Source of the DNA: Selaginella moellendorffii
Taxonomy: Eukaryota > Plantae > Lycopodiophyta
Direction: 5' to 3'
Assembly (NCBI RefSeq): GCF_000143415.4
Contig: NW_003314338.1
Span: 62,001-126,000, forward strand
DNA length: 64,000 bases
The position numbers were made by a program, and so were the translations under genes. Positions 1-64,000 of the stretch are shown here, piece by piece (position 1 is the stretch's first letter; the number at the start of each line of letters is the position of its first letter). The notes beneath the pieces are model-generated. The model made no database searches. It was not told the DNA's origin and saw only the letters and a list, made by a program, of their open reading frames with translations.

Positions 1-212
1 CCATCAACCTGTGCCATGACACTCGCACCGCACTGAGCTAGCGTGGATTTGCTTCGTTTGCTGCAACGAAGCAAACGTACCTGCTGGCGCAAGGAGCAGG
101 ATGGCGATGGAAGCGAATAGGGCAGGAGCTTCCCGCACGGGCACCTCTTTGGCCTCTACCCCGAGCTCCTGCCACATTGTTACCTTTAGGTCATTCACAG
201 GTAGGTAGCGAG

Positions 213-2639
213 ATGGCCGTGGCCAAGAGGGGAGGAGGAGCAGGAGGAGGAGCGGCGGCGGCAGGGCAAGAGGACGAATCCACGACGCTGGCATCCGCGA
301 TTGGCAATGGTGAGGATCTGGGCACTTTGATCCGCGCGGCATTCGAGATTGGACGGCCGGAGGCCCTGCTCCAGCAGCTCAAGGGCTTCGTCAAGAGCAA
401 GGAGGGCGAGATCGAGGAGCTGTGCCGGGTGCACTACGAGGAGTTTATCCGCGCGGTGGACGAGCTGCGCAACGTGCTCGTCGACGCCGAGGAGCTCAAG
501 AAGCGCCTCGCCGACGACAATGCGCAGATGCAAGAGGTGGGAAGATCGCTGCTGAGCTGCCTCGAGGAGCTCATCCAGTGGCACGCCACCCGTGCCAACG
601 TAGCGGCCGCGGTGGAGGCGCTGCTCCACTGCAGCGGCGCCGTGGAGGCGTGCAGCCGCGTCAACTCTCACGTCGAGCGCGACGAGCTCTACCCGGCGCT
701 CAAGGCAGTGGACTGCGTGGAGCGCGACTACTTGCAGCAGCGCAAGATGCCCGCCACCGCGCTGGCCAGCGCGCTGGAGCAGCACATCCCGCGCTTCCGG
801 GGCTACGTGGAAAAGAAGGTGAGCGCGGAGTTTAGCGACTGGCTGGTGGACATCCGCGGGGTGGCACGGGACATCGGGCAGCTGTCCATGGGTGCCGCCT
901 CAAGCGCTCGGCAGCGGGAGGAGGAGATGCGGGGGCGGCAGCGGCAGGCCGAGGAGCAGAGCCGCTGGGGTGGCGGCGGCGGGGGTGGCGGCGGAGGTGA
1001 CCAGGAGCTGCAGTCGTCGTGCTACGTGCTGCTGGTGGACGCGAGTGGCGAGGAAGAGGAGGAAGCCGAGGTGGCCAAGCGCTTACAACTGACGCCCGTG
1101 TACCGTGCGCACTACATCCACGAGTGCCTGGGCCTGGGCGCTCACTTCCGTGCCTACTATCTTGACAACCGGCGTCTCCAGCTCCAGTCTGACCTCCATC
1201 TCCCGCCGGGGCCATTCCTCGAGTGCCACCAGTCGCTCTTTGCCCAGATGGCGGGCTTCTTCATCGTTGAGGAGCGGGTGGCGCGCACCGCCGGCGGCCT
1301 GGTGGATGCCTTGGCGGTGGAGTCGCTGTGGGACACGGCGGTGACGCGCATGGCGTCGCTGGTGGAGGAGCAGCTGATGCGAATGCCGGGGGCCAACCAC
1401 ATTCTGCTCGTGGTGGACAACGCCAGCCTGCTGGCGGCGACGCTGCGCAGCTATGGCTACAACGTGGCGCCGCTGCTCGAGGCGCTGGACCGGTGCCGCG
1501 AGCGCTACCACGAGCTGCTGCTAGCGGAGCGGCGGGCCTCGGTGCACGACGTCCTCGCCAACGACAAGTTCGAGCAGATGCTGCTGCGCAAGGAGTACGA
1601 GTATGGTATGCACGTAACCGCGTTTGGACTGCAGGCCAGCGACGCCACCCCGGCGTTCCCATACGTGGCGCCCTTCTCCGCCAGCGTCCCCAACCTGTGC
1701 CGCATCGTTCGCTCCTTCACGGACGACTCGGTCAGCTTCCTGTCGCACGCCGGCGGCGCGACCGACTACTACGACGCGGTCCGCCAGTACACGGACCGGC
1801 TGCTGTCGACGAGCGTGGCGGAGGCGCTGCTCCGCCTGGTGCGCAGCCCGACCCTGGGCATGTCCCAGGCCATGCAGCTGGCCGCCAACCTCACCGTGCT
1901 GGAGCGCGCATGCGACTTCTTCGCGGCGCACATTGCTCGCAGCTGCGGCGTGCCGCCGCGCCTGGCCGCCCCGCTGCAGTCGCGGGCGGTGCTCCGCAGC
2001 TCCCAGGCGGCGGCGCAGGAGCGGATGCTGGAGCTTGTCAACTCCAAGATCGACGACTTCATGCTGCTGACGGCGCACATCGACTGGACGCCCGACGACG
2101 CGCCCGACCACGGCAACGCCTACCTCAACGAGGTGCTCATCTACCTGGAGACACTCACGCCCAGCGCGCAGGCCATCCTGCCTCCGCACGCCTTCGATCG
2201 CTGGATCCGCGGCGTCCTCACGCACGTGTCCGACTGCATCGTCGCCACCTTTGTGTCGGACGACGTGCGCCGCTTCAACGTGCACTCGGTCATGGGCGTC
2301 GACGCCGACCTGCGGGTGCTCGAGTCGTTTGCGCACGAGCGCTTCGTCTCCACGCCGCAGCTGCAGGGGCTGGGTGGCGGCGCCGATCTCAAGAGCTGCC
2401 TGGCGGAGGCGAGGCAGCTCGTCAACCTGCTGCTGTCCAACCAGCCCGACCTCTTCCTCAACCCCGTGATCCGGGAGAGGAGCTACCCGGCGCTCGACTT
2501 CAAGAAGGTGATGGTGGTGGCGGAGAAGTACAAGGACCTGCCGGATCGCCTCTTCCGCGGTGTTGTGGGAGGGAGCAAGCCGGTCAGCAAGAGGAAGGCA
2601 TTTGAGACGCTGGTGAAGCGGCTCAAGGAGTTTGTATAA
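213..2639 (+). CDS. SEC15: Exocyst complex component SEC15 (intronless CDS)
   Basis: ATG at 213 is in frame with the 820-aa ORF. Recognisable plant SEC15 motifs: SAIGNGEDLG, KEGEIEELCRVHYEEFIRAVDELR, LTPVYRAHYIH, AFPYVAPFS, LVNLLLSNQP..FLNPVIR. Confidence 0.93.
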   Translation: MAVAKRGGGAGGGAAAAGQEDESTTLASAIGNGEDLGTLIRAAFEIGRPEALLQQLKGFVKSKEGEIEELCRVHYEEFIRAVDELRNVLVDAEELKKRLADDNAQMQEVGRSLLSCLEELIQWHATRANVAAAVEALLHCSGAVEACSRVNSHVERDELYPALKAVDCVERDYLQQRKMPATALASALEQHIPRFRGYVEKKVSAEFSDWLVDIRGVARDIGQLSMGAASSARQREEEMRGRQRQAEEQSRWGGGGGGGGGGDQELQSSCYVLLVDASGEEEEEAEVAKRLQLTPVYRAHYIHECLGLGAHFRAYYLDNRRLQLQSDLHLPPGPFLECHQSLFAQMAGFFIVEERVARTAGGLVDALAVESLWDTAVTRMASLVEEQLMRMPGANHILLVVDNASLLAATLRSYGYNVAPLLEALDRCRERYHELLLAERRASVHDVLANDKFEQMLLRKEYEYGMHVTAFGLQASDATPAFPYVAPFSASVPNLCRIVRSFTDDSVSFLSHAGGATDYYDAVRQYTDRLLSTSVAEALLRLVRSPTLGMSQAMQLAANLTVLERACDFFAAHIARSCGVPPRLAAPLQSRAVLRSSQAAAQERMLELVNSKIDDFMLLTAHIDWTPDDAPDHGNAYLNEVLIYLETLTPSAQAILPPHAFDRWIRGVLTHVSDCIVATFVSDDVRRFNVHSVMGVDADLRVLESFAHERFVSTPQLQGLGGGADLKSCLAEARQLVNLLLSNQPDLFLNPVIRERSYPALDFKKVMVVAEKYKDLPDRLFRGVVGGSKPVSKRKAFETLVKRLKEFV

Positions 2640-2682
2640 CAAGCAAGAAGAAAAAACCGAGATACCGATTGCTACCCGGTAG

Positions 2683-3325
2683 TCAGTGAACTTTCTTCTT
2701 CGTGTCCGGCCCCGTCACCGCGACCTGCTGCTGTGCCGTCAAGGAAACCTTGTTCACTTCGTACACGAAGAGGAGCGAGAAGATGAAGCTGCGTTGAGAG
2801 GGAGCGGAGTGAGCAATCTCTTTCTCTTTAGAGACAAGGAGAGGATGGCTCCTTACCATGTGGTGATGCACACTCTATGTACCGCCCCGGCAGCAACGCA
2901 AGCGATGAGCTCCGCCGCAAGCACTGCGCGCACACACCGCAAGAGTTTCAGTCTTTCCTCCACACCAAAACCTTCGTTTTCTACTCACCAGCACCCCATC
3001 CGGTTCGGCTGCCCAGTAACTCCTGGAGGTTGCCAATCATCTGCAGGGAGAGATCGGGGAGATCGCAATCAGCCTACACGCGAAACCACTCGAGACTCAC
3101 AGTGAGCGCGAGGAGGAAGAGGAGCGAGCTGATGAATCCGCCCAGGATGGTGTAGAGCTCTGACGACGCCAGCGTCTTCTTGTTCATCTGCTGCAGGGAC
3201 AGCGTGACAACAAAGACGAGAAATGCGTAGAGCATCGAATTGGGCGGGCTGGTGCCGCTGCTGCGCTTGCTCTTGCCCTTGTGATCTCCGGCCGGAGCGG
3301 CGGCGGCACCAGTGGCGGCAGCCAT
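2683..3325 (-). CDS. KRTCAP2: KRTCAP2/KCP2-like small membrane protein (oligosaccharyltransferase accessory subunit), 4 exons
   Basis: Splicing three short GT-AG introns joins ...LASSELYTILGGFISSLLFLLALT / MIGNLQELLGSRTGWG / VLAAELIACVAAGAVHRVCITTC / FIFSLLFVYEVNKVS...stop. HRVCxTTC and GGFxSSLLF are KRTCAP2 signatures. Confidence 0.85.
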
Positions 3326-3418
3326 CGCGCGGTGAGAGAGAAGAGAGGAATATTGACTTGTGCCCTACCTATACTTTTTACCTAGGGCATTGCTTGCTCG
3401 CTGCTGGGAGCGAGGGAC

Positions 3419-4828
3419 ATGGGAGGGCGCGACACATCTCTAGGGCAAGAGCTCTTCCTCTACGCCGTCAGCGCCGCCTTGAGCTGCCTGGTCCTCTTCG
3501 TTGGGGTGCGCCATCTCGACCCAAATCGCTACCAGGCCAAGAAAGCCGCCGAGCGCAAGAAGGAGATTGCCAAGCGCCTGGGCCGCTCACTGGTGCAAAC
3601 CAACAGCTATGAGGTACTACTCCCTGTTTCCCTGCATTGCTTGCTTCCTCCTAGTAAAATCGCGAGTGTCAACTCTAGGACATGATCGCCTGCGACGTGA
3701 TCAACCCCGAGGACATTGACGTAACCTTCGACTCCATTGGCGGCCTCGAGGACGTCAAGAGCTCGCTGTTCGAGCTCGTCATCCTCCCTCTCCAGCGCCC
3801 GGAGCTGTTTGCTCATGGCAAGCTGCTGGGACCTCAGAAGGGAGTGCTGCTCTACGGGCCTCCCGGCACCGGCAAGACGTTGCTGGCCAAGGCGATTGCC
3901 AAGGAGTCGCGAGCCGTCTTCATCAACGTTCGGATTGCCACTCTCATGTCCAAGTGGTTCGGAGACGCCCAGAAGCTCGGTAAACCTCTCCCCCTCTCCT
4001 CGCTTTCTTGCCAACCGCGTTTCACTTGACTCTTGTTGGTGCAGTCACCGCCGTCTTCTCTCTCGCGTACAAGCTGCAGCCATCCATCATCTTCATCGAC
4101 GAGGTTGACAGCTTTCTGGGCCAGAGGCGTGCGACGGAGCACGAATCCATGACTCACATGAAGACGGAGTTCATGGCACTCTGGGACGGCTTCACAACTG
4201 ACCGTAAGTATGCCGTGGTTGGAAGCCGAAACGAATGAAGAAGCTCCTGAGCTGTGTTGTGTGTGCAGAGAGTGCCAGGGTCATGGTTCTCGCCGCCACC
4301 AACAGGCCATGGGAGCTCGACGAAGCCATCCTCCGCCGGCTTCCCCGCGCGTTCGAGGTGGGCATGCCGGATGCGAGGCAGCGTGCCAGCATTCTGCGGG
4401 TCATTCTCAAAGATGAGGCGGTGGAGGACGAGGTGAACATCGACTATCTGGCGAGCCTGACCGAGAACTACAGTGGCTCCGACTTGACGGAGCTGTGCAA
4501 GCAGGCCGCCTATCTTCCCATAAGAGACCTGCTGGAGAAGGAGAAGAACGGGCACTCGAGCGAGCTACAGGTGACTGAGCTCTCCTCCCAGAGCTTGATT
4601 GATCTCATCTGTGTGGATTGGTGGCAGACGGCCAGGCCTCTCAAGCAGAGCGACTTCGAGACGGTGCTGCAAAACGCTCGCAGTTCCAAGGACGCTGCGT
4701 ACGACTACCAAAACCGGCGGCAGTTTGAGCAGCAGCAGCAGCAGCCGCAGGAGGTGTCCATCACTGACGTTCTGCAGCTCTTGGCGGCGTTTGGTGCCGC
4801 TGGCAACAGCCGAGGCCGTTCCAGCTGA
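3419..4828 (+). CDS. MSP1/ATAD1-like membrane-anchored AAA+ ATPase, multi-exon
   Basis: N-terminal TM segment, Walker A GPPGTGKT, Walker B IIFIDEVD, MKTEFMALWDG, AATNRPWELDEAILRR; four short GT-AG introns. Confidence 0.9.
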
Positions 4829-5041
4829 ACAAACAAGGCCATAAATTCTTCCGGCTTTTTCACATTTTGGCGAGAGCGAGAGCGTGGAAGAGGCGATACA
4901 GGTATTACGTCGATGCCTTGGCTTGCTTCTGGCATGGGCGCAGACAAGAAACGGCACTTAGGTAGCTATAGCCGCGCTTGTACCGTTTGTACGTGTAAAA
5001 TCGATGCAAACCATGCCCTAAATTAAAGAGTAGCGAGCGAG

Positions 5042-7136
5042 ATGAGCTTGGTGGAGGTGTACGCTTGTATGCCCAGTGTGGAGCGTGGGCGGGGAATTCT
5101 CGTGGATGGCGATGCCAGATCGAGCTGGATCATCTACTGCAATGGTCGCAGCGTCGTGATTCGCAGCCTGGTGCAGCCCCTGCTCGTGGATGTCTACTGC
5201 CAGCACGCGTACCTGGTGAGTGTGGCCAGGATCTCGCCGAACGCGCAATGGATAGCCTCGGCGGACGTGTCCGGCATTGTCAGGATCTGGGGCGCCACCG
5301 GGGATCACACACTCAGGCACGAGTACACCGCTCTCTCGGGACGCATCGATGACTTGCAATGGTCACACGATGGCCAGCGCATTGTTGTGTGCGGCGACGG
5401 CAAAGGGAAGTCATTCGTCCGAGCGTTCAGGTGAGTGCCGTGGCTGGCTGGGCTTTGTTTCTGGATGGATTGGTTCCTACAACCATGATGTCTCTATAGC
5501 TGGGACACGGGCACCAGCATTGGAGACTTCGAGGGCAGCTCCAAGCGCGTCTTGAGCTGCGCATTCAAGCCCACGCGGCCGTTCCGGGTCGCCACCGGCG
5601 GGGAAGACTTCGTTGTCAACTTCTACGAGGGTCCGCCTTTCAAGTTCACTGCCTCTCACAGGTATGGTTTCGTTTCTCTGCTTTTCGTTTGCGACACGTT
5701 GATACGAGCTTTGCCAACCAAGAGATCATACCAACTTCGTCAACTGTGTGCGCTTTGCTCCCGACGGCACCAAGTTCGTCACGGCTGGATCCGACAGGAA
5801 GCTCATCGTGTTCGACGGGAAGACGGGTTGCAGAACTGGCCTCGTCTCGTCCTCGTCCGATGGGCACACAGGTAGCATTTACGCTGTGAGCTGGAACGCA
5901 AGCAGCAGCCAAGTAAGACCACCTCGGTGCCGTGTTACATCTCTAAGTCTTTTGCCCAGGTGGTGACAGTATCCGCAGACAAAACCGCTAAGCTGTGGAG
6001 CATAGCGGGAGATGGATCCGGCGGGAGTCTGGAGGCAACTTTCTGCTCGTCGGACGTGCAACTCGGCTGTCTTTGGCTCAACGATTCCATCGTCACCTTC
6101 TCCCTGGATGGCAGGATGAACGTTTTGTCAGCAACCGGAGACCTGACGGCACCAGACAAGGTGCTCTCCGGACACTCCAAGAGCATCACGGCTGTTTCCG
6201 CATCGGGCACGGACATTTACTCGAGCAGCTACGACGGGGTCATTGTCAAGTGGAGACGTGGAGAGGGCTTTGTAGCTCGCCTCGACGGCAATGGCTTCTC
6301 CTCCAGTGTCTCCGGCTTGGGAGCTGTTGCTGGGAGTGAGGATACATTTGTGGCATGCGGGCAAACCAAGGTATGGTATGCCACCTTTACTCGGTACTCT
6401 AACCGAGCTTTTGGATCTCACAGCTCTCAAGAATTGTGGGAGGAACCGAGAGCACGATTGATCTGGGAGCAGCTTGCGTCGGGTTCTCGATTGCTCCCTG
6501 CAGAGATGGTGAGGTGGTGCTGGCCTGCACAGAGCAAGAGCTGATCCTGCTCAGAGACTTTGCTGTCGTCTCCCGGCTATCACTTCCTTTTACAGCTACT
6601 GCTGTTGCAGTCTCCCCAGACGCGAAAGCTGCCATAGTTGGGGACAAAGATGGCAAGCTGCACCTGTTCTCGCTCGGTGAGGACGGGCTGCACCAGGAAG
6701 CCTTGCTCGAACGCCATCGTGCATCTGTCACGGCACTCGAGTTCTCCCCGGATGGCACGATGTTCGCTTCGGGCGATCAAAACCGGGAAGCTTTTGTGTG
6801 GGACGCAGTCAAGAGAGAGGTACAGGTCCCTTTGCATTTTGCTTTCTCTACTTTACTCGCAAGTCTGCGGTTGATGTTCCACTGCAGGTGAAGCTGAAAA
6901 ACATGCTCTATCACACCACGAGCATCCAGTGCATTGCGTGGGCTGTGGACAGCTCCAAGGTTGCGACTGGGGGTGTAGACGGTTGCATCTATGTTTACTA
7001 CGTGGACCGGCCTGCTTCAGCGCGGATATCTATCAGAGGAGCTCATCCGGGCGGTGTGAGCGGCCTGGCCTTCGCAGACGCTAGCGAGCTTGTTAGTGGC
7101 GGGCAAGATGCATTCCTCCGGGTGTGGAAGTCCTAG
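5042..7136 (+). CDS. AIP1: Actin-interacting protein 1 (WD40 repeat, WDR1 family), multi-exon
   Basis: [76 protein letters not shown]; short introns join the exons. Confidence 0.9.
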
Positions 7137-7243
7137 AGCTTGTTGTGTTTGTGTTTGTGTTTCTGGCTTTAAGTTGACACCATGATTGCTCAAAATGGTG
7201 GTTTTCTAAAGCCATGGCCGCCATGGAACTATGGAACTATAGT

Positions 7244-7287
7244 TACGTGATAATCCAATCATTCATTCGTGGGCATGAGGACGTGGC
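7244..7287 (+). promoter_or_regulatory. Candidate light-responsive elements upstream of PRK (ACGT cores TACGTG and GACGTGGC, GATAA, CCAAT)
   Basis: Motifs lie about 190-230 bp upstream of the PRK ATG; function is inferred only from motif resemblance. Confidence 0.3.
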
Positions 7288-7473
7288 AGGCCATCTCCTG
7301 AGCACCACACAATCTTCCCTCCACTGCTGAGAGAGGAGGGGCTTGGCTTAGTGCACGCTTGCTCGGGCCTAGCTTCACCACCAGGGGCCATCGCTGCCCT
7401 CTGCGCTCGACGCACTGTGGCTTGATTACTCGCTTACACTCCGCATTGGAGTGTTTTGTTTGATTGATCGACC

Positions 7474-9002
7474 ATGGCAGCGGCTTGCAGCAGCAGCGGC
7501 AGCAGCAGCCGAATTGGGTGGTTCCAGGCTAGCTCCAGTAGCAGCAACATCGGCATACTGCAGCACCACCCGTGGAGAGGATCGCATGCCTCTTCATTGT
7601 TTTCCTTCCCCAAGCTCGGAGCCCGGATTGGCAGCAGCAGCGGCGGCAGTGGCAGCAGCGGCACCAGCAGCAGCAACAGGGTGAGAGTCCTGGTTTGTTG
7701 TGCGGCTGGTGGCGATGGCAAGACGATTGTGATTGGTCTGGCAGCGGACTCTGGGTGCGGCAAGAGCACATTCATGAGGCGGCTGACGAGCGTGTTTGGG
7801 GGAGCAGCGTCGCCTCCTAAAGGTGGGAATCCCGACTCCAACACGCTCATCAGCGACACCACCACGGTCATCTGCCTGGACGACTACCACTCGCTGGACA
7901 GGACGGGCAGGAAGGAGAAAGGGGTGACGGCCCTGGATCCGAAGGCCAACAATTTCGATCTTATGTACGAGCAGGTCAAGGCACTCAAGGAAGGCAAAGC
8001 TGTCCAGAAGCCCATCTACAACCACGTATCAGGGTTGCTTGACCCTCCGGAACTCATCCAGCCACCTAAGATCCTTGTCATTGAAGGTCTCCACCCCATG
8101 TAAGTAAGCTTTAACTTGAAAGACTAAGTTGACGCGCCAACATGACGGTCTTGTTGTGTTTCCAAGGTTCGATTCTAGAGTGAGAGAGCTCCTCGACTTC
8201 AGTATATACCTTGATATCAGCGATGCTGTCAAGTTTGCTTGGAAGATCCAGGTGAGTGGGTGCAAACATAAGTCTTTTGTATTGAAACTCTTTGGCAGCG
8301 AGATATGGCCGAGAGGGGACACAGCCTGGAGAGCATCAAGGCCAGCATTGCTGCCCGCAAGCCCGACTTTGATGCTTACATAGGTGACCATTTGATTTGC
8401 TTTCAAGATATGTATATCAAGCTGCGGTGTTGAAACAGACACACAGAAGCAGTACGCAGACGTGGTGATTCAAGTGCTTCCCACGCAGCTCATTCCAGAC
8501 GACAACGAAGGCAAAGTACTTCGCGTTCGGATGATCATGAAAGAGGGCGTTGACAACTTTGAGCCCGTCTACCTGTTTGACGAAGGCTCCACAATCTCGT
8601 GGATACCTTGCGGGAGGAAGCTCACGTGTTCTTACCCGGGGATTAAGTTCTTCTACGGCCCAGACACTTACTATGACAACGAGGTGAGTTTGATTGCTCA
8701 CTGAGCTTTGAACAGTGGCGAACCATTACTGTGCAATGCAGGTGTCAGTGCTGGAGATGGATGGACAGTTTGACAAACTGGACGAGCTCATCTACGTGGA
8801 AAGCCACCTGAGCAACATCTCGACCCGCTTCTACGGGGAGATCACGCAGCAAATGCTCAAGCACGCCGACTTCCCGGGCAGCAACAACGGCACGGGCTTG
8901 TTCCAGACCATTGTGGGCCTCAAGATCAGAGATGTGTTTGAGCGCATCACCTCCAAGCAAGGCTCCCCCGTTGGGGCGGCAGCAGCCACCTCCAAGGTCT
9001 AA
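7474..9002 (+). CDS. PRK: Phosphoribulokinase, chloroplastic, multi-exon
   Basis: Ser-rich transit peptide, IVIGLAADSGCGKST, TVICLDDYHSLDR, IEGLHPM, WIPCGRKLTCSYPG, HADFPGSNNGTG. Confidence 0.95.
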
Positions 9003-9131
9003 TTATTGCTGTATCGTATCACGTTATCCTTTTACGATAAAGATGACATATAGATAAATATATAATAGACCAAACCCTATTTTCAAGTGTTTCCAAGTGT
9101 TTCCACGTAGAGCGAGAAGAGGGCGGTGATT

Positions 9132-10316
9132 ATGGGCGATGTCCAAGAGCAGGAGAACCTGGGCGCCTGGCTGGTGGCGGCCAACACAATTCGCGTGGAG
9201 CCGTTTAAGCTGCCCCCGACTGGCAGCGATGAAGTTAAGGTCCAGATGAAGGCGGTCGGTATCTGTGGCAGCGATGTCCACTACTACCGGGTAAGCTTGA
9301 TTGTGAACTTGATCCCGTGGATTCCTCATCTTTGCTTGATGTAGCACCTCCGTTGCGCGGATTTCGTGGTGACAGAGCCGATGGTGATCGGGCACGAGTG
9401 CGCGGGGCTGGTTGTGGAGGTGGGCAGCAATGTGAAGCATCTCAAGGTTGGGGACCGCGTGGCGCTGGAGCCCGGCGTCTCGTGTAGCCACTGCACACAC
9501 TGCAAGACCGGCTCCTACAACCTCTGCCCCGAGATGAAGTTCTTCGCCACGCCCCCCATCCATGGATCGCTCGCAAACTACGTAAGTAATCGTGTCTATG
9601 GAACTATGGAACTCACTTTGTGATGGAACTCACAGGTGGTCCATCCGGCGGAGCTGTGCTTCAAGCTGCCGGATGGCGTGTCCGTGGAGGAGGGCGCTAT
9701 GTGTGAGCCGCTGAGCGTGGGTGTCCACGGGTGCCGGAGGGCGGGCATCGTCCCAGGCGTCCGGCTCCTCGTGCTGGGTGCCGGACCCATCGGCCTGGTG
9801 ACAATGCTGGCGGCCAGAGCCTTCGGCGCCACACGGATCGTGGTCACGGACGTGGACGCGTCTCGCCTGGCGGTGGCTGCGCAGCTGGGAGCGCCGGACG
9901 TGATCACGGTGCTGGTGTCGACCAAGACCGAGGACGTGGAGGCGGAGGTGCGCGAGATCCAGGGCGTGGCCGGGGGAGAGGTGGACGTGGCCATGGACTG
10001 CGTGGGGGTGGGCAAGACGATGCTGACGGCGCTGCGAGCGAGCAAGGCGGGGGGCAAGGTGTGCCTCATCGGCATGGGGCACACCGAGATGACGCTGCCG
10101 CTCACGGGCGCGGCGGCGGCGCGAGAGGTGGACGTGGTGGGCGTTTTTCGTTACCGCAACACGTACCCGCTGTGCATCCAGCTGCTCGAGTCGAAGCGCA
10201 TCGATGTCAAGCCGCTCATCACGCACCGCTTTGGATTCTCGCAGCAGGAGGTTGTGGAGGCGTTTGAGACGAGTGCCAAAGGTGGCAGCGCCATCAAGGT
10301 CATGTTCAACCTCTAG
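9132..10316 (+). CDS. SDH: Sorbitol dehydrogenase / L-idonate dehydrogenase family (Zn-dependent MDR), 3 exons
   Basis: [15 protein letters not shown], structural Zn CxxCxxCx7[37 protein letters not shown]. Confidence 0.92.
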
Positions 10317-10473
10317 ATCCTCGTATTACATCTATGGTTCTATGGTTCTATCGTTCCCTTGTGAAACGAATTGGCATTGTCCGCGCTAGGTAGCGCTTAA
10401 GCGAGAGGAGAGAGACAGAATAGAGCCTAGTTTTAGGGCAAGGGCACATTGTTTGGAGGGAGGAGGAGAGATC

Positions 10474-13400
10474 ATGAGCGGCCATGACTCCAAGTACTTC
10501 ACCACCACCAAAAAGGGAGAGATCCACGAGCTCAAGGAGGAGCTCAACTCGCAGTACAAGGTATGCGCGGCGGCGCTTTGACGCGCGCTTCAAAAACCCT
10601 CTTCTTACATCACTCTCTCGCCCCGCCCGCATTGCCTTCCAGGACAAGAAGAAGGATGCGGTGAAGAAGGTGATTGCGGCAATGACGGTGGGCAAGGACG
10701 TGAGCATGCTCTTCACCGATGTCGTCAACTGCATGCAAACCGAGAACCTGGAGCTCAAGAAGCTCGTCTACCTCTACCTCATCAATTACGCCAAGAGCCA
10801 GCCGGATCTCGCCATTCTCGCAGTCAACACATTTGTCAAGGTGAGCCCCCCGGATTTGCTGCTCGCTCACACGCTAGCTCCTCGCAGGATTCCCAAGATC
10901 CCAACCCCTTGATCCGAGCCCTGGCTGTCCGGACCATGGGCTGCATTAGAGTTGACAAGATCACCGAGTACCTCTGTGATCCACTGCAGAGATGTCTCAA
11001 GGTACCACTTTCCTTGCCTTGCTTCCATGTTTCGTCTAAGCTCTTCCATCTTTTCCACTCCCAGGACGACGACCCCTACGTCCGAAAGACAGCCGCTATC
11101 TGTGTTGCCAAGCTGCACGATATCAATGCCGAGCTGGTTGAGGACCGAGGCTTTCTGGAAATCCTCAAGGATCTCATCTCCGACAGCAATCCGATGGTGG
11201 TTGCCAATGCTGTCGCTGCCCTTGCCGAGATCCAGGAGGGCACCACCAAAATCATCTTCGAGATCACAAACCACACTCTCTTCAAGCTCCTGGCTGCCCT
11301 CAACGAATGCACAGAGTGAGTTCAATGGTACAGTTGCTCTCCATCTCTATGGCTTCTCACTGCTAAGCATTGGTTTCTTTTTTCTTTTTTCTTTCGTTCC
11401 AGGTGGGGTCAGGTCTTTATCCTAGACGCTCTCTCAAGATACAAAGCCAAGGACGTCCGCGATGCAGAGAACATTGTGGAGAGAGTCACACCGCGCCTCC
11501 AGCACGCTAACTGTGCGGTGGTTCTCTCCGCTGTCAAGGTAAAACCAGCGTTTCCGTGGCTAGATAACATCTCTGACTTCACGTCCACAGGTTATTCTGC
11601 AACAAATGGAGCTTATTACGAGCACTGATGTTGTCCGGAATCTGTGCAAGAAAATGGCACCACCCCTTGTCACGCTTATCTCCGCTGAACCAGAGATTCA
11701 ATACGTGGCCCTGCGGAACATCAACCTCATCGTGCAGCGCAGGCCGACTATTCTTGCTCATGAAATCAAGGCAAGCTGGACCACCTCGCGCTACTGAATC
11801 GTGTTCTCCTCTTTTACCTTCAGGTTTTTTTCTGCAAGTACAACGATCCCATCTATGTGAAAATGGAAAAGCTAGAAATTATGATCAAGCTTGCTTCTGA
11901 TCGAAATATTGACCAGGTTCGTCCCATTATCGGCTAGAGTTTCTGACGCTAGGAATTTTCGATGTGCCGCAGGTGCTGCTGGAATTTAAAGAATACGCCA
12001 CGGAAGTTGACGTTGATTTTGTTCGAAAAGCCGTTCGAGCCATAGGTCGATGCGCTATCAAGCTTGAGCGGGCAGCAGAGCGCTGCATTAGCGTCCTCCT
12101 CGAGCTGATAAAGCTCAAAGTTAACTATGTCGTGCAGGAAGCGATAGTAGTGATCAAAGACATCTTCCGCCGCTATCCAAACACGTAAGAAAGTCGTTTC
12201 TCACGGTTTTGAAAAAATACAATTTCGTGTTTGCAGGTACGAGTCCATAATCGCAACGCTTTGTGAGAACCTGGATAACTTGGATGAACCGGAAGCCAAG
12301 GTTTACCTTCGCGTTTCACATATGTGGAGCTCATGATTGTGCACTGCAGGCGTCCATGATCTGGATCATTGGTGAATACGCGGAGCGCATTGACAATGCG
12401 GATGAGTTACTCGAAGGTTTCCTCGAGACGTTCCCCGAGGAGACTGCCCAAGTCCAGTTGCAATTGCTGACGGCGACTGTGAAGCTTTTCCTGAAGAAAC
12501 CAACGGAGGGGCCACAGCAAATGATTCAGGTTGATGTCCGTGCCTTTAGTTTATATTTACACTCGCTCTCCTTCTCCCGCAGGTTGTGCTTAACAATGCA
12601 ACACAAGAGACGGATAATCCAGACCTTCGCGATCGTGCATACATTTACTGGCGATTGCTTTCCACGGATCCGGAGGTCCGTGTTTACTTTGCTTATAGTT
12701 TATTATCAGTTGGTAGCTTGTATGTTTCTTCTGTGCTTGCAGGCAGCCAAGGATGTCGTGCTCGCGGAGAAGCCGACCATTAATGATGACTCGAACATGT
12801 TGGAGCCGTCGCTCTTGGATGAACTACTTTCAAACATTGCTACGTTGGCTTCAGTTTATCACAAGCCTCCGGATTCTTTTGTGAGCCGCGTCCGTGCAAC
12901 AGTCCAACGCGACGATGACGAAGAATATGCAGCAGAGAGTCTTGATCCAGAGTCGTCTTCTGCACCAGTCTCGGAGATTACCACCTCCGTGGCTGCGCCA
13001 GGAGGTGTCCCAGGGCAGCCTGCTGCTGTTCCTGATATTCTAGGAGACTTGATGGGTTTGGATGGATCAGCTGATCAACAACCAATGACCAGGTGAGAGT
13101 GTGTGAACTGATGTGCTAAGAGAAGTCTTCATACTCTGTTGCTTACAGATCACTGCCAGTTCTGCTTAGTGCGTCCGCGGGCCAGGGCTTGCAAATTAGT
13201 GGCAAGCTGGTTCGCAGGAATGGTCAAGTGGTTTACAGCCTGATGTTCGAGAACAGCTCACAGATACCACTGGACGGCTTCATGATCCAGTTCAACAAGA
13301 ACACATTCGGTTTGGCAGCTGCGGCTCCGCTTCAAGTGCCACCTTTGGTACCTGGACGATCCGAAAGTGTGGTGCTGCCGATGGTGATGTATCAGAACGT

Positions 13401-13908
13401 TGCTCCTGGCCCTCCAAACTCCCTTCTCCAAGTTGCTGTTAAGAATAACCAGCAGCCAGTCTGGTATTTCAACGACAAGATCTCTATCGAAGCTTTGTTT
13501 GGCGAAGATGGGAAAATGGAACGACAGCACTTTCTGGAGGTACAAGTTTTTTTTCTTAGCGCTTGCGTGCTCTGACTAATAATTCCTTTCAACCTTGCCC
13601 AGACTTGGAAGACTATTCCCGACTCACACGAGTTTATCAAGGAGTTACCCAGTGTTTGTGTCAACAGCGTGGAGTCGGCTATCCAGAAGCTGCAAGCCAC
13701 CAACCTGTTTTTCATTGCACGCAGGTCCCAGAAAGAATCGAGGCAAGAGCTGCTTTACCTGTCTGCCAAGGTTCCCCCCAACATTGTTTTCCTTGTGGAG
13801 CTGGCAACTGTGGTTGGGACGGCAGGTGTGAAGTGCGCTGTCAAGACGGTATCTCCAGAGATGGCACCGCTTCTCTTTGATGCACTTGAAGCGCTGTTGA
13901 GTACATGA
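10474..13908 (+). CDS. Beta-adaptin (AP-1/AP-2 complex beta subunit), many short introns
   Basis: [78 protein letters not shown], appendage [12 protein letters not shown]. Confidence 0.94.
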
Positions 13909-14070
13909 ATCTGTACCTCCTTGCAAGTGGCAGGCTCATACTTCCCATTTTGTTGCTTAGATATATAAAGTATTTGCAGTCTGCAATTTAAGTGTAAACA
14001 ACAAATTTCAAGTTGTGAGTTGAGATGGAATATAGAAATAGAATACAGAAACCCTAATTTATATACAGGT

Positions 14071-14244
14071 TGTGAGGGCCAAGTGTACGGCTACGATGCC
14101 GTATACTAATATTAGCATAGTGGATTTTGGTAGCCGTCGGATTGGTTTCAATCCGGACCACTCACTCCTGTATATAAGCTAGGGTTTTTGGGTTAATTGA
14201 TATGCACATTTCTGTATTCCCTTTCCATATTCCATGCACTCACA
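14071..14244 (+). repeat. Family A LTR (174 bp, TGTGAG...CTCACA), 5' copy
   Basis: Matches the copies at 21813-21986(-), 30684-30857 and 32729-32902; contains a TATATAA box. Confidence 0.95.
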
Positions 14245-14245
14245 T

Positions 14246-14262
14246 TGGTGGAGATGAGGGGC
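14246..14262 (+). other. Primer-binding site, tRNA-Ala-like (TGGTGGAGATGAGGGGC)
   Basis: 1 nt after the LTR; complementary, with about 1 mismatch, to the ...CCCCGCAUCUCCA-CCA 3' end typical of plant tRNA-Ala (recalled, not searched). Confidence 0.7.
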
Positions 14263-15172
14263 ACCTTTGATTGTCCCTGGGGAGTGCTTGGATTTGGGAT
14301 TTCGGTTTAGATCTAGCTTTTGCATTGTCTAGATCTAGCTTTTTCCATTTCCTTTCTTTTGTTCTTTCCTTTCAGGATTTTGGTTTAGATCTAGCTTTTT
14401 GCATTGTCTAGATCTACCATTTCTTTCTAGCTTTTTGTCATTTCTCTTCTTTTGCTCTTTCTTTCTCATTCATTTTCATGGCCGATCCGCAATCTCCTCC
14501 TTTGACTCTAGAGCAGCAGTTGGTTCAATTGCTTGATGCTATGCGCCTGCAATTGAACAACCAAACTCAGTTGATGGCGGCATTCACGGCACATGGTACA
14601 ACTCCTCCTGCTTTTGGTGCCAATCCTCGCGTTTGGCCGGAGTTCTTTCGTGGGAATCCTGGGGATGATGTGTACCATTGGTTCGATCACTTCACGGTGA
14701 TTGCCACATATCATTCTTGGGATGATGCTCGGCGTTTGCGTGAGTTCCCCACATGTCTTCAAGGGACGGCATTGCAGTGGTACAATGGATTGAGCGCAGC
14801 TACTCGTGGCGATTGGAGTGTTCTTCCGGACGTCTTCAAACGCGCCTTCGGACACGCCGACGATTGTGATGATGCCTTCCAACAATTGCATCGTCTTCGC
14901 CAAGGGCCATCTGAGTCGGTGATGCAATTTGGCGTTCGTTTCCGAAGTCTTTTGCTTCGTGCGGAACCAAATATGTCGGAGCGGATCAAGCTAGGAATGC
15001 TGTGGCCAGCACTTCGTCAAGATCTTGTCGGACTTGTGCATGCACATTTCTGTATTCCCTTTCCATATTCCATGCACTCACATTGGTGGAGGTGAGGGGC
15101 ACCTTTGATTGTCCCTGGGGAGTGCTTGGATTTGGGATTTCGGTTTAGATCTAGCTTTTGCATTGTCTAGAT

Positions 15173-15212
<40 letters not shown>

Positions 15213-15217
<5 letters not shown>

Positions 15218-18200
15218 GTAAACCTAGCTCTGTTGGTAATATTGGATCATGACCATATAGAAGTTTATATGGTGAAGCACCAACAGAACTCTGCACCCCT
15301 GTAACATAAGCATACCGAAGAGACGGCAAATAACCATCCCAATCCGAATGTTGAAAGTTCACATACTTCGCAATCATCCCTTTGAATGTCCGAACGAGCC
15401 GTTCCACCAGACCGTCTGATTGTGGATGATAAGCACTCGTAAAAGTGTGGCGTATCCCCAACCGAGATGTCAAAACATGAAATACCTCAGCCATAAATGC
15501 AGGACCATTATCCGAAAGAATCCGTTCTGGACAAGAATGCTGGAACACCACTCGATTGAGGAGGAAGTATCCAACAGCAGTTGCAGAGGCACTAGCAAGA
15601 GCACCAACTTCCACCCAACGAGTCAAGTAGTCAGAAGCAATAATAACATACTCATTGCCAGCAGTCGATCGCGGAAAAGGTCCCATAAGATCAAACGCCA
15701 CCAACTCAAACGGACGAGAAACTGCAATTGACTCCAACCGTCCTTCCGCAGCACAAGGGGGAGTATTACGAGCTTGGCACCAAACGCAGCTACGCACATA
15801 CCGGATAATATCACGTCGCATCTCTGGCCAATAGAAAGATCTGCGCAACTTCTCGGTGACACGACGGTGTCCCATATGCCCACCTAGAATAGGAGAATCA
15901 TGGTAGGCATAGAGAAACCGCGGAATAAACACCGAAGGCACCACCAGCCGTAAATGAGCATCAGGATCCGTCCCCACAAAATAAAGAAGGCCATCTTCAA
16001 GGCGATATTGAGAATGTAAATGCCGAAAAGGCAAGTCATCAGCAAGTGATGCAGGATTCTCAAACCCATCTCGAAGCCTTCGAATCCACGGCTCAATCTT
16101 TTGAGCCTCGCGAACCTCATCCAGAGAAGGTAGATCTTGCTCTACGCCCTGTGGACACTGAACGTCAAGGACAGCAACCGCCGACGGCACAGAATCCTCA
16201 TCTAGAAAATCCACAGATGCTGGAACAACAGGTTCATCAGAAACATGAGAAGTGAGTGGAGAAGGAAGAGGAGCTCGAGAAAGGGCATCAGCATCAGCCA
16301 TAGAACTCCCTGGGCGATGAACAACATCGAAATCATATATCTGAAGCTTCAAAGCCCATCGAGCCGTACGACCAACCAGGTTCTTCCGCTTCAATAATGA
16401 AGTAACAGCAGCATGGTCACCTTCAAGTAACGTCCGAGAACCATGTAGATAGGCATGAAGTTTCTCGAAACCCCAGACTGCTGCTAAACACTCCTTCTCC
16501 GTCGTGGAGTAGTTCATCTCCGCTGGTTGTAATGTACGGCTTATGTATGCAATGGGATGGCGCTGACCAGGCACACTTGAGCTCTCTTGCATCAACACAC
16601 CTCCAAGACCAATGTCAGAAGCATCCACGCGCAAAATAAAAGGTCGAGTGTAGTTAGGATATGCCAAAACCGGAGGAGTCGTCAATAGCTCTTTGAGATT
16701 CACGAACGCCCGCTCACAATCGGGAGACCAGATGAAAGATGACGTTGATGACTTCAGCAACGCTCGCAATGGTAAAGTGCGATCGGAAAGATGATCCACA
16801 AAACGACCGAGATACTGCACCTTACCCAAAAAGCGCTGCACATCATTCACACACTTCGGAGTAGGGAACTTTAGAACAGCCACAAGTTTGTCAGGATCAA
16901 CTTGCAAACCCTCACGAGAAATACGGTACCCAAGATAAGTTGTGTCCTTGGACCCAAACACGCACTTCGACCGCTTCAGCTTTAAACCAACGTCGCGTAG
17001 CCGATCCAACACTTTACAAACATCACGAACATGCTCCTCCCACGTCCCCTCCGAGTGGATCAAGACATCATCAATGAAGTCAGCCGTCACCTCTGGCATA
17101 TCGCAAAGAACCTCGTCCATCATTCGCTGAAAAGTTGCTGGAGCATTGTTCAAACCAAACGGCATCACCAAAAACTCGTACAAACCAAATGGTGTACGAA
17201 AAGCAGTCTTAGGAATATCGTCTTCAGCCATCGGTACTTGCCAATACCCAGAAGCAAGATCTAGCTTGGTGAACCAACGACTTCGCCCCAGACGATCCAA
17301 GAGATCAGCAGTGTGAGGAAGAGGGTACACGTCCGGGATCGTCACTTCATTTAACGGACGATAGTCGATGCAGAAACGAATACTCCCATCAGGCTTCGTC
17401 ACAAGATGAGGTTCACATGCCCAAGGACTCCGCGACTTCCGAATAACACCCTTCTCCAACATCTCCTTAACGTTTGCACGTAAAATCTTGATCTCCTTGG
17501 GTGACCGACGACGAACAGGAACCTTGATTGGACGAGCATCCCCGGTTGGAATGGGATGACGTGTGGCAATCTTGGCCCCAGACGATAGGTCAAATTCAAA
17601 GAGATCAGAATACTCCTTCATGAGCTGATCAACAGCTGCAACACAAAGATCATCGGAGGGATCGGAAAAGGGAAGAGCAGAACAAGATGGAAACACAAGA
17701 GGAAATAATGGGGGAACAAAAGTAATGGAAGCAGAGGTAGAAGTAGAGGGACGAAGAGGTACAGAAGTGAGAGGAATGGATGAAACATAAGGAAGTATGA
17801 GACAAGGGGGAAAAGCCTCAAAGTCACACTTGGCATGATTGTGCTGCAACCAATCCATACCAAGAATGAGGTCAAAAGCTTGACTCGGCACCACCCGCAA
17901 CGACTGCAACTCAAGCTCGAGATCGCCCACACGCACAACCAAGTCCGCCTCATCTCGTGCACATGCATGTGTACGGCCGTTGCCATAAAGAATGAAAACT
18001 GGATCCGCCGCACGACGCAAGTGTAGACGACAACGTGTGGCAACAGGTCGAGCAATAGAAGATAAACTCGAACCTGTATCAACCAACACGGAGAGAAGAA
18101 TAGGAGACCTCTTGTTATAAAAACGAGCTTGGAAAGTAAACACTGGATGAACCGGTGCCGAGTGAACCCCTTGATGATACTCCCGAAAGAAAGATGGAGG

Positions 18201-18233
18201 GGTCACTAACTTATTCGCGCAAGGTCCCTCCAT
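15213..18233 (-). pseudogene. Inverted pol copy (PR-RT-RH-INT) truncated in integrase and followed by poly(A)
   Basis: ORF 15213..18368 matches pol up to PTELGLP, then runs into a 37-nt A tract on the minus strand. Confidence 0.9.
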
Positions 18234-19310
18234 TACTCGCGCGACTCCTCGTTTCCCGAATGCACCTCGGTATCCAAACCTTCCACCGCAGCAGCACCAA
18301 CGAGACGTTGCTGACGCCAAGGTCTCCACCCAGGAAATGGAGGTCGCCAATCCGGAAAGCGCCGACAACGCCGGTAAGTATGACCAACTTCATCACACGC
18401 CCAGCAACGAATGTCACGGCCACGACCACGTCCTCGCCCTTGTCCTTGGACTCGAGTAGCAGCAGCATCAACCTCCATGGGAACAGGACCATCACTCACA
18501 GGAAGTGGAGCTGAAGGACGTGTAGCAAGAAGTGGAAGAGGCGACGTCTCATAACGTTGTGCCAAGCGAAGAGCATCGTCAAGAGTGGCAGGAGCAAGTG
18601 CAGTTTCTCCGTACATTACAACCAGCGGAGATGAACTACTCCATGACGGAGAAGGAGTGTTTAGCAGCAGTCTGGGGTTTCGAGAAACTTCATGCCTATC
18701 TACATGGTTCTCGGACGTTACTTGAAGGTGACCATGCTGCTGTTACTTCATTATTGAAGCGGAAGAACCTGGTTGGTCGTACGGCTCGATGGGCTTTGAA
18801 GCTTCAGATATATGATTTCGATGTTGTTCATCGCCCAGGGAGTTCTATGGCTGATGCTGATGCCCTTTCTCGAGCTCCTCTTCCTTCTCCACTCACTTCT
18901 CATGTTTCTGATGAACCTGTTGTTCCAGCATCTGTGGATTTTCTAGATGAGGATTCTGTGCCGTCGGCGGTTGCAGTCCTTGACGTTCAGTGTCCACAGG
19001 GCGTAGAGCAAGATCTACCTTCTCTGGATGAGGTTCGCGAGGCTCAAAAGATTGAGCCGTGGATTCGAAGACTCACATTGGTGGAGATGAGGGGCACCTT
19101 TGATTGTCCCTGGGGAGTGCTTGGATTTGGGATTTCGGTTTAGATCTAGCTTTTGCATTATCTAGATCTAGCTTTTTCCATTTCCTTTCTTTTGTTCTTT
19201 CCTTTCAGGATTTTGGTTTAGATCTAGCTTTTTGCATTGTCTAGATCTACCATTTCTTTCTAGCTTTTTGTCATTTCTCTTCTTTTGCTCTTTCTTTCTC
19301 ATTCATTTTC

Positions 19311-20243
19311 ATGGCCGATCCGCAATCTCCTCCTTTGACTCTAGAGCAGCAGTTGGTTCAATTGCTTGATGCTATGCGCCTGCAATTGAACAACCAAACT
19401 CAGTTGATGGCGGCATTCACGGCACATGGTACAACTCCTCCTGCTTTTGGTGCCAATCCTCGCGTTCGGCCGGAGTTCTTTCGTGGGAATCCTGGGGATG
19501 ATGTGTACCATTGGTTCGATCACTTCACGGTGATTGCCACATATCATTCTTGGGATGATGCTCGGCGTTTGCGTGAGTTCCCCACATGTCTTCAAGGGAC
19601 GGCATTGCAGTGGTACAATGGATTGAGCGCAGCTACTCGTGGCGATTGGAGTGTTCTTCCGGACGTCTTCAAACGCGCCTTCGGACACGCCGACGATTGT
19701 GATGATGCCTTCCAACAATTGCATCGTCTTCGCCAAGGGCCATCTGAGTCGGTGATGCAATTTGGCGTTCGTTTCCGAAGTCTTTTGCTTCGTGCGGAAC
19801 CAAATATGTCGGAGCGGATCAAGCTAGGAATGCTGTGGCCAGCACTTCGTCAAGATCTTGTCGGACTTGTGCATGCACTTGCTCCTGCCACTCTTGACGA
19901 TGCTCTTCGCTTGGCACAACGTTATGAGACATCGCCTCTTCCACTTCTTGCTACACGTCCTTCAGCTCCACTTCCTATGAGTGATGGTCCTGTTCCCATG
20001 GAGGTTGATGCTGCTGCTACTCGAGTCCAAGGACAAGGGCGAGGACGTGGTCGTGGCCGTGACATTCGTTGCTGGGCGTGTGATGAAGTTGGTCATACTT
20101 ATCGGCGTTGTCGGCGCTTTCCGGATTGGCGACCTCCATTTCCTGGGTGGAGACCTTGGCGTCAGCAACGTCCCGTTGGTGCTGCTGCGGTGGAAGGTTT
20201 GGATACCGAGGTGCATTCGGGAAACGAGGAGTCGCGCGAGTAA
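19311..20243 (+). CDS. gag: Retrotransposon Gag (complete copy)
   Basis: 310 aa; capsid-like region LQGTALQWY...LRQG, GPVPMEVD, zinc knuckle CWACDEVGHTYRRC. Confidence 0.9.
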   Translation: MADPQSPPLTLEQQLVQLLDAMRLQLNNQTQLMAAFTAHGTTPPAFGANPRVRPEFFRGNPGDDVYHWFDHFTVIATYHSWDDARRLREFPTCLQGTALQWYNGLSAATRGDWSVLPDVFKRAFGHADDCDDAFQQLHRLRQGPSESVMQFGVRFRSLLLRAEPNMSERIKLGMLWPALRQDLVGLVHALAPATLDDALRLAQRYETSPLPLLATRPSAPLPMSDGPVPMEVDAAATRVQGQGRGRGRGRDIRCWACDEVGHTYRRCRRFPDWRPPFPGWRPWRQQRPVGAAAVEGLDTEVHSGNEESRE

Positions 20244-21812
20244 TGGAGGGACCTTGCGCGAATAAGTTAGTGACCCCTCCATCTTTCTTTCGGGAGTATC
20301 ATCAAGGGGTTCACTCGGCACCGGTTCATCCAGTGTTTACTTTCCAAGCTCGTTTTTATAACAAGAGGTCTCCTCTTCTTCTCTCCGTGTTGGTTGATAC
20401 AGGTTCGAGTTTATCTTCTATTGCTCGACCTGTTGCCACACGTTGTCGTCTACACTTGCGTCGTGCGGCGGATCCAGTTTTCATTCTTTATGGCAACGGC
20501 CGTACACATGCATGTGCACGAGATGAGGCGGACTTGGTTGTGCGTGTGGGCGATCTCGAGCTTGAGTTGCAGTCGTTGCGGGTGGTGCCGAGTCAAGCTT
20601 TTGACCTCATTCTTGGTATGGATTGGTTGCAGCACAATCATGCCAAGTGTGACTTTGAGGCTTTTCCCCCTGGTCTCATACTTCCTTATGTTTCATCCAT
20701 TCCTCTCACTTCTGTACCTCTTCGTCCCTCTACTTCTACCTCTGCTTCCATTACTTTTGTTCCCCCATTATTTCCTCTTGTGTTTCTATCTTGTTCTGCT
20801 CTTCCCTTTTCCGATCCCTCCGATGATCTTTGTGTTGCAGCTGTTGATCAGCTCATGAAGGAGTATTCTGATCTCTTTGAATTTGACCTATCGTCTGGGG
20901 CCAAGATTGCCACACGTCATCCCATTCCAACCGGGGATGCTCGTCCAATCAAGGTTCCTGTTCGTCGTCGGTCACCCAAGGAGATCAAGATTTTACGTGC
21001 AAACGTTAAGGAGATGTTGGAGAAGGGTGTTATTCGGAAGTCGCGGAGTCCTTGGGCATGTGAACCTCATCTTGTGACGAAGCCTGATGGGAGTATTCGT
21101 TTCTGCATCGACTATCGTCCGTTAAATGAAGTTACGATCCCGGACGTGTACCCTCTTCCTCACACTGCTGATCTCTTGGATCGTCTGGGGCGAAGTCGTT
21201 GGTTCACCAAGCTAGATCTTGCTTCTGGGTATTGGCAAGTACCGATGGCTGAAGACGATATTCCTAAGACTGCTTTTCGTACACCATTTGATTTGTACGA
21301 GTTTTTGGTGATGCCGTTTGGTTTGAACAATGCTCCAGCAACTTTTCAGCGAATGATGGACAAGGTTCTTTGCGATATGCCAGAGGTGACGGCTGACTTC
21401 ATTGATGATGTCTTGATCCACTCGGAGGGGACGTGGGAGGAGCATGTTCGTGATGTTTGTAAAGTGTTGGATCGGCTACGCGACGTTGGTTTAAAGCTGA
21501 AGCGGTCGAAGTGCGTGTTTGGGTCCAAGGACACAACTTATCTTGGGTACCGTATTTCTCGTGAGGGTTTGCAAGTTGATCCTGACAAACTTGTGGCTGT
21601 TCTAAAGTTCCCTACTCCGAAGTGTGTGAATGATGTGCAGCGCTTTTTGGGTAAGGTGCAGTATCTCGGTCGTTTTGTGGATCATCTTTCCGATCGCACT
21701 TTACCATTGCGAGCGTTGCTGAAGTCATCAACGTCATCTTTCATCTGGTCTCCCGATTGTGAGCGGGCGTTCGTGAATCTCAAAGAGCTATTGACGACTC
21801 CTCCGGTTTCAA

Positions 21813-21986
21813 TGTGAGTGCATGGAATATGGAAAGGGAATACAGAAATGTGCATATCAATTAACCCAAAAACCCTAGCTTATATACAGGAGTGAGTGGT
21901 CCGGATTGAAACCAATCCGACGGCTACCAAAATCCACTATGCTAATATTAGTATACGGCATCGTAGCCGTACACTTGGCCCTCACA
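21813..21986 (-). repeat. Family A LTR, inverted internal copy
   Basis: Reverse complement of 14071-14244, preceded in element sense by the PPT and INT end. Confidence 0.93.
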
Positions 21987-24900
21987 TCATCCCCTCCTCT
22001 CGGAATCATGGAAGGCCGTCAGGGTTCTCTTGTAGATGGGCCGGGATCTGGAGGAACGTCAGGAGGAGGCATCGGTGGATCTGTAGACGGTATTAACTGC
22101 TCCTGATCCCTCTGTATGAAGCGTTTTAACCGCTGCACATGCACAATCTCTGGAGGATCAGCCTGCTGAACGTCATGCCGAACCTCATAAACTTGTGGTC
22201 CAACTTGCCGCAACACCCGATACGGTCCTTTCCACTGCGCAAGGAGCCCCTTAGATAAACCACGTACCGTAAGATGGGGAAAACGGACTAACACCAAATC
22301 ATCCACTTTGTACTCCGCTGGTGGACGATGATGGGAATTGTAGCGCCGTTGTTGTCCCACTTGTACGCGGCCTAAGTGTTCAGCAGACTCTGCTCGGACA
22401 AGTGGAAGAATGCTTGTCAAATATTGATCCCATGACCTAGCATCAGGAGCTCGTGGCAATCGCGAAGGTAAACCTAGCTCTGTTGGTAATATTGGATCAT
22501 GACCATATAGAAGTTTATATGGTGAAGCACCAACAGAACTCTGCACCCCTGTAACATAAGCATACCGAAGAGACGGCAAATAACCATCCCAATCCGAATG
22601 TTGAAAGTTCACATACTTCGCAATCATCCCTTTGAATGTCCGAACGAGCCGTTCCACCAGACCGTCTGATTGTGGATGATAAGCACTCGTAAAAGTGTGG
22701 CGTATCCCCAACCGAGATGTCAAAACATGAAATACCTCAGCCATAAATGCAGGACCATTATCCGAAAGAATCCGTTCTGGACAAGAATGCTGGAACACCA
22801 CTCGATTGAGGAGGAAGTATCCAACAGCAGTTGCAGAGGCACTAGCAAGAGCACCAACTTCCACCCAACGAGTCAAGTAGTCAGAAGCAATAATAACATA
22901 CTCATTGCCAGCAGTCGATCGCGGAAAAGGTCCCATAAGATCAAACGCCACCAACTCAAACGGACGAGAAACTGCAATTGACTCCAACCGTCCTTCCGCA
23001 GCACAAGGGGGAGTATTACGAGCTTGGCACCAAACGCAGCTACGCACATACCGGATAATATCACGTCGCATCTCTGGCCAATAGAAAGATCTGCGCAACT
23101 TCTCGGTGACACGACGGTGTCCCATATGCCCACCTAGAATAGGAGAATCATGGTAGGCATGGAGAAACCGCGGAATAAACACCGAAGGCACCACCAGCCG
23201 TAAATGAGCATCAGGATCCGTCCCCACAAAATAAAGAAGGCCATCTTCAAGGCGATATTGAGAATGTAAATGCCGAAAAGGCAAGTCATCAGCAAGTGAT
23301 GCAGGATTCTCAAACCCATCTCGAAGCCTTCGAATCCACGGCTCAATCTTTTGAGCCTCGCGAACCTCATCCAGAGAAGGTAGATCTTGCTCTACGCCCT
23401 GTGGACACTGAACGTCAAGGACAGCAACCGCCGACGGCACAGAATCCTCATCTAGAAAATCCACAGATGCTGGAAGAACAGGTTCATCAGAAACATGAGA
23501 AGTGAGTGGAGAAGGAAGAGGAGCTCGAGAAAGGGCATCAGCATCAGCCATAGAACTCCCTGGGCGATGAACAACATCGAAATCATATATCTGAAGAAAG
23601 ATGGAGGGGTCACTAACTTATTCGCGCAAGGTCCCTCCATTACTCGCGCGACTCCTCGTTTCCCGAATGCACCTCGGTATCCAAACCTTCCACCGCAGCA
23701 GCACCAACGGGACGTTGCTGACGCCAAGGTCTCCACCCAGGAAATGGAGGTCGCCAATCCGGAAAGCTGTTCCAACATCCGATAAGTATGACCAACTTCA
23801 TCACACGCCCAGCAACGAATGTCACGGCCACGACCACGTCCTCGCCCTTGTCCTTGGACTCGAGTAACAGCAGCATGGTCACCTTCAAGTAACGTCCGAG
23901 AACCATGTAGATAGGCATGAAGTTTCTCGAAACCCCAGACTGCTGCTAAACACTCCTTCTCCGTCGTGGAGTAGTTCATCTCCGCTGGTTGTAATGTACG
24001 GCTTATGTATGCAATGGGATGGCGCTGACCAGGCACACTTGAGCTCTCTTGCATCAACACACCTCCAAGACCAATGTCAGAAGCATCCACGCGCAAAATA
24101 AAAGGTCGAGTGTAGTTAGGATATGCCAAAACCGGAGGAGTCGTCAATAGCTCTTTGAGATTCACGAACGCCCGCTCACAATCGGGAGACCAGATGAAAG
24201 ATGACGTTGATGACTTCAGCAACGCTCGCAATGGTAAAGTGCGATCGGAAAGATGATCCACAAAACGACCGAGATACTGCACCTTACCCAAAAAGCGCTG
24301 CACATCATTCACACACTTCGGAGTAGGGAACTTTAGAACAGCCACAAGTTTGTCAGGATCAACTTGCAAACCCTCACGAGAAATACGGTACCCAAGATAA
24401 GTTGTGTCCTTGGACCCAAACACGCACTTCGACCGCTTCAGCTTTAAACCAACGTCGCGTAGCCGATCCAACACTTTACAAACATCACGAACATGCTCCT
24501 CCCACGTCCCCTCCGAGTGGATCAAGACATCATCAATGAAGTCAGCCGTCACCTCTGGCATATCGCAAAGAACCTCGTCCATCATTCGCTGAAAAGTTGC
24601 TGGAGCATTGTTCAAACCAAACGGCATCACCAAAAACTCGTACAAACCAAATGGTGTACGAAAAGCAGTCTTAGGAATATCGTCTTCAGCCATCGGTACT
24701 TGCCAATACCCAGAAGCAAGATCTAGCTTGGTGAACCAACGACTTCGCCCCAGACGATCCAAGAGATCAGCAGTGTGAGGAAGAGGGTACACGTCCGGGA
24801 TCGTCACTTCATTTAACGGACGATAGTCGATGCAGAAACGAATACTCCCATCAGGCTTCGTCACAAGATGAGGTTCACATGCCCAAGGACTCCGCGACTT

Positions 24901-26254
24901 CCGAATAACACCCTTCTCCAACATCTCCTTAACGTTTGCACGTAAAATCTTGATCTCCTTGGGTGACCGACGACGAACAGGAACCTTGATTGGACGAGCA
25001 TCCCCGGTTGGAATGGGATGACGTGTGGCAATCTTGGCCCCAGACGATAGGTCAAATTCAAAGAGATCAGAATACTCCTTCATGAGCTGATCAACAGCTG
25101 CAACACAAAGATCATCGGAGGGATCGGAAAAGGGAAGAGCAGAACAAGATGGAAACACAAGAGGAAATAATGGGGGAACAAAAGTAATGGAAGCAGAGGT
25201 AGAAGTAGAGGGACGAAGAGGTACAGAAGTGAGAGGAATGGATGAAACATAAGGAAGTATGAGACAAGGGGGAAAAGCCTCAAAGTCACACTTGGCATGA
25301 TTGTGCTGCAACCAATCCATACCAAGAATGAGGTCAAAAGCTTGACTCGGCACCACCCGCAACGACTGCAACTCAAGCTCGAGATCGCCCACACGCACAA
25401 CCAAGTCCGCCTCATCTCGTGCACATGCATGTGTACGGCCGTTGCCATAAAGAATGAAAACTGGATCCGCCGCACGACGCAAGTGTAGACGACAACGTGT
25501 GGCAACAGGTCGAGCAATAGAAGATAAACTCGAACCTGTATCAACCAACACGGAGAGAAGAATAGGAGACCTCTTGTTATAAAAACGAGCTTGGAAAGTA
25601 AACACTGGATGAACCGGTGCCGAGTGAACCCCTTGATGATACTCCCGAAAGAAAGATGGAGGGGTCACTAACTTATTCGCGCAAGGTCCCTCCATTACTC
25701 GCGCGACTCCTCGTTTCCCGAATGCACCTCGGTATCCAAACCTTCCACCGCAGCAGCACCAACGGGACGTTGCTGACGCCAAGGTCTCCACCCAGGAAAT
25801 GGAGGTCGCCAATCCGGAAAGCGCCGACAACGCCGATAAGTATGACCAACTTCATCACACGCCCAGCAACAAATGTCACGGCCACGACCACGTCCTCGCC
25901 CTTGTCCTTGGACTCGAGTAGCAGCAGCATCAACCTCCATGGGAACAGGACCATCACTTGTGCATGCACTTGCTCCTGCCGCTCTTGACGATGCTCTTCG
26001 CTTGGCACAACGTTATGAGACGTCGCCTCTTCCACTTCTTGCTACACGTCCTTCAACTCCACTTCCTATGAGTGATGGTCCTGTTCCCATGGAGGTTGAT
26101 GCTGCTGCTACTCGAGTCCAAGGGCGAGGACGTGGTCGTGGCCGTGACATTCGTTGCTGACGCCAAGGTCTCCACCCAGGAAATGGAGGTCGCCAATCCG
26201 GAAAGCGCCGACAACGCCGATAAGTATGACCAACTTCATCACACGCCCATTTTC

Positions 26255-27187
26255 ATGGCCGATCCGCAATCTCCTCCTTTGACTCTAGAGCAGCAGTTGG
26301 TTCAATTGCTTGATGCTATGCGCCTGCAATTGAACAACCAAACTCAGTTGATGGCGGCATTCACGGCACATGGTACAACTCCTCCTGCTTTTGGTGCCAA
26401 TCCTCGCGTTCGGCCGGAGTTCTTTTGTGGGAATCCTAGGGATGATGTGTACCATTGGTTCGATCACTTCACGGTGATTGCCACATATCATTCTTGGGAT
26501 GATGCTCGGCGTTTGCGTGAGTTCCCCACATGTCTTCAAGGGACGGCATTGCAGTGGTACAATGGATTGAGCGCAGCTACTCGTGGCGATTGGAGTGTTC
26601 TTCCGGACGTCTTCAAACGCGCCTTCGGACACGCCGACGATTGTGATGATGCCTTCCAACAATTGCATCGTCTTCGCCAAGGGCCATCTGAGTCGGTGAT
26701 GCAATTTGGCGTTCGTTTCCGAAGTCTTTTGCTTCGTGCGGAACCAAATATGTCGGAGCGGATCAAGCTAGGAATGCTGTGGCCAGCACTTCGTCAAGAT
26801 CTTGTCGGACTTGTGCATGCACTTGCTCCTGCCACTCTTGACGATGCTCTTCGCTTGGCACAACGTTATGAGACGTCGCCTCTTCCACTTCTTGCTACAC
26901 GTCCTTCAGCTCCACTTCCTATGAGTGATGGTCCTGTTCCCATGGAGGTTGATGCTGCTGCTACTCGAGTCCAAGGACAAGGGCGAGGACGTGGTCGTGG
27001 CCGTGACATTCGTTGCTGGGCGTGTGATGAAGTTGGTCATACTTATCGGCGTTGTCGGCGCTTTCCGGATTGGCGACCTCCATTTCCTGGGTGGAGACCT
27101 TGGTGTCAGCAACGTCCCGTTGGTGCTGCTGCGGTGGAAGGTTTGGATACCGAGGTGCATTCGGGAAACGAGGAGTCGCGCGAGTAA
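26255..27187 (+). CDS. gag: Retrotransposon Gag (complete copy)
   Basis: Same 310-aa protein as 19311-20243 with a few substitutions. Confidence 0.9.
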   Translation: MADPQSPPLTLEQQLVQLLDAMRLQLNNQTQLMAAFTAHGTTPPAFGANPRVRPEFFCGNPRDDVYHWFDHFTVIATYHSWDDARRLREFPTCLQGTALQWYNGLSAATRGDWSVLPDVFKRAFGHADDCDDAFQQLHRLRQGPSESVMQFGVRFRSLLLRAEPNMSERIKLGMLWPALRQDLVGLVHALAPATLDDALRLAQRYETSPLPLLATRPSAPLPMSDGPVPMEVDAAATRVQGQGRGRGRGRDIRCWACDEVGHTYRRCRRFPDWRPPFPGWRPWCQQRPVGAAAVEGLDTEVHSGNEESRE

Positions 27188-27226
27188 TGGAGGGACCTTG
27201 CGCGAATAAGTTAGTGACCCCTCCAT
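27163..27226 (+). promoter_or_regulatory. -1 programmed ribosomal frameshift signal (G GGA AAC plus H-type pseudoknot)
   Basis: Heptamer in correct gag phase, 6-nt spacer, stem 1 27176-27184/27197-27205, stem 2 27187-27194/27219-27226; pol is in the -1 frame. Confidence 0.82.
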
Positions 27227-30200
27227 CTTTCTTTCGGGAGTATCATCAAGGGGTTCACTCGGCACCGGTTCATCCAGTGTTTACTTTCCAAGCTCGTTTT
27301 TATAACAAGAGGTCTCCTATTCTTCTCTCCGTGTTGGTTGATACAGGTTCGAGTTTATCTTCTATTGCTCGACCTGTTGCCACACGTTGTCGTCTACACT
27401 TGCGTCGTGCGGCGGATCCAGTTTTCATTCTTTATGGCAACGGCCGTACACATGCATGTGCACGAGATGAGGCGGACTTGGTTGTGCGTGTGGGCGATCT
27501 CGAGCTTGAGTTGCAGTCGTTGCGGGTGGTGCCGAGTCAAGCTTTTGACCTCATTCTTGGTATGGATTGGTTGCAGCACAATCATGCCAAGTGTGACTTT
27601 GAGGCTTTTCCCCCTTGTCTCATACTTCCTTATGTTTCATCCATTCCTCTCACTTCTGTACCTCTTCGTCCCTCTACTTCTACCTCTGCTTCCATTACTT
27701 TTGTTCCCCCATTATTTCCTCTTGTGTTTCCATCTTGTTCTGCTCTTCCCTTTTCCGATCCCTCTGATGATCTTTGTGTTGCAGCTGTTGATCAGCTCAT
27801 GAAGGAGTATTCTGATCTCTTTGAATTTGACCTATCGTCTGGGGCCAAGATTGCCACACGTCATCCCATTCCAACCGGGGATGCTCGTCCAATCAAGGTT
27901 CCTGTTCGTCGTCGGTCACCCAAGGAGATCAAGATTTTACGTGCAAACGTTAAGGAGATGTTGGAGAAGGGTGTTATTCGGAAGTCGCGGAGTCCTTGGG
28001 CATGTGAACCTCATCTTGTGACGAAGCCTGATGGGAGTATTCGTTTCTGCATCGACTATCGTCCGTTAAATGAAGTGACGATCCCGGACGTGTACCCTCT
28101 TCCTCACACTGCTGATCTCTTGGATCGTCTGGGGCGAAGTCGTTGGTTCACCAAGCTAGATCTTGCTTCTGGGTATTGGCAAGTACCGATGGCTGAAGAC
28201 GATATTCCTAAGACTGTTTTTCGTACACCATTTGGTTTGTACGAGTTTTTGGTGATGCCGTTTGGTTTGAACAATGCTCCAGCAACTTTTCAGCGAATGA
28301 TGGACGAGGTTCTTTGCGATATGCCAGAGGTGACGGCTGACTTCATTGATGATGTCTTGATCCACTCGGAGGGGACGTGGGAGGAGCATGTTCGTGATGT
28401 TTGTAAAGTGTTGGATCGGCTACGCGACGTTGGTTTAAAGCTGAAGCGGTCGAAGTGCGTGTTTGGGTCCAAGGACACAACTTATCTTGGGTACCGTATT
28501 TCTCGTGAGGGTTTGCAAGTTGATCCTGACAAACTTGTGGCTGTTCTAAAGTTCCCTACTCCGAAGTGTGTGAATGATGTGCAGCGCTTTTTGGGTAAGG
28601 TGCAGTATCTCGGTCGTTTTGTGGATCATCTTTCCGATCGCACTTTACCATTGCGAGCGTTGCTGAAGTCATCAACGTCATCTTTCATCTGGTCTCCCGA
28701 TTGTGAGCGGGCGTTCGTGAATCTCAAAGAGCTATTGACGACTCCTCCGGTTTTGGCATATCCTGACTACACTCGACCTTTTATTTTGTGCGTGGATGCT
28801 TCTGACATTGGTCTTGGAGGTGTGTTGATGCAAGAGAGCTCAAGTGTGCCTGGTCAGCGCCATCCCATTGCATACATAAGCCGTACATTACAACCAGCGG
28901 AGATGAACTACTCCACGACGGAGAAGGAGTGTTTAGCAGCAGTCTGGGGTTTCGAGAAACTTCATGCCTATCTACATGGTTCTCGGACGTTACTTGAAGG
29001 TGACCATGCTGCTGTTACTTCATTATTGAAGCGGAAGAACCTGGTTGGTCGTACGGCTCGATGGGCTTTGAAGCTTCAGATATATGATTTCGATGTTGTT
29101 CATCGCCCAGGGAGTTCTATGGCTGATGCTGATGCCCTTTCTCGAGCTCCTCTTCCTTCTCCACTCACTTCTCATGTTTCTGATGAACCTGTTGTTCCAG
29201 CATCTGTGGATTTTCTAGATGAGGATTCTGTGCCGTCGGCGGTTGCTGTCCTTGACGTTCAGTGTCCACAGGGCGTAGAGCAAGATCTACCTTCTCTGGA
29301 TGAGGTTCGCGAGGCTCAAAAGATTGAGCCGTGGATTCGAAGGCTTCGAGATGGGTTTGAGAATCCTGCATCACTTGCTGATGACTTGCCTTTTCGGCAT
29401 TTACATTCTCAATATCGCCTTGAAGATGGCCTTCTTTATTTTGTGGGGACGGATCCTGATGCTCATTTATGGCTGGTGGTGCCTTCGGTGTTTATTCCGC
29501 GGTTTCTCCATGCCTACCATGATTCTCCTATTCTAGGTGGGCATATGGGACACCGTCGTGTCACCGAGAAGTTGCGCAGATCTTTCTATTGGCCAGAGAT
29601 GCGACGTGATATTATCCGGTATGTGCGTAGCTGCGTTTGGTGCCAAGCTCGTAATACTCCCCCTTGTGCTGCGGAAGGACGGTTGGAGTCAATTGCAGTT
29701 TCTCGTCCGTTTGAGTTGGTGGCGTTTGATCTTATGGGACCTTTTCCGCGATCGACTGCTGGCAATGAGTATGTTATTATTGCTTCTGACTACTTGACTC
29801 GTTGGGTGGAAGTTGGTGCTCTTGCTAGTGCCTCTGCAACTGCTGTTGGATACTTCCTCCTCAATCGAGTGGTGTTCCAGCATTCTTGTCCAGAACGGAT
29901 TCTTTCGGATAATGGTCCTGCATTTATGGCTGAGGTATTTCATGTTTTGACATCTCGGTTGGGGATACGCCACACTTTTACGAGTGCTTATCATCCACAA
30001 TCAGACGGTCTGGTGGAACGGCTCGTTCGGACATTCAAAGGGATGATTGCGAAGTATGTGAACTTTCAACATTCGGATTGGGATGGTTATTTGCCGTCTC
30101 TTCGGTATGCTTATGTTACAGGGGTGCAGAGTTCTGTTGGTGCTTCACCATATAAACTTCTATATGGTCATGATCCAATATTACCAACAGAGCTAGGTTT

Positions 30201-30651
30201 ACCTTCGCGATTGCCACGAGCTCCTGATGCTAGGTCATGGGATCAATATTTGACAAGCATTCTTCCACTTGTCCGAGCAGAGTCTGCTGAACACTTAGGC
30301 CGCGTACAAGTGGGACAACAACGGCGCTACAATTCCCATCATCGTCCACCAGCGGAGTACAAAGTGGATGATTTGGTGTTAGTCCGTTTTCCCCATCTTA
30401 CGGTACGTGGTTTATCTAAGGGGCTCCTTGCGCAGTGGAAAGGACCGTATCGGGTGTTGCGGCAAGTTGGACCACAAGTTTATGAGGTTCGGCATGACGT
30501 TCAGCAGGCTGATCCTCCAGAGATTGTGCATGTGCAGCAGTTAAAACGCTTCATACAGAGGGATCAGGAGCAGTTAATACCGTCTACAGATCCACCGATG
30601 CCTCCTCCTGACGTTCCTCCAGATCCCGGCCCATCTACAAGAGAACCTTGA
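27163..30651 (+). CDS. pol: Retrotransposon Pol (PR-RT-RNase H-INT), full-length uninterrupted frame
   Basis: PR VLVDTGSS and ILGMDWL; RT RFCIDYRPLN, LDLASGYWQ, MPFGLNNAPATFQ, FIDD; RH VDASD/EKE/GDH; INT HHCC, D-D(35)-E, GPY motif; no chromodomain. Gypsy domain order. Confidence 0.95.
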   Translation, partial: GKRGVARVMEGPCANKLVTPPSFFREYHQGVHSAPVHPVFTFQARFYNKRSPILLSVLVDTGSSLSSIARPVATRCRLHLRRAADPVFILYGNGRTHACARDEADLVVRVGDLELELQSLRVVPSQAFDLILGMDWLQHNHAKCDFEAFPPCLILPYVSSIPLTSVPLRPSTSTSASITFVPPLFPLVFPSCSALPFSDPSDDLCVAAVDQLMKEYSDLFEFDLSSGAKIATRHPIPTGDARPIKVPVRRRSPKEIKILRANVKEMLEKGVIRKSRSPWACEPHLVTKPDGSIRFCIDYRPLNEVTIPDVYPLPHTADLLDRLGRSRWFTKLDLASGYWQVPMAEDDIPKTVFRTPFGLYEFLVMPFGLNNAPATFQRMMDEVLCDMPEVTADFIDDVLIHSEGTWEEHVRDVCKVLDRLRDVGLKLKRSKCVFGSKDTTYLGYRISREGLQVDPDKLVAVLKFPTPKCVNDVQRFLGKVQYLGRFVDHLSDRTLPLRALLKSSTSSFIWSPDCERAFVNLKELLTTPPVLAYPDYTRPFILCVDASDIGLGGVLMQESSSVPGQRHPIAYISRTLQPAEMNYSTTEKECLAAVWGFEKLHAYLHGSRTLLEGDHAAVTSLLKRKNLVGRTARWALKLQIYDFDVVHRPGSSMADADALSRAPLPSPLTSHVSDEPVVPASVDFLDEDSVPSAVAVLDVQCPQGVEQDLPSLDEVREAQKIEPWIRRLRDGFENPASLADDLPFRHLHSQYRLEDGLLYFVGTDPDAHLWLVVPSVFIPRFLHAYHDSPILGGHMGHRRVTEKLRRSFYWPEMRRDIIRYVRSCVWCQARNTPPCAAEGRLESIAVSRPFELVAFDLMGPFPRSTAGNEYVIIASDYLTRWVEVGALASASATAVGYFLLNRVVFQHSCPERILSDNGPAFMAEVFHVLTSRLGIRHTFTSAYHPQSDGLVERLVRTFKGMIAKYVNFQHSDWDGYLPSLRYAYVTGVQSSVGASPYKLLYGHDPILPTELGLPSRLPRAPDARSWDQYLTSILPLVRAESAEHLGRVQVGQQRRYNSHHRPPAEYKVDDLVLVRFPHLTVRGLSKGLLAQWKGPYRVLRQVGPQVYEVRHDVQQADPPEIVHVQQLKRFIQRDQEQLIPSTDPPMPPPDVPPDPGPSTREP

Positions 30652-30668
30652 CGGCCTTCCATGATTCC

Positions 30669-30680
30669 GAGAGGAGGGGA
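30669..30680 (+). other. Polypurine tract GAGAGGAGGGGA
   Basis: Ends 3 nt before the LTR at 30684; same arrangement before 32729. Confidence 0.85.
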
Positions 30681-30683
30681 TGA

Positions 30684-30857
30684 TGTGAGGGCCAAGTGTA
30701 CGGCTACGATGCCGTATACTAATATTAGCATAGTGGATTTTGGTAGCCGTCGGATTGGTTTCAATCCGGACCACTCACTCCTGTATATAAGCTAGGGTTT
30801 TTGGGTTAATTGATATGCACATTTCTGTATTCCCTTTCCATATTCCATGCACTCACA
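30684..30857 (+). repeat. Family A LTR, internal copy
   Basis: Matches 14071-14244. Confidence 0.95.
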
Positions 30858-32728
30858 TTTGGAGGTGTGTTGATGCAAGAGAGCTCAAGTGTGCCTGGTC
30901 AGCGCCATCCCATTGCATACATAAGCCGTACATTACAACCAGCGGAGATGAACTACTCCACGACGGAGAAGGAGTGTTTAGCAGCAGTCTGGGGTTTCGA
31001 GAAACTTCATGCCTATCTACATGGTTCTCGGACGTTACTTGAAGGTGACCATGCTGCTGTTACTTCATTATTGAAGCGGAAGAACCTGGTTGGTCGTACG
31101 GCTCGATGGGCTTTGAAGCTTCAGATATATGATTTCGATGTTGTTCATCGCCCAGGGAGTTCTATGGCTGATGCTGATGCCCTTTCTCGAGCTCCTCTTC
31201 CTTCTCCACTCACTTCTCATGTTTCTGATGAACCTGTTGTTCCAGCATCTGTGGATTTTCTAGATGAGGATTCTGTGCCGTCGGCGATTGCTGTCCTTGA
31301 CGTTCAGTGTCCACAGGGCGTAGAGCAAGATCTACCTTCTCTGGATGAGGTTCGCGAGGCTCAAAAGATTGAGCCATGGATTCAAAGGCTTCGAGATGGG
31401 TTCTAGAATCCTGCATCACTTGCTGATGACTTGCCTTTTCGGCATTTACATTCTCAATATCGCCTTGAAGATGGCCTTCTTTATTTTGTGGGGACGGATC
31501 CTGATGCTCATTTACGGCTGGTGGTGCCTTCGGTGTTTATTCCGCGGTTTCTCCATGCCTACCATGATTCTCCTATTCTAGGTGGGCATATGGGACACCG
31601 TCGTGTCACCGAGAAGTTGCGCAGATCTTTCTATTGGCCAGAGATGCGACGTGATATTATCCGGTATGTGCGTAGCTGCGTTTGGTGCCAAGCTCGTAAT
31701 ACTCCCCCTTGTGCTGCGGAAGGACGGTTGGAGTCAATTGCAGTTTCTCGTCCGTTTGAGTTGGTGGCGTTTGATCTTATGGGACCTTTTCCGCGATCGA
31801 CTGCTGGCAATGAGTATGTTATTATTGCTTCTGACTACTTGACTCGTTGGGTGGAAGTTGGTGCTCTTGTTAGTGCCTCTGCAACTGCTGTTGGATACTT
31901 CCTCCTCAATCGAGTGGTGTTCCAGCATTCTTGTCCAGAACGGATTCTTTCGGATAATGGTCCTGCATTTATGGCTGAGGTATTTCATGTTTTGACATCT
32001 CGGTTGGGGATACGCCACACTTTTACGAGTGCTTATCATCCACAATCAGACGGTCTGGTGGAACGGCTCGTTCGGACATTCAAAGGGATGATTGCGAAGT
32101 ATGTGAACTTTCAACATTCGGATTGGGATGGTTATTTGCCGTCTCTTCGGTATGCTTATGTCACAGGGGTGCAGAGTTCTGTTGGTGCTTCACCATATAA
32201 ACTTCTATATGGTCATGATCCAATATTACCAATAGAGCTGGGTTTACCTTCGCGATTGCCACGAGCTCCTGATGCTAGGTCATGGGATCAATATTTGACA
32301 AGCATTCTTCCACTTGTCCGAGCAGAGTCTGCTGAACACTTAGGCCGCATACAAGTGGGACAACAACGGCGCTACAATTCCCATCATCGTCCACCAGCGG
32401 AGTACAAAGTGGATGATTTGGTGTTAGTCCGTTTTCCCCATCTTACGGTACGTGGTTTATCTAAGGGGCTCCTTGCGCAGTGGAAAGGACCGTATCGGGT
32501 GTTGCGGCAAGTTGGACCACAAGCTTATGAGGTTCGGCATGACGTTCAGCAGGCTGATCCTCCAGAGATTGTGCATGTGCAGCGGTTAAAACGCTTCATA
32601 CAGAGGGATCAGGAGCAGTTAATACCGTCTACAGATCCACCGATGCCTCCTCCTGACGTTCCTCCAGATCCCGGCCCATCTACAAGAGAACCCTGACGGC
32701 CTTCCATGATTCCGAGAGGAGGGGATGA

Positions 32729-32902
32729 TGTGAGGGCCAAGTGTACGGCTACGATGCCGTATACTAATATTAGCATAGTGGATTTTGGTAGCCGTCGGAT
32801 TGGTTTCAATCCGGACCACTCACTCCTGTATATAAGCTAGGGTTTTTGGGTTAATTGATATGCACATTTCTGTATTCCCTTTCCATATTCCATGCACTCA
32901 CA
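32729..32902 (+). repeat. Family A LTR, terminal 3' copy
   Basis: Matches 14071-14244 and is followed by TSD AGGT. Confidence 0.95.
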
Positions 32903-34033
32903 AGGTGAAATCAATTTGACAATTATTAAAATTCCATTATACTAATATTAGTATATAGTATTGTAATCATACACTTTTATCCCCTTTTCTTGGAATGATA
33001 GAAAATAGTCAAAGTTATTTGGACCTCACATCATCCCCTTTTCTTGGAATGATGGAAGATAGTGAAAGTTATTTAGTGGACGGGTCAAGATCTAAAGAAA
33101 TATCAAAAGGAGGTATCGGTGGATCTATAAGTAGTGTCAATTATTCTTAATCCTTTTGTATAAAGTATTTCAACTGTTACATATGTATAATTTTTGGAGG
33201 ATCAGATTGTTAGATGTCATGCTAAACATTATAAATTTGTGGTCTAACGTGCTATAACACCTAATATAGTCCCTTCCACTGAGCAAGTAGCCTTTTAGAT
33301 AAACCACATACTGTAAGATTGAGAAAACAGACTAATACTAAGTTATCCACTCTGTACTTTGTAAGTGGACGATGATGGGAGTTATAACGCTATTATTATC
33401 CTACTTGTATGTAGCTCAAATGTTCAATAGACTCTGCTTGGATTAGTGAAAGAATGCTCATCAAATACTAATCCTAAGACCTAGCATTGGTAGCTTATGG
33501 CAATTGCAAAGTTAAACTCAACTCTATTGGTAGTATTGGATCATGACGATATAAGAGATTATATGGTGATGCATCAATAAAACTCTACACCTCTATGATA
33601 TACATATACCGAAGAAACAACAAATAACTATCCTAATTTGAATGTTGAAAGTTCATATACTTTACAATCATTCATTTGAAGGTCCAAATGAGCCATTCTA
33701 CCAAACCATTTGATTATGGATGATAAGCACTTATAAAAGTGTGGTATATTCCTAATCAAGACTTTAAGACCAAGACCATTATCTGAAAGAATTCATTTTG
33801 GGTAGGAATGCTGGAACACCACTTGATTAAGAAGGAAGTATCTAACAGTAGTTGCAAATATACTAGCAAGAGCTCTGACTTCCACTTAACAAGTCAAGTA
33901 GTCAAAAACCATAATGATATACTCATTGCCAACAATCGACTATGGAAAAGGCTTTATCATATCAAACACTACTAACTCTAATGGACAGGAAATTGTAATT
34001 AACTTTAACTGTCCTTCCGCAACATAAGGAGGA

Positions 34034-35120
34034 TGTAGGCCACAAAGCTTTTTCTTTCCAATTTGCCAACTTATTTCGTTTATCTGACCACCACTGCTTT
34101 AGCTTTAGTTAAGTTCTTTTGCCAAGGTTCCCATATATTGTACTAACTCCTATTTGGTCCTACTTAGCTTCAGCAACTCACTACATGAGCAACAGAATGT
34201 TAGCCATCCATCCACGAATTCCCAAATTCTTTTCCAATCCCCCTCCCCGGGTTAGATTGGACTTAAGGTTCAACTACACACCCTGCAGGCACAAGTAGAT
34301 AAGCACACCAAACCTCCAGATTCCTAACATCCCATAGTATAGCAAGATTTGATTATAGGACCCTATAAATCCTAAGCCTTAGGTGCAACACTTGCTTTAG
34401 GACACCAAGGAGAAACACCATAACCTAACGGCCTGGTATGGGTACCCCTACTCCCCCATTTCCATCTTGAAGGGAAGGCCCAAAGGGCGAGGACAAATGA
34501 GTCACAAGGTACTTAAGTGGGGCACCACTCCACATGAGCTAGGAGCACTGTAGTTAGTTTCCCTTCTGGGAGTGGGAGCTACTTTTGAGCACTTCCTTGG
34601 GTGGCCCCTCCAGCACCACTTGAGTCTATGCTCACTCCCACCTAAGGCCCCTAAGCCCCAGTCTCAACCTCAAGTCAGTTTGGAAGCACCACTAGAGAGT
34701 TCTTTCAAGACTAGTTCGTATACCTCACTATCCTTACTATACTTTTAAAACCCCCTACAGCCCTCTCCCCCCCCCAGGAGACAAATGCTTTGGGCTTTCA
34801 CCCCATGACCTATATTAGTATTCGGACTTAATCTTGGACTCGATCTCAGACTCAACCTCGGACTCGGTCTTAGACTTGATCTTGGACTAGATCTTGGACC
34901 CGACCTTGGACTCTGTCTCGAACTCGGTCTCAAAGTCGGTCTCGGACTCGGTCTCAGAGTTGGTCTCGGACTCAATCTCGGACTTGGTTTCGAATTCAGC
35001 CTCAGAATCGGTCTCGAACTTGATCTCGGACTCGGTCTCATCTGATAAACTCTTTATCATTTTGGTCGTGCTTTTGGGGATCCTTCAGCCTATAACACCT
35101 CGGGGAGTTGGTTCATTATA
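34034..35120. mobile_element. Solo LTR, family C (about 1.09 kb, with GACTC-type tandem repeats)
   Basis: Begins TGTA, ends TTATA (decayed TTACA); flanks GAGGA/AAGGA; cleanly interrupts the old family A integrase; related copy at 44386-45386. Confidence 0.75.
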
Positions 35121-37862
35121 AAGGAATATTACAAGTTTGGCACTAAATATAGCTACACATATATTAGATAATATCATGTCGCATCTCCAGCCAATAAAAA
35201 GACTTGTATAACTTCTCAGTCACATGATAATGTGTGATATGCCCATCTAAAATAGGAGAATTATGGTAGATTTGGAGAAAGTGTGGAATAAAGATTGAAG
35301 GCACCACTAGTAGTAAATAATCATCAAGATCTGTCCCCACAAAATAAAAATTAACCTCAAGGCAATATTAATAATGTAAATGCCAAAATGGCAAGTCATT
35401 AGCAAGTGATGCAAAATTCTCAATCCCGTTGCGAAGCTTTCAGATCCACAACTCAACTTTTTGAGCCTTATGAATCTCATCAAGAGAAAGTAAATCTTGC
35501 TCTATATCTTGTGAATATTGAACATCAAATACAACAACTATTGATGGCATGGAATCTTTATCCAAAATATCTATAAATGTTGGAACAACAAGTTCATCAA
35601 AAATATGAAAAGAGAGCAAAGAAGGAAGAGGAGCTTGTGAAAGGGTGTCAGCATCAACTATAAAACTCCTTGGGTGGTGAACAACATTGAAATTATATAT
35701 CTAAAGTTTTAAAGCCCACCTAACAATACAACTAACCAAGTGCTTTCGCTTTAATAATGAAGTAATTGCAGCATGAACACCTTTTAATTGTAAATAGGCA
35801 TGAAGTTTCTCAAAACCCTAAACTACTATTAAACATTCCCTTTTTGTCGTGGAGTAATTCACCTTTACTGGTTGTAATATATAGATTATGTATGCAATGG
35901 GATGGCGACACACTCAAGCTCTCTTACATTCGAAGACCAATATTAAAAGCATCCACGCACAAAATAAAAGGTCGAATGTAGTCAGGATATGCCAAAATTG
36001 GAGGAATCATCAATTCTTTGAGATCCATAAATGCCTACTCACAGTTCATGGATAAGATGAAAGATGACATTGACAACTTCAATAATGTTCATAATAGTGC
36101 AAGATAATAAAAAAGATAATAAAAAAATAGTTGAGATATTGCACCTTATTTAAAGTGAGATTCTTCCAAGTGGTTAAGTGATTAAAATAGAATGGAAAAC
36201 TTAGTCACTTACAACAATAAAGACAAATAAAATATATAAATTAAAATCATAGAGATATAAAGTTTAAATTTGGCAAGAAGGTGTAGCTGAATACGAAGAC
36301 CCTAAGGTTACTAAGTAGGATAAGCCATAAAGTATAGTTTATTTATTCTTGGAATGAAGTGATATTAAATTCTTTAAATAGGTTTACAATTGAGGCTTAA
36401 TAAAATTGAGGCTTAAATTGGTAGGGTACCATCTCAAATGTCCTCAGGAGATGGGGAAAATGACAATATTATACAAAAACTTATTCAAGTTATACTTTGA
36501 GGACCTCCTTCATGAAAAGACAAGCCTTGAGCTTGTGTATAATCAACACAATGGCCCTAGGGTTGTGACCTTGAATCTAATAGATCAAATCTTTAGAGTG
36601 TTCTCTTGAGAGGATTGAGAGAGTTTTAGAGAGGATTTCTGAAGTAGGAGAGAGTACCTCATGGCCTGCTAGTGGCAATGTAATGGCCTTAAGCAAATCT
36701 AAGGGATAGAAGAGTGTTTTTGGTCTCTTTCTTCCAAGGGTGTGTAACAGTGGGGCAATTGCACTTTGCCCAGTGTTTTGGAACTCCCATCTTGTCAGTT
36801 CTAGAGTGGTTTGCAGCCAGCTAGTGGAAACACAATAGCCCCATCCCTTTTCTCTTTCGCACAAGACCCTAAAAAATAGAAAAATAAAAGGTCATTCTAT
36901 GAGAAGCCACCAGACTTGAGCAACCACCTATATAGAGAACAGAGGAAAATTGAAGTGCATCAAAAAGAAACTTAAAAGAGCCATCTCCCCTTTTTTTCAC
37001 TCTAGAAAACCATGATCACATGTATACAAACTAAGGAATAAACTCTTCATTTTAGTCACTCCTTTTTGGAGTAATCTACCACCTAATTTTTATTAGTTTT
37101 TATAAGTTTTAATTTGATTAAGTGAAGTTTCTTTTGCTGGAGTAAAGTTTACTCGAAGAGTGAACCCTTACAAAAACAATGTTTTGGCAGACATCAGGGT
37201 TGGGCTGTCAAGGGGAAGGACACGAGATCAACGCGCCGTTTGGTTTTGGCCAGTACCACAGGCGAGCTGTGAGGGAATCGATCTCCTGCCGTGAAGAACA
37301 GATGATGAGTGAATCGTTCTCGGTGGCACAGCTGCCGAGTTCGTGCTTGTGTCACACGTTGTTCCAGTCCTCCAAAAGAAGGTGAAAGAAATTTATCCGA
37401 GCTTATAACTCACGATCCAATCTGGGTGTGGCGACATTCTCTCTTTTGTAGAAAGAGAGGAAATTGTAGCACAGTATGCGAGGTCCTCTGTTGCAGCCAC
37501 AAGCGAACGGTACAATGAGTATTGTTTCTTTTCTTTGTCCATCATGACGGGTCGAGATCTTCGTGAGGTTGTTTGTCAACAGGCAGCTTCTAAGGCGAAT
37601 TTCATTTTTATTACTGGGAAAGATTTTACATCTTCGATTCCTACAGCTAATCAAGGACTCGTTTCAAATCCACCCTAGCTTCGTCCTGCTCTGAAGTACA
37701 TCGTGTCTGCTGCAAAGATACTCGTGAAATGGGCCGAAGAGCAGGTTGTACAGCAATCCTCCAGCTCTTTTTTATTGCCAGGCTTCACCTTTTACATAAG
37801 TCTGAGAATCGTTCAAGGAGCGCGGGTCTCAAGTAAGCTCTCATCCTTGACAAACAAGAGTC

Positions 37863-39117
37863 TCAGACCACCAAGCCTGGTAAGTCGTCGTCCTCCTTAT
37901 CACTATCAAACTTCTCACTGTCGGCTGCGTAGGTTCTGTTTTGGAGAGCTCTCTTCCTCAGCATGTAGACGTTGAAGTAGTAGCTTACCAGGTCCTCCCG
38001 GCTCCTCCTTCCCGCGAAGGAAGCTTGGAGGTCCGGCCAAAACTTCTCCTCCTTGTCCCCGCGGCAGCTTCTCACGATCTCCGCAAACTCAGCTTGCTCT
38101 TGCCTGCTCCACTTGCCCGACTTGATCAAGCTCTCCCCCATTGTGTGGAATCCCCACTCCTGGAAGACGTCCTCTCCCAGCTCCAGCTTGAGCTTCCTGC
38201 GTTGCTCGTCAACGTGTTGCTTCACACAGTCTTCCGAACGATCGTCCGTGCAGAAGCACATACTAGTGGTATGGCTTCTCATCGCTCTTTTGGACCAGAC
38301 CACTCTTCCTAGAAAGAGCTTCGAGTCGTCGTTGTCGGCATTGAGAGGCACGGAAGAGGGAACTTCGGCTTGAAAGCTTGGTCCGATTGGAACGCTCTCA
38401 GGCTCTGATGTTGGAGGCTGAAGTCTGGGTCGAGGTGTCAAAGAGCGAAGGCTATACTTGGAAGGTCGTCGTGGTCTATTGTTCTCGTATCTCTGAACAT
38501 ATAAGTAGACATAATTAGTTATGAAAATGACCATAAACTATGTAGGGTACCTTCTGGTGTCTGTATTGTTGGTTATCTTGCCTATGGAGGCGACCCAAAA
38601 ACCCCCTTATTGTTGCTTGAAATTTCTCGTTCTCCCCTTCACTGTGGGCTACAATTCCTGGATCTAGAGCCAACTTCCTCACATGGGCTAGGGCCTCTTT
38701 GACATGAGAGTGGATTGGTCGCTTTACATTTGAGTCAACATTCCCTTTGGTGGCATTTGCAGGTGCAACACCAGCACCAAAGACTTGGCCACTCTCAAAA
38801 GCTTTAAGGTACTTGAGATACACTAATTTGACACTAGGCCCACAATGTGGTGGCAACCCTATAGAGGATGCTACATCCCCCCACTTTCTAGACCCACTAG
38901 TTTTAGAGTACCCACCTGATTCTTTCACTTTGTCTAGCAAGAGTGCAAGGTTCACTTTGCTGCCTGCTACGAAAGCTGGAAGTGGCCTCTGCCCAAGTGC
39001 TCTTCTAGCTTGTAATACCCACTCAACCTTCTTCTCAAATACACTCATCTCCTTATCAGACCTAAAGCCCACTAGGTAAGGATTTTGCACCTTAAAAGGG
39101 GCAGATAAGGGTTTCAA
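37863..39117 (-). CDS. ARID-ELM2-SANT chromatin protein (plant ARID1/ARID2-like), at least 2 exons; start uncertain (ATG at 39048 or upstream)
   Basis: ARID: VNLALLLDKVKESGGY...KWGDVASSIG...VYLKYLKAFE. ELM2: VPIGPSFQAEVP, CFC.D..SEDCVKQHV, ELG..F..WGF..MGE. SANT-like: WS..EQ..F..IV, LVSYYFNVY.LR.RA.QNR. Intron about 38493-38550. Confidence 0.85.
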
Positions 39118-40799
39118 ATATTGAAAGTTGCAACTCTTACAATGATTCTAATTTCAGAAATTTAGCACCAAATTGTTGCTGGTGACTGATTCGAGCAAAC
39201 GCATCACAATAAGCCGTCACTTGCCAAATACAATTAGCTGCGACCAAATGTCAATGTATTTATACTCTTATGAGATGAGGCCATTGGCAAGTGGATACAG
39301 GTAGAATCATGTTGCACAGTGAGTTTGTCAAGTGAGAAAGACCTGGGGTTGTGTTTGGGAGTGTGCAGGGCGGCTGCTAGGGATTTTGAGGGGCATGAAG
39401 GATCGAGAGTTTGTATCAGTAGTTGCCAACTTCAGTGTTCACCGGCGGTATGGATAGCTTTTGTCAGCAATGCTAGAACTATCCTCTTGATGCTAGGTAG
39501 GACATAGTGCAGTATTTTCTGTTGCACTGTAACATGGATACATCATTGTGTTCGTTTCGATCCGGCTCAAGAGGCAATCACGTATCTCAAGCATTGTCTG
39601 CAAGGGTTAGATCGACCAGCAATCTGTTTTGCAAATGCTAGTCCGAGATTGGATTTCCTTGCGGTCTCTCTAGTGTGATTGGTGTGCATAGCAAGAGACT
39701 GGAGAAAGAGGCTTAACGTCACCAAGACGTGGTTTCTGATTGGATAGATCACTCGAAACGTTGCTCTGGACAAATACCAGGCTGGAACTTGTTTTCTCCT
39801 TTTGGAGAGAAAACACTAGAATGTCTCCGTGGAGATGTGGCATACTCATACTCAACATACCTCGAAAAAAGGTAGGTTGTTCAAATATATGGAGCTTTAT
39901 ACTGAATTCCAGCGGGAATTAAACACATGCTGGTGCATCTACAGCTTGATAGCTTCATGCATCCTACCATCGGCAACCATGCTCTTACGCTTGTCAGCTT
40001 TGCTCAGAAGAATAGATGCGCGATTTAGTTGGACAGCTAGGCAGCCCTGCAGATAGTGTCCAGCTAGCCTTGCAGATAGTGTTCTTTGTCCCAGGCCTGG
40101 GGAGTCCGAGTGGTATGCACGCTCGTGTGTAGCTGGAGAGTGTGTAAGAGACCGAATTTTTTTGTAAGTGTGCTCGGTAGACCACTCGCACCTTGGGACG
40201 ACTGAGATGACATGCAGACCTACACGGTTCAGACGGCTCTGCAATCCCGCAAGACTCTAGCTTCTTGAAGCTTTCCACAAGCATCGCTACATACCACATG
40301 CCTATATTGCAAGATGTAGTACAGTTGGTTGAGCAATCTTCTAACTGATTCAGTGCTCACGTGTTTTTGATTTTTCGTAAGAGTAAAAAGTAAGGGTAAA
40401 TATTTGGGCTGGCCGGGCTGCTTTTTAAAGACTGAATTTTTTTAAACTCTCAATAATCTCTTCAAAAAAATTGAATAAACTATATTTTTTTTTTTATTCT
40501 TATGACATAGAATTATGTCAATTTTTAGTTTTAAATATATTTAATTTCAGTAAACACTTTCACAATGAATCAGGGGATTGTGGCTTTTAATGAGAAAGCC
40601 ACATTAAAAGCAACTAAGACTTACATTTCCAACTCTCATTGAACTTTCTACAAGTTCTTTAAGTTTAATGCTTAAGTAAACTTGGTAGTGAATATACTTA
40701 AAATATACTTCCATTTAACAGTTATTAATAGTTTATATTAATCTTGTGTTTATAATTTATAAACTTTCTAAACACCTCCTAGTATATTCTAAATTACTA

Positions 40800-42450
40800 A
40801 CAAGGATATGTTAGAGGATGTGCCATAAATCATTTGATCTTCTAACTGTCAGACTCCCATTGTAATGTTGGCAACAAGAAGTTCCTTCTGTTTGAGAGCA
40901 TGTGCATAGGAATTGCCATCCAGCTTGTTCTCCTTGCATGCAATTCAAAGGCCCAATCAATCTCCACACCAAAACTTTCTGGCACAATTCCAACCACAGT
41001 ATGCTTGTAAATATGGTTTTTTTGTTTTTCTATATACTATATAGTTCCAATAAAATAAAACTAGGTGAATAGGATTTTTCAACCAAACATATAATTCGTA
41101 TATATGTGTGTTTCGACATGATTCTTTCAAAAGCATAGTTATGAAACTGAAACTACATAACATATGATTTTATAAAGCTTATTATAAATTGATGTGGTTT
41201 TAAATGTAGATGATATATGATTCTCTTAAGCACTATTATAGAACTAGAACACAATCTACTATTCATTATAGATATTTTTTCATATAGATAATGTTGTGGT
41301 TTATAATGTCTTGAAGGGATAATGCTGTGGCTTATTAGATTTAGTACAAAATTTAAGCACAATATAATTTTTAATAAATCTGATATATTATTAATGATTC
41401 TCTCAAGCATTATCATGAAATTAAAACACAATATGGTTGTTGATTACACTTTGGCCAACTAATCCTATGTTGTAAAGTGCTAAAAGTATGTTGCAAATAT
41501 ATATTTTATTACAAATAAATTAAATATTATTTTAAGAAAAATTACATTTATATCTTTCAAACATTCAAATTTTCCCTAAAATTACAATTTTACTCTTACA
41601 AAATTTCAAATATTACACCCTTCAACTAGAATAATCTAGAATATTCTACTTGTTAATATATATTCAAGAGAAAACAAATAAAATAAAAGAAAACCAAAAT
41701 AAATTAATCAAATTGGGTACCACAAAATTTGTGAGAAATGTCCACTTGATGGCATCATCTACAATAGAAAGCCCTCTTCTCTCAACCCATACAAAGTTTC
41801 CCTTTCGAAGAAAGAATGTTATTTCTTAATAGTTGTGTATTACCTTTATAGAAGCCCTCCAAATCAAAAGGATAGATAGCACCTATATATACCCCATAGT
41901 AAGCTTTAAGTGAGTAGCAAGGATGGGTATAGGATTGCATATGTTCCCTCAAGAACATGATAGCTACAGTTGCATGAGTACATGGAATACCAATCTTCTC
42001 TCAATTGAAGCAAGAATAAGTCTTTTTGGCAAACCTTATAACTCAAACATTGTGCTTTGAGTGAATCTTGAATAATTTTATATCAGCCAGACGAACAATA
42101 TAGTAACAAGCACAACTACATGCTTCATGAATTTGAGCCTCAGCAATATCCACTAAATTAGTGGAAGCCATATTACTAGCACCATCCTAAACTCTACACC
42201 ATTCAAATCATCACTTAAAGAACTGAGTCATCAATTTTGATTTAAAGACTTCTAGCATACCCAAAATTGACCACTCACATGCCTCAAGTAATTAAGCATT
42301 GAAAGACTGTTATATTGGATGTCAAATGTCTAAAAAGTTCTGCCTTAAAATTTATTATGCATTTCACTAATTGCCTCCTTAAAAGAAGTTGGAGAAATGA
42401 CTTGAGTAGCTTTCCACCCCAAATTGAATAGAATATGCTAGATTATTCTC
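40800..42450 (-). pseudogene. Decayed Mutator/MULE-like transposase remnant with SWIM-finger-like motifs
   Basis: Minus-strand translation near 41900-42000 gives IGIPCTHATVAI...HPCYS...Y (MULE SWIM-like); a second CTC...CCQH near 40865-40910; AT-rich with many stops. Confidence 0.45.
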
Positions 42451-42769
42451 AGAACTTCCAAAGTAAATTTGTAATTTTGCAGTCTGAGGGGAATAAATAT
42501 AATTTTCTCTTAATTTTATTCCAAAAACTAAAAGTAAACTATACTAGAAACTTATGATTGCAAACTAGATTAGAAACTATTTCTAGTGTGGTTCAAACTA
42601 GCACTAGAAATCCATTGCTACTATAAAGCACATGAACCATGCTACAAACCATTCTAAACTCAAATATGAACCAATTTAAAAACCATTCACAAAACCATAA
42701 AAATATCAATTGCAACTAGTTAAATTAAAAAAACCATATTCATGGATGCTGTGAACAGTAAATGGGTAG

Positions 42770-43168
42770 TAGCTATTAAAACTAGCATTCACTATCAGAT
42801 AGATAGTGACCTAAATCTATATGCAAGAGAGTACCTTTTTTAGCTATATTTCCTGGTTCTAGAATGATTGGAACTGCACTAGAGTGGGGAGATTGGAGAT
42901 ATTGGTGTGGTGCAGATTGATCTTGCTTCCTGGCAGCCCATTCCAGATTTTAAACTGGTTATAACTTTCAAAAAAGGTGTAGCTTCAGTAAATCAATGGT
43001 AGCTATTAAAATTGGCATTCACTGTGGGATAGATAGTGACCTAAATCTATATGAAAGAGAGTCTCACCTCACCACTTGAACAACTTCTTCAGCTACATTT
43101 CTAGGTTCTAGAATGATTGGAATTGCATTGGAGTGGGGAGATCGGAGATATTGATATGGTGCAAATTG
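42770..43168 (+). repeat. Imperfect direct repeat of about 150 bp (42770-42920 and 42998-43168)
   Basis: Shared blocks GTAGCTATTAAAA..CATTCACT..GATAGATAGTGACCTAAATCTATATG..GGTTCTAGAATGATTGGAA..GAGTGGGGAGAT. Confidence 0.75.
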
Positions 43169-44200
43169 TGTAAGTGATTAATTTTTCCATTATACTTTAG
43201 TCACTTAACCATATATTTGACCATTTAGAGAAGTCCCACTCATAACTTTTATAAGTTCTATTCTTAACTTGGGGACTTAATAGCCCTACAAATAGCCTCT
43301 ATACCACTTTAATTTTGCACTTAGTCTAAGTGTTTTATATATCCAATCTCAACACAAATACCTAAAGGTACCATTGATATATCAAACTATTACACTTTAT
43401 AGGTGTCATCCTTTTGATTCCATAGCAAAGGCTACTTTGCCAAATCCAAGAGGTATTCACTCTTAGTTAGCATTTTTTGTTGTGGGCTCTATCTTTGGTT
43501 TAATCTTACAACTCTAAGTTTTTAGAGACTACTTTTTTTATACTTACAATACTATTGTATTATCACAACTTATTTCACTTAGATGTCTTTCCCATTTGGT
43601 CACTTTGACCAAATCACACCATTACCAACATTTCAAAAACTAGGAAATTTATTCCTTAATCTAACAAGGAAATTATCCTTGTTTAGCCATAGCATCACCT
43701 AGTGATCTCCCATAGACACATTAACATGTCTATCAATAGGTATTAAATCTGCCCGATCTTTAAGTTGTTGACCATAACCTTGGGGGTGGCAGTATGCCTA
43801 AGCTAGCCCTTTTGGTCAAGGGTTTATAATAATTGAGATTGGGTGTCCCTATATTTTTTTACCACGTTCTCAATGCCACTTATACCAGAGTGTTCAAATT
43901 AGATATGTTAAGCTTTTACACTAAGCACTTTTACTATGCATTATGACTCTAGGGCATCCCCTATTTAGGGGTGTGCCTAAGTCAACTTCCTTATTGAGAG
44001 TCTATGAACACCAAAAATGAGTGTCTTTATATTCTAAACCATCACTATGCCCTAGTAGGTTGGGACTTGAACCCAAACATGAGACTCAAACTCAACTTCT
44101 GTATACTACATCACCTAGAATGCTTGATGTGATTCTAGTTCATTCGGGCTTTCAAGTCCTCTCACTTGATAAGCTAGTTGATCAGTTTGTGATCATGTAT
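43169..44200 (-). mobile_element. Decayed LTR related to family B (right boundary uncertain)
   Basis: 43169 onward (TGTAAGTGATTAATTTTTCC...TTTAGTCACTTAACC) is the reverse complement of the family B LTR 3' end (61200-61283). Confidence 0.55.
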
Positions 44201-44203
44201 AGA

Positions 44204-45386
44204 TGTGAGACACAAATCCCTAAGCCCTAAAGTAGAGCCAAAAGTGTGCCATATAGCAGTGGTCGAAACAAAAGTCTAACAAATGTAACACATTGGGACC
44301 AAAAGCTCCAACCTGGAAAGTCAAGAGTGGGAGTGAAACTCTGAACAAAGTGCTCGAGGAATGAGTCTCTAGAAAGGGACACAAGTGTAAGGAACAAACT
44401 CCCTGAGGTGTTGTAGGGTAAAGGATCCCTGAAAACATGACCAAAATGATAAAGAGTTCATCAGATGAGACCAAGTTTGAGATCAAGTCAAAAAACGACT
44501 CTGAGACTGAGTTCAAGACTGAGTTTGAGATTGAGTCTAAGACCGAGTTTAAGACCGAGTCCAAGATCTGAGATCAGGTCTGAGACCGAGTCTAAGATTG
44601 AGTTCAAGACAGAGTCTGAGATCAGCTTTAAGATTGAGTTTGAGATCGAGTCCAAGACAGAGTCCAAGGTTGAGTATGAGATTGAGTCCGAGCCACTCCA
44701 CATGAGCTAGGAGCACCGCGGTCAGTTTCCCTTCCGGGAGTAGGAGCTGCTCTTGAGCAGTTCCTTGGGTGGCCCCTCTGGCACCACCTGAGTCCATGCT
44801 CACGCCCACCCAAGGCCTCTAAACCCTAGCCTCAACCTCAAGTCAGTTTGGAAACACCACTGGAGAGTTCCTTCAAGACTAGTTCCTAGACCTTACTATA
44901 ACTACTATACTTTTGGAACCCCCTGCAGCCCCCCCCCCCGGGAGACACATGCTTTGGGCTTTCACCCCACAACTTGTATGAGTATTTAGACTCAGTGCCC
45001 CACGTGAGTACCTTGTGGCTCATTGTTCCTCGCCCTTCCTAGGGGCTTAGGCCTTTCTTTCAGGATGGAAGTGGGGGAGTAGGGGTACTTATATTGGGCT
45101 GTTAGGCCATGGTGTTTCCCCCCAGTGTCCTGAAGCAAGTGTTGCACCCAAGGCTTATGATTTAGAGGGTCCCATGATCAAGTCTTGCTGTACCAAGGGA
45201 TGTTAAGAACTTAGAGGCTTAGTGTGCTTGGTTGCTTGTGCCTACAGGGAGTGTAGTTGAATCTTAAGTTAAGTCCAATCTAACCTAGGGAGAGAATTTG
45301 GGAATCCATAGATGGATGGAAATGCTCTGTTACTCATGCAATGAGTTGTTGAAACCAAGTAGGAGCTTGTACGAAAAGTGGGAACC
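44204..45386 (+). mobile_element. Nested LTRs: family B 5' fragment (44204-44385) interrupted by family C LTR (44386-45386)
   Basis: 44204 matches the start at 59464; 44386 onward matches the reverse complement of the 35120 end. Confidence 0.75.
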
Positions 45387-48300
45387 TGTGAGACACAAAA
45401 TCCCTAGGCCCCAAAGTGGAGCTTGAAGGGTGCCACATGGTAGTGGCCGAGGCGGAAGCCAAACGAGTGTAACATGTTTGGACTAAAAGCTCTGACTTGA
45501 AAGGTCGAGAGTGGGAGTGGAACTCCCAACAAAGTGCTCGAGGAGCAAGCACGAAACGAGCAATAAGCGAGGCTCCAAAAAGGGACCCAAAAGGACCAAC
45601 ACATGACATGTGGAAGTGTCCGAGATGGAGTCCGAGATGGACCCGAGTTGGAGTCCGAGATGGACCGAGACGGAGTCTGAGATGGAGTTTGAGATGGACC
45701 AAGACGGAGTCCGAGATGGACCTGAGTTGGAGTCCGAGGTGGAGTCCGAGATGGAGTCCGAGATGGACCGAGACAGAGTCCGAGATGGAGTTCGAGATGG
45801 ACCCAAGATGGAATCCGAGATGGAGTCCGAGATGGACCCAAGATGGAATCTGAGATGGAGTCCGAGAAGGACCCGAGATGGAGTTCGAGACCGGGACTGA
45901 GACCGAGACTGAGACCGAGATTAAGATTGAGACCGAGACTGAAGCCGAGGCCAAGACCGAGCCCGAGCCCGAGCCCGAGCCCGAGTCCGAGTCTGAGTCC
46001 GAGTCTGAGTCTGAGTCCGAGTTCAAGTCTGAGAGGGTGAAAGCCCAAAGCGTTCGTCTCCCAGACCTTGGGGGGTTTGGTAAGGTCCAAAAGTATAGTA
46101 AGGGGGAGGACTGCAGTGGAGCTAGTTTGGCCAGGAAACGCTAGTTTGGCCCAGGAAGGTTGTACCCAGTGTTGGGTGATGAGCTGCCCACTGGGAAGTC
46201 CAAGACTAGAGTGAATATGGACGAACAAGCAGGGTAGCTTGGTGAAGTGTTCAAGAGCCGACTCTAGTTCCCCTAGGAGATCGACTGGCTGATGCTCCTA
46301 GTCCAAGTGTGGGTGGCACTACCTACTTGGATACCAGGCGTGGCTCAATGGAACCTCGCTCTACACTCATGGCTAGAGCACCCAAAGGCAAAAGGTGGGG
46401 AGAGTACCCACGAGGCTCGCGTAAGGCCACGGTGTTCCGAAATGTTGCCCTAAAGTCCTAGACTGTGAAAAGGAGGAGGAGCCATCCTCTAGTGTAGAGA
46501 CCAAGGATACGGTCATGTGAGGAGGTAGGCCCAGAGGACCGAGGGACTTAGTGGTCGGGCTTGTGGGCCTTGATCTAGTGGCAATGTTGGTGAACACGGC
46601 CATGGACAAAAGTGGACTTGGTGGGGACTAGAAAAGGGATATTAGGGAAGGCTAATCCCCTTGTCTGTGGGCATCCCAAGGATGCTAAGGAGGGGATCGG
46701 GGATGATCACTCATGGATGGATGGCCCAGTCTTTGAGAGATGGGACTGTGATAAAGGTGGTGTCAGACCACTGGTGTGACCAAGGTGAATGGGCATGGCT
46801 TTAGCATAACGGGCTGATATGTCGGTGGTACCTTGGGGTGTCAGTCATGGGATCAGACACGTGGAGCACTTGGACCAAGTGCAAAAGTTGAGTGGTGGGT
46901 ATGCCATTCGTGGGGCTAGCAAGCCCAAGTCCAAAATAGGACTTATGGAGGTTGTGAGTGAGACTCCTCCAAGAGGTCAGAGGTGTGGTTAAATGACTAA
47001 AGTAGAATGGAAAATTTAGCTACTTACAACTTGGTATTGGAGTTGTTCCTTAGTCCGACTTTTATTAGTATTGAAGTATACCACCACTAGTATTAGCATT
47101 GGAAGGTCCTAGGAGTGGGCCTATCCTTGAGGAGTAGCATGTTGAGAGGACATGGCTCTCCACTCAAGTTCATGCATGAACTTGGGCGCGATGTGGTGGA
47201 TAGAAAAGGGGCCAGTAAGGGAACGACTTTGGGATCTTGGGAACAGTATAAGGGTTTCCTTAGAGAATTGAGGATGTGATTTAGATGAGTGTTTGACGTA
47301 GCCAACTGGCTAATGTAGTTGTGGTAAATGACTATAGTTAGGATCACGTGAAAGATAGGGACTCCAAAGCAATAAAGGAGTCACAAGATTATCCTCATAT
47401 ATTTGAGGTTGGTGCTCATCAATGTGAGACAAGAAGTAATGACCGCAGGAGGTCAAATACAGAAAAGGACACGAGTCCTTGAAATGGTAGCCGAAGCTAC
47501 CTCTAATAAATGCTAGAACAACCCAAGGAGTTGGGGGTGTACTCAAAGGATGAGTTGGTATTCTCATCACATGGACAAGTGGTCCTAAGGGGCAAAAGGT
47601 TGCCCCAAGAGAACAAATTAAGTGTCGGAGTAACACTTGCAAAGATTGTCCTTGTGAATAGGACTTGAATACAAGAAGTCGTATTCCAGTGAGCTGGCAC
47701 CTCAAATGTAGGACCTCACAGGTCGTCAGATGATAAAGTCCAAAAAGTTGGATGACTCAAATAGAGTCAAGGAATAATCCTAAAGAATTGATGGAAGCAT
47801 TTGGACTGAGGTGTGTTGTACCCCATAAAAGATGGGTGCCGTGGGGGGGGGGGGGGATCATAGGATTTAAATATGAGAAAAGAGGGTATCTCATCGATGG
47901 CAAGATGTGCCATGCTAAAGTCGTGGGAAAGGTGTTCCCTAAAAAGAAAAGCAACTTTGGCATAAAGTTGTGTGTGAATACTATGGTGTAGTGCTAACGG
48001 ATAGTTGGCAGGAGAAACACTGTATTGGTTTTGGCAAAGACCTAGACACTAATAAGTAGTGTCATAAAGATAGGCTCATGGAGCCGATGGTGTGGAGACA
48101 CCAAATGTGCCAAGGTGTGATACCTTGAGGTTATGTTGGTGGGTTCATGAGAACCCCTTACCAAGGGAATCCCAAGGGAATCTTAACAGAAATGGGAATG
48201 GCATAGCCTAAGCTGGAAGGCATACAGTTGGAGTGTGGTGACCCAGATAATGATGGAAGTGTGGAAGCACCAAGGAATGAGTTGTGGGACTTAACAACTA

Positions 48301-50640
48301 TGAGGCAACTAAGCAAAAGGTGCAAAATAATTGGTTAAACTAGTAGAAGGTAGCTACTTAAGACTTCTAGGATAAGGAAGTTAGACATACCCTTATAGGG
48401 GATAAATTATTTATGTTGCAATATAGTAAGTCAATGTCGAAAAGGGGAATGCTCATTGTCAAAGAGGCCATTATTGGGACACCCAAACACTCTAGAACAC
48501 CCGAAGGTGGTGTTTGATGTCGCGAGGGCAATAGATAAGGCCCAAGGGATTAAGTCCCTAGCGAATGATGGATAGAAAGTGCTATCCAAATGTTCAAGGT
48601 TGCAAAGACGGAAGAAACCCGTCTATCCGAATCGGATAAAGCCAAAAATGGAATTTTGGCAAAGCTAGTGATGGGCATATAAAGGCCCATATGTAGCAAT
48701 GTTAATCTTGATATGTGGGATTATAAGGTGAGCATACCCAGATTGAGGAACCACTCCCTAGGTGGTCGGGTAGGTTCATCCCCAAGAATACTTGCTAAGG
48801 CATGGTAGAAAGTGCAAAGTTATCCTCCTAGTTTGGAGGCGAATAACCGAAGGAAATGTGTGAGGCCAAAAGAAAGTAGTAAGGGGATAGAACCAAACCA
48901 TAGGAATCGAAGAGCATAACCAAGGGTGGTTATGTCAGTTGGGAGTGGAAAATCAAGTGGGCGCTCGAGCATGTTGTTAGTAGCAACTGTGGTGCCATGA
49001 AGAGTCTAAAGCATGGAATTGTTCATGCTAGACCATATGGCAATTGGAAAGCTTGCAAAAGGAGAATCCTTAGCAACCTAAGTGTAGCGCATGCGGTTTT
49101 GACCCTTTATCCTATAGTGATTTACCATAGGATAACACCACGAAGCAGAACCTAAACCCTCTTTATGCCATGTGATAGATGCCATGTGTCACATGCCACG
49201 TGTCCATGCCACGTGTCCATAGGAACTCAAGGTTCAGGGCCTTTGGCCACTAAACGAAAGAACGGTGCCAAACTCCCAAGCATGGAGCCAAGGAGTGATG
49301 GAACTGAACCACGGAGCAACTCCCGAGCATAAAGCCCAAGGAGCAAAGGGACAGGAGCTTGGAGCGACTTGGAACAGTCCTAGAGTAACTAGCATCCCAA
49401 TGCCAGGACCAGCATGCAAAATGGAGCCAAACGGAGTCTGGCACTATTTCGGCATATCGGTGGCCTAACGCGAGGACATGGGTATTCCACCAGCTAGCAT
49501 GGTGTGGAACTTGGGCTTAGACGCAAGCCAGACGCAGAACAAGGATAGGCACGCAAGCGGGAGTTAGACTATGCCTCAGGTTGGTCAGCCATGCCCAACC
49601 TACCCACTATCCCTACTATATATTTGGAACCCCCCACAGCCCCCCCCCCCCCCCCCCCCCCTTGAGGAACACACGCTTTGGGCTTTCACCCTAAGCCTCC
49701 TTTAGTATCAGGAGTTAGCTCAAAACTTATTAAATATGGAATGTCCCTAGATTGCGAATTTGGACAAGAGACGAACACTATTGTGTTCAGGACGATCTCT
49801 ACATTCCGTAGATATGCCAAATGAGCAAATCTTGACACTTTCCATAAATAGCATTTGGGACCGAAATGAGACTAACACAAAGAGCATGATAGCGAGGGTG
49901 TTTGGCAGATATGGTAAACTATCATCTAACAATATTGAGGGACTAATCTCAATACGCGAGGGTTCTTGTCAAGCCAGTGCAAGACAGAGCAAAAGAGAAC
50001 TAAGAGCCAGGCCGAGTATGCTCAGCTAGAAACACATAGGAGTTCCTACTTTATGTCCATCTGGCTAAGTACAGGTGCTAAGCCCAGTAAACTAACACTT
50101 GAACAAGAAGGGCTGATAAAGGGAACCAGCAATACCAACCTCTTGCCATCATGGTAGTAAGGTAAGAGTGTCCGTAAGGACTGGCCGACAGGTAGCTTTC
50201 GATACCTGAAGTCACATGTGCGACACTAAGGGACAGAGTTCCTTCAAAATTCTCAAAGACAATTCTAGGTAGCGTAGTACCTAGAAAGCCAAGTGTAAAT
50301 GGTTCATAGAATGCGCAAAATCAGGGTGGCACAGCAAAAGCGTGGTCTTGAAGCTTGCCATAAGGCAATGCTACCAAGGTTGAGGAAGTAATTTCCAAGT
50401 GTTCAAAGGGATAACTTTGAATGAAAGTCGATGGTTAAGGACTTTCACGCTTATGCATGAAACCATGTTACATTGGTGGGATGACTTCTTAAGTGAGAGT
50501 GGCAAGTCAAGGGAACAAATCCCTTAGTTGAAGATGCTAACTTCAAAAGGGGTGGCTTATGTGGCCAAGCATGAAGGAGTCCATGCATGATCATAGACTT
50601 GTCAAGTGAAAGGACTTGAAAGGACTTGAAAGGACTTCAA
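45387..50640 (+). mobile_element. Family B LTR retrotransposon: 5' LTR 45387-47028, degenerate tRNA-Met-like PBS (TGGTATTGGAG, about 47032), decayed internal region of uncertain extent
   Basis: LTR is colinear with 59464-61283, TG...CA; a PBS-like sequence follows; the internal region has no intact ORF. Confidence 0.65.
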
Positions 50641-50644
50641 TCTC

Positions 50645-51467
50645 TCAGGGGAACTAGAGCCGGCTCTTGAACACTTCACCAAGCTACCCCGCTTGTCGGT
50701 CCGTATTCACTCTAGGCTTGGACTTCCCAGTGGATATCCCATCACCCAACACTTGGGCACAGCCTTCCTGGGCCAAACTGGCCTTTCTTGGCCAAATTGG
50801 CTCCATTGGAGTCCTCCCCCTACTATGCTTTTGGAGCTCACCAAACCCCTTAGGGTCTAGGAGATGAACGCTTTGGGCTTTCACCCTCTCAGACTCGAAC
50901 TCGGACTCGAACTCGGACTCGGACTCGGACTCGAACTCAGACTTGGACTGGAACTTGGACTCGGGCTTGGGCTCGGTTTCGGCCTCGGCCTTGGTCCCGA
51001 TCTCGGTCTCGGTCTCGGTCTCAGTCTCGGTCCTGGTCCCGGTCTTGGTCTCAACTTCGGACTCCATCTCGAGTCCTTCTCAAACTCCATCTCTGATTCC
51101 ATCTCGGGTCCATCTTGGACTCCATCTTGGGTCCATCTCGGACTCCATCTCAGGTCCATCTTGGACTCCACCTCGGTCCATCTCGGACTCCAACTCGGGT
51201 CCATCTCGGACTTATCTCGGTCCATATCGGACTCCATCTCAGTCCATCTCGGACTCCATCTCAGACTCTAACTTGGGTCCCTTTTCTAGAAACTCTTTTA
51301 TGGCTCGCTTCATGCTTGTTCCTTGAGCACTCCATTGGGAGTTCCACTCCCGCTCTCAACCTTTCAAGTCAGTCCAAACGTGTTACGCTCGTTTGGCTTT
51401 CGCTTTAGGCACTACCACATGGCACACTTTCAGCTCCACTTTGGGGCTTAGGGATTTGTGTCTCACA
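50645..51467 (-). mobile_element. Partial family B LTR, inverted
   Basis: Reverse complement of about 59464-60535, ending TCTCACA at 51467. Confidence 0.8.
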
Positions 51468-51760
51468 CTGTATACTAAAGAGAGAAAATGTGAATTTGCT
51501 CAACAAGTAGTAAAGTTTCTTGGGCATGTGGTGGGCAAGGATGGGCTCAAGGTGGACCCTGAGAAGGTCCAAGTGATCCAAGAATGGGAATAACTATCAA
51601 ATGTATATAAGTTAAGGGCAATCTTAGAGCTATGCATTTACTACCAAGAGTTTATGAAACACTATTTGAGAGTAACTTTGCTTTTAACGGACCAAACAGG
51701 AAAAGTGAAGATGGTATGAACAGCAAAATGCAAGGAAGCTCTATTTCGTTAAAGTGGGAT
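51468..51760 (+). pseudogene. Ty3/gypsy reverse-transcriptase fragment
   Basis: LYTKERKCEFAQQVVKFLGHVVGKDGLKVDPEKVQVIQEW, then stops. Confidence 0.75.
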
Positions 51761-52445
51761 TTATTCAGTAAAATGGGACTAGGTACAAATTTTCAAGTAT
51801 TTGAAAATGACGTGAAATTATATGTTTTTTGTCCAGGGGCTAGACATATCTGGGGCATGGTGATTAGCGCGGTGACTTTATGTCCAGACTGAGTCCATCT
51901 GGTTGTATAATAAATCTCATTGTCAAGGTGAACAAGCCGAATCTGAAGCTAAAGAAAAGCGATGGCATGCGCGCACACACTATTTTTCATTGAGCGTGTG
52001 GTGAGCTTTCCAAGATGAACGTCATTCCTATTAGCCAGACATATAACTTAATGGTGAGAACATTTAGATATTATTCAATGTTATCTTTTTCTAACGAATC
52101 TAATTGTGAAGGTGTAGCAAGAGGCATTGCTAGTCTGGAGAAGTCATTTAACTCATTTGACCCTTAGTGTATTTTCATGAAACTAAATAACATTCATATT
52201 ATTAAGGAATTTCTCTAGTACCTTTTTTTTATGACATAGAGGCTTGCATTTCTTTCAAAGGTGATTTAGTAAAAGGCCTGAGGGCACATGCCATTCTATT
52301 TCTCAGACCGGTATTAAGATATACTAGTGCAAAGGGCCACATGCCATCACGCCTCCTCTGATTCAGATTCGGATTGTTCACCTTGAAATAAAATACATTA
52401 GAAACTTAGTAAAGGAATATTAATGAATCTCACCTTGAACCCGGG

Positions 52446-54320
52446 TTATGAATGCTCTTGCTGCATCTCTTGCATGGTCTGGCAAGGTGATGGTGGCACT
52501 CTGCTTCCGCATCCAACCATGCACAACATTATCACCGATATGCTCATGCTGGGATCCTTTGGATTCAGCACCCATCTTTTTTCTAGGCAATCCTTCGTAT
52601 ATCCGGAACTTGGCTTGAACCACTCCACAGTTACATTGAAGGAGTTAGTTTCCGCGTCCTCCTCTGCATCAGTGATGCAGCGCCCCACCCATATCATTTG
52701 TTTTTTATTACTGGGTCTGACAAGCACGACCATTCCTTTGCAGACCTGTACTGGATTGAATGCTGAATCCGGCTTCTTGTTCCTCAGCCCACAATAGTGA
52801 TCCTCAACATCGTTATCTGTCACTGCATTTCCAGAGGACATTGTTCCGCTACTATCTGGTGCTCTGGGTTCTGGCCAAAAGGACTCTTCCAATTCTTCAT
52901 ATACAACCGGCCCATTTTGGATAGCAGATATAATCTTCTCCCAGTATTCGAGCAAAGGCTTGCACCTCTTAAAATAGGATTCTCCACCAAACACCAACCC
53001 CCTCTTCCAGAAGGCAATATGCTGTCTAATCCCGGCCACTATACTTTCCTGGTCTTTGAGTCCATCCGGGTGCATCGGCCGTGGGGAACCCTGAGGAATC
53101 ATAGGTTCCCCAGTTATGGGATCTCTCTTGAAGAGTTCAATGCCATCCACTGGCAGCCACACTGTGTCCCATTCTCTCATCTTGTACCTCATCACTAGAG
53201 CACCGTCACGCATGCTGAAATGAAACTGAAGAGGCTTGGAGTGGCCAATCAGCATTTTGGATCCATCCCTGATGTAGCCTCTTACAAACCCCTTAAAGTC
53301 TGGAACCTCTGTCACAAGTGCAGCTTCAACAGTGCCTTTGATGCAATTTTGGAATTCATCGTAGAGTTGTAGGAGGGTGAGGACATTGGATCGCCGGAGG
53401 GACTCTGCCAGGTGACTGAACATGGCATCGACGTCTTCATGAGTGTGCCCAACCATGAGAAAGCCAAGTGTAACTGTTTCAAATATGCCTTTGGCAACAA
53501 GCATCGCCAAGTACGCGAAGACGTACATGTTTTTGTTCTCACTGCCAGCATTGTCTGTTTGGAGCAGAAGATGGGGTGGAAGGCCACATCGGCCGCAAGA
53601 ACTTCCTTGAGATTCTGCTTCGTTTGGATGAGGCTGTGCATTCACCGGGCGACCAGCCTCGTCGGAATGGCATGAGGCCTCACGTGATAACCCTACAATC
53701 TGACGGCCAACATATTCACTGGGATGGCATGGGGCCCCACGCGATACTGCAAGCCTTTGCTCCTCCTCCAGCTGAACCCTGTATGGGGTTCGATCGATAA
53801 GGGCCTTATGCAAGGGTTGGCCGTTCAGCTCAGTCTGCGCACTTTGCAGAGACCTTAAGTGTTTTGCTAGGGACGCAATCATCATGTTTGCACCCCCGCC
53901 ACCCCATAGAGGTACAAAGAAGTTCCCATAGTTCTGGGCACCATGCCCATGAGCGATTATGCCAAACAGAGACATAGGCAGCTGCATGGATGAAGAGATT
54001 GCCTTAGGGGTAGGATTGAGTCGAGGTAAGCACGTCTTTTCCATGGAGGGAACATGCGTCGCACTTGTGCTGTCCCCAACATCTGCTTTCTTCTGCAGAT
54101 TTTTCAAGGCAACAACAACATTTACCCCGACGACCATCTCTCCTCGTTCAATAGCGACCACATTCCCATCGAAGACAGTCTCTACTGATACAGCAGTATT
54201 GCCTTCCCCAAGCCTTTGACAGTGTATAACAAAGTTCCGATCCATAGACACAAGGGTCCCTTTTGCAACTCTCTTCCCACCATTCAAAATGTAAACCTTT
54301 TCCCCAACCCTGAAGGCCAT
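52446..54320 (-). CDS. DUF7869/Sola-like transposase-related protein (624 aa), possibly internally deleted
   Basis: LLLQTDNAGSENKN...FLMVGHTHEDVDAMFS and GIIAHGHG match the QxDN..ENKN..GHTHEDxDxxFS family; N-terminus resembles the Tnp1/En/Spm-like VAKG..H..L..V.V motif; C-terminal beta-barrel-like segment. Confidence 0.65.
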   Translation of the reverse strand: MAFRVGEKVYILNGGKRVAKGTLVSMDRNFVIHCQRLGEGNTAVSVETVFDGNVVAIERGEMVVGVNVVVALKNLQKKADVGDSTSATHVPSMEKTCLPRLNPTPKAISSSMQLPMSLFGIIAHGHGAQNYGNFFVPLWGGGGANMMIASLAKHLRSLQSAQTELNGQPLHKALIDRTPYRVQLEEEQRLAVSRGAPCHPSEYVGRQIVGLSREASCHSDEAGRPVNAQPHPNEAESQGSSCGRCGLPPHLLLQTDNAGSENKNMYVFAYLAMLVAKGIFETVTLGFLMVGHTHEDVDAMFSHLAESLRRSNVLTLLQLYDEFQNCIKGTVEAALVTEVPDFKGFVRGYIRDGSKMLIGHSKPLQFHFSMRDGALVMRYKMREWDTVWLPVDGIELFKRDPITGEPMIPQGSPRPMHPDGLKDQESIVAGIRQHIAFWKRGLVFGGESYFKRCKPLLEYWEKIISAIQNGPVVYEELEESFWPEPRAPDSSGTMSSGNAVTDNDVEDHYCGLRNKKPDSAFNPVQVCKGMVVLVRPSNKKQMIWVGRCITDAEEDAETNSFNVTVEWFKPSSGYTKDCLEKRWVLNPKDPSMSISVIMLCMVGCGSRVPPSPCQTMQEMQQEHS

Positions 54321-55576
54321 TCTGAAAGTGCAGAAAAGAAGTTAAGACCATACAAAAAATGATTGGAGAATGGCCTAAATCATAACATACCAAATAGCAT
54401 GAGGCCACATGCCATTATTCAAACATGCTATTGACACCCACGTGAAATTTCGCATTCACAAAATTGGCATGAGGCCTCATGCCATCTTGATATACACACA
54501 GCTGCAGGCAAGTAAAAACATACATGACAATACGCTAGCCATGAAATTGCAAGGGCCCAAGATGGCATGTGGCCTCATGCCATTTCTAAATGTGGTCTTA
54601 AACCATTCCATGGTGAACATACCAGGAAGCACAAGTGCCGAATATCAAGAGGAAGCGGTAGCCACACCAAAGACAATGCCGCTCGCAACACCACAACTGC
54701 TCGTAGCACCGCTCGCACAAACTGCCACTCGCATAAATTACCGCTCGCAATGGCGCTCGCAATGCCGCAACCGCTTGTAGACGCATAAACCACAGCTCAC
54801 AACGCCACTTACACAAGCAGCGCTCACTGCGCTCAGTGGAACCAAGAACACAGCGCACAAAAATGATAGACCTAGGAATGAGTTCGAGAATTCAAAAATA
54901 ACACACGCTTGAACGTCATATCAAATCCTCTGACAAACCAGATCTTATGATTCCTCTGACAAATTTCAAACTGAGTAGCTTCTAGACTTTGCTGTCGGAG
55001 GTTGAACTTTGTCACATCATGTCCTTGCCTCGATCCAACTGTGCCATGTCAGTGATTCGAACTTTGCCATGCCATGTCAGCGATCCGCGCCAAGATTATT
55101 TGCCGTGTAAAGGAATAATTATGCTGTGTGTGTACGTCCATTTATGGCAATATAAGGCCACACGCCATTCAAAGAATAATGCTAGTCGAGCATTTTTTGG
55201 TGCATTTTTGGGTTCAAAATTGCATGAGCCCACACGCTATAAAGTTTACCTCTACCAAAAATAGAAACAGCTTTATTTACTTGGGAATTTAAGTGGTTGA
55301 GGCATTTTTAAACTTACAAACACATGCCCTACTTACATTCATTTGGTTGCTTAAAATTCAAAAATATTATAAACCTTTCTTTTTGCATTTTCAATGTTTT
55401 CAATTATGGTTTTTGATTTTCGCAGGACCAGCCTAGTAATCTATTTGCATCCTGTCATGTTTATAGCTAGCTTTCGTTTGTCCCCTTCGCTGGCCTGAGA
55501 TACATCTGCTCGGAATCTGCCTCTTACAGCATTTGCCCAGAAAGGGCATCTTTCTTCACGCAGCATTTGCCACATG

Positions 55577-55608
55577 TTTAGGGTTAGGGTTTAGGGTTTA
55601 AGGTTTAG
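55577..55608 (+). repeat. Short telomere-like tract (TTTAGGG/TTAGGG, about 4.5 units)
   Basis: TTTAGGGTTAGGGTTTAGGGTTTAAGGTTTAG. Confidence 0.7.
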
Positions 55609-58600
55609 CAATTCAGTAGCTTGATAAACATGCAAATACAGAACTTGATGCAAAATCCTTTGATATGTCACAATGCCCCTAGGACCATAAACACATTTCA
55701 ATAGAGAGGGTCCTTTCATTTCATAACTCCTTACGTAGATCTTGGTGAAACCAGAGTTAGTGAAGTTGGTTTCTTGTGATCCCGCATCTGATTGTGATGT
55801 CCCTTTGCAGTGTCGATGGAAAGGTCAATGCACACTAAACTGTAGAATCTTGGAGCAAAATAACGGTCGGATCTATGGCAAATGCCCCTGAAACATTGTA
55901 AGGCTTGTGTGGTCTTATGTAGTGTCCGATCGAGATGCTTCTTTGCAGGGTCATCAAGAAGGACATTGTATACCATTCTGTAAAATCTAGTTGCGATCTA
56001 ACGGTTGGATCTCCAGGAAACTCAAAACAATCTCGCGCGTGTTAGAATATTCTAGGAATATACTCCTATGTGCTCCTGAAAATGGCATGCGGCCCCACGC
56101 CATTCAAGAGATAACGCCAGATGACGCCGAGCATTTTTTGGTGCATTTTTTGGGATCAAAATTGCATGAGCCCACACGCTTGAACGTCACATCAAATCCT
56201 CTGACAATTTATTTAGCTGAACATCTGGCATTTTTGGAAATACAAGATGCTTTGGAATATCCAATCATGCATGGTATAAATATAGCGAGGGTATTAAATG
56301 ATATCCCAATCATGATCTTTCTTTTGGATTTCGCGTGCATGCAGTCCGAGGAATGATGACGTTGCGGATTTCTTTTGGATTTCACGCATGCGCGCGCCGA
56401 TCCAGAAATTAATGGTGGCGCCCAAGTCCGAGGAATGATGACGTGGCGGGATTACCAACCGTCGTGACATTTCGCGCGTGTGAGGTTAGGTTTTGCATTT
56501 TGCTTCGTACTCGCGCTCGCACACTCGCGCTTGCATCGCGCTCCCACTCGCGCTCCCACTTCTCTACAGGTTTCTCGTGTGCATCGGCGTCCACTCGTGC
56601 TTGCATCACACTCGCGCTCGCATCGCGCTCGTGTGCATCGGCGTCCACTTCAAGACACACCCAGTTTGTAACTTCGCCGCCAACTCCGCCGCCCACTCCG
56701 CCACCCACACGCAACCCACTTGGCGTCCCGGGAGATTTCAACGCCACTCTCCAACTGTAAGTGGCAGAGTAGCCTTGCTGCTACGATCCGCTGCACACAC
56801 AGTGCACATTTGCCAGCGAGTCCGGTTGTCACGCCTCCATTCGGCTTCAAATGGTAAGTCTTTTAGGCCAAGTAGAAAATGGCATGAGGCCACATGCCAT
56901 TCAGTAGCAACATTGGCATGCACCGATTGGGCTCTCGAGTGCAGTCCAGTTACAGATGGCGTGTAGCCTCACGCCATCTTAGGATGCAGCCTCAAGACAT
57001 CTGATGCAGTGGTGAATGGCGTGTGGCCTCACGTTATTTCCAGCTACTAGCTTTTCATCTGTCAGCTCTAATTGTTGTGCATTTCTGAACAGGCGAGGAA
57101 TTGTGTTCTTCTTCCAGCCACTGTCAATGTGGATGCAGAGAAGGGGGAGGAGCTCACCAGTTGGACTTTCGGGATGGAAGGCGAGGATCTGAGGCTGTAC
57201 AACACAGATGGTGGGAGAAAAGAATGCATGGGGATCCTCATCCAAGTGACAGACACTCCATGCAGTTCCATGCAAGAATATGGACTGGCACTTGTGGTAG
57301 AGACAGCATCTGCCTTCAAGATCCACCTTGCACATCCTAGCGGCTTCCCGGAGGGGGGCAGCGGCTATGAGGAATTCCTAGAGGGAGCTAGGGAGAGGTA
57401 GTCCAGGAGGCCCACAATTTCAAAGACGCTGCAGGTCTATGAAGATCACATGGAATCCACGGACCTCACCTACGGCGATGTTCAAAAACTATATTCCAAC
57501 ATTGAGCCATTGAGAGTGACTCCAGTTCGCGAAGCAAAGGGGAAGGGGGTCGATCTGGAAACTACCTCGAAGTAGAAAAGGGTGGTCAAGCTCAAGCCGA
57601 CGTCTGACTCTCCTGCTCCAAAAAAGAAGCTACTCAGTGATGCCATTGCCTCGGGTTCGAACACTACACCCACCAAAAAGAAGAGCCGCAAAGAGCAGAA
57701 AGAGCAAGAAGAGGCAGCAAAAATCATCGCAGATAATAGTACTTGTTACTATTCCAACAAAGTATATACAATCGACGTGAGCCGTATCGACATCCAAAGC
57801 AAATACAACCACAGGCTAGTATCTGATGAGTGGGTGGAGAAACTGAAGCAGAAGATGCTGGCAACTCCAGTAACACCCGACATCGCAGACGTGATCCCCT
57901 ACTACCGAACAATGAAGGGCGAGACGAGGTTTCCAGACTTGATCAATAGGAAGGTGTTGGACGATCAGAACATCCGGTTCTATGCCGTCTCCGGGCAGCA
58001 TTCTAGCTTGGCGATGCAAGAGATAGTTGTGGATATTATGGTGGGCGAGGAGGTGAAGAAAGTCTTCAAGACAAGAGTTGTCCACCTGATAAAAGGCAAC
58101 TCGCCCCTCCGATCTATCATATACATCTCCCATGCGCAGAATGTCAAGCAAGAAACGTGCTACAAATCGGGTCTGCACGAGACATTGGCACGAACACGGA
58201 AGCTCTGGGTTCAACTGAAGAAGCCACAAAAACCAGGACAAGGACGTGCACTAGCAACTAGCGCCTGGCAGGTAAGCCTCGTTGCATGTGGCATAGCATG
58301 TGGCCTCACGCCATTTCCATTGCAAGAATTCTTGAGTCTTCTCTCGAAAACACTGGGGGTCAATGACACACTCAGCATCCATAACATTCTACTCGCGACA
58401 AAAGTTGTTTTTGACAAATGGGTAGATGTGCTGAGGAGGTACCATGACGGGGAGTGGCCAAACTCAATGGGTGTGGAGGACGGCCGGAAGCCCAATGATT
58501 TGAAGCTCAACGCCTTGCGTTTCTCGCGGTCTCTAGACGACGACGACCTTCTGACAGTGGCTAATGCTCTTCTACGTGGTGAGGTAGTCTTCAACAAGAC

Positions 58601-59463
58601 CAAAATGACTCCCGGCCATATTGTGACATACGAGGACTTGTGCACGACTCTGAGAGCTCGTGCGCTATTGAAGGATTGGATCTTCGAGCAAGTGGCCGTG
58701 GAGAGGGTGAGCATCGACACCACGCAAGAGATGATGGAAGCGCTGGAGTTGTCAAATGAAGACATCGACGAGTACGTGAAGGGGGCCCCCAAGTTCATCG
58801 ATCTGCTGCGGGATGCCACGAAAAGTAAAGCTGAGAAGTTGGATCAGTATCCAAATTTCATTAAGATTGATGTCGACCACCGGCTTCAGAAACAGCTCGA
58901 CCCCGCAGCAGAGGCCTATCGAGAACCTTACCGGGTATACTTGAATTTGGATGAGGATCAAAGGTGGAGGAGCATCGTTTCCCACGGAGATGAGCAGGTC
59001 AAGAACATCTTTTGTGTGATGGACTTCACAAACGAGGAGATCACTCATGCAGACGAAGTCAGCTCCATCATTGACTTAATGGTGGGACTTGCGGAGGTGG
59101 AATCTTCAGTCCACTATATGATCTACGACTCCGAATCCTATCACAAGTTCTGGAAGGCCTTGAACGAGGTGAAGGCTCGGTTGAAAGGCAAGGAGACGCG
59201 GGAGATCCATGGAATAATGGCTAAGAAGAAGATACCGACGAATGTCCGCATCTTCACACTCGCCCTTGTTATTGGTCCTGCAGCAGAGTGGGACTGGAGT
59301 GACTTCCCAGCTTCGTTCGACAAGGCCAATCGAATTGATCTAAGGGAGGTCAATTTACCCGTGCCTGAGGAACTGAAGACGGCTATGGAGCTTTTGAATC
59401 AAAGAAAGCTCCAGGTGCAGCATGGGAAATGCTCAGTTGGGTCTTCAACGCAATAGCGGGTGG

Positions 59464-61283
59464 TGTGAGACACAAAATCCCTAGGCCCCAAAGTGGAGCC
59501 GGAAGGGCGCCACATGGTAGTGGCCGAAGCGAGAGCCAAACGAGCGTAACACGTTTGGACCAAAAGCTCCGACTTGAAAAGTCAAGAGCGGGAGTGGAAC
59601 TCCCAACGAAGTGCTCGAGGAACGAGCACGAAGCGAGCAAAAGGCGAGGCTCCAAAAAGGGACCCAAAAGGACCAACACATGACACGTGGGAGAGTCCGA
59701 GATGGAGTCCGAGGTGGACCCGAGATGGACCCGAGATGGAGTCCGAGATGGAGTCCGAGATGGAGTCCGAGGTGGACCCGAGATGGACCCGAGTTGGAGT
59801 CCAAAGTGGAGTCCGAGATGGACCCGAGATGGAGTCCGAGATGGAGTCCGAGATGGAGTCTGAGGTGGACCCGAGATGGACCCGAAATGGAGTCCGAGAT
59901 GGAGTCCGAGATGGACCCGAGATGGAGTCCGAGATGGAGTCCGAGATGGAGTCCGAGGTGGACCCGAGATGGACCCGAAATGGAGTCCGAGATGGAGTCC
60001 AAGATGGACCCGAGATGGAGTCCGAGATGGAGTCCGAGATGGACCCGAGATGGACCCGAGATGGAGTCCGAGATGGAGTCCGAGATGGAGTCCGAGATGG
60101 AGTCCGAAGTCGAGACCGAGACCGGAACCGAGACCGGGACCGAGACCGAGACCGAGACCGAGATCGGGACCGAGACCGAGACTGAGCCCGAGACCGAGAC
60201 CGAGGCCGAGGTCGAGACCGAGCCCGAGCCCGAGTCCGAGTCCGAGTCCGAGTCCGAGTCCGAGTCCGAGTCCGAGTCCGGAGCCTGAGAGGGTGAAAGC
60301 CCAAAGCGTTCGTCTCCCAGACCCTGGGGGGTTTGGTGAGCTCCAAAAGTATAGTAGGGGGAGGACTGCAGTGGAGCCAGTTTGGCCAGGAAAGGCCAGT
60401 TTGGCCCAGGAAGGCCGGACCCAGTGTTGGGTGATGAGCTGCCCACTGGGAAGTCCAAGACTAGAGTGAACACGGACCGACAAGCGGGGTAGCTTGGTGA
60501 AGTGTTCAAGAGCCGGCTCTAGTTCCCCTGGGAGATCGACTGGCCGATGCTCCCAGTCCAAGTGTGGGTGGCACTACCTACTTGGATACCTGGTGTGGCT
60601 CAACGGAACCTGCTCTAAGCCCATGGCTAGAGCACCCAAGGGTAGAAGGCGAGGAGAGTACCCAGGTGGCTCGCGTAAGGCCACGGTGTTCCGAAATGTT
60701 GTCCCAAAGGCCCAGACTGTGGAAAGGACGAGGAGCAGTCCTCTGGGGTAGTGACCAAGGACACAGTCACACAGTGAGGAAGTCCTAGAGGATAGTGGGA
60801 CTTAGTGGTCGGGCCGGTGGGCCTCGATCCAGTGGCAGTGTTGGCGAACACAGCCAAGGACAGAAAGGGACTTGGTGGGGACCGGAACAGAGATATTGGG
60901 GAAGGCTATTCCCCATGTTTGTAGGCATCCTAAGGATTTTATGGACTGGATCTGGGATGATCACTCATGGATGGATGACCCAGTCTTTGAGAGACGGGAT
61001 TGGAATGTAGGTCGTGTTGGACCACCAGTGTGACCGAGGTAAATGGGCATGGCCTTAGCGTAACGGGCCGATATGTCGGTGGTACCTTGGGGTGTCGATC
61101 ATGGGATCGGACACGTGGAGCACTTGGACCAAGTGCTAAGGTTGAGTGGCATGGATGCCATTCTCGGGGCTAGCAAGCCCCAAGTCCTGAGTTGGGCTTA
61201 TGGAGGTTGTGAATGAGACTCTTCCAAGTGGTCGGAGGTGCGGTTAAGTGACTAAAGTAGAATGGAAAAATTAGTCGCTTACA
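59464..61283 (+). mobile_element. Family B solo LTR (1820 bp) with 5-bp TSD GGTGG
   Basis: TGTGAG...CTTACA; GGTGG at 59459-59463 and 61284-61288. Confidence 0.92.
59690..60285 (+). repeat. Hexamer-based tandem array inside the family B LTR (GAGATG/GAGTCC/GACCC/GAGACC units)
   Basis: Directly visible; shorter versions at 45617-46030 and 50890-51270. Confidence 0.92.
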
Positions 61284-64000
61284 GGTGGGTCACCTGCTTC
61301 TGACTCCAAGGGCAAATGCGTTGTCGAGTACAACTGCGGCGGACTATTCTTTCGAGCCGCACTACTCAAGGGTGTCCCGTGTGTTGCGGTGACAAACTCC
61401 ATTGAAGAGGTGACTTCAATGGAGCATATAATTATAGTTGCCAAAGAAAAACAGTATCTTCTCTGCAAACCTGGTGAGTACACACTTTAAGTTTAAATGT
61501 TATCTCACAAGCTCTGTATGCAGGAGCGTGGCCACCCCCAGATGCTGAAACGGCGTTAACAGCTACTGTTGAAGATACCCATGTTGGGCCGAGCTCACAA
61601 CCTGCACAAGGTAAGGTCACGTGAGGCCTCACGCCATTTTGATTATAGATCGTTGTGAATATTCAGACACGAGGACTGAAAAGCGCACTAGTGGCGCATC
61701 GAAGAAGGACAAACAGACAAGCAATAGGAAAAAAGGAGGTACAAATTATATTTGCAATGGCGTGTGGTCTCATGCCATTCCTTGCAGGAGAAACTTCTTC
61801 AAAGGCAAAATAGGCAAGCACCAGCCAAGCTCAAACTGACAGTGGTCATAAAAAGCGAAAGCACGTTGGACAGTCGTCGAGATTAGAGGCGTTTGATTCG
61901 AAAAGGAAGAAGGGCAACGAAAAGATGATAGGTAATGCCTCGCGGTTATGGCGTGTGTGCTCATGCCATTCATTGCAGATCAAGGGCTGAGTGAAAGCAG
62001 GCAGTCACCACCTCATGACTCAGATTCCTATGGCAGACTCCCCTTCCCCAATCTCAATGGAGAGGTACAATGGATGAGGGAAGCTTTTCAAGTCAGGGCC
62101 ACGTTTTTCTCATCTCGTCGTTTTCGAAAGGTGCAAGAACGTGCAGAAACCATGTTAAGACAGTCGGGTGAGGATACGGTCCTAGGTCACGCACTAAAAC
62201 AGGCTATGGATGTCTTGTATTTTGAGATGGAGACTCGGCCAGATGATTTTCCCAAGATGGTCCTGGAAGAACAAGCCATCCAGCCTGAGCAGCCTATGGA
62301 AGAAATGCAGGAGGGGGATGAGGAGCCAGAGAAAGATAATGAGCAGGAAGAGCAGAAGGACGAAGAGGAGGACAAAGAAGAGGAGGACGAAGAAGAGGAG
62401 GATGAAGAGGACTTGGATGGTCCTCACAATGGTGACGATCACAATAACGACGACGACAATGATGACGACGATGGCCAGCCTGAGGTGGCCAAAGAGCAGC
62501 GGAGGAAGGTCATACAAGACAAACCATCAGGTAAATAATAGTACATCCATTCCTAACCTTTTACCATTTCTAACATTGTCCATGTAGGTCGCAGAGCAAA
62601 TGGTAAGTAGAGATTATTCAGTTGAATTTACAAACTCTAGCCTTTAGTGTCGAGGAAGGATAGTGCCAAGCAAGGGTCGAAACGTATGTCCAATCCTTCA
62701 GAATCAGCAGTGCACCCAAGTGATATCGGTCCTAGTTCCTCAATAGCAGTTGATGGTAAATACAGTATAGTCGATTCAATGTGCTAATGAGTTTGTTTTT
62801 AGTAGCACGGGAGGATACCATCTCAATCGAAGGGAGATATTTGGACATGCATATGGATCCGCCAGTGGACTCTACTTGGCTGCAAGAGTCATCAGAGCTG
62901 GTGGAGGCTACTATCCATATCAACGCCAAGCAAGCTGACCACGCTCCACTTGATGCTGCCCATACCACTGAGTCAATCTTGTCCACGTATCCAACTGACG
63001 GTGACCAGGCGCCATTGGACCCACATGAGGCCACCCCAGCCGCCGAGCTGGTCGTATCCTCATTTCCAACGGACTCAACGTGTGCCCAATCGTCTGACTA
63101 CGCGCCGTTGGAACCTCCCTACACCGCCCCTGCTGCCTGTTCGGTCATATCCACTTTGCCAATGGAGGCACCAGCTGAAATGGCGTGTGATCACATGCCA
63201 TCGGAACCACCCCATGCCACTGTTGAGCCAGTTGTACCAAAGTCTACAGCTGAAATGGCATGTGCCCACACGCCATCGGATGCGATTGACCCCACATTGC
63301 AGAGGAGAGTATTTCCGCCCTTCACGTTTCCTCGACCAAAACCCTCTCAACGACTATCGGGAGCAACATTCGCTAATATTGTAGATGGTAAAATTGACTT
63401 GTACCATTTTTTATGCTGACGCAGATGGAACGGTATATCAGAAGCCATTTGATCGGACAGACACCAATCATCATTTATGGCATGTATATTGTCTAGCCAA
63501 GCACTATCCGCATCTCCATAATCTGCTCAACCGGATGGGTTCTTTGACCACTAAACATGAGCGTGGACGTATTAGAGAAGAGATGGCATTACTATTGGGT
63601 TTAAATCCTGATAGTGTGGAGAGTGATGAAATTCCAAGATTATTGTATAGGCGTTGGAGGCAAAAAATAACAGTCTAAGATGGCATGTATTTATTTTAAA
63701 ATGTAACTTATTATGGCATGGGGTTCCATGCCATTGTATTAATATTAAAAGACAATTCTTTGAGAGGATTTGCATTATACTAGAAGTGTTACAGCATGTT
63801 ATTGGAAGTCTATGAAGTTGTTTTATTAATAATGGGAAAGTAAAGATTGAATGGGGACTTGGGCTCCACCTAGACTCGGAGCAACTGAGCCAATATTAAA
63901 AGGATGGAAAGAAATTGGACGACGATGACAAGGAGAAGAGAGAGGTGAAGCAGTGGCAGGGGGAGGAGAAGTGATTGAGTAGACATTTCCTTGTTTAAAA

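What the first reader, a model, noticed from the sequence alone, without database searches (positions are those of the whole stretch)
14071..32902. One integration event carrying an 18.8-kb scrambled, strand-switching concatemer of a 5-kb retrotransposon
Seen: about 11 near-identical segments: (+)14071-15045 LTR-gag; (+)15040-15180 U5-PBS-UTR; (-)15215-18602 INT to gag; (+)18609-19070 RH; (+)19071-21809 PBS-gag-RT; (-)21810-23596 LTR-INT-RH; (-)23594-23865 gag/pol border; (-)23863-25958 RH to gag; (+)25956-26159 gag; (-)26152-26249 gag; (+)26248-30857 gag-pol-LTR; (+)30858-32902 RH-INT-LTR. Most junctions have 2-14 nt microhomology (ATGCAC, AAG, AGTA.CAGCAGCAT, ACT, CGTTGCTG, CA). I found no internal TSDs, so this does not look like ordinary nesting, yet the outer LTR ends are intact and share one TSD (AGGT). 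Inference: serial template switching among RNA/cDNA templates of both polarities made a giant cDNA that integrase still inserted. Post-insertion microhomology-mediated break-induced replication is the alternative.
Basis: partly seen in the sequence, partly recalled or inferred. Interest (0 to 1): 0.85.

Follow-up and report, generated by a model that had tools for sequence, protein, structure and literature searches.

The report
Scrambled retrotransposon concatemer in Selaginella
An 18.8-kb stretch of the spikemoss Selaginella moellendorffii genome is a patchwork of 13 forward and backward pieces of one 5-kb Ty3/gypsy retrotransposon, built in a single episode from faulty reverse-transcription products and sitting in the chromosome like one normal insertion.

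Summary
Window 14071-32902 tiles completely into 12 pieces, plus an 11-nt thirteenth, of one 5,012-nt Ty3/gypsy unit.

- **Source.** The window is Selaginella moellendorffii v1.0 scaffold GL377642.1, a gap-free Sanger contig.
- **Ends.** The outer LTR ends are intact and flanked by AGGT on both sides. The target is the LTR of an older, related, oppositely oriented element, which reads through with one AGGT.
- **One source, one episode.** All 39 variable sites among the pieces are singletons and none is shared. Twenty-five are C>T or G>A, 14 of them at CpG, and non-synonymous to synonymous is 27:10. The pieces started identical and then decayed in place.
- **Reverse-transcription products were used.** Two internal junctions sit on the unprocessed cDNA right end (CA plus TT or TTG). 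One junction is a 37-T run, the poly(A) tail of an RNA cut at unit 4358. One piece starts 31-36 nt after the LTR's TATA box.
- **Junction signature.** Microhomology is far above chance, and one filler is templated.

DNA-only MMBIR and ordinary nesting fit poorly. Whether the concatemer formed before integration or at a freshly inserted copy cannot be decided. No read-level check of the assembly was possible.

The parts
14067..14070 (.). Left copy of the 4-bp target-site duplication AGGT
   Evidence: Pre-insertion continuity of the host LTR with a single copy is shown.
14071..15045 (+). S1: unit 1-975. It holds the 5' LTR (174 nt TG..CA plus TT), the PBS starting TGGTGGAG, the leader and the 5' part of gag. 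Its left end is an intact LTR terminus.
15040..15182 (+). S2: unit 132-274 (end of LTR, PBS, leader). It is joined to S1 through ATGCAC. Its left edge lies 31-36 nt downstream of the LTR's TATATAA, the probable RNA 5' end.
   Evidence: LTR sequence
15178..15214 (+). Uninterrupted run of 37 T. Five are unit 270-274 and 32 are not in the unit. It is the complement of a poly(A) tail attached after unit 4358.
15215..18602 (-). S3: unit 4358 down to 971 (integrase back to gag), with an open 1051-aa ORF
18599..18609 (+). An 11-nt exact copy of unit 3847-3857. It is a templated micro-insertion that supplies the 6-nt filler 18603-18608, flanked by 4-nt and 1-nt microhomologies.
18609..19070 (+). S4: unit 3034-3495 (RNase H region). 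It joins S5 bluntly.
19071..21809 (+). S5: unit 168-2906 (last 9 nt of the LTR, PBS, gag, PR, RT)
21810..23596 (-). S6: a 3' LTR with its unprocessed cDNA end (CA plus TTG, at 21810-21812 in reverse complement) down to unit 3227. The LTR terminus is joined to unit 2906 of S5.
23594..23876 (-). S7: unit 1386 down to 1105 (gag/pol overlap), with a small indel and substitution cluster
23863..25958 (-). S8: unit 3172 down to 1077. It is joined to S7 through a 14-nt homeology with one mismatch.
25956..26159 (+). S9: unit 962-1171, with a 6-nt deletion and two substitutions
26152..26249 (-). S10: unit 1267 down to 1170. It is joined to S9 through the 8-nt inverted repeat CGTTGCTG.
26248..30859 (+). 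S11: unit 401-5012. This is the longest piece, with open gag and a 1199-aa pol ORF (PR, RT, RH, INT). It ends on the unprocessed LTR end (CA plus TT), which is joined to unit 2967.
30859..32902 (+). S12: unit 2967-5010 (RH, INT, 3' LTR). Its right end is a processed CA terminus. It carries the most private changes, including one stop codon.
32903..32906 (.). Right copy of the target-site duplication AGGT
14014..14070 (-). 3' part of the LTR of the older related element B (minus orientation), the host of the insertion. It contains B's TATA box.
   Evidence: aligns to unit 96-174
32907..36081 (-). Rest of element B: the LTR 5' part (to 33030), the PPT-like tract, and a degenerate integrase/RNase H region 75-77% identical to the unit

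Best explanation
This is a dead-on-arrival insertion, present on one haplotype only, of a young Ty3/gypsy retrotransposon of Selaginella moellendorffii. Instead of one 5-kb copy, 13 pieces of that element (3.75 unit lengths) were stitched together on both strands in one episode. The building material was extrachromosomal reverse-transcription products of a single source copy. It included full-length cDNA ends that integrase had not yet trimmed, a copy of an RNA prematurely polyadenylated at unit 4358, and a piece that starts at the probable RNA 5' end. The stitching used low-processivity, error-prone template switching and/or end joining guided by 0-14 nt of homology. Switches concentrate in the gag/pol overlap region. 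The product has one correct left LTR end and one correct right LTR end. It was inserted by integrase with a 4-bp duplication (AGGT), 4 bp upstream of the TATA box in the LTR of an older related element. It has since decayed neutrally, mainly by CpG deamination, to about 0.2% per piece. Shown here: the tiling, the junctions, the TSD, the single source and the involvement of cDNA and RNA. Inferred: the order of events. I lean slightly towards assembly before integration, by reverse-transcriptase template switching in a particle that held a 3'-truncated RNA lacking the normal strand-transfer acceptor. The alternative is patching of a break in a freshly integrated copy, and sequence alone cannot separate the two. 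Its long inverted arms (1.8-3.4 kb, spacers of about 1-2.3 kb) would give hairpin RNA if transcribed, so it could act as a silencing source against its own family. That last point is untested.
For: Tiling and identities. Junction sequences and microhomology: with chance p=4e-4 and 4e-7. Element type (PR-RT-RH-INT). PBS and PPT. TSD and host LTR continuity. Single source and single time: 39 variable sites, all singletons, 0 shared. In-genome neutral decay: 25 of 39 are C>T or G>A, 14 of those 25 lie at CpG against a 22% background, and non-synonymous to synonymous is 27:10 with one stop. cDNA-only nucleotides at two internal LTR termini: CA plus TT and CA plus TTG, matching unit 175-177. Two of 24 junction end-points fall within 3 nt of the cDNA end, p about 1e-4. 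T37 with no A- or T-run at unit 4358. S2's edge lies 31-36 nt after TATATAA (LTR sequence). Templated 11-nt filler. Extra changes in the short pieces S7 and S9. End-point cluster: 9 of 24 in 425 nt, scan p=0.005. Real genomic context: the window is 100% identical to GL377642.1 and has no N. The junction overlaps of 0-14 nt are too short to be assembler joins. Extra nucleotides found only in cDNA are the accepted marker of Ty1 replication intermediates captured at breaks (PMC11372161).
Against: No reads, mate pairs or second assembly could be consulted. Pieces longer than a Sanger read (up to 4.6 kb at 99.5-99.9% identity) could be mis-ordered. No other copy of the family could be retrieved, so the usual TSD length and the frequency of such structures are unknown; the closest protein in two libraries is 49-52% identical. 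The other haplotype lacks the host element at this point, so there is no true empty site. Private mutations are unevenly spread: plus-oriented pieces 0.31% against minus-oriented 0.08% (p=5e-4), and S12 0.54%. A strictly simultaneous origin does not predict this. An 18.8-kb double-stranded product is much larger than a particle built for two 5-kb RNAs would be expected to hold. The polyadenylation site and the transcription start are inferred from sequence only.
Confidence: 0.62

Rival explanations
1. Purely DNA-level, post-insertion replicative rearrangement. One normal chromosomal copy was amplified and scrambled by microhomology-mediated break-induced replication or fork template switching, in the manner of chromoanasynthesis. 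No cDNA or RNA took part.
For: Microhomology of 2-14 nt, a templated 11-nt insertion, runs of short pieces followed by long ones, extra mutations in short pieces, both orientations, and a single source sequence. All of these are typical of MMBIR (PMC13065848, listed). The outer ends and TSD stay intact under this model.
Against: In the chromosome the 3' LTR is followed by flank, not by TT or TTG. Two junction end-points on that exact cDNA terminus have p about 1e-4. A pure 37-T run attached to unit 4358 has no chromosomal template. S2 starts at the probable RNA 5' end.
Confidence: 0.1
2. Sequential ordinary events. Eight or more copies of the same family inserted into one another in both orientations. 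About twelve illegitimate (microhomology) deletions then removed all inner LTR ends and TSDs.
For: Microhomology deletions are the usual way plants trim LTR retrotransposons (established knowledge). The concatemer itself sits in the LTR of a related element, so self-targeting is conceivable. S6 and S7 could be one element with one deletion.
Against: It needs at least 8 insertions into one 5-kb target plus about 12 deletions within the time taken for 0.2% divergence. There is no shared variant and no age gradient that fits a nesting order. The structure has one left LTR terminus against three right termini. The internal termini are not joined CA-to-target: TTG matches 3 of 3 cDNA nucleotides and 0 of 3 of the target at J5/6. 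T37 stays unexplained.
Confidence: 0.05
3. Assembly artefact. The junctions are real, but they belong to several rearranged copies at different loci, or are in a different order, and the 2010 Sanger assembler chained them into one locus.
For: Pieces of up to 4.6 kb at 99.5-99.9% identity exceed read length. The uneven private-mutation density could reflect mis-binned reads. No independent data were reachable.
Against: The contig is gap-free across 64 kb. The junction overlaps of 0-14 nt are far below any assembler overlap, so each junction lies inside sequenced clones. All 12 junctions are element-to-element, unlike random chimeric clones. Short pieces tie 3-4 junctions together within one read length (25956-26249). 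Each piece has its own CpG-type private changes, as expected of distinct genomic copies.
Confidence: 0.12

Closest known systems
Capture of Ty1 cDNA and replication intermediates at chromosomal double-strand breaks in yeast (PMC11372161; earlier work by Teng/Gabriel and Moore/Haber recalled from memory)
   Same: Pieces of an LTR retrotransposon are joined by short or no homology. [quoted passage not shown] Incomplete replication intermediates are used, and reverse transcriptase may prime from a DNA end.
   Different: Those insertions are short patches at an induced break and have no TSD. Here there are 13 pieces totalling 18.8 kb, all from one element, bounded by correct LTR ends and a 4-bp duplication.
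Defective retroviral proviruses with internal inversions or 'scrambled' order, attributed to reverse-transcriptase template switching (a category in HIV provirus pipelines; papers listed were not read in detail)
   Same: Integrase-type ends with internal deletions, inversions and strand switches that arose during reverse transcription.
   Different: Those proviruses are generally described as defective through internal deletion, hypermutation or inversion (recalled; sizes not checked). This one is 3.75 units with up to five-fold coverage of some regions, and it includes a poly(A)-tailed internal piece.
Rearranged endogenous plant pararetroviruses (PMC9868043, title and abstract seen)
   Same: Scrambled integrated arrays of reverse-transcribing elements in plant genomes, with tandem and inverted fragments. 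They have been proposed as hairpin sources for RNA-based immunity.
   Different: Pararetroviruses have no integrase and enter by illegitimate recombination, without LTR ends or a TSD.
MMBIR / FoSTeS / chromoanasynthesis (PMC13065848)
   Same: Serial microhomology-guided switches, templated insertions, mixed orientations and local hypermutation.
   Different: The templates there are chromosomal DNA in cis. Here three or four junctions carry features that exist only in cDNA or RNA.
Mu killer of maize (PMC3440606)
   Same: A naturally rearranged, partly inverted derivative of an active transposon whose hairpin transcript can silence the family.
   Different: Mu killer derives from a DNA transposon and its silencing has been shown genetically. 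Here hairpin transcription and silencing are only a possibility.
Head-to-tail multimeric Ty arrays and LTR-int-LTR-int-LTR recombinants (recalled from memory)
   Same: More than one unit of an LTR retrotransposon at one site.
   Different: Those are ordered, same-strand arrays sharing whole LTRs. This one is scrambled, on both strands, with breakpoints inside coding regions.

Membership tests
Ty3/gypsy (Metaviridae) LTR retrotransposon | pol domain order protease - reverse transcriptase - RNase H - integrase, plus a gag | tested here: met
   Pfam on the 1199-aa ORF gives gag-asp_proteas, RVT_1, RT_RNaseH(_2), Integrase_H2C2, rve and Integrase_p58_C. The gag ORF hits Retrotrans_gag.
Ty3/gypsy (Metaviridae) LTR retrotransposon | Direct LTRs ending TG..CA, a PBS next to the 5' LTR, a polypurine tract before the 3' LTR, and a 4-6 bp TSD | tested here: met
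   Four identical LTR copies of 174 nt (TGTGAG..CTCACA). The PBS starts TGG one nucleotide after the CA. The PPT is GAGAGGAGGGGA. The TSD is AGGT. The primer tRNA was not identified: no tRNA gene lies in the window, and the resemblance to a tRNA-Ala 3' end comes from memory only.
Ty3/gypsy (Metaviridae) LTR retrotransposon | Chromodomain at the integrase C-terminus (chromovirus subgroup) | tested here: not met
   No PF00385 hit at E<=0.001. Only Integrase_p58_C and a weak SH3_Tf2-1 were found.
Ordinary nested LTR-retrotransposon insertion | The inner element has both LTR termini, joined CA-to-target, with a TSD inside the host element whose two halves are contiguous | tested here: not met
   The structure has one left terminus and three right termini. 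The two internal termini carry TT or TTG rather than target sequence. No internal TSD exists. The test is met only for the whole concatemer inside element B.
Autointegration or intermolecular integration into another cDNA | A processed CA-3' end joined directly to an internal site, with a paired junction 4 bp away | tested here: not met
   J5/6 and J11/12 keep the unprocessed nucleotides and have no partner junction.
MMBIR / chromoanasynthesis on chromosomal templates | Microhomology junctions, templated insertions and mixed orientation | tested here: met
MMBIR / chromoanasynthesis on chromosomal templates | All copied sequence exists in the chromosome near the break | tested here: not met
   Neither the T37 run nor an LTR end followed by TT(G) and then internal sequence has a chromosomal template.
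cDNA capture at a double-strand break | cDNA-only nucleotides at LTR-end junctions, and 0-few nt of homology | tested here: met
   criterion as used in PMC11372161.
cDNA capture at a double-strand break | Outer borders formed by end joining, with no TSD and truncated ends | tested here: not met
   The outer borders are exact LTR termini with a 4-bp TSD. This model can therefore apply only to the interior of an already integrated copy.
Hairpin-type transposon silencer (Mu killer-like) | Long inverted duplication of transposon coding sequence | tested here: met
   Arms of 1,936 bp (16667-18602 vs 19874-21809), 1,830 bp, 2,096 bp (23863-25958 vs 26924-29019) and 3,388 bp at 99.5-99.9% identity.
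Hairpin-type transposon silencer (Mu killer-like) | Read-through transcript, derived siRNAs, and family silencing in trans | not testable with these tools
   No expression or small-RNA data were available.

The most novel reading that the evidence does not exclude
Integrase inserted, in one event, a cDNA almost four unit lengths long. That cDNA had been built by at least 12 serial template switches among RNA and DNA templates of both polarities. The trigger was a packaged genomic RNA that was prematurely polyadenylated and so lacked the normal strand-transfer acceptor. The product is a ready-made hairpin locus against its own family. A single replication accident would then create both a giant insertion and a potential silencer.
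Probability: 0.25. Interest if true: 0.8.

Novelty: new variant of a known kind. Interest (0 to 1): 0.55.

Why it matters
If the assembly is right, this locus is a well-preserved molecular fossil of aberrant reverse transcription in a plant. It preserves untrimmed cDNA ends, a poly(A) tail on an internally truncated RNA, a templated filler and error-rich short pieces, all inside one integrase-type insertion.

It bears on three questions:
- How large and how disordered a cDNA an LTR-retrotransposon integrase can insert.
- Whether reverse transcriptase, rather than host replication, can produce chromoanasynthesis-like patterns.
- How inverted-repeat silencer loci against an active retrotransposon family can arise spontaneously.

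It is also a caution for TE annotation. Nesting-based parsers would misread such loci. It remains a single case in a 2010 Sanger assembly, so its weight depends on read-level confirmation and on finding more examples.

Tried and rejected
- **Other copies of the family.** The pol ORF finds nothing above 49-52% identity in either protein library. An exact look-up of the S5 gag product found nothing. No canonical copy or second scrambled copy could be compared.
- **Empty site in the other haplotype.** I walked from Sec15 and the sorbitol-dehydrogenase gene to GL377668.1. Homology at 98% stops at window 14011, 2 nt before element B. The next 6.2 kb are other repeats. Further walking failed because the 624-aa ORF is not on record. 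One search was my own coordinate slip on the minus strand and was corrected.
- **Central polypurine tract.** I looked for one to explain the 2906-3227 breakpoint cluster and found none at the break sites.
- **RNA structure in the gag/pol overlap.** I tested it as a pausing cause; z=-1.37, not significant.
- **S7 indel cluster as a templated insertion.** Only a 9-mer matches, which is chance level.
- **Two-step model** (plus-strand pieces first, minus-strand pieces later). Removing the minus pieces restores no continuity, and the model predicts shared variants that are absent.
- **The two 624-aa ORFs downstream** are unrelated to each other.
- **No joined, consensus or repaired unit was built.** Unit coordinates were mapped onto natural pieces S1 and S11. 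The host is a lycophyte, neither human nor a crop.
Full report
**Where the window comes from.** The flanking Sec15 ORF is 99% identical to a Selaginella moellendorffii protein. The DNA fetched around the neighbouring sorbitol-dehydrogenase gene (L002, GCA_000143415.2, scaffold GL377642.1) is 100% identical to window 1-20316. The window is therefore S. moellendorffii v1.0, a Sanger whole-genome assembly that holds both haplotypes. It contains no N. It is not human and not a crop. The second haplotype (GL377668.1; L001, L003) is 98.3% identical up to window 14011 and then unrelated for at least 6.2 kb.

**The observation.** I used unit coordinates mapped onto S1 (unit 1-975) and S11 (unit 401-5012) and built no joined or consensus element. 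The unit is 5,012 nt. The LTRs are 174 nt (TG..CA) plus two nucleotides. The PBS begins TGG one nucleotide after the CA, and a polypurine tract precedes the 3' LTR. The pol order is protease, RT, RNase H, integrase, so the element is Ty3/gypsy. The long pieces are 99.3-100% identical. S7 and S9 are 96-97% identical with small indels.

**Junctions.**
- J1/2 has 6 nt of microhomology.
- J2/3 shares five T and then runs into a 37-T tract.
- J3/4 carries a 6-nt filler. With its flanks it is an 11-nt exact copy of unit 3847-3857, a thirteenth, templated piece.
- J4/5 is blunt.
- J5/6 has one extra nucleotide.
- J6/7 has 3 nt, J7/8 has 14 nt with one mismatch, J8/9 has 3 nt, J9/10 has 8 nt, J10/11 has 2 nt and J11/12 has 1 nt.
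- Seven of 11 junctions with at least 2 nt, and three with at least 6 nt, are far beyond chance (p=4e-4 and 4e-7).
- End-points are not uniform. Nine of 24 fall in unit 962-1386 (scan p=0.005). Three fall within 14 nt of a perfect 10-nt palindrome at unit 966-975 (p about 0.05).
- That region is not unusually structured as RNA (z=-1.37).

**Ends and target.** The left end is an intact LTR start and the right end a CA terminus. AGGT flanks both. The flanks belong to the LTR of an older, related element B in the opposite orientation (14014-14070 and 32907-33030, with its body extending to about 36081 at 75-77% identity). Aligned to the family's own LTR, the two halves of B's LTR abut when AGGT is counted once, 4 bp upstream of B's TATA box. 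This stands in for an empty site, because the other haplotype lacks B here.

**One source, one time.** Across 17,884 polarisable positions (depth of at least 3) there are 39 variable sites. Every one is private to a single piece and none is shared. Twenty-five are C>T or G>A. Fourteen of these lie at CpG, against a 22% background. Non-synonymous to synonymous is 27:10, with one stop codon in S12. These are unconstrained mutations acquired in methylated chromosomal DNA. They are not differences between functional source copies, and the spectrum is not what random base-calling errors would be expected to give. The pieces were therefore identical when made. This rules out long-term stepwise duplication, which would leave shared variants. 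It also argues against a blend of diverged genomic copies.

**Evidence that reverse-transcription products were the substrate.**
1. S6 and S11 end on the LTR terminus followed by TTG and TT. These nucleotides follow the CA only in unintegrated cDNA (they equal unit 175-177). At J5/6 they match the target in 0 of 3 positions. Two of 24 end-points within 3 nt of that terminus has p about 1e-4. The same criterion identifies Ty1 replication intermediates captured at breaks (PMC11372161).
2. In sense orientation S3 reads unit 971-4358 followed by 37 A. The unit has CGCG at that point, so the run is not templated by the element. Read on the plus strand, S2 ends in five T, runs through 32 more T, and continues as antisense from 4358. 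That is what a T-ended DNA 3' end priming on the poly(A) tail of a prematurely polyadenylated RNA would give.
3. S2 starts at unit 132-137, which is 31-36 nt after TATATAA at 101-107. This is the expected RNA 5' end (inference from sequence).
4. The short pieces S7 and S9 carry about five changes where about one is expected, and none of them is CpG-type. This fits error-prone synthesis around the switches.

**What this excludes.**
- A purely chromosomal MMBIR cannot supply the T run or the cDNA-only nucleotides.
- Ordinary nesting fails. There is one left terminus against three right termini, and no CA-to-target junction or internal TSD. At least 8 insertions plus about 12 deletions would be needed within 0.2% divergence.
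- Autointegration fails because the internal termini are unprocessed.
- An assembler cannot create joins with 0-14 nt of overlap, and random chimeric clones would not be element-to-element 12 times out of 12. The order of pieces longer than a read remains unverified.

**What stays open.** The sequence does not say whether the concatemer was complete before integration or was assembled at a freshly integrated copy.
That fits a compartment holding only its templates. A packaged RNA lacking the 3' repeat would also force illegitimate strand transfers.
- Against it: the product is 3.75 unit lengths. The two run-off junctions imply opposite directions of synthesis if a single polymerase path is assumed.
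- For a repair route: the junction types are mixed (blunt, microhomology, templated filler), as in end joining. S1 plus S12 show a weak excess of private changes (p=0.011).
- The strongest unexplained pattern is that plus-oriented pieces carry 0.31% private changes against 0.08% for minus-oriented ones (p=5e-4, post hoc). A two-step origin does not simplify the structure and predicts shared variants that are absent.

**Possible consequence.** The block contains inverted arms of 1.8-3.4 kb at 99.5-99.9% identity, with spacers of about 1-2.3 kb. If transcribed from the S1 LTR or by read-through, it would give long hairpin RNA against gag, RT and integrase. This resembles Mu killer (PMC3440606) and the rearranged endogenous pararetroviruses proposed as RNA-based immunity (PMC9868043). 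It was not tested here.

**Comparison and verdict.** Each ingredient is known: RT template switching, cDNA capture, microhomology joining and integrase TSDs. In five literature searches and from memory I found no description of an LTR retrotransposon insertion that combines several unit lengths, both strands, cDNA-only junctions and a clean TSD. I rate it a new variant of a known kind, of moderate interest. It needs read-level confirmation and a genome-wide census that these tools could not provide. The family is absent from the protein libraries (best 49-52% identity) and exact look-ups found nothing.

Noticed in passing
window 14014-14070 and 32907-36081: An older, degenerate element B of a related family (75-77% identical), in minus orientation, hosts the insertion. 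It appears truncated near the RT/RNase H region and no second LTR was found. Homology with the other haplotype ends 2 nt before its edge.
   Followed up: partly
window 34800-35051: About 21 tandem copies of a 12-nt unit (GGACTCGGTCTC-like) lie inside element B, within a 98-aa minus-strand ORF.
   Followed up: no
window 45387-47029, 50637-51475, 59463-61283; L001 1-2412; L003 15600-17320: One dispersed repeat family (80-90% identity, both orientations) with internal short tandem repeats. It is present on both haplotypes at different places.
   Followed up: no
window 52446-54320 (-) and 57582-59456 (+): Two intact 624-aa ORFs. The first carries DUF7869 and the second has no Pfam hit. They are unrelated to each other, and the first is not on record as a called gene.
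   Followed up: partly
window 14071-32902 (private mutations): Plus-oriented pieces have about four times the private-mutation density of minus-oriented pieces (33 in 10,518 nt against 6 in 7,366 nt, p=5e-4). S12 is the most mutated and carries a stop codon. No explanation was found.
   Followed up: partly
unit 132-137, 164-169 and 970-975 (e.g. window 14202-14207, 14234-14239, 15040-15045): The hexamer ATGCAC occurs three times in the unit, the third time inside the palindrome GTGCATGCAC. Five junction end-points (units 132, 168, 962, 971, 975) lie at or next to these copies.
   Followed up: partly
proteins P0362-P0366: The representative library holds 2-3.5 kaa 'proteins' from other genomes that match this pol in 5-8 separate stretches. 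These are gene models that run through several pol copies. They may be nested or concatenated elements elsewhere.
   Followed up: no
window 1-14000 versus 32000-44000: GC content falls from 64% in a compact gene cluster (Sec15, AAA ATPase, WD40, uridine kinase, sorbitol dehydrogenase, beta-adaptin) to 33-43% in the repeat-rich region. The insertion lies about 160 nt beyond the annotated end of the adaptin gene.
   Followed up: no
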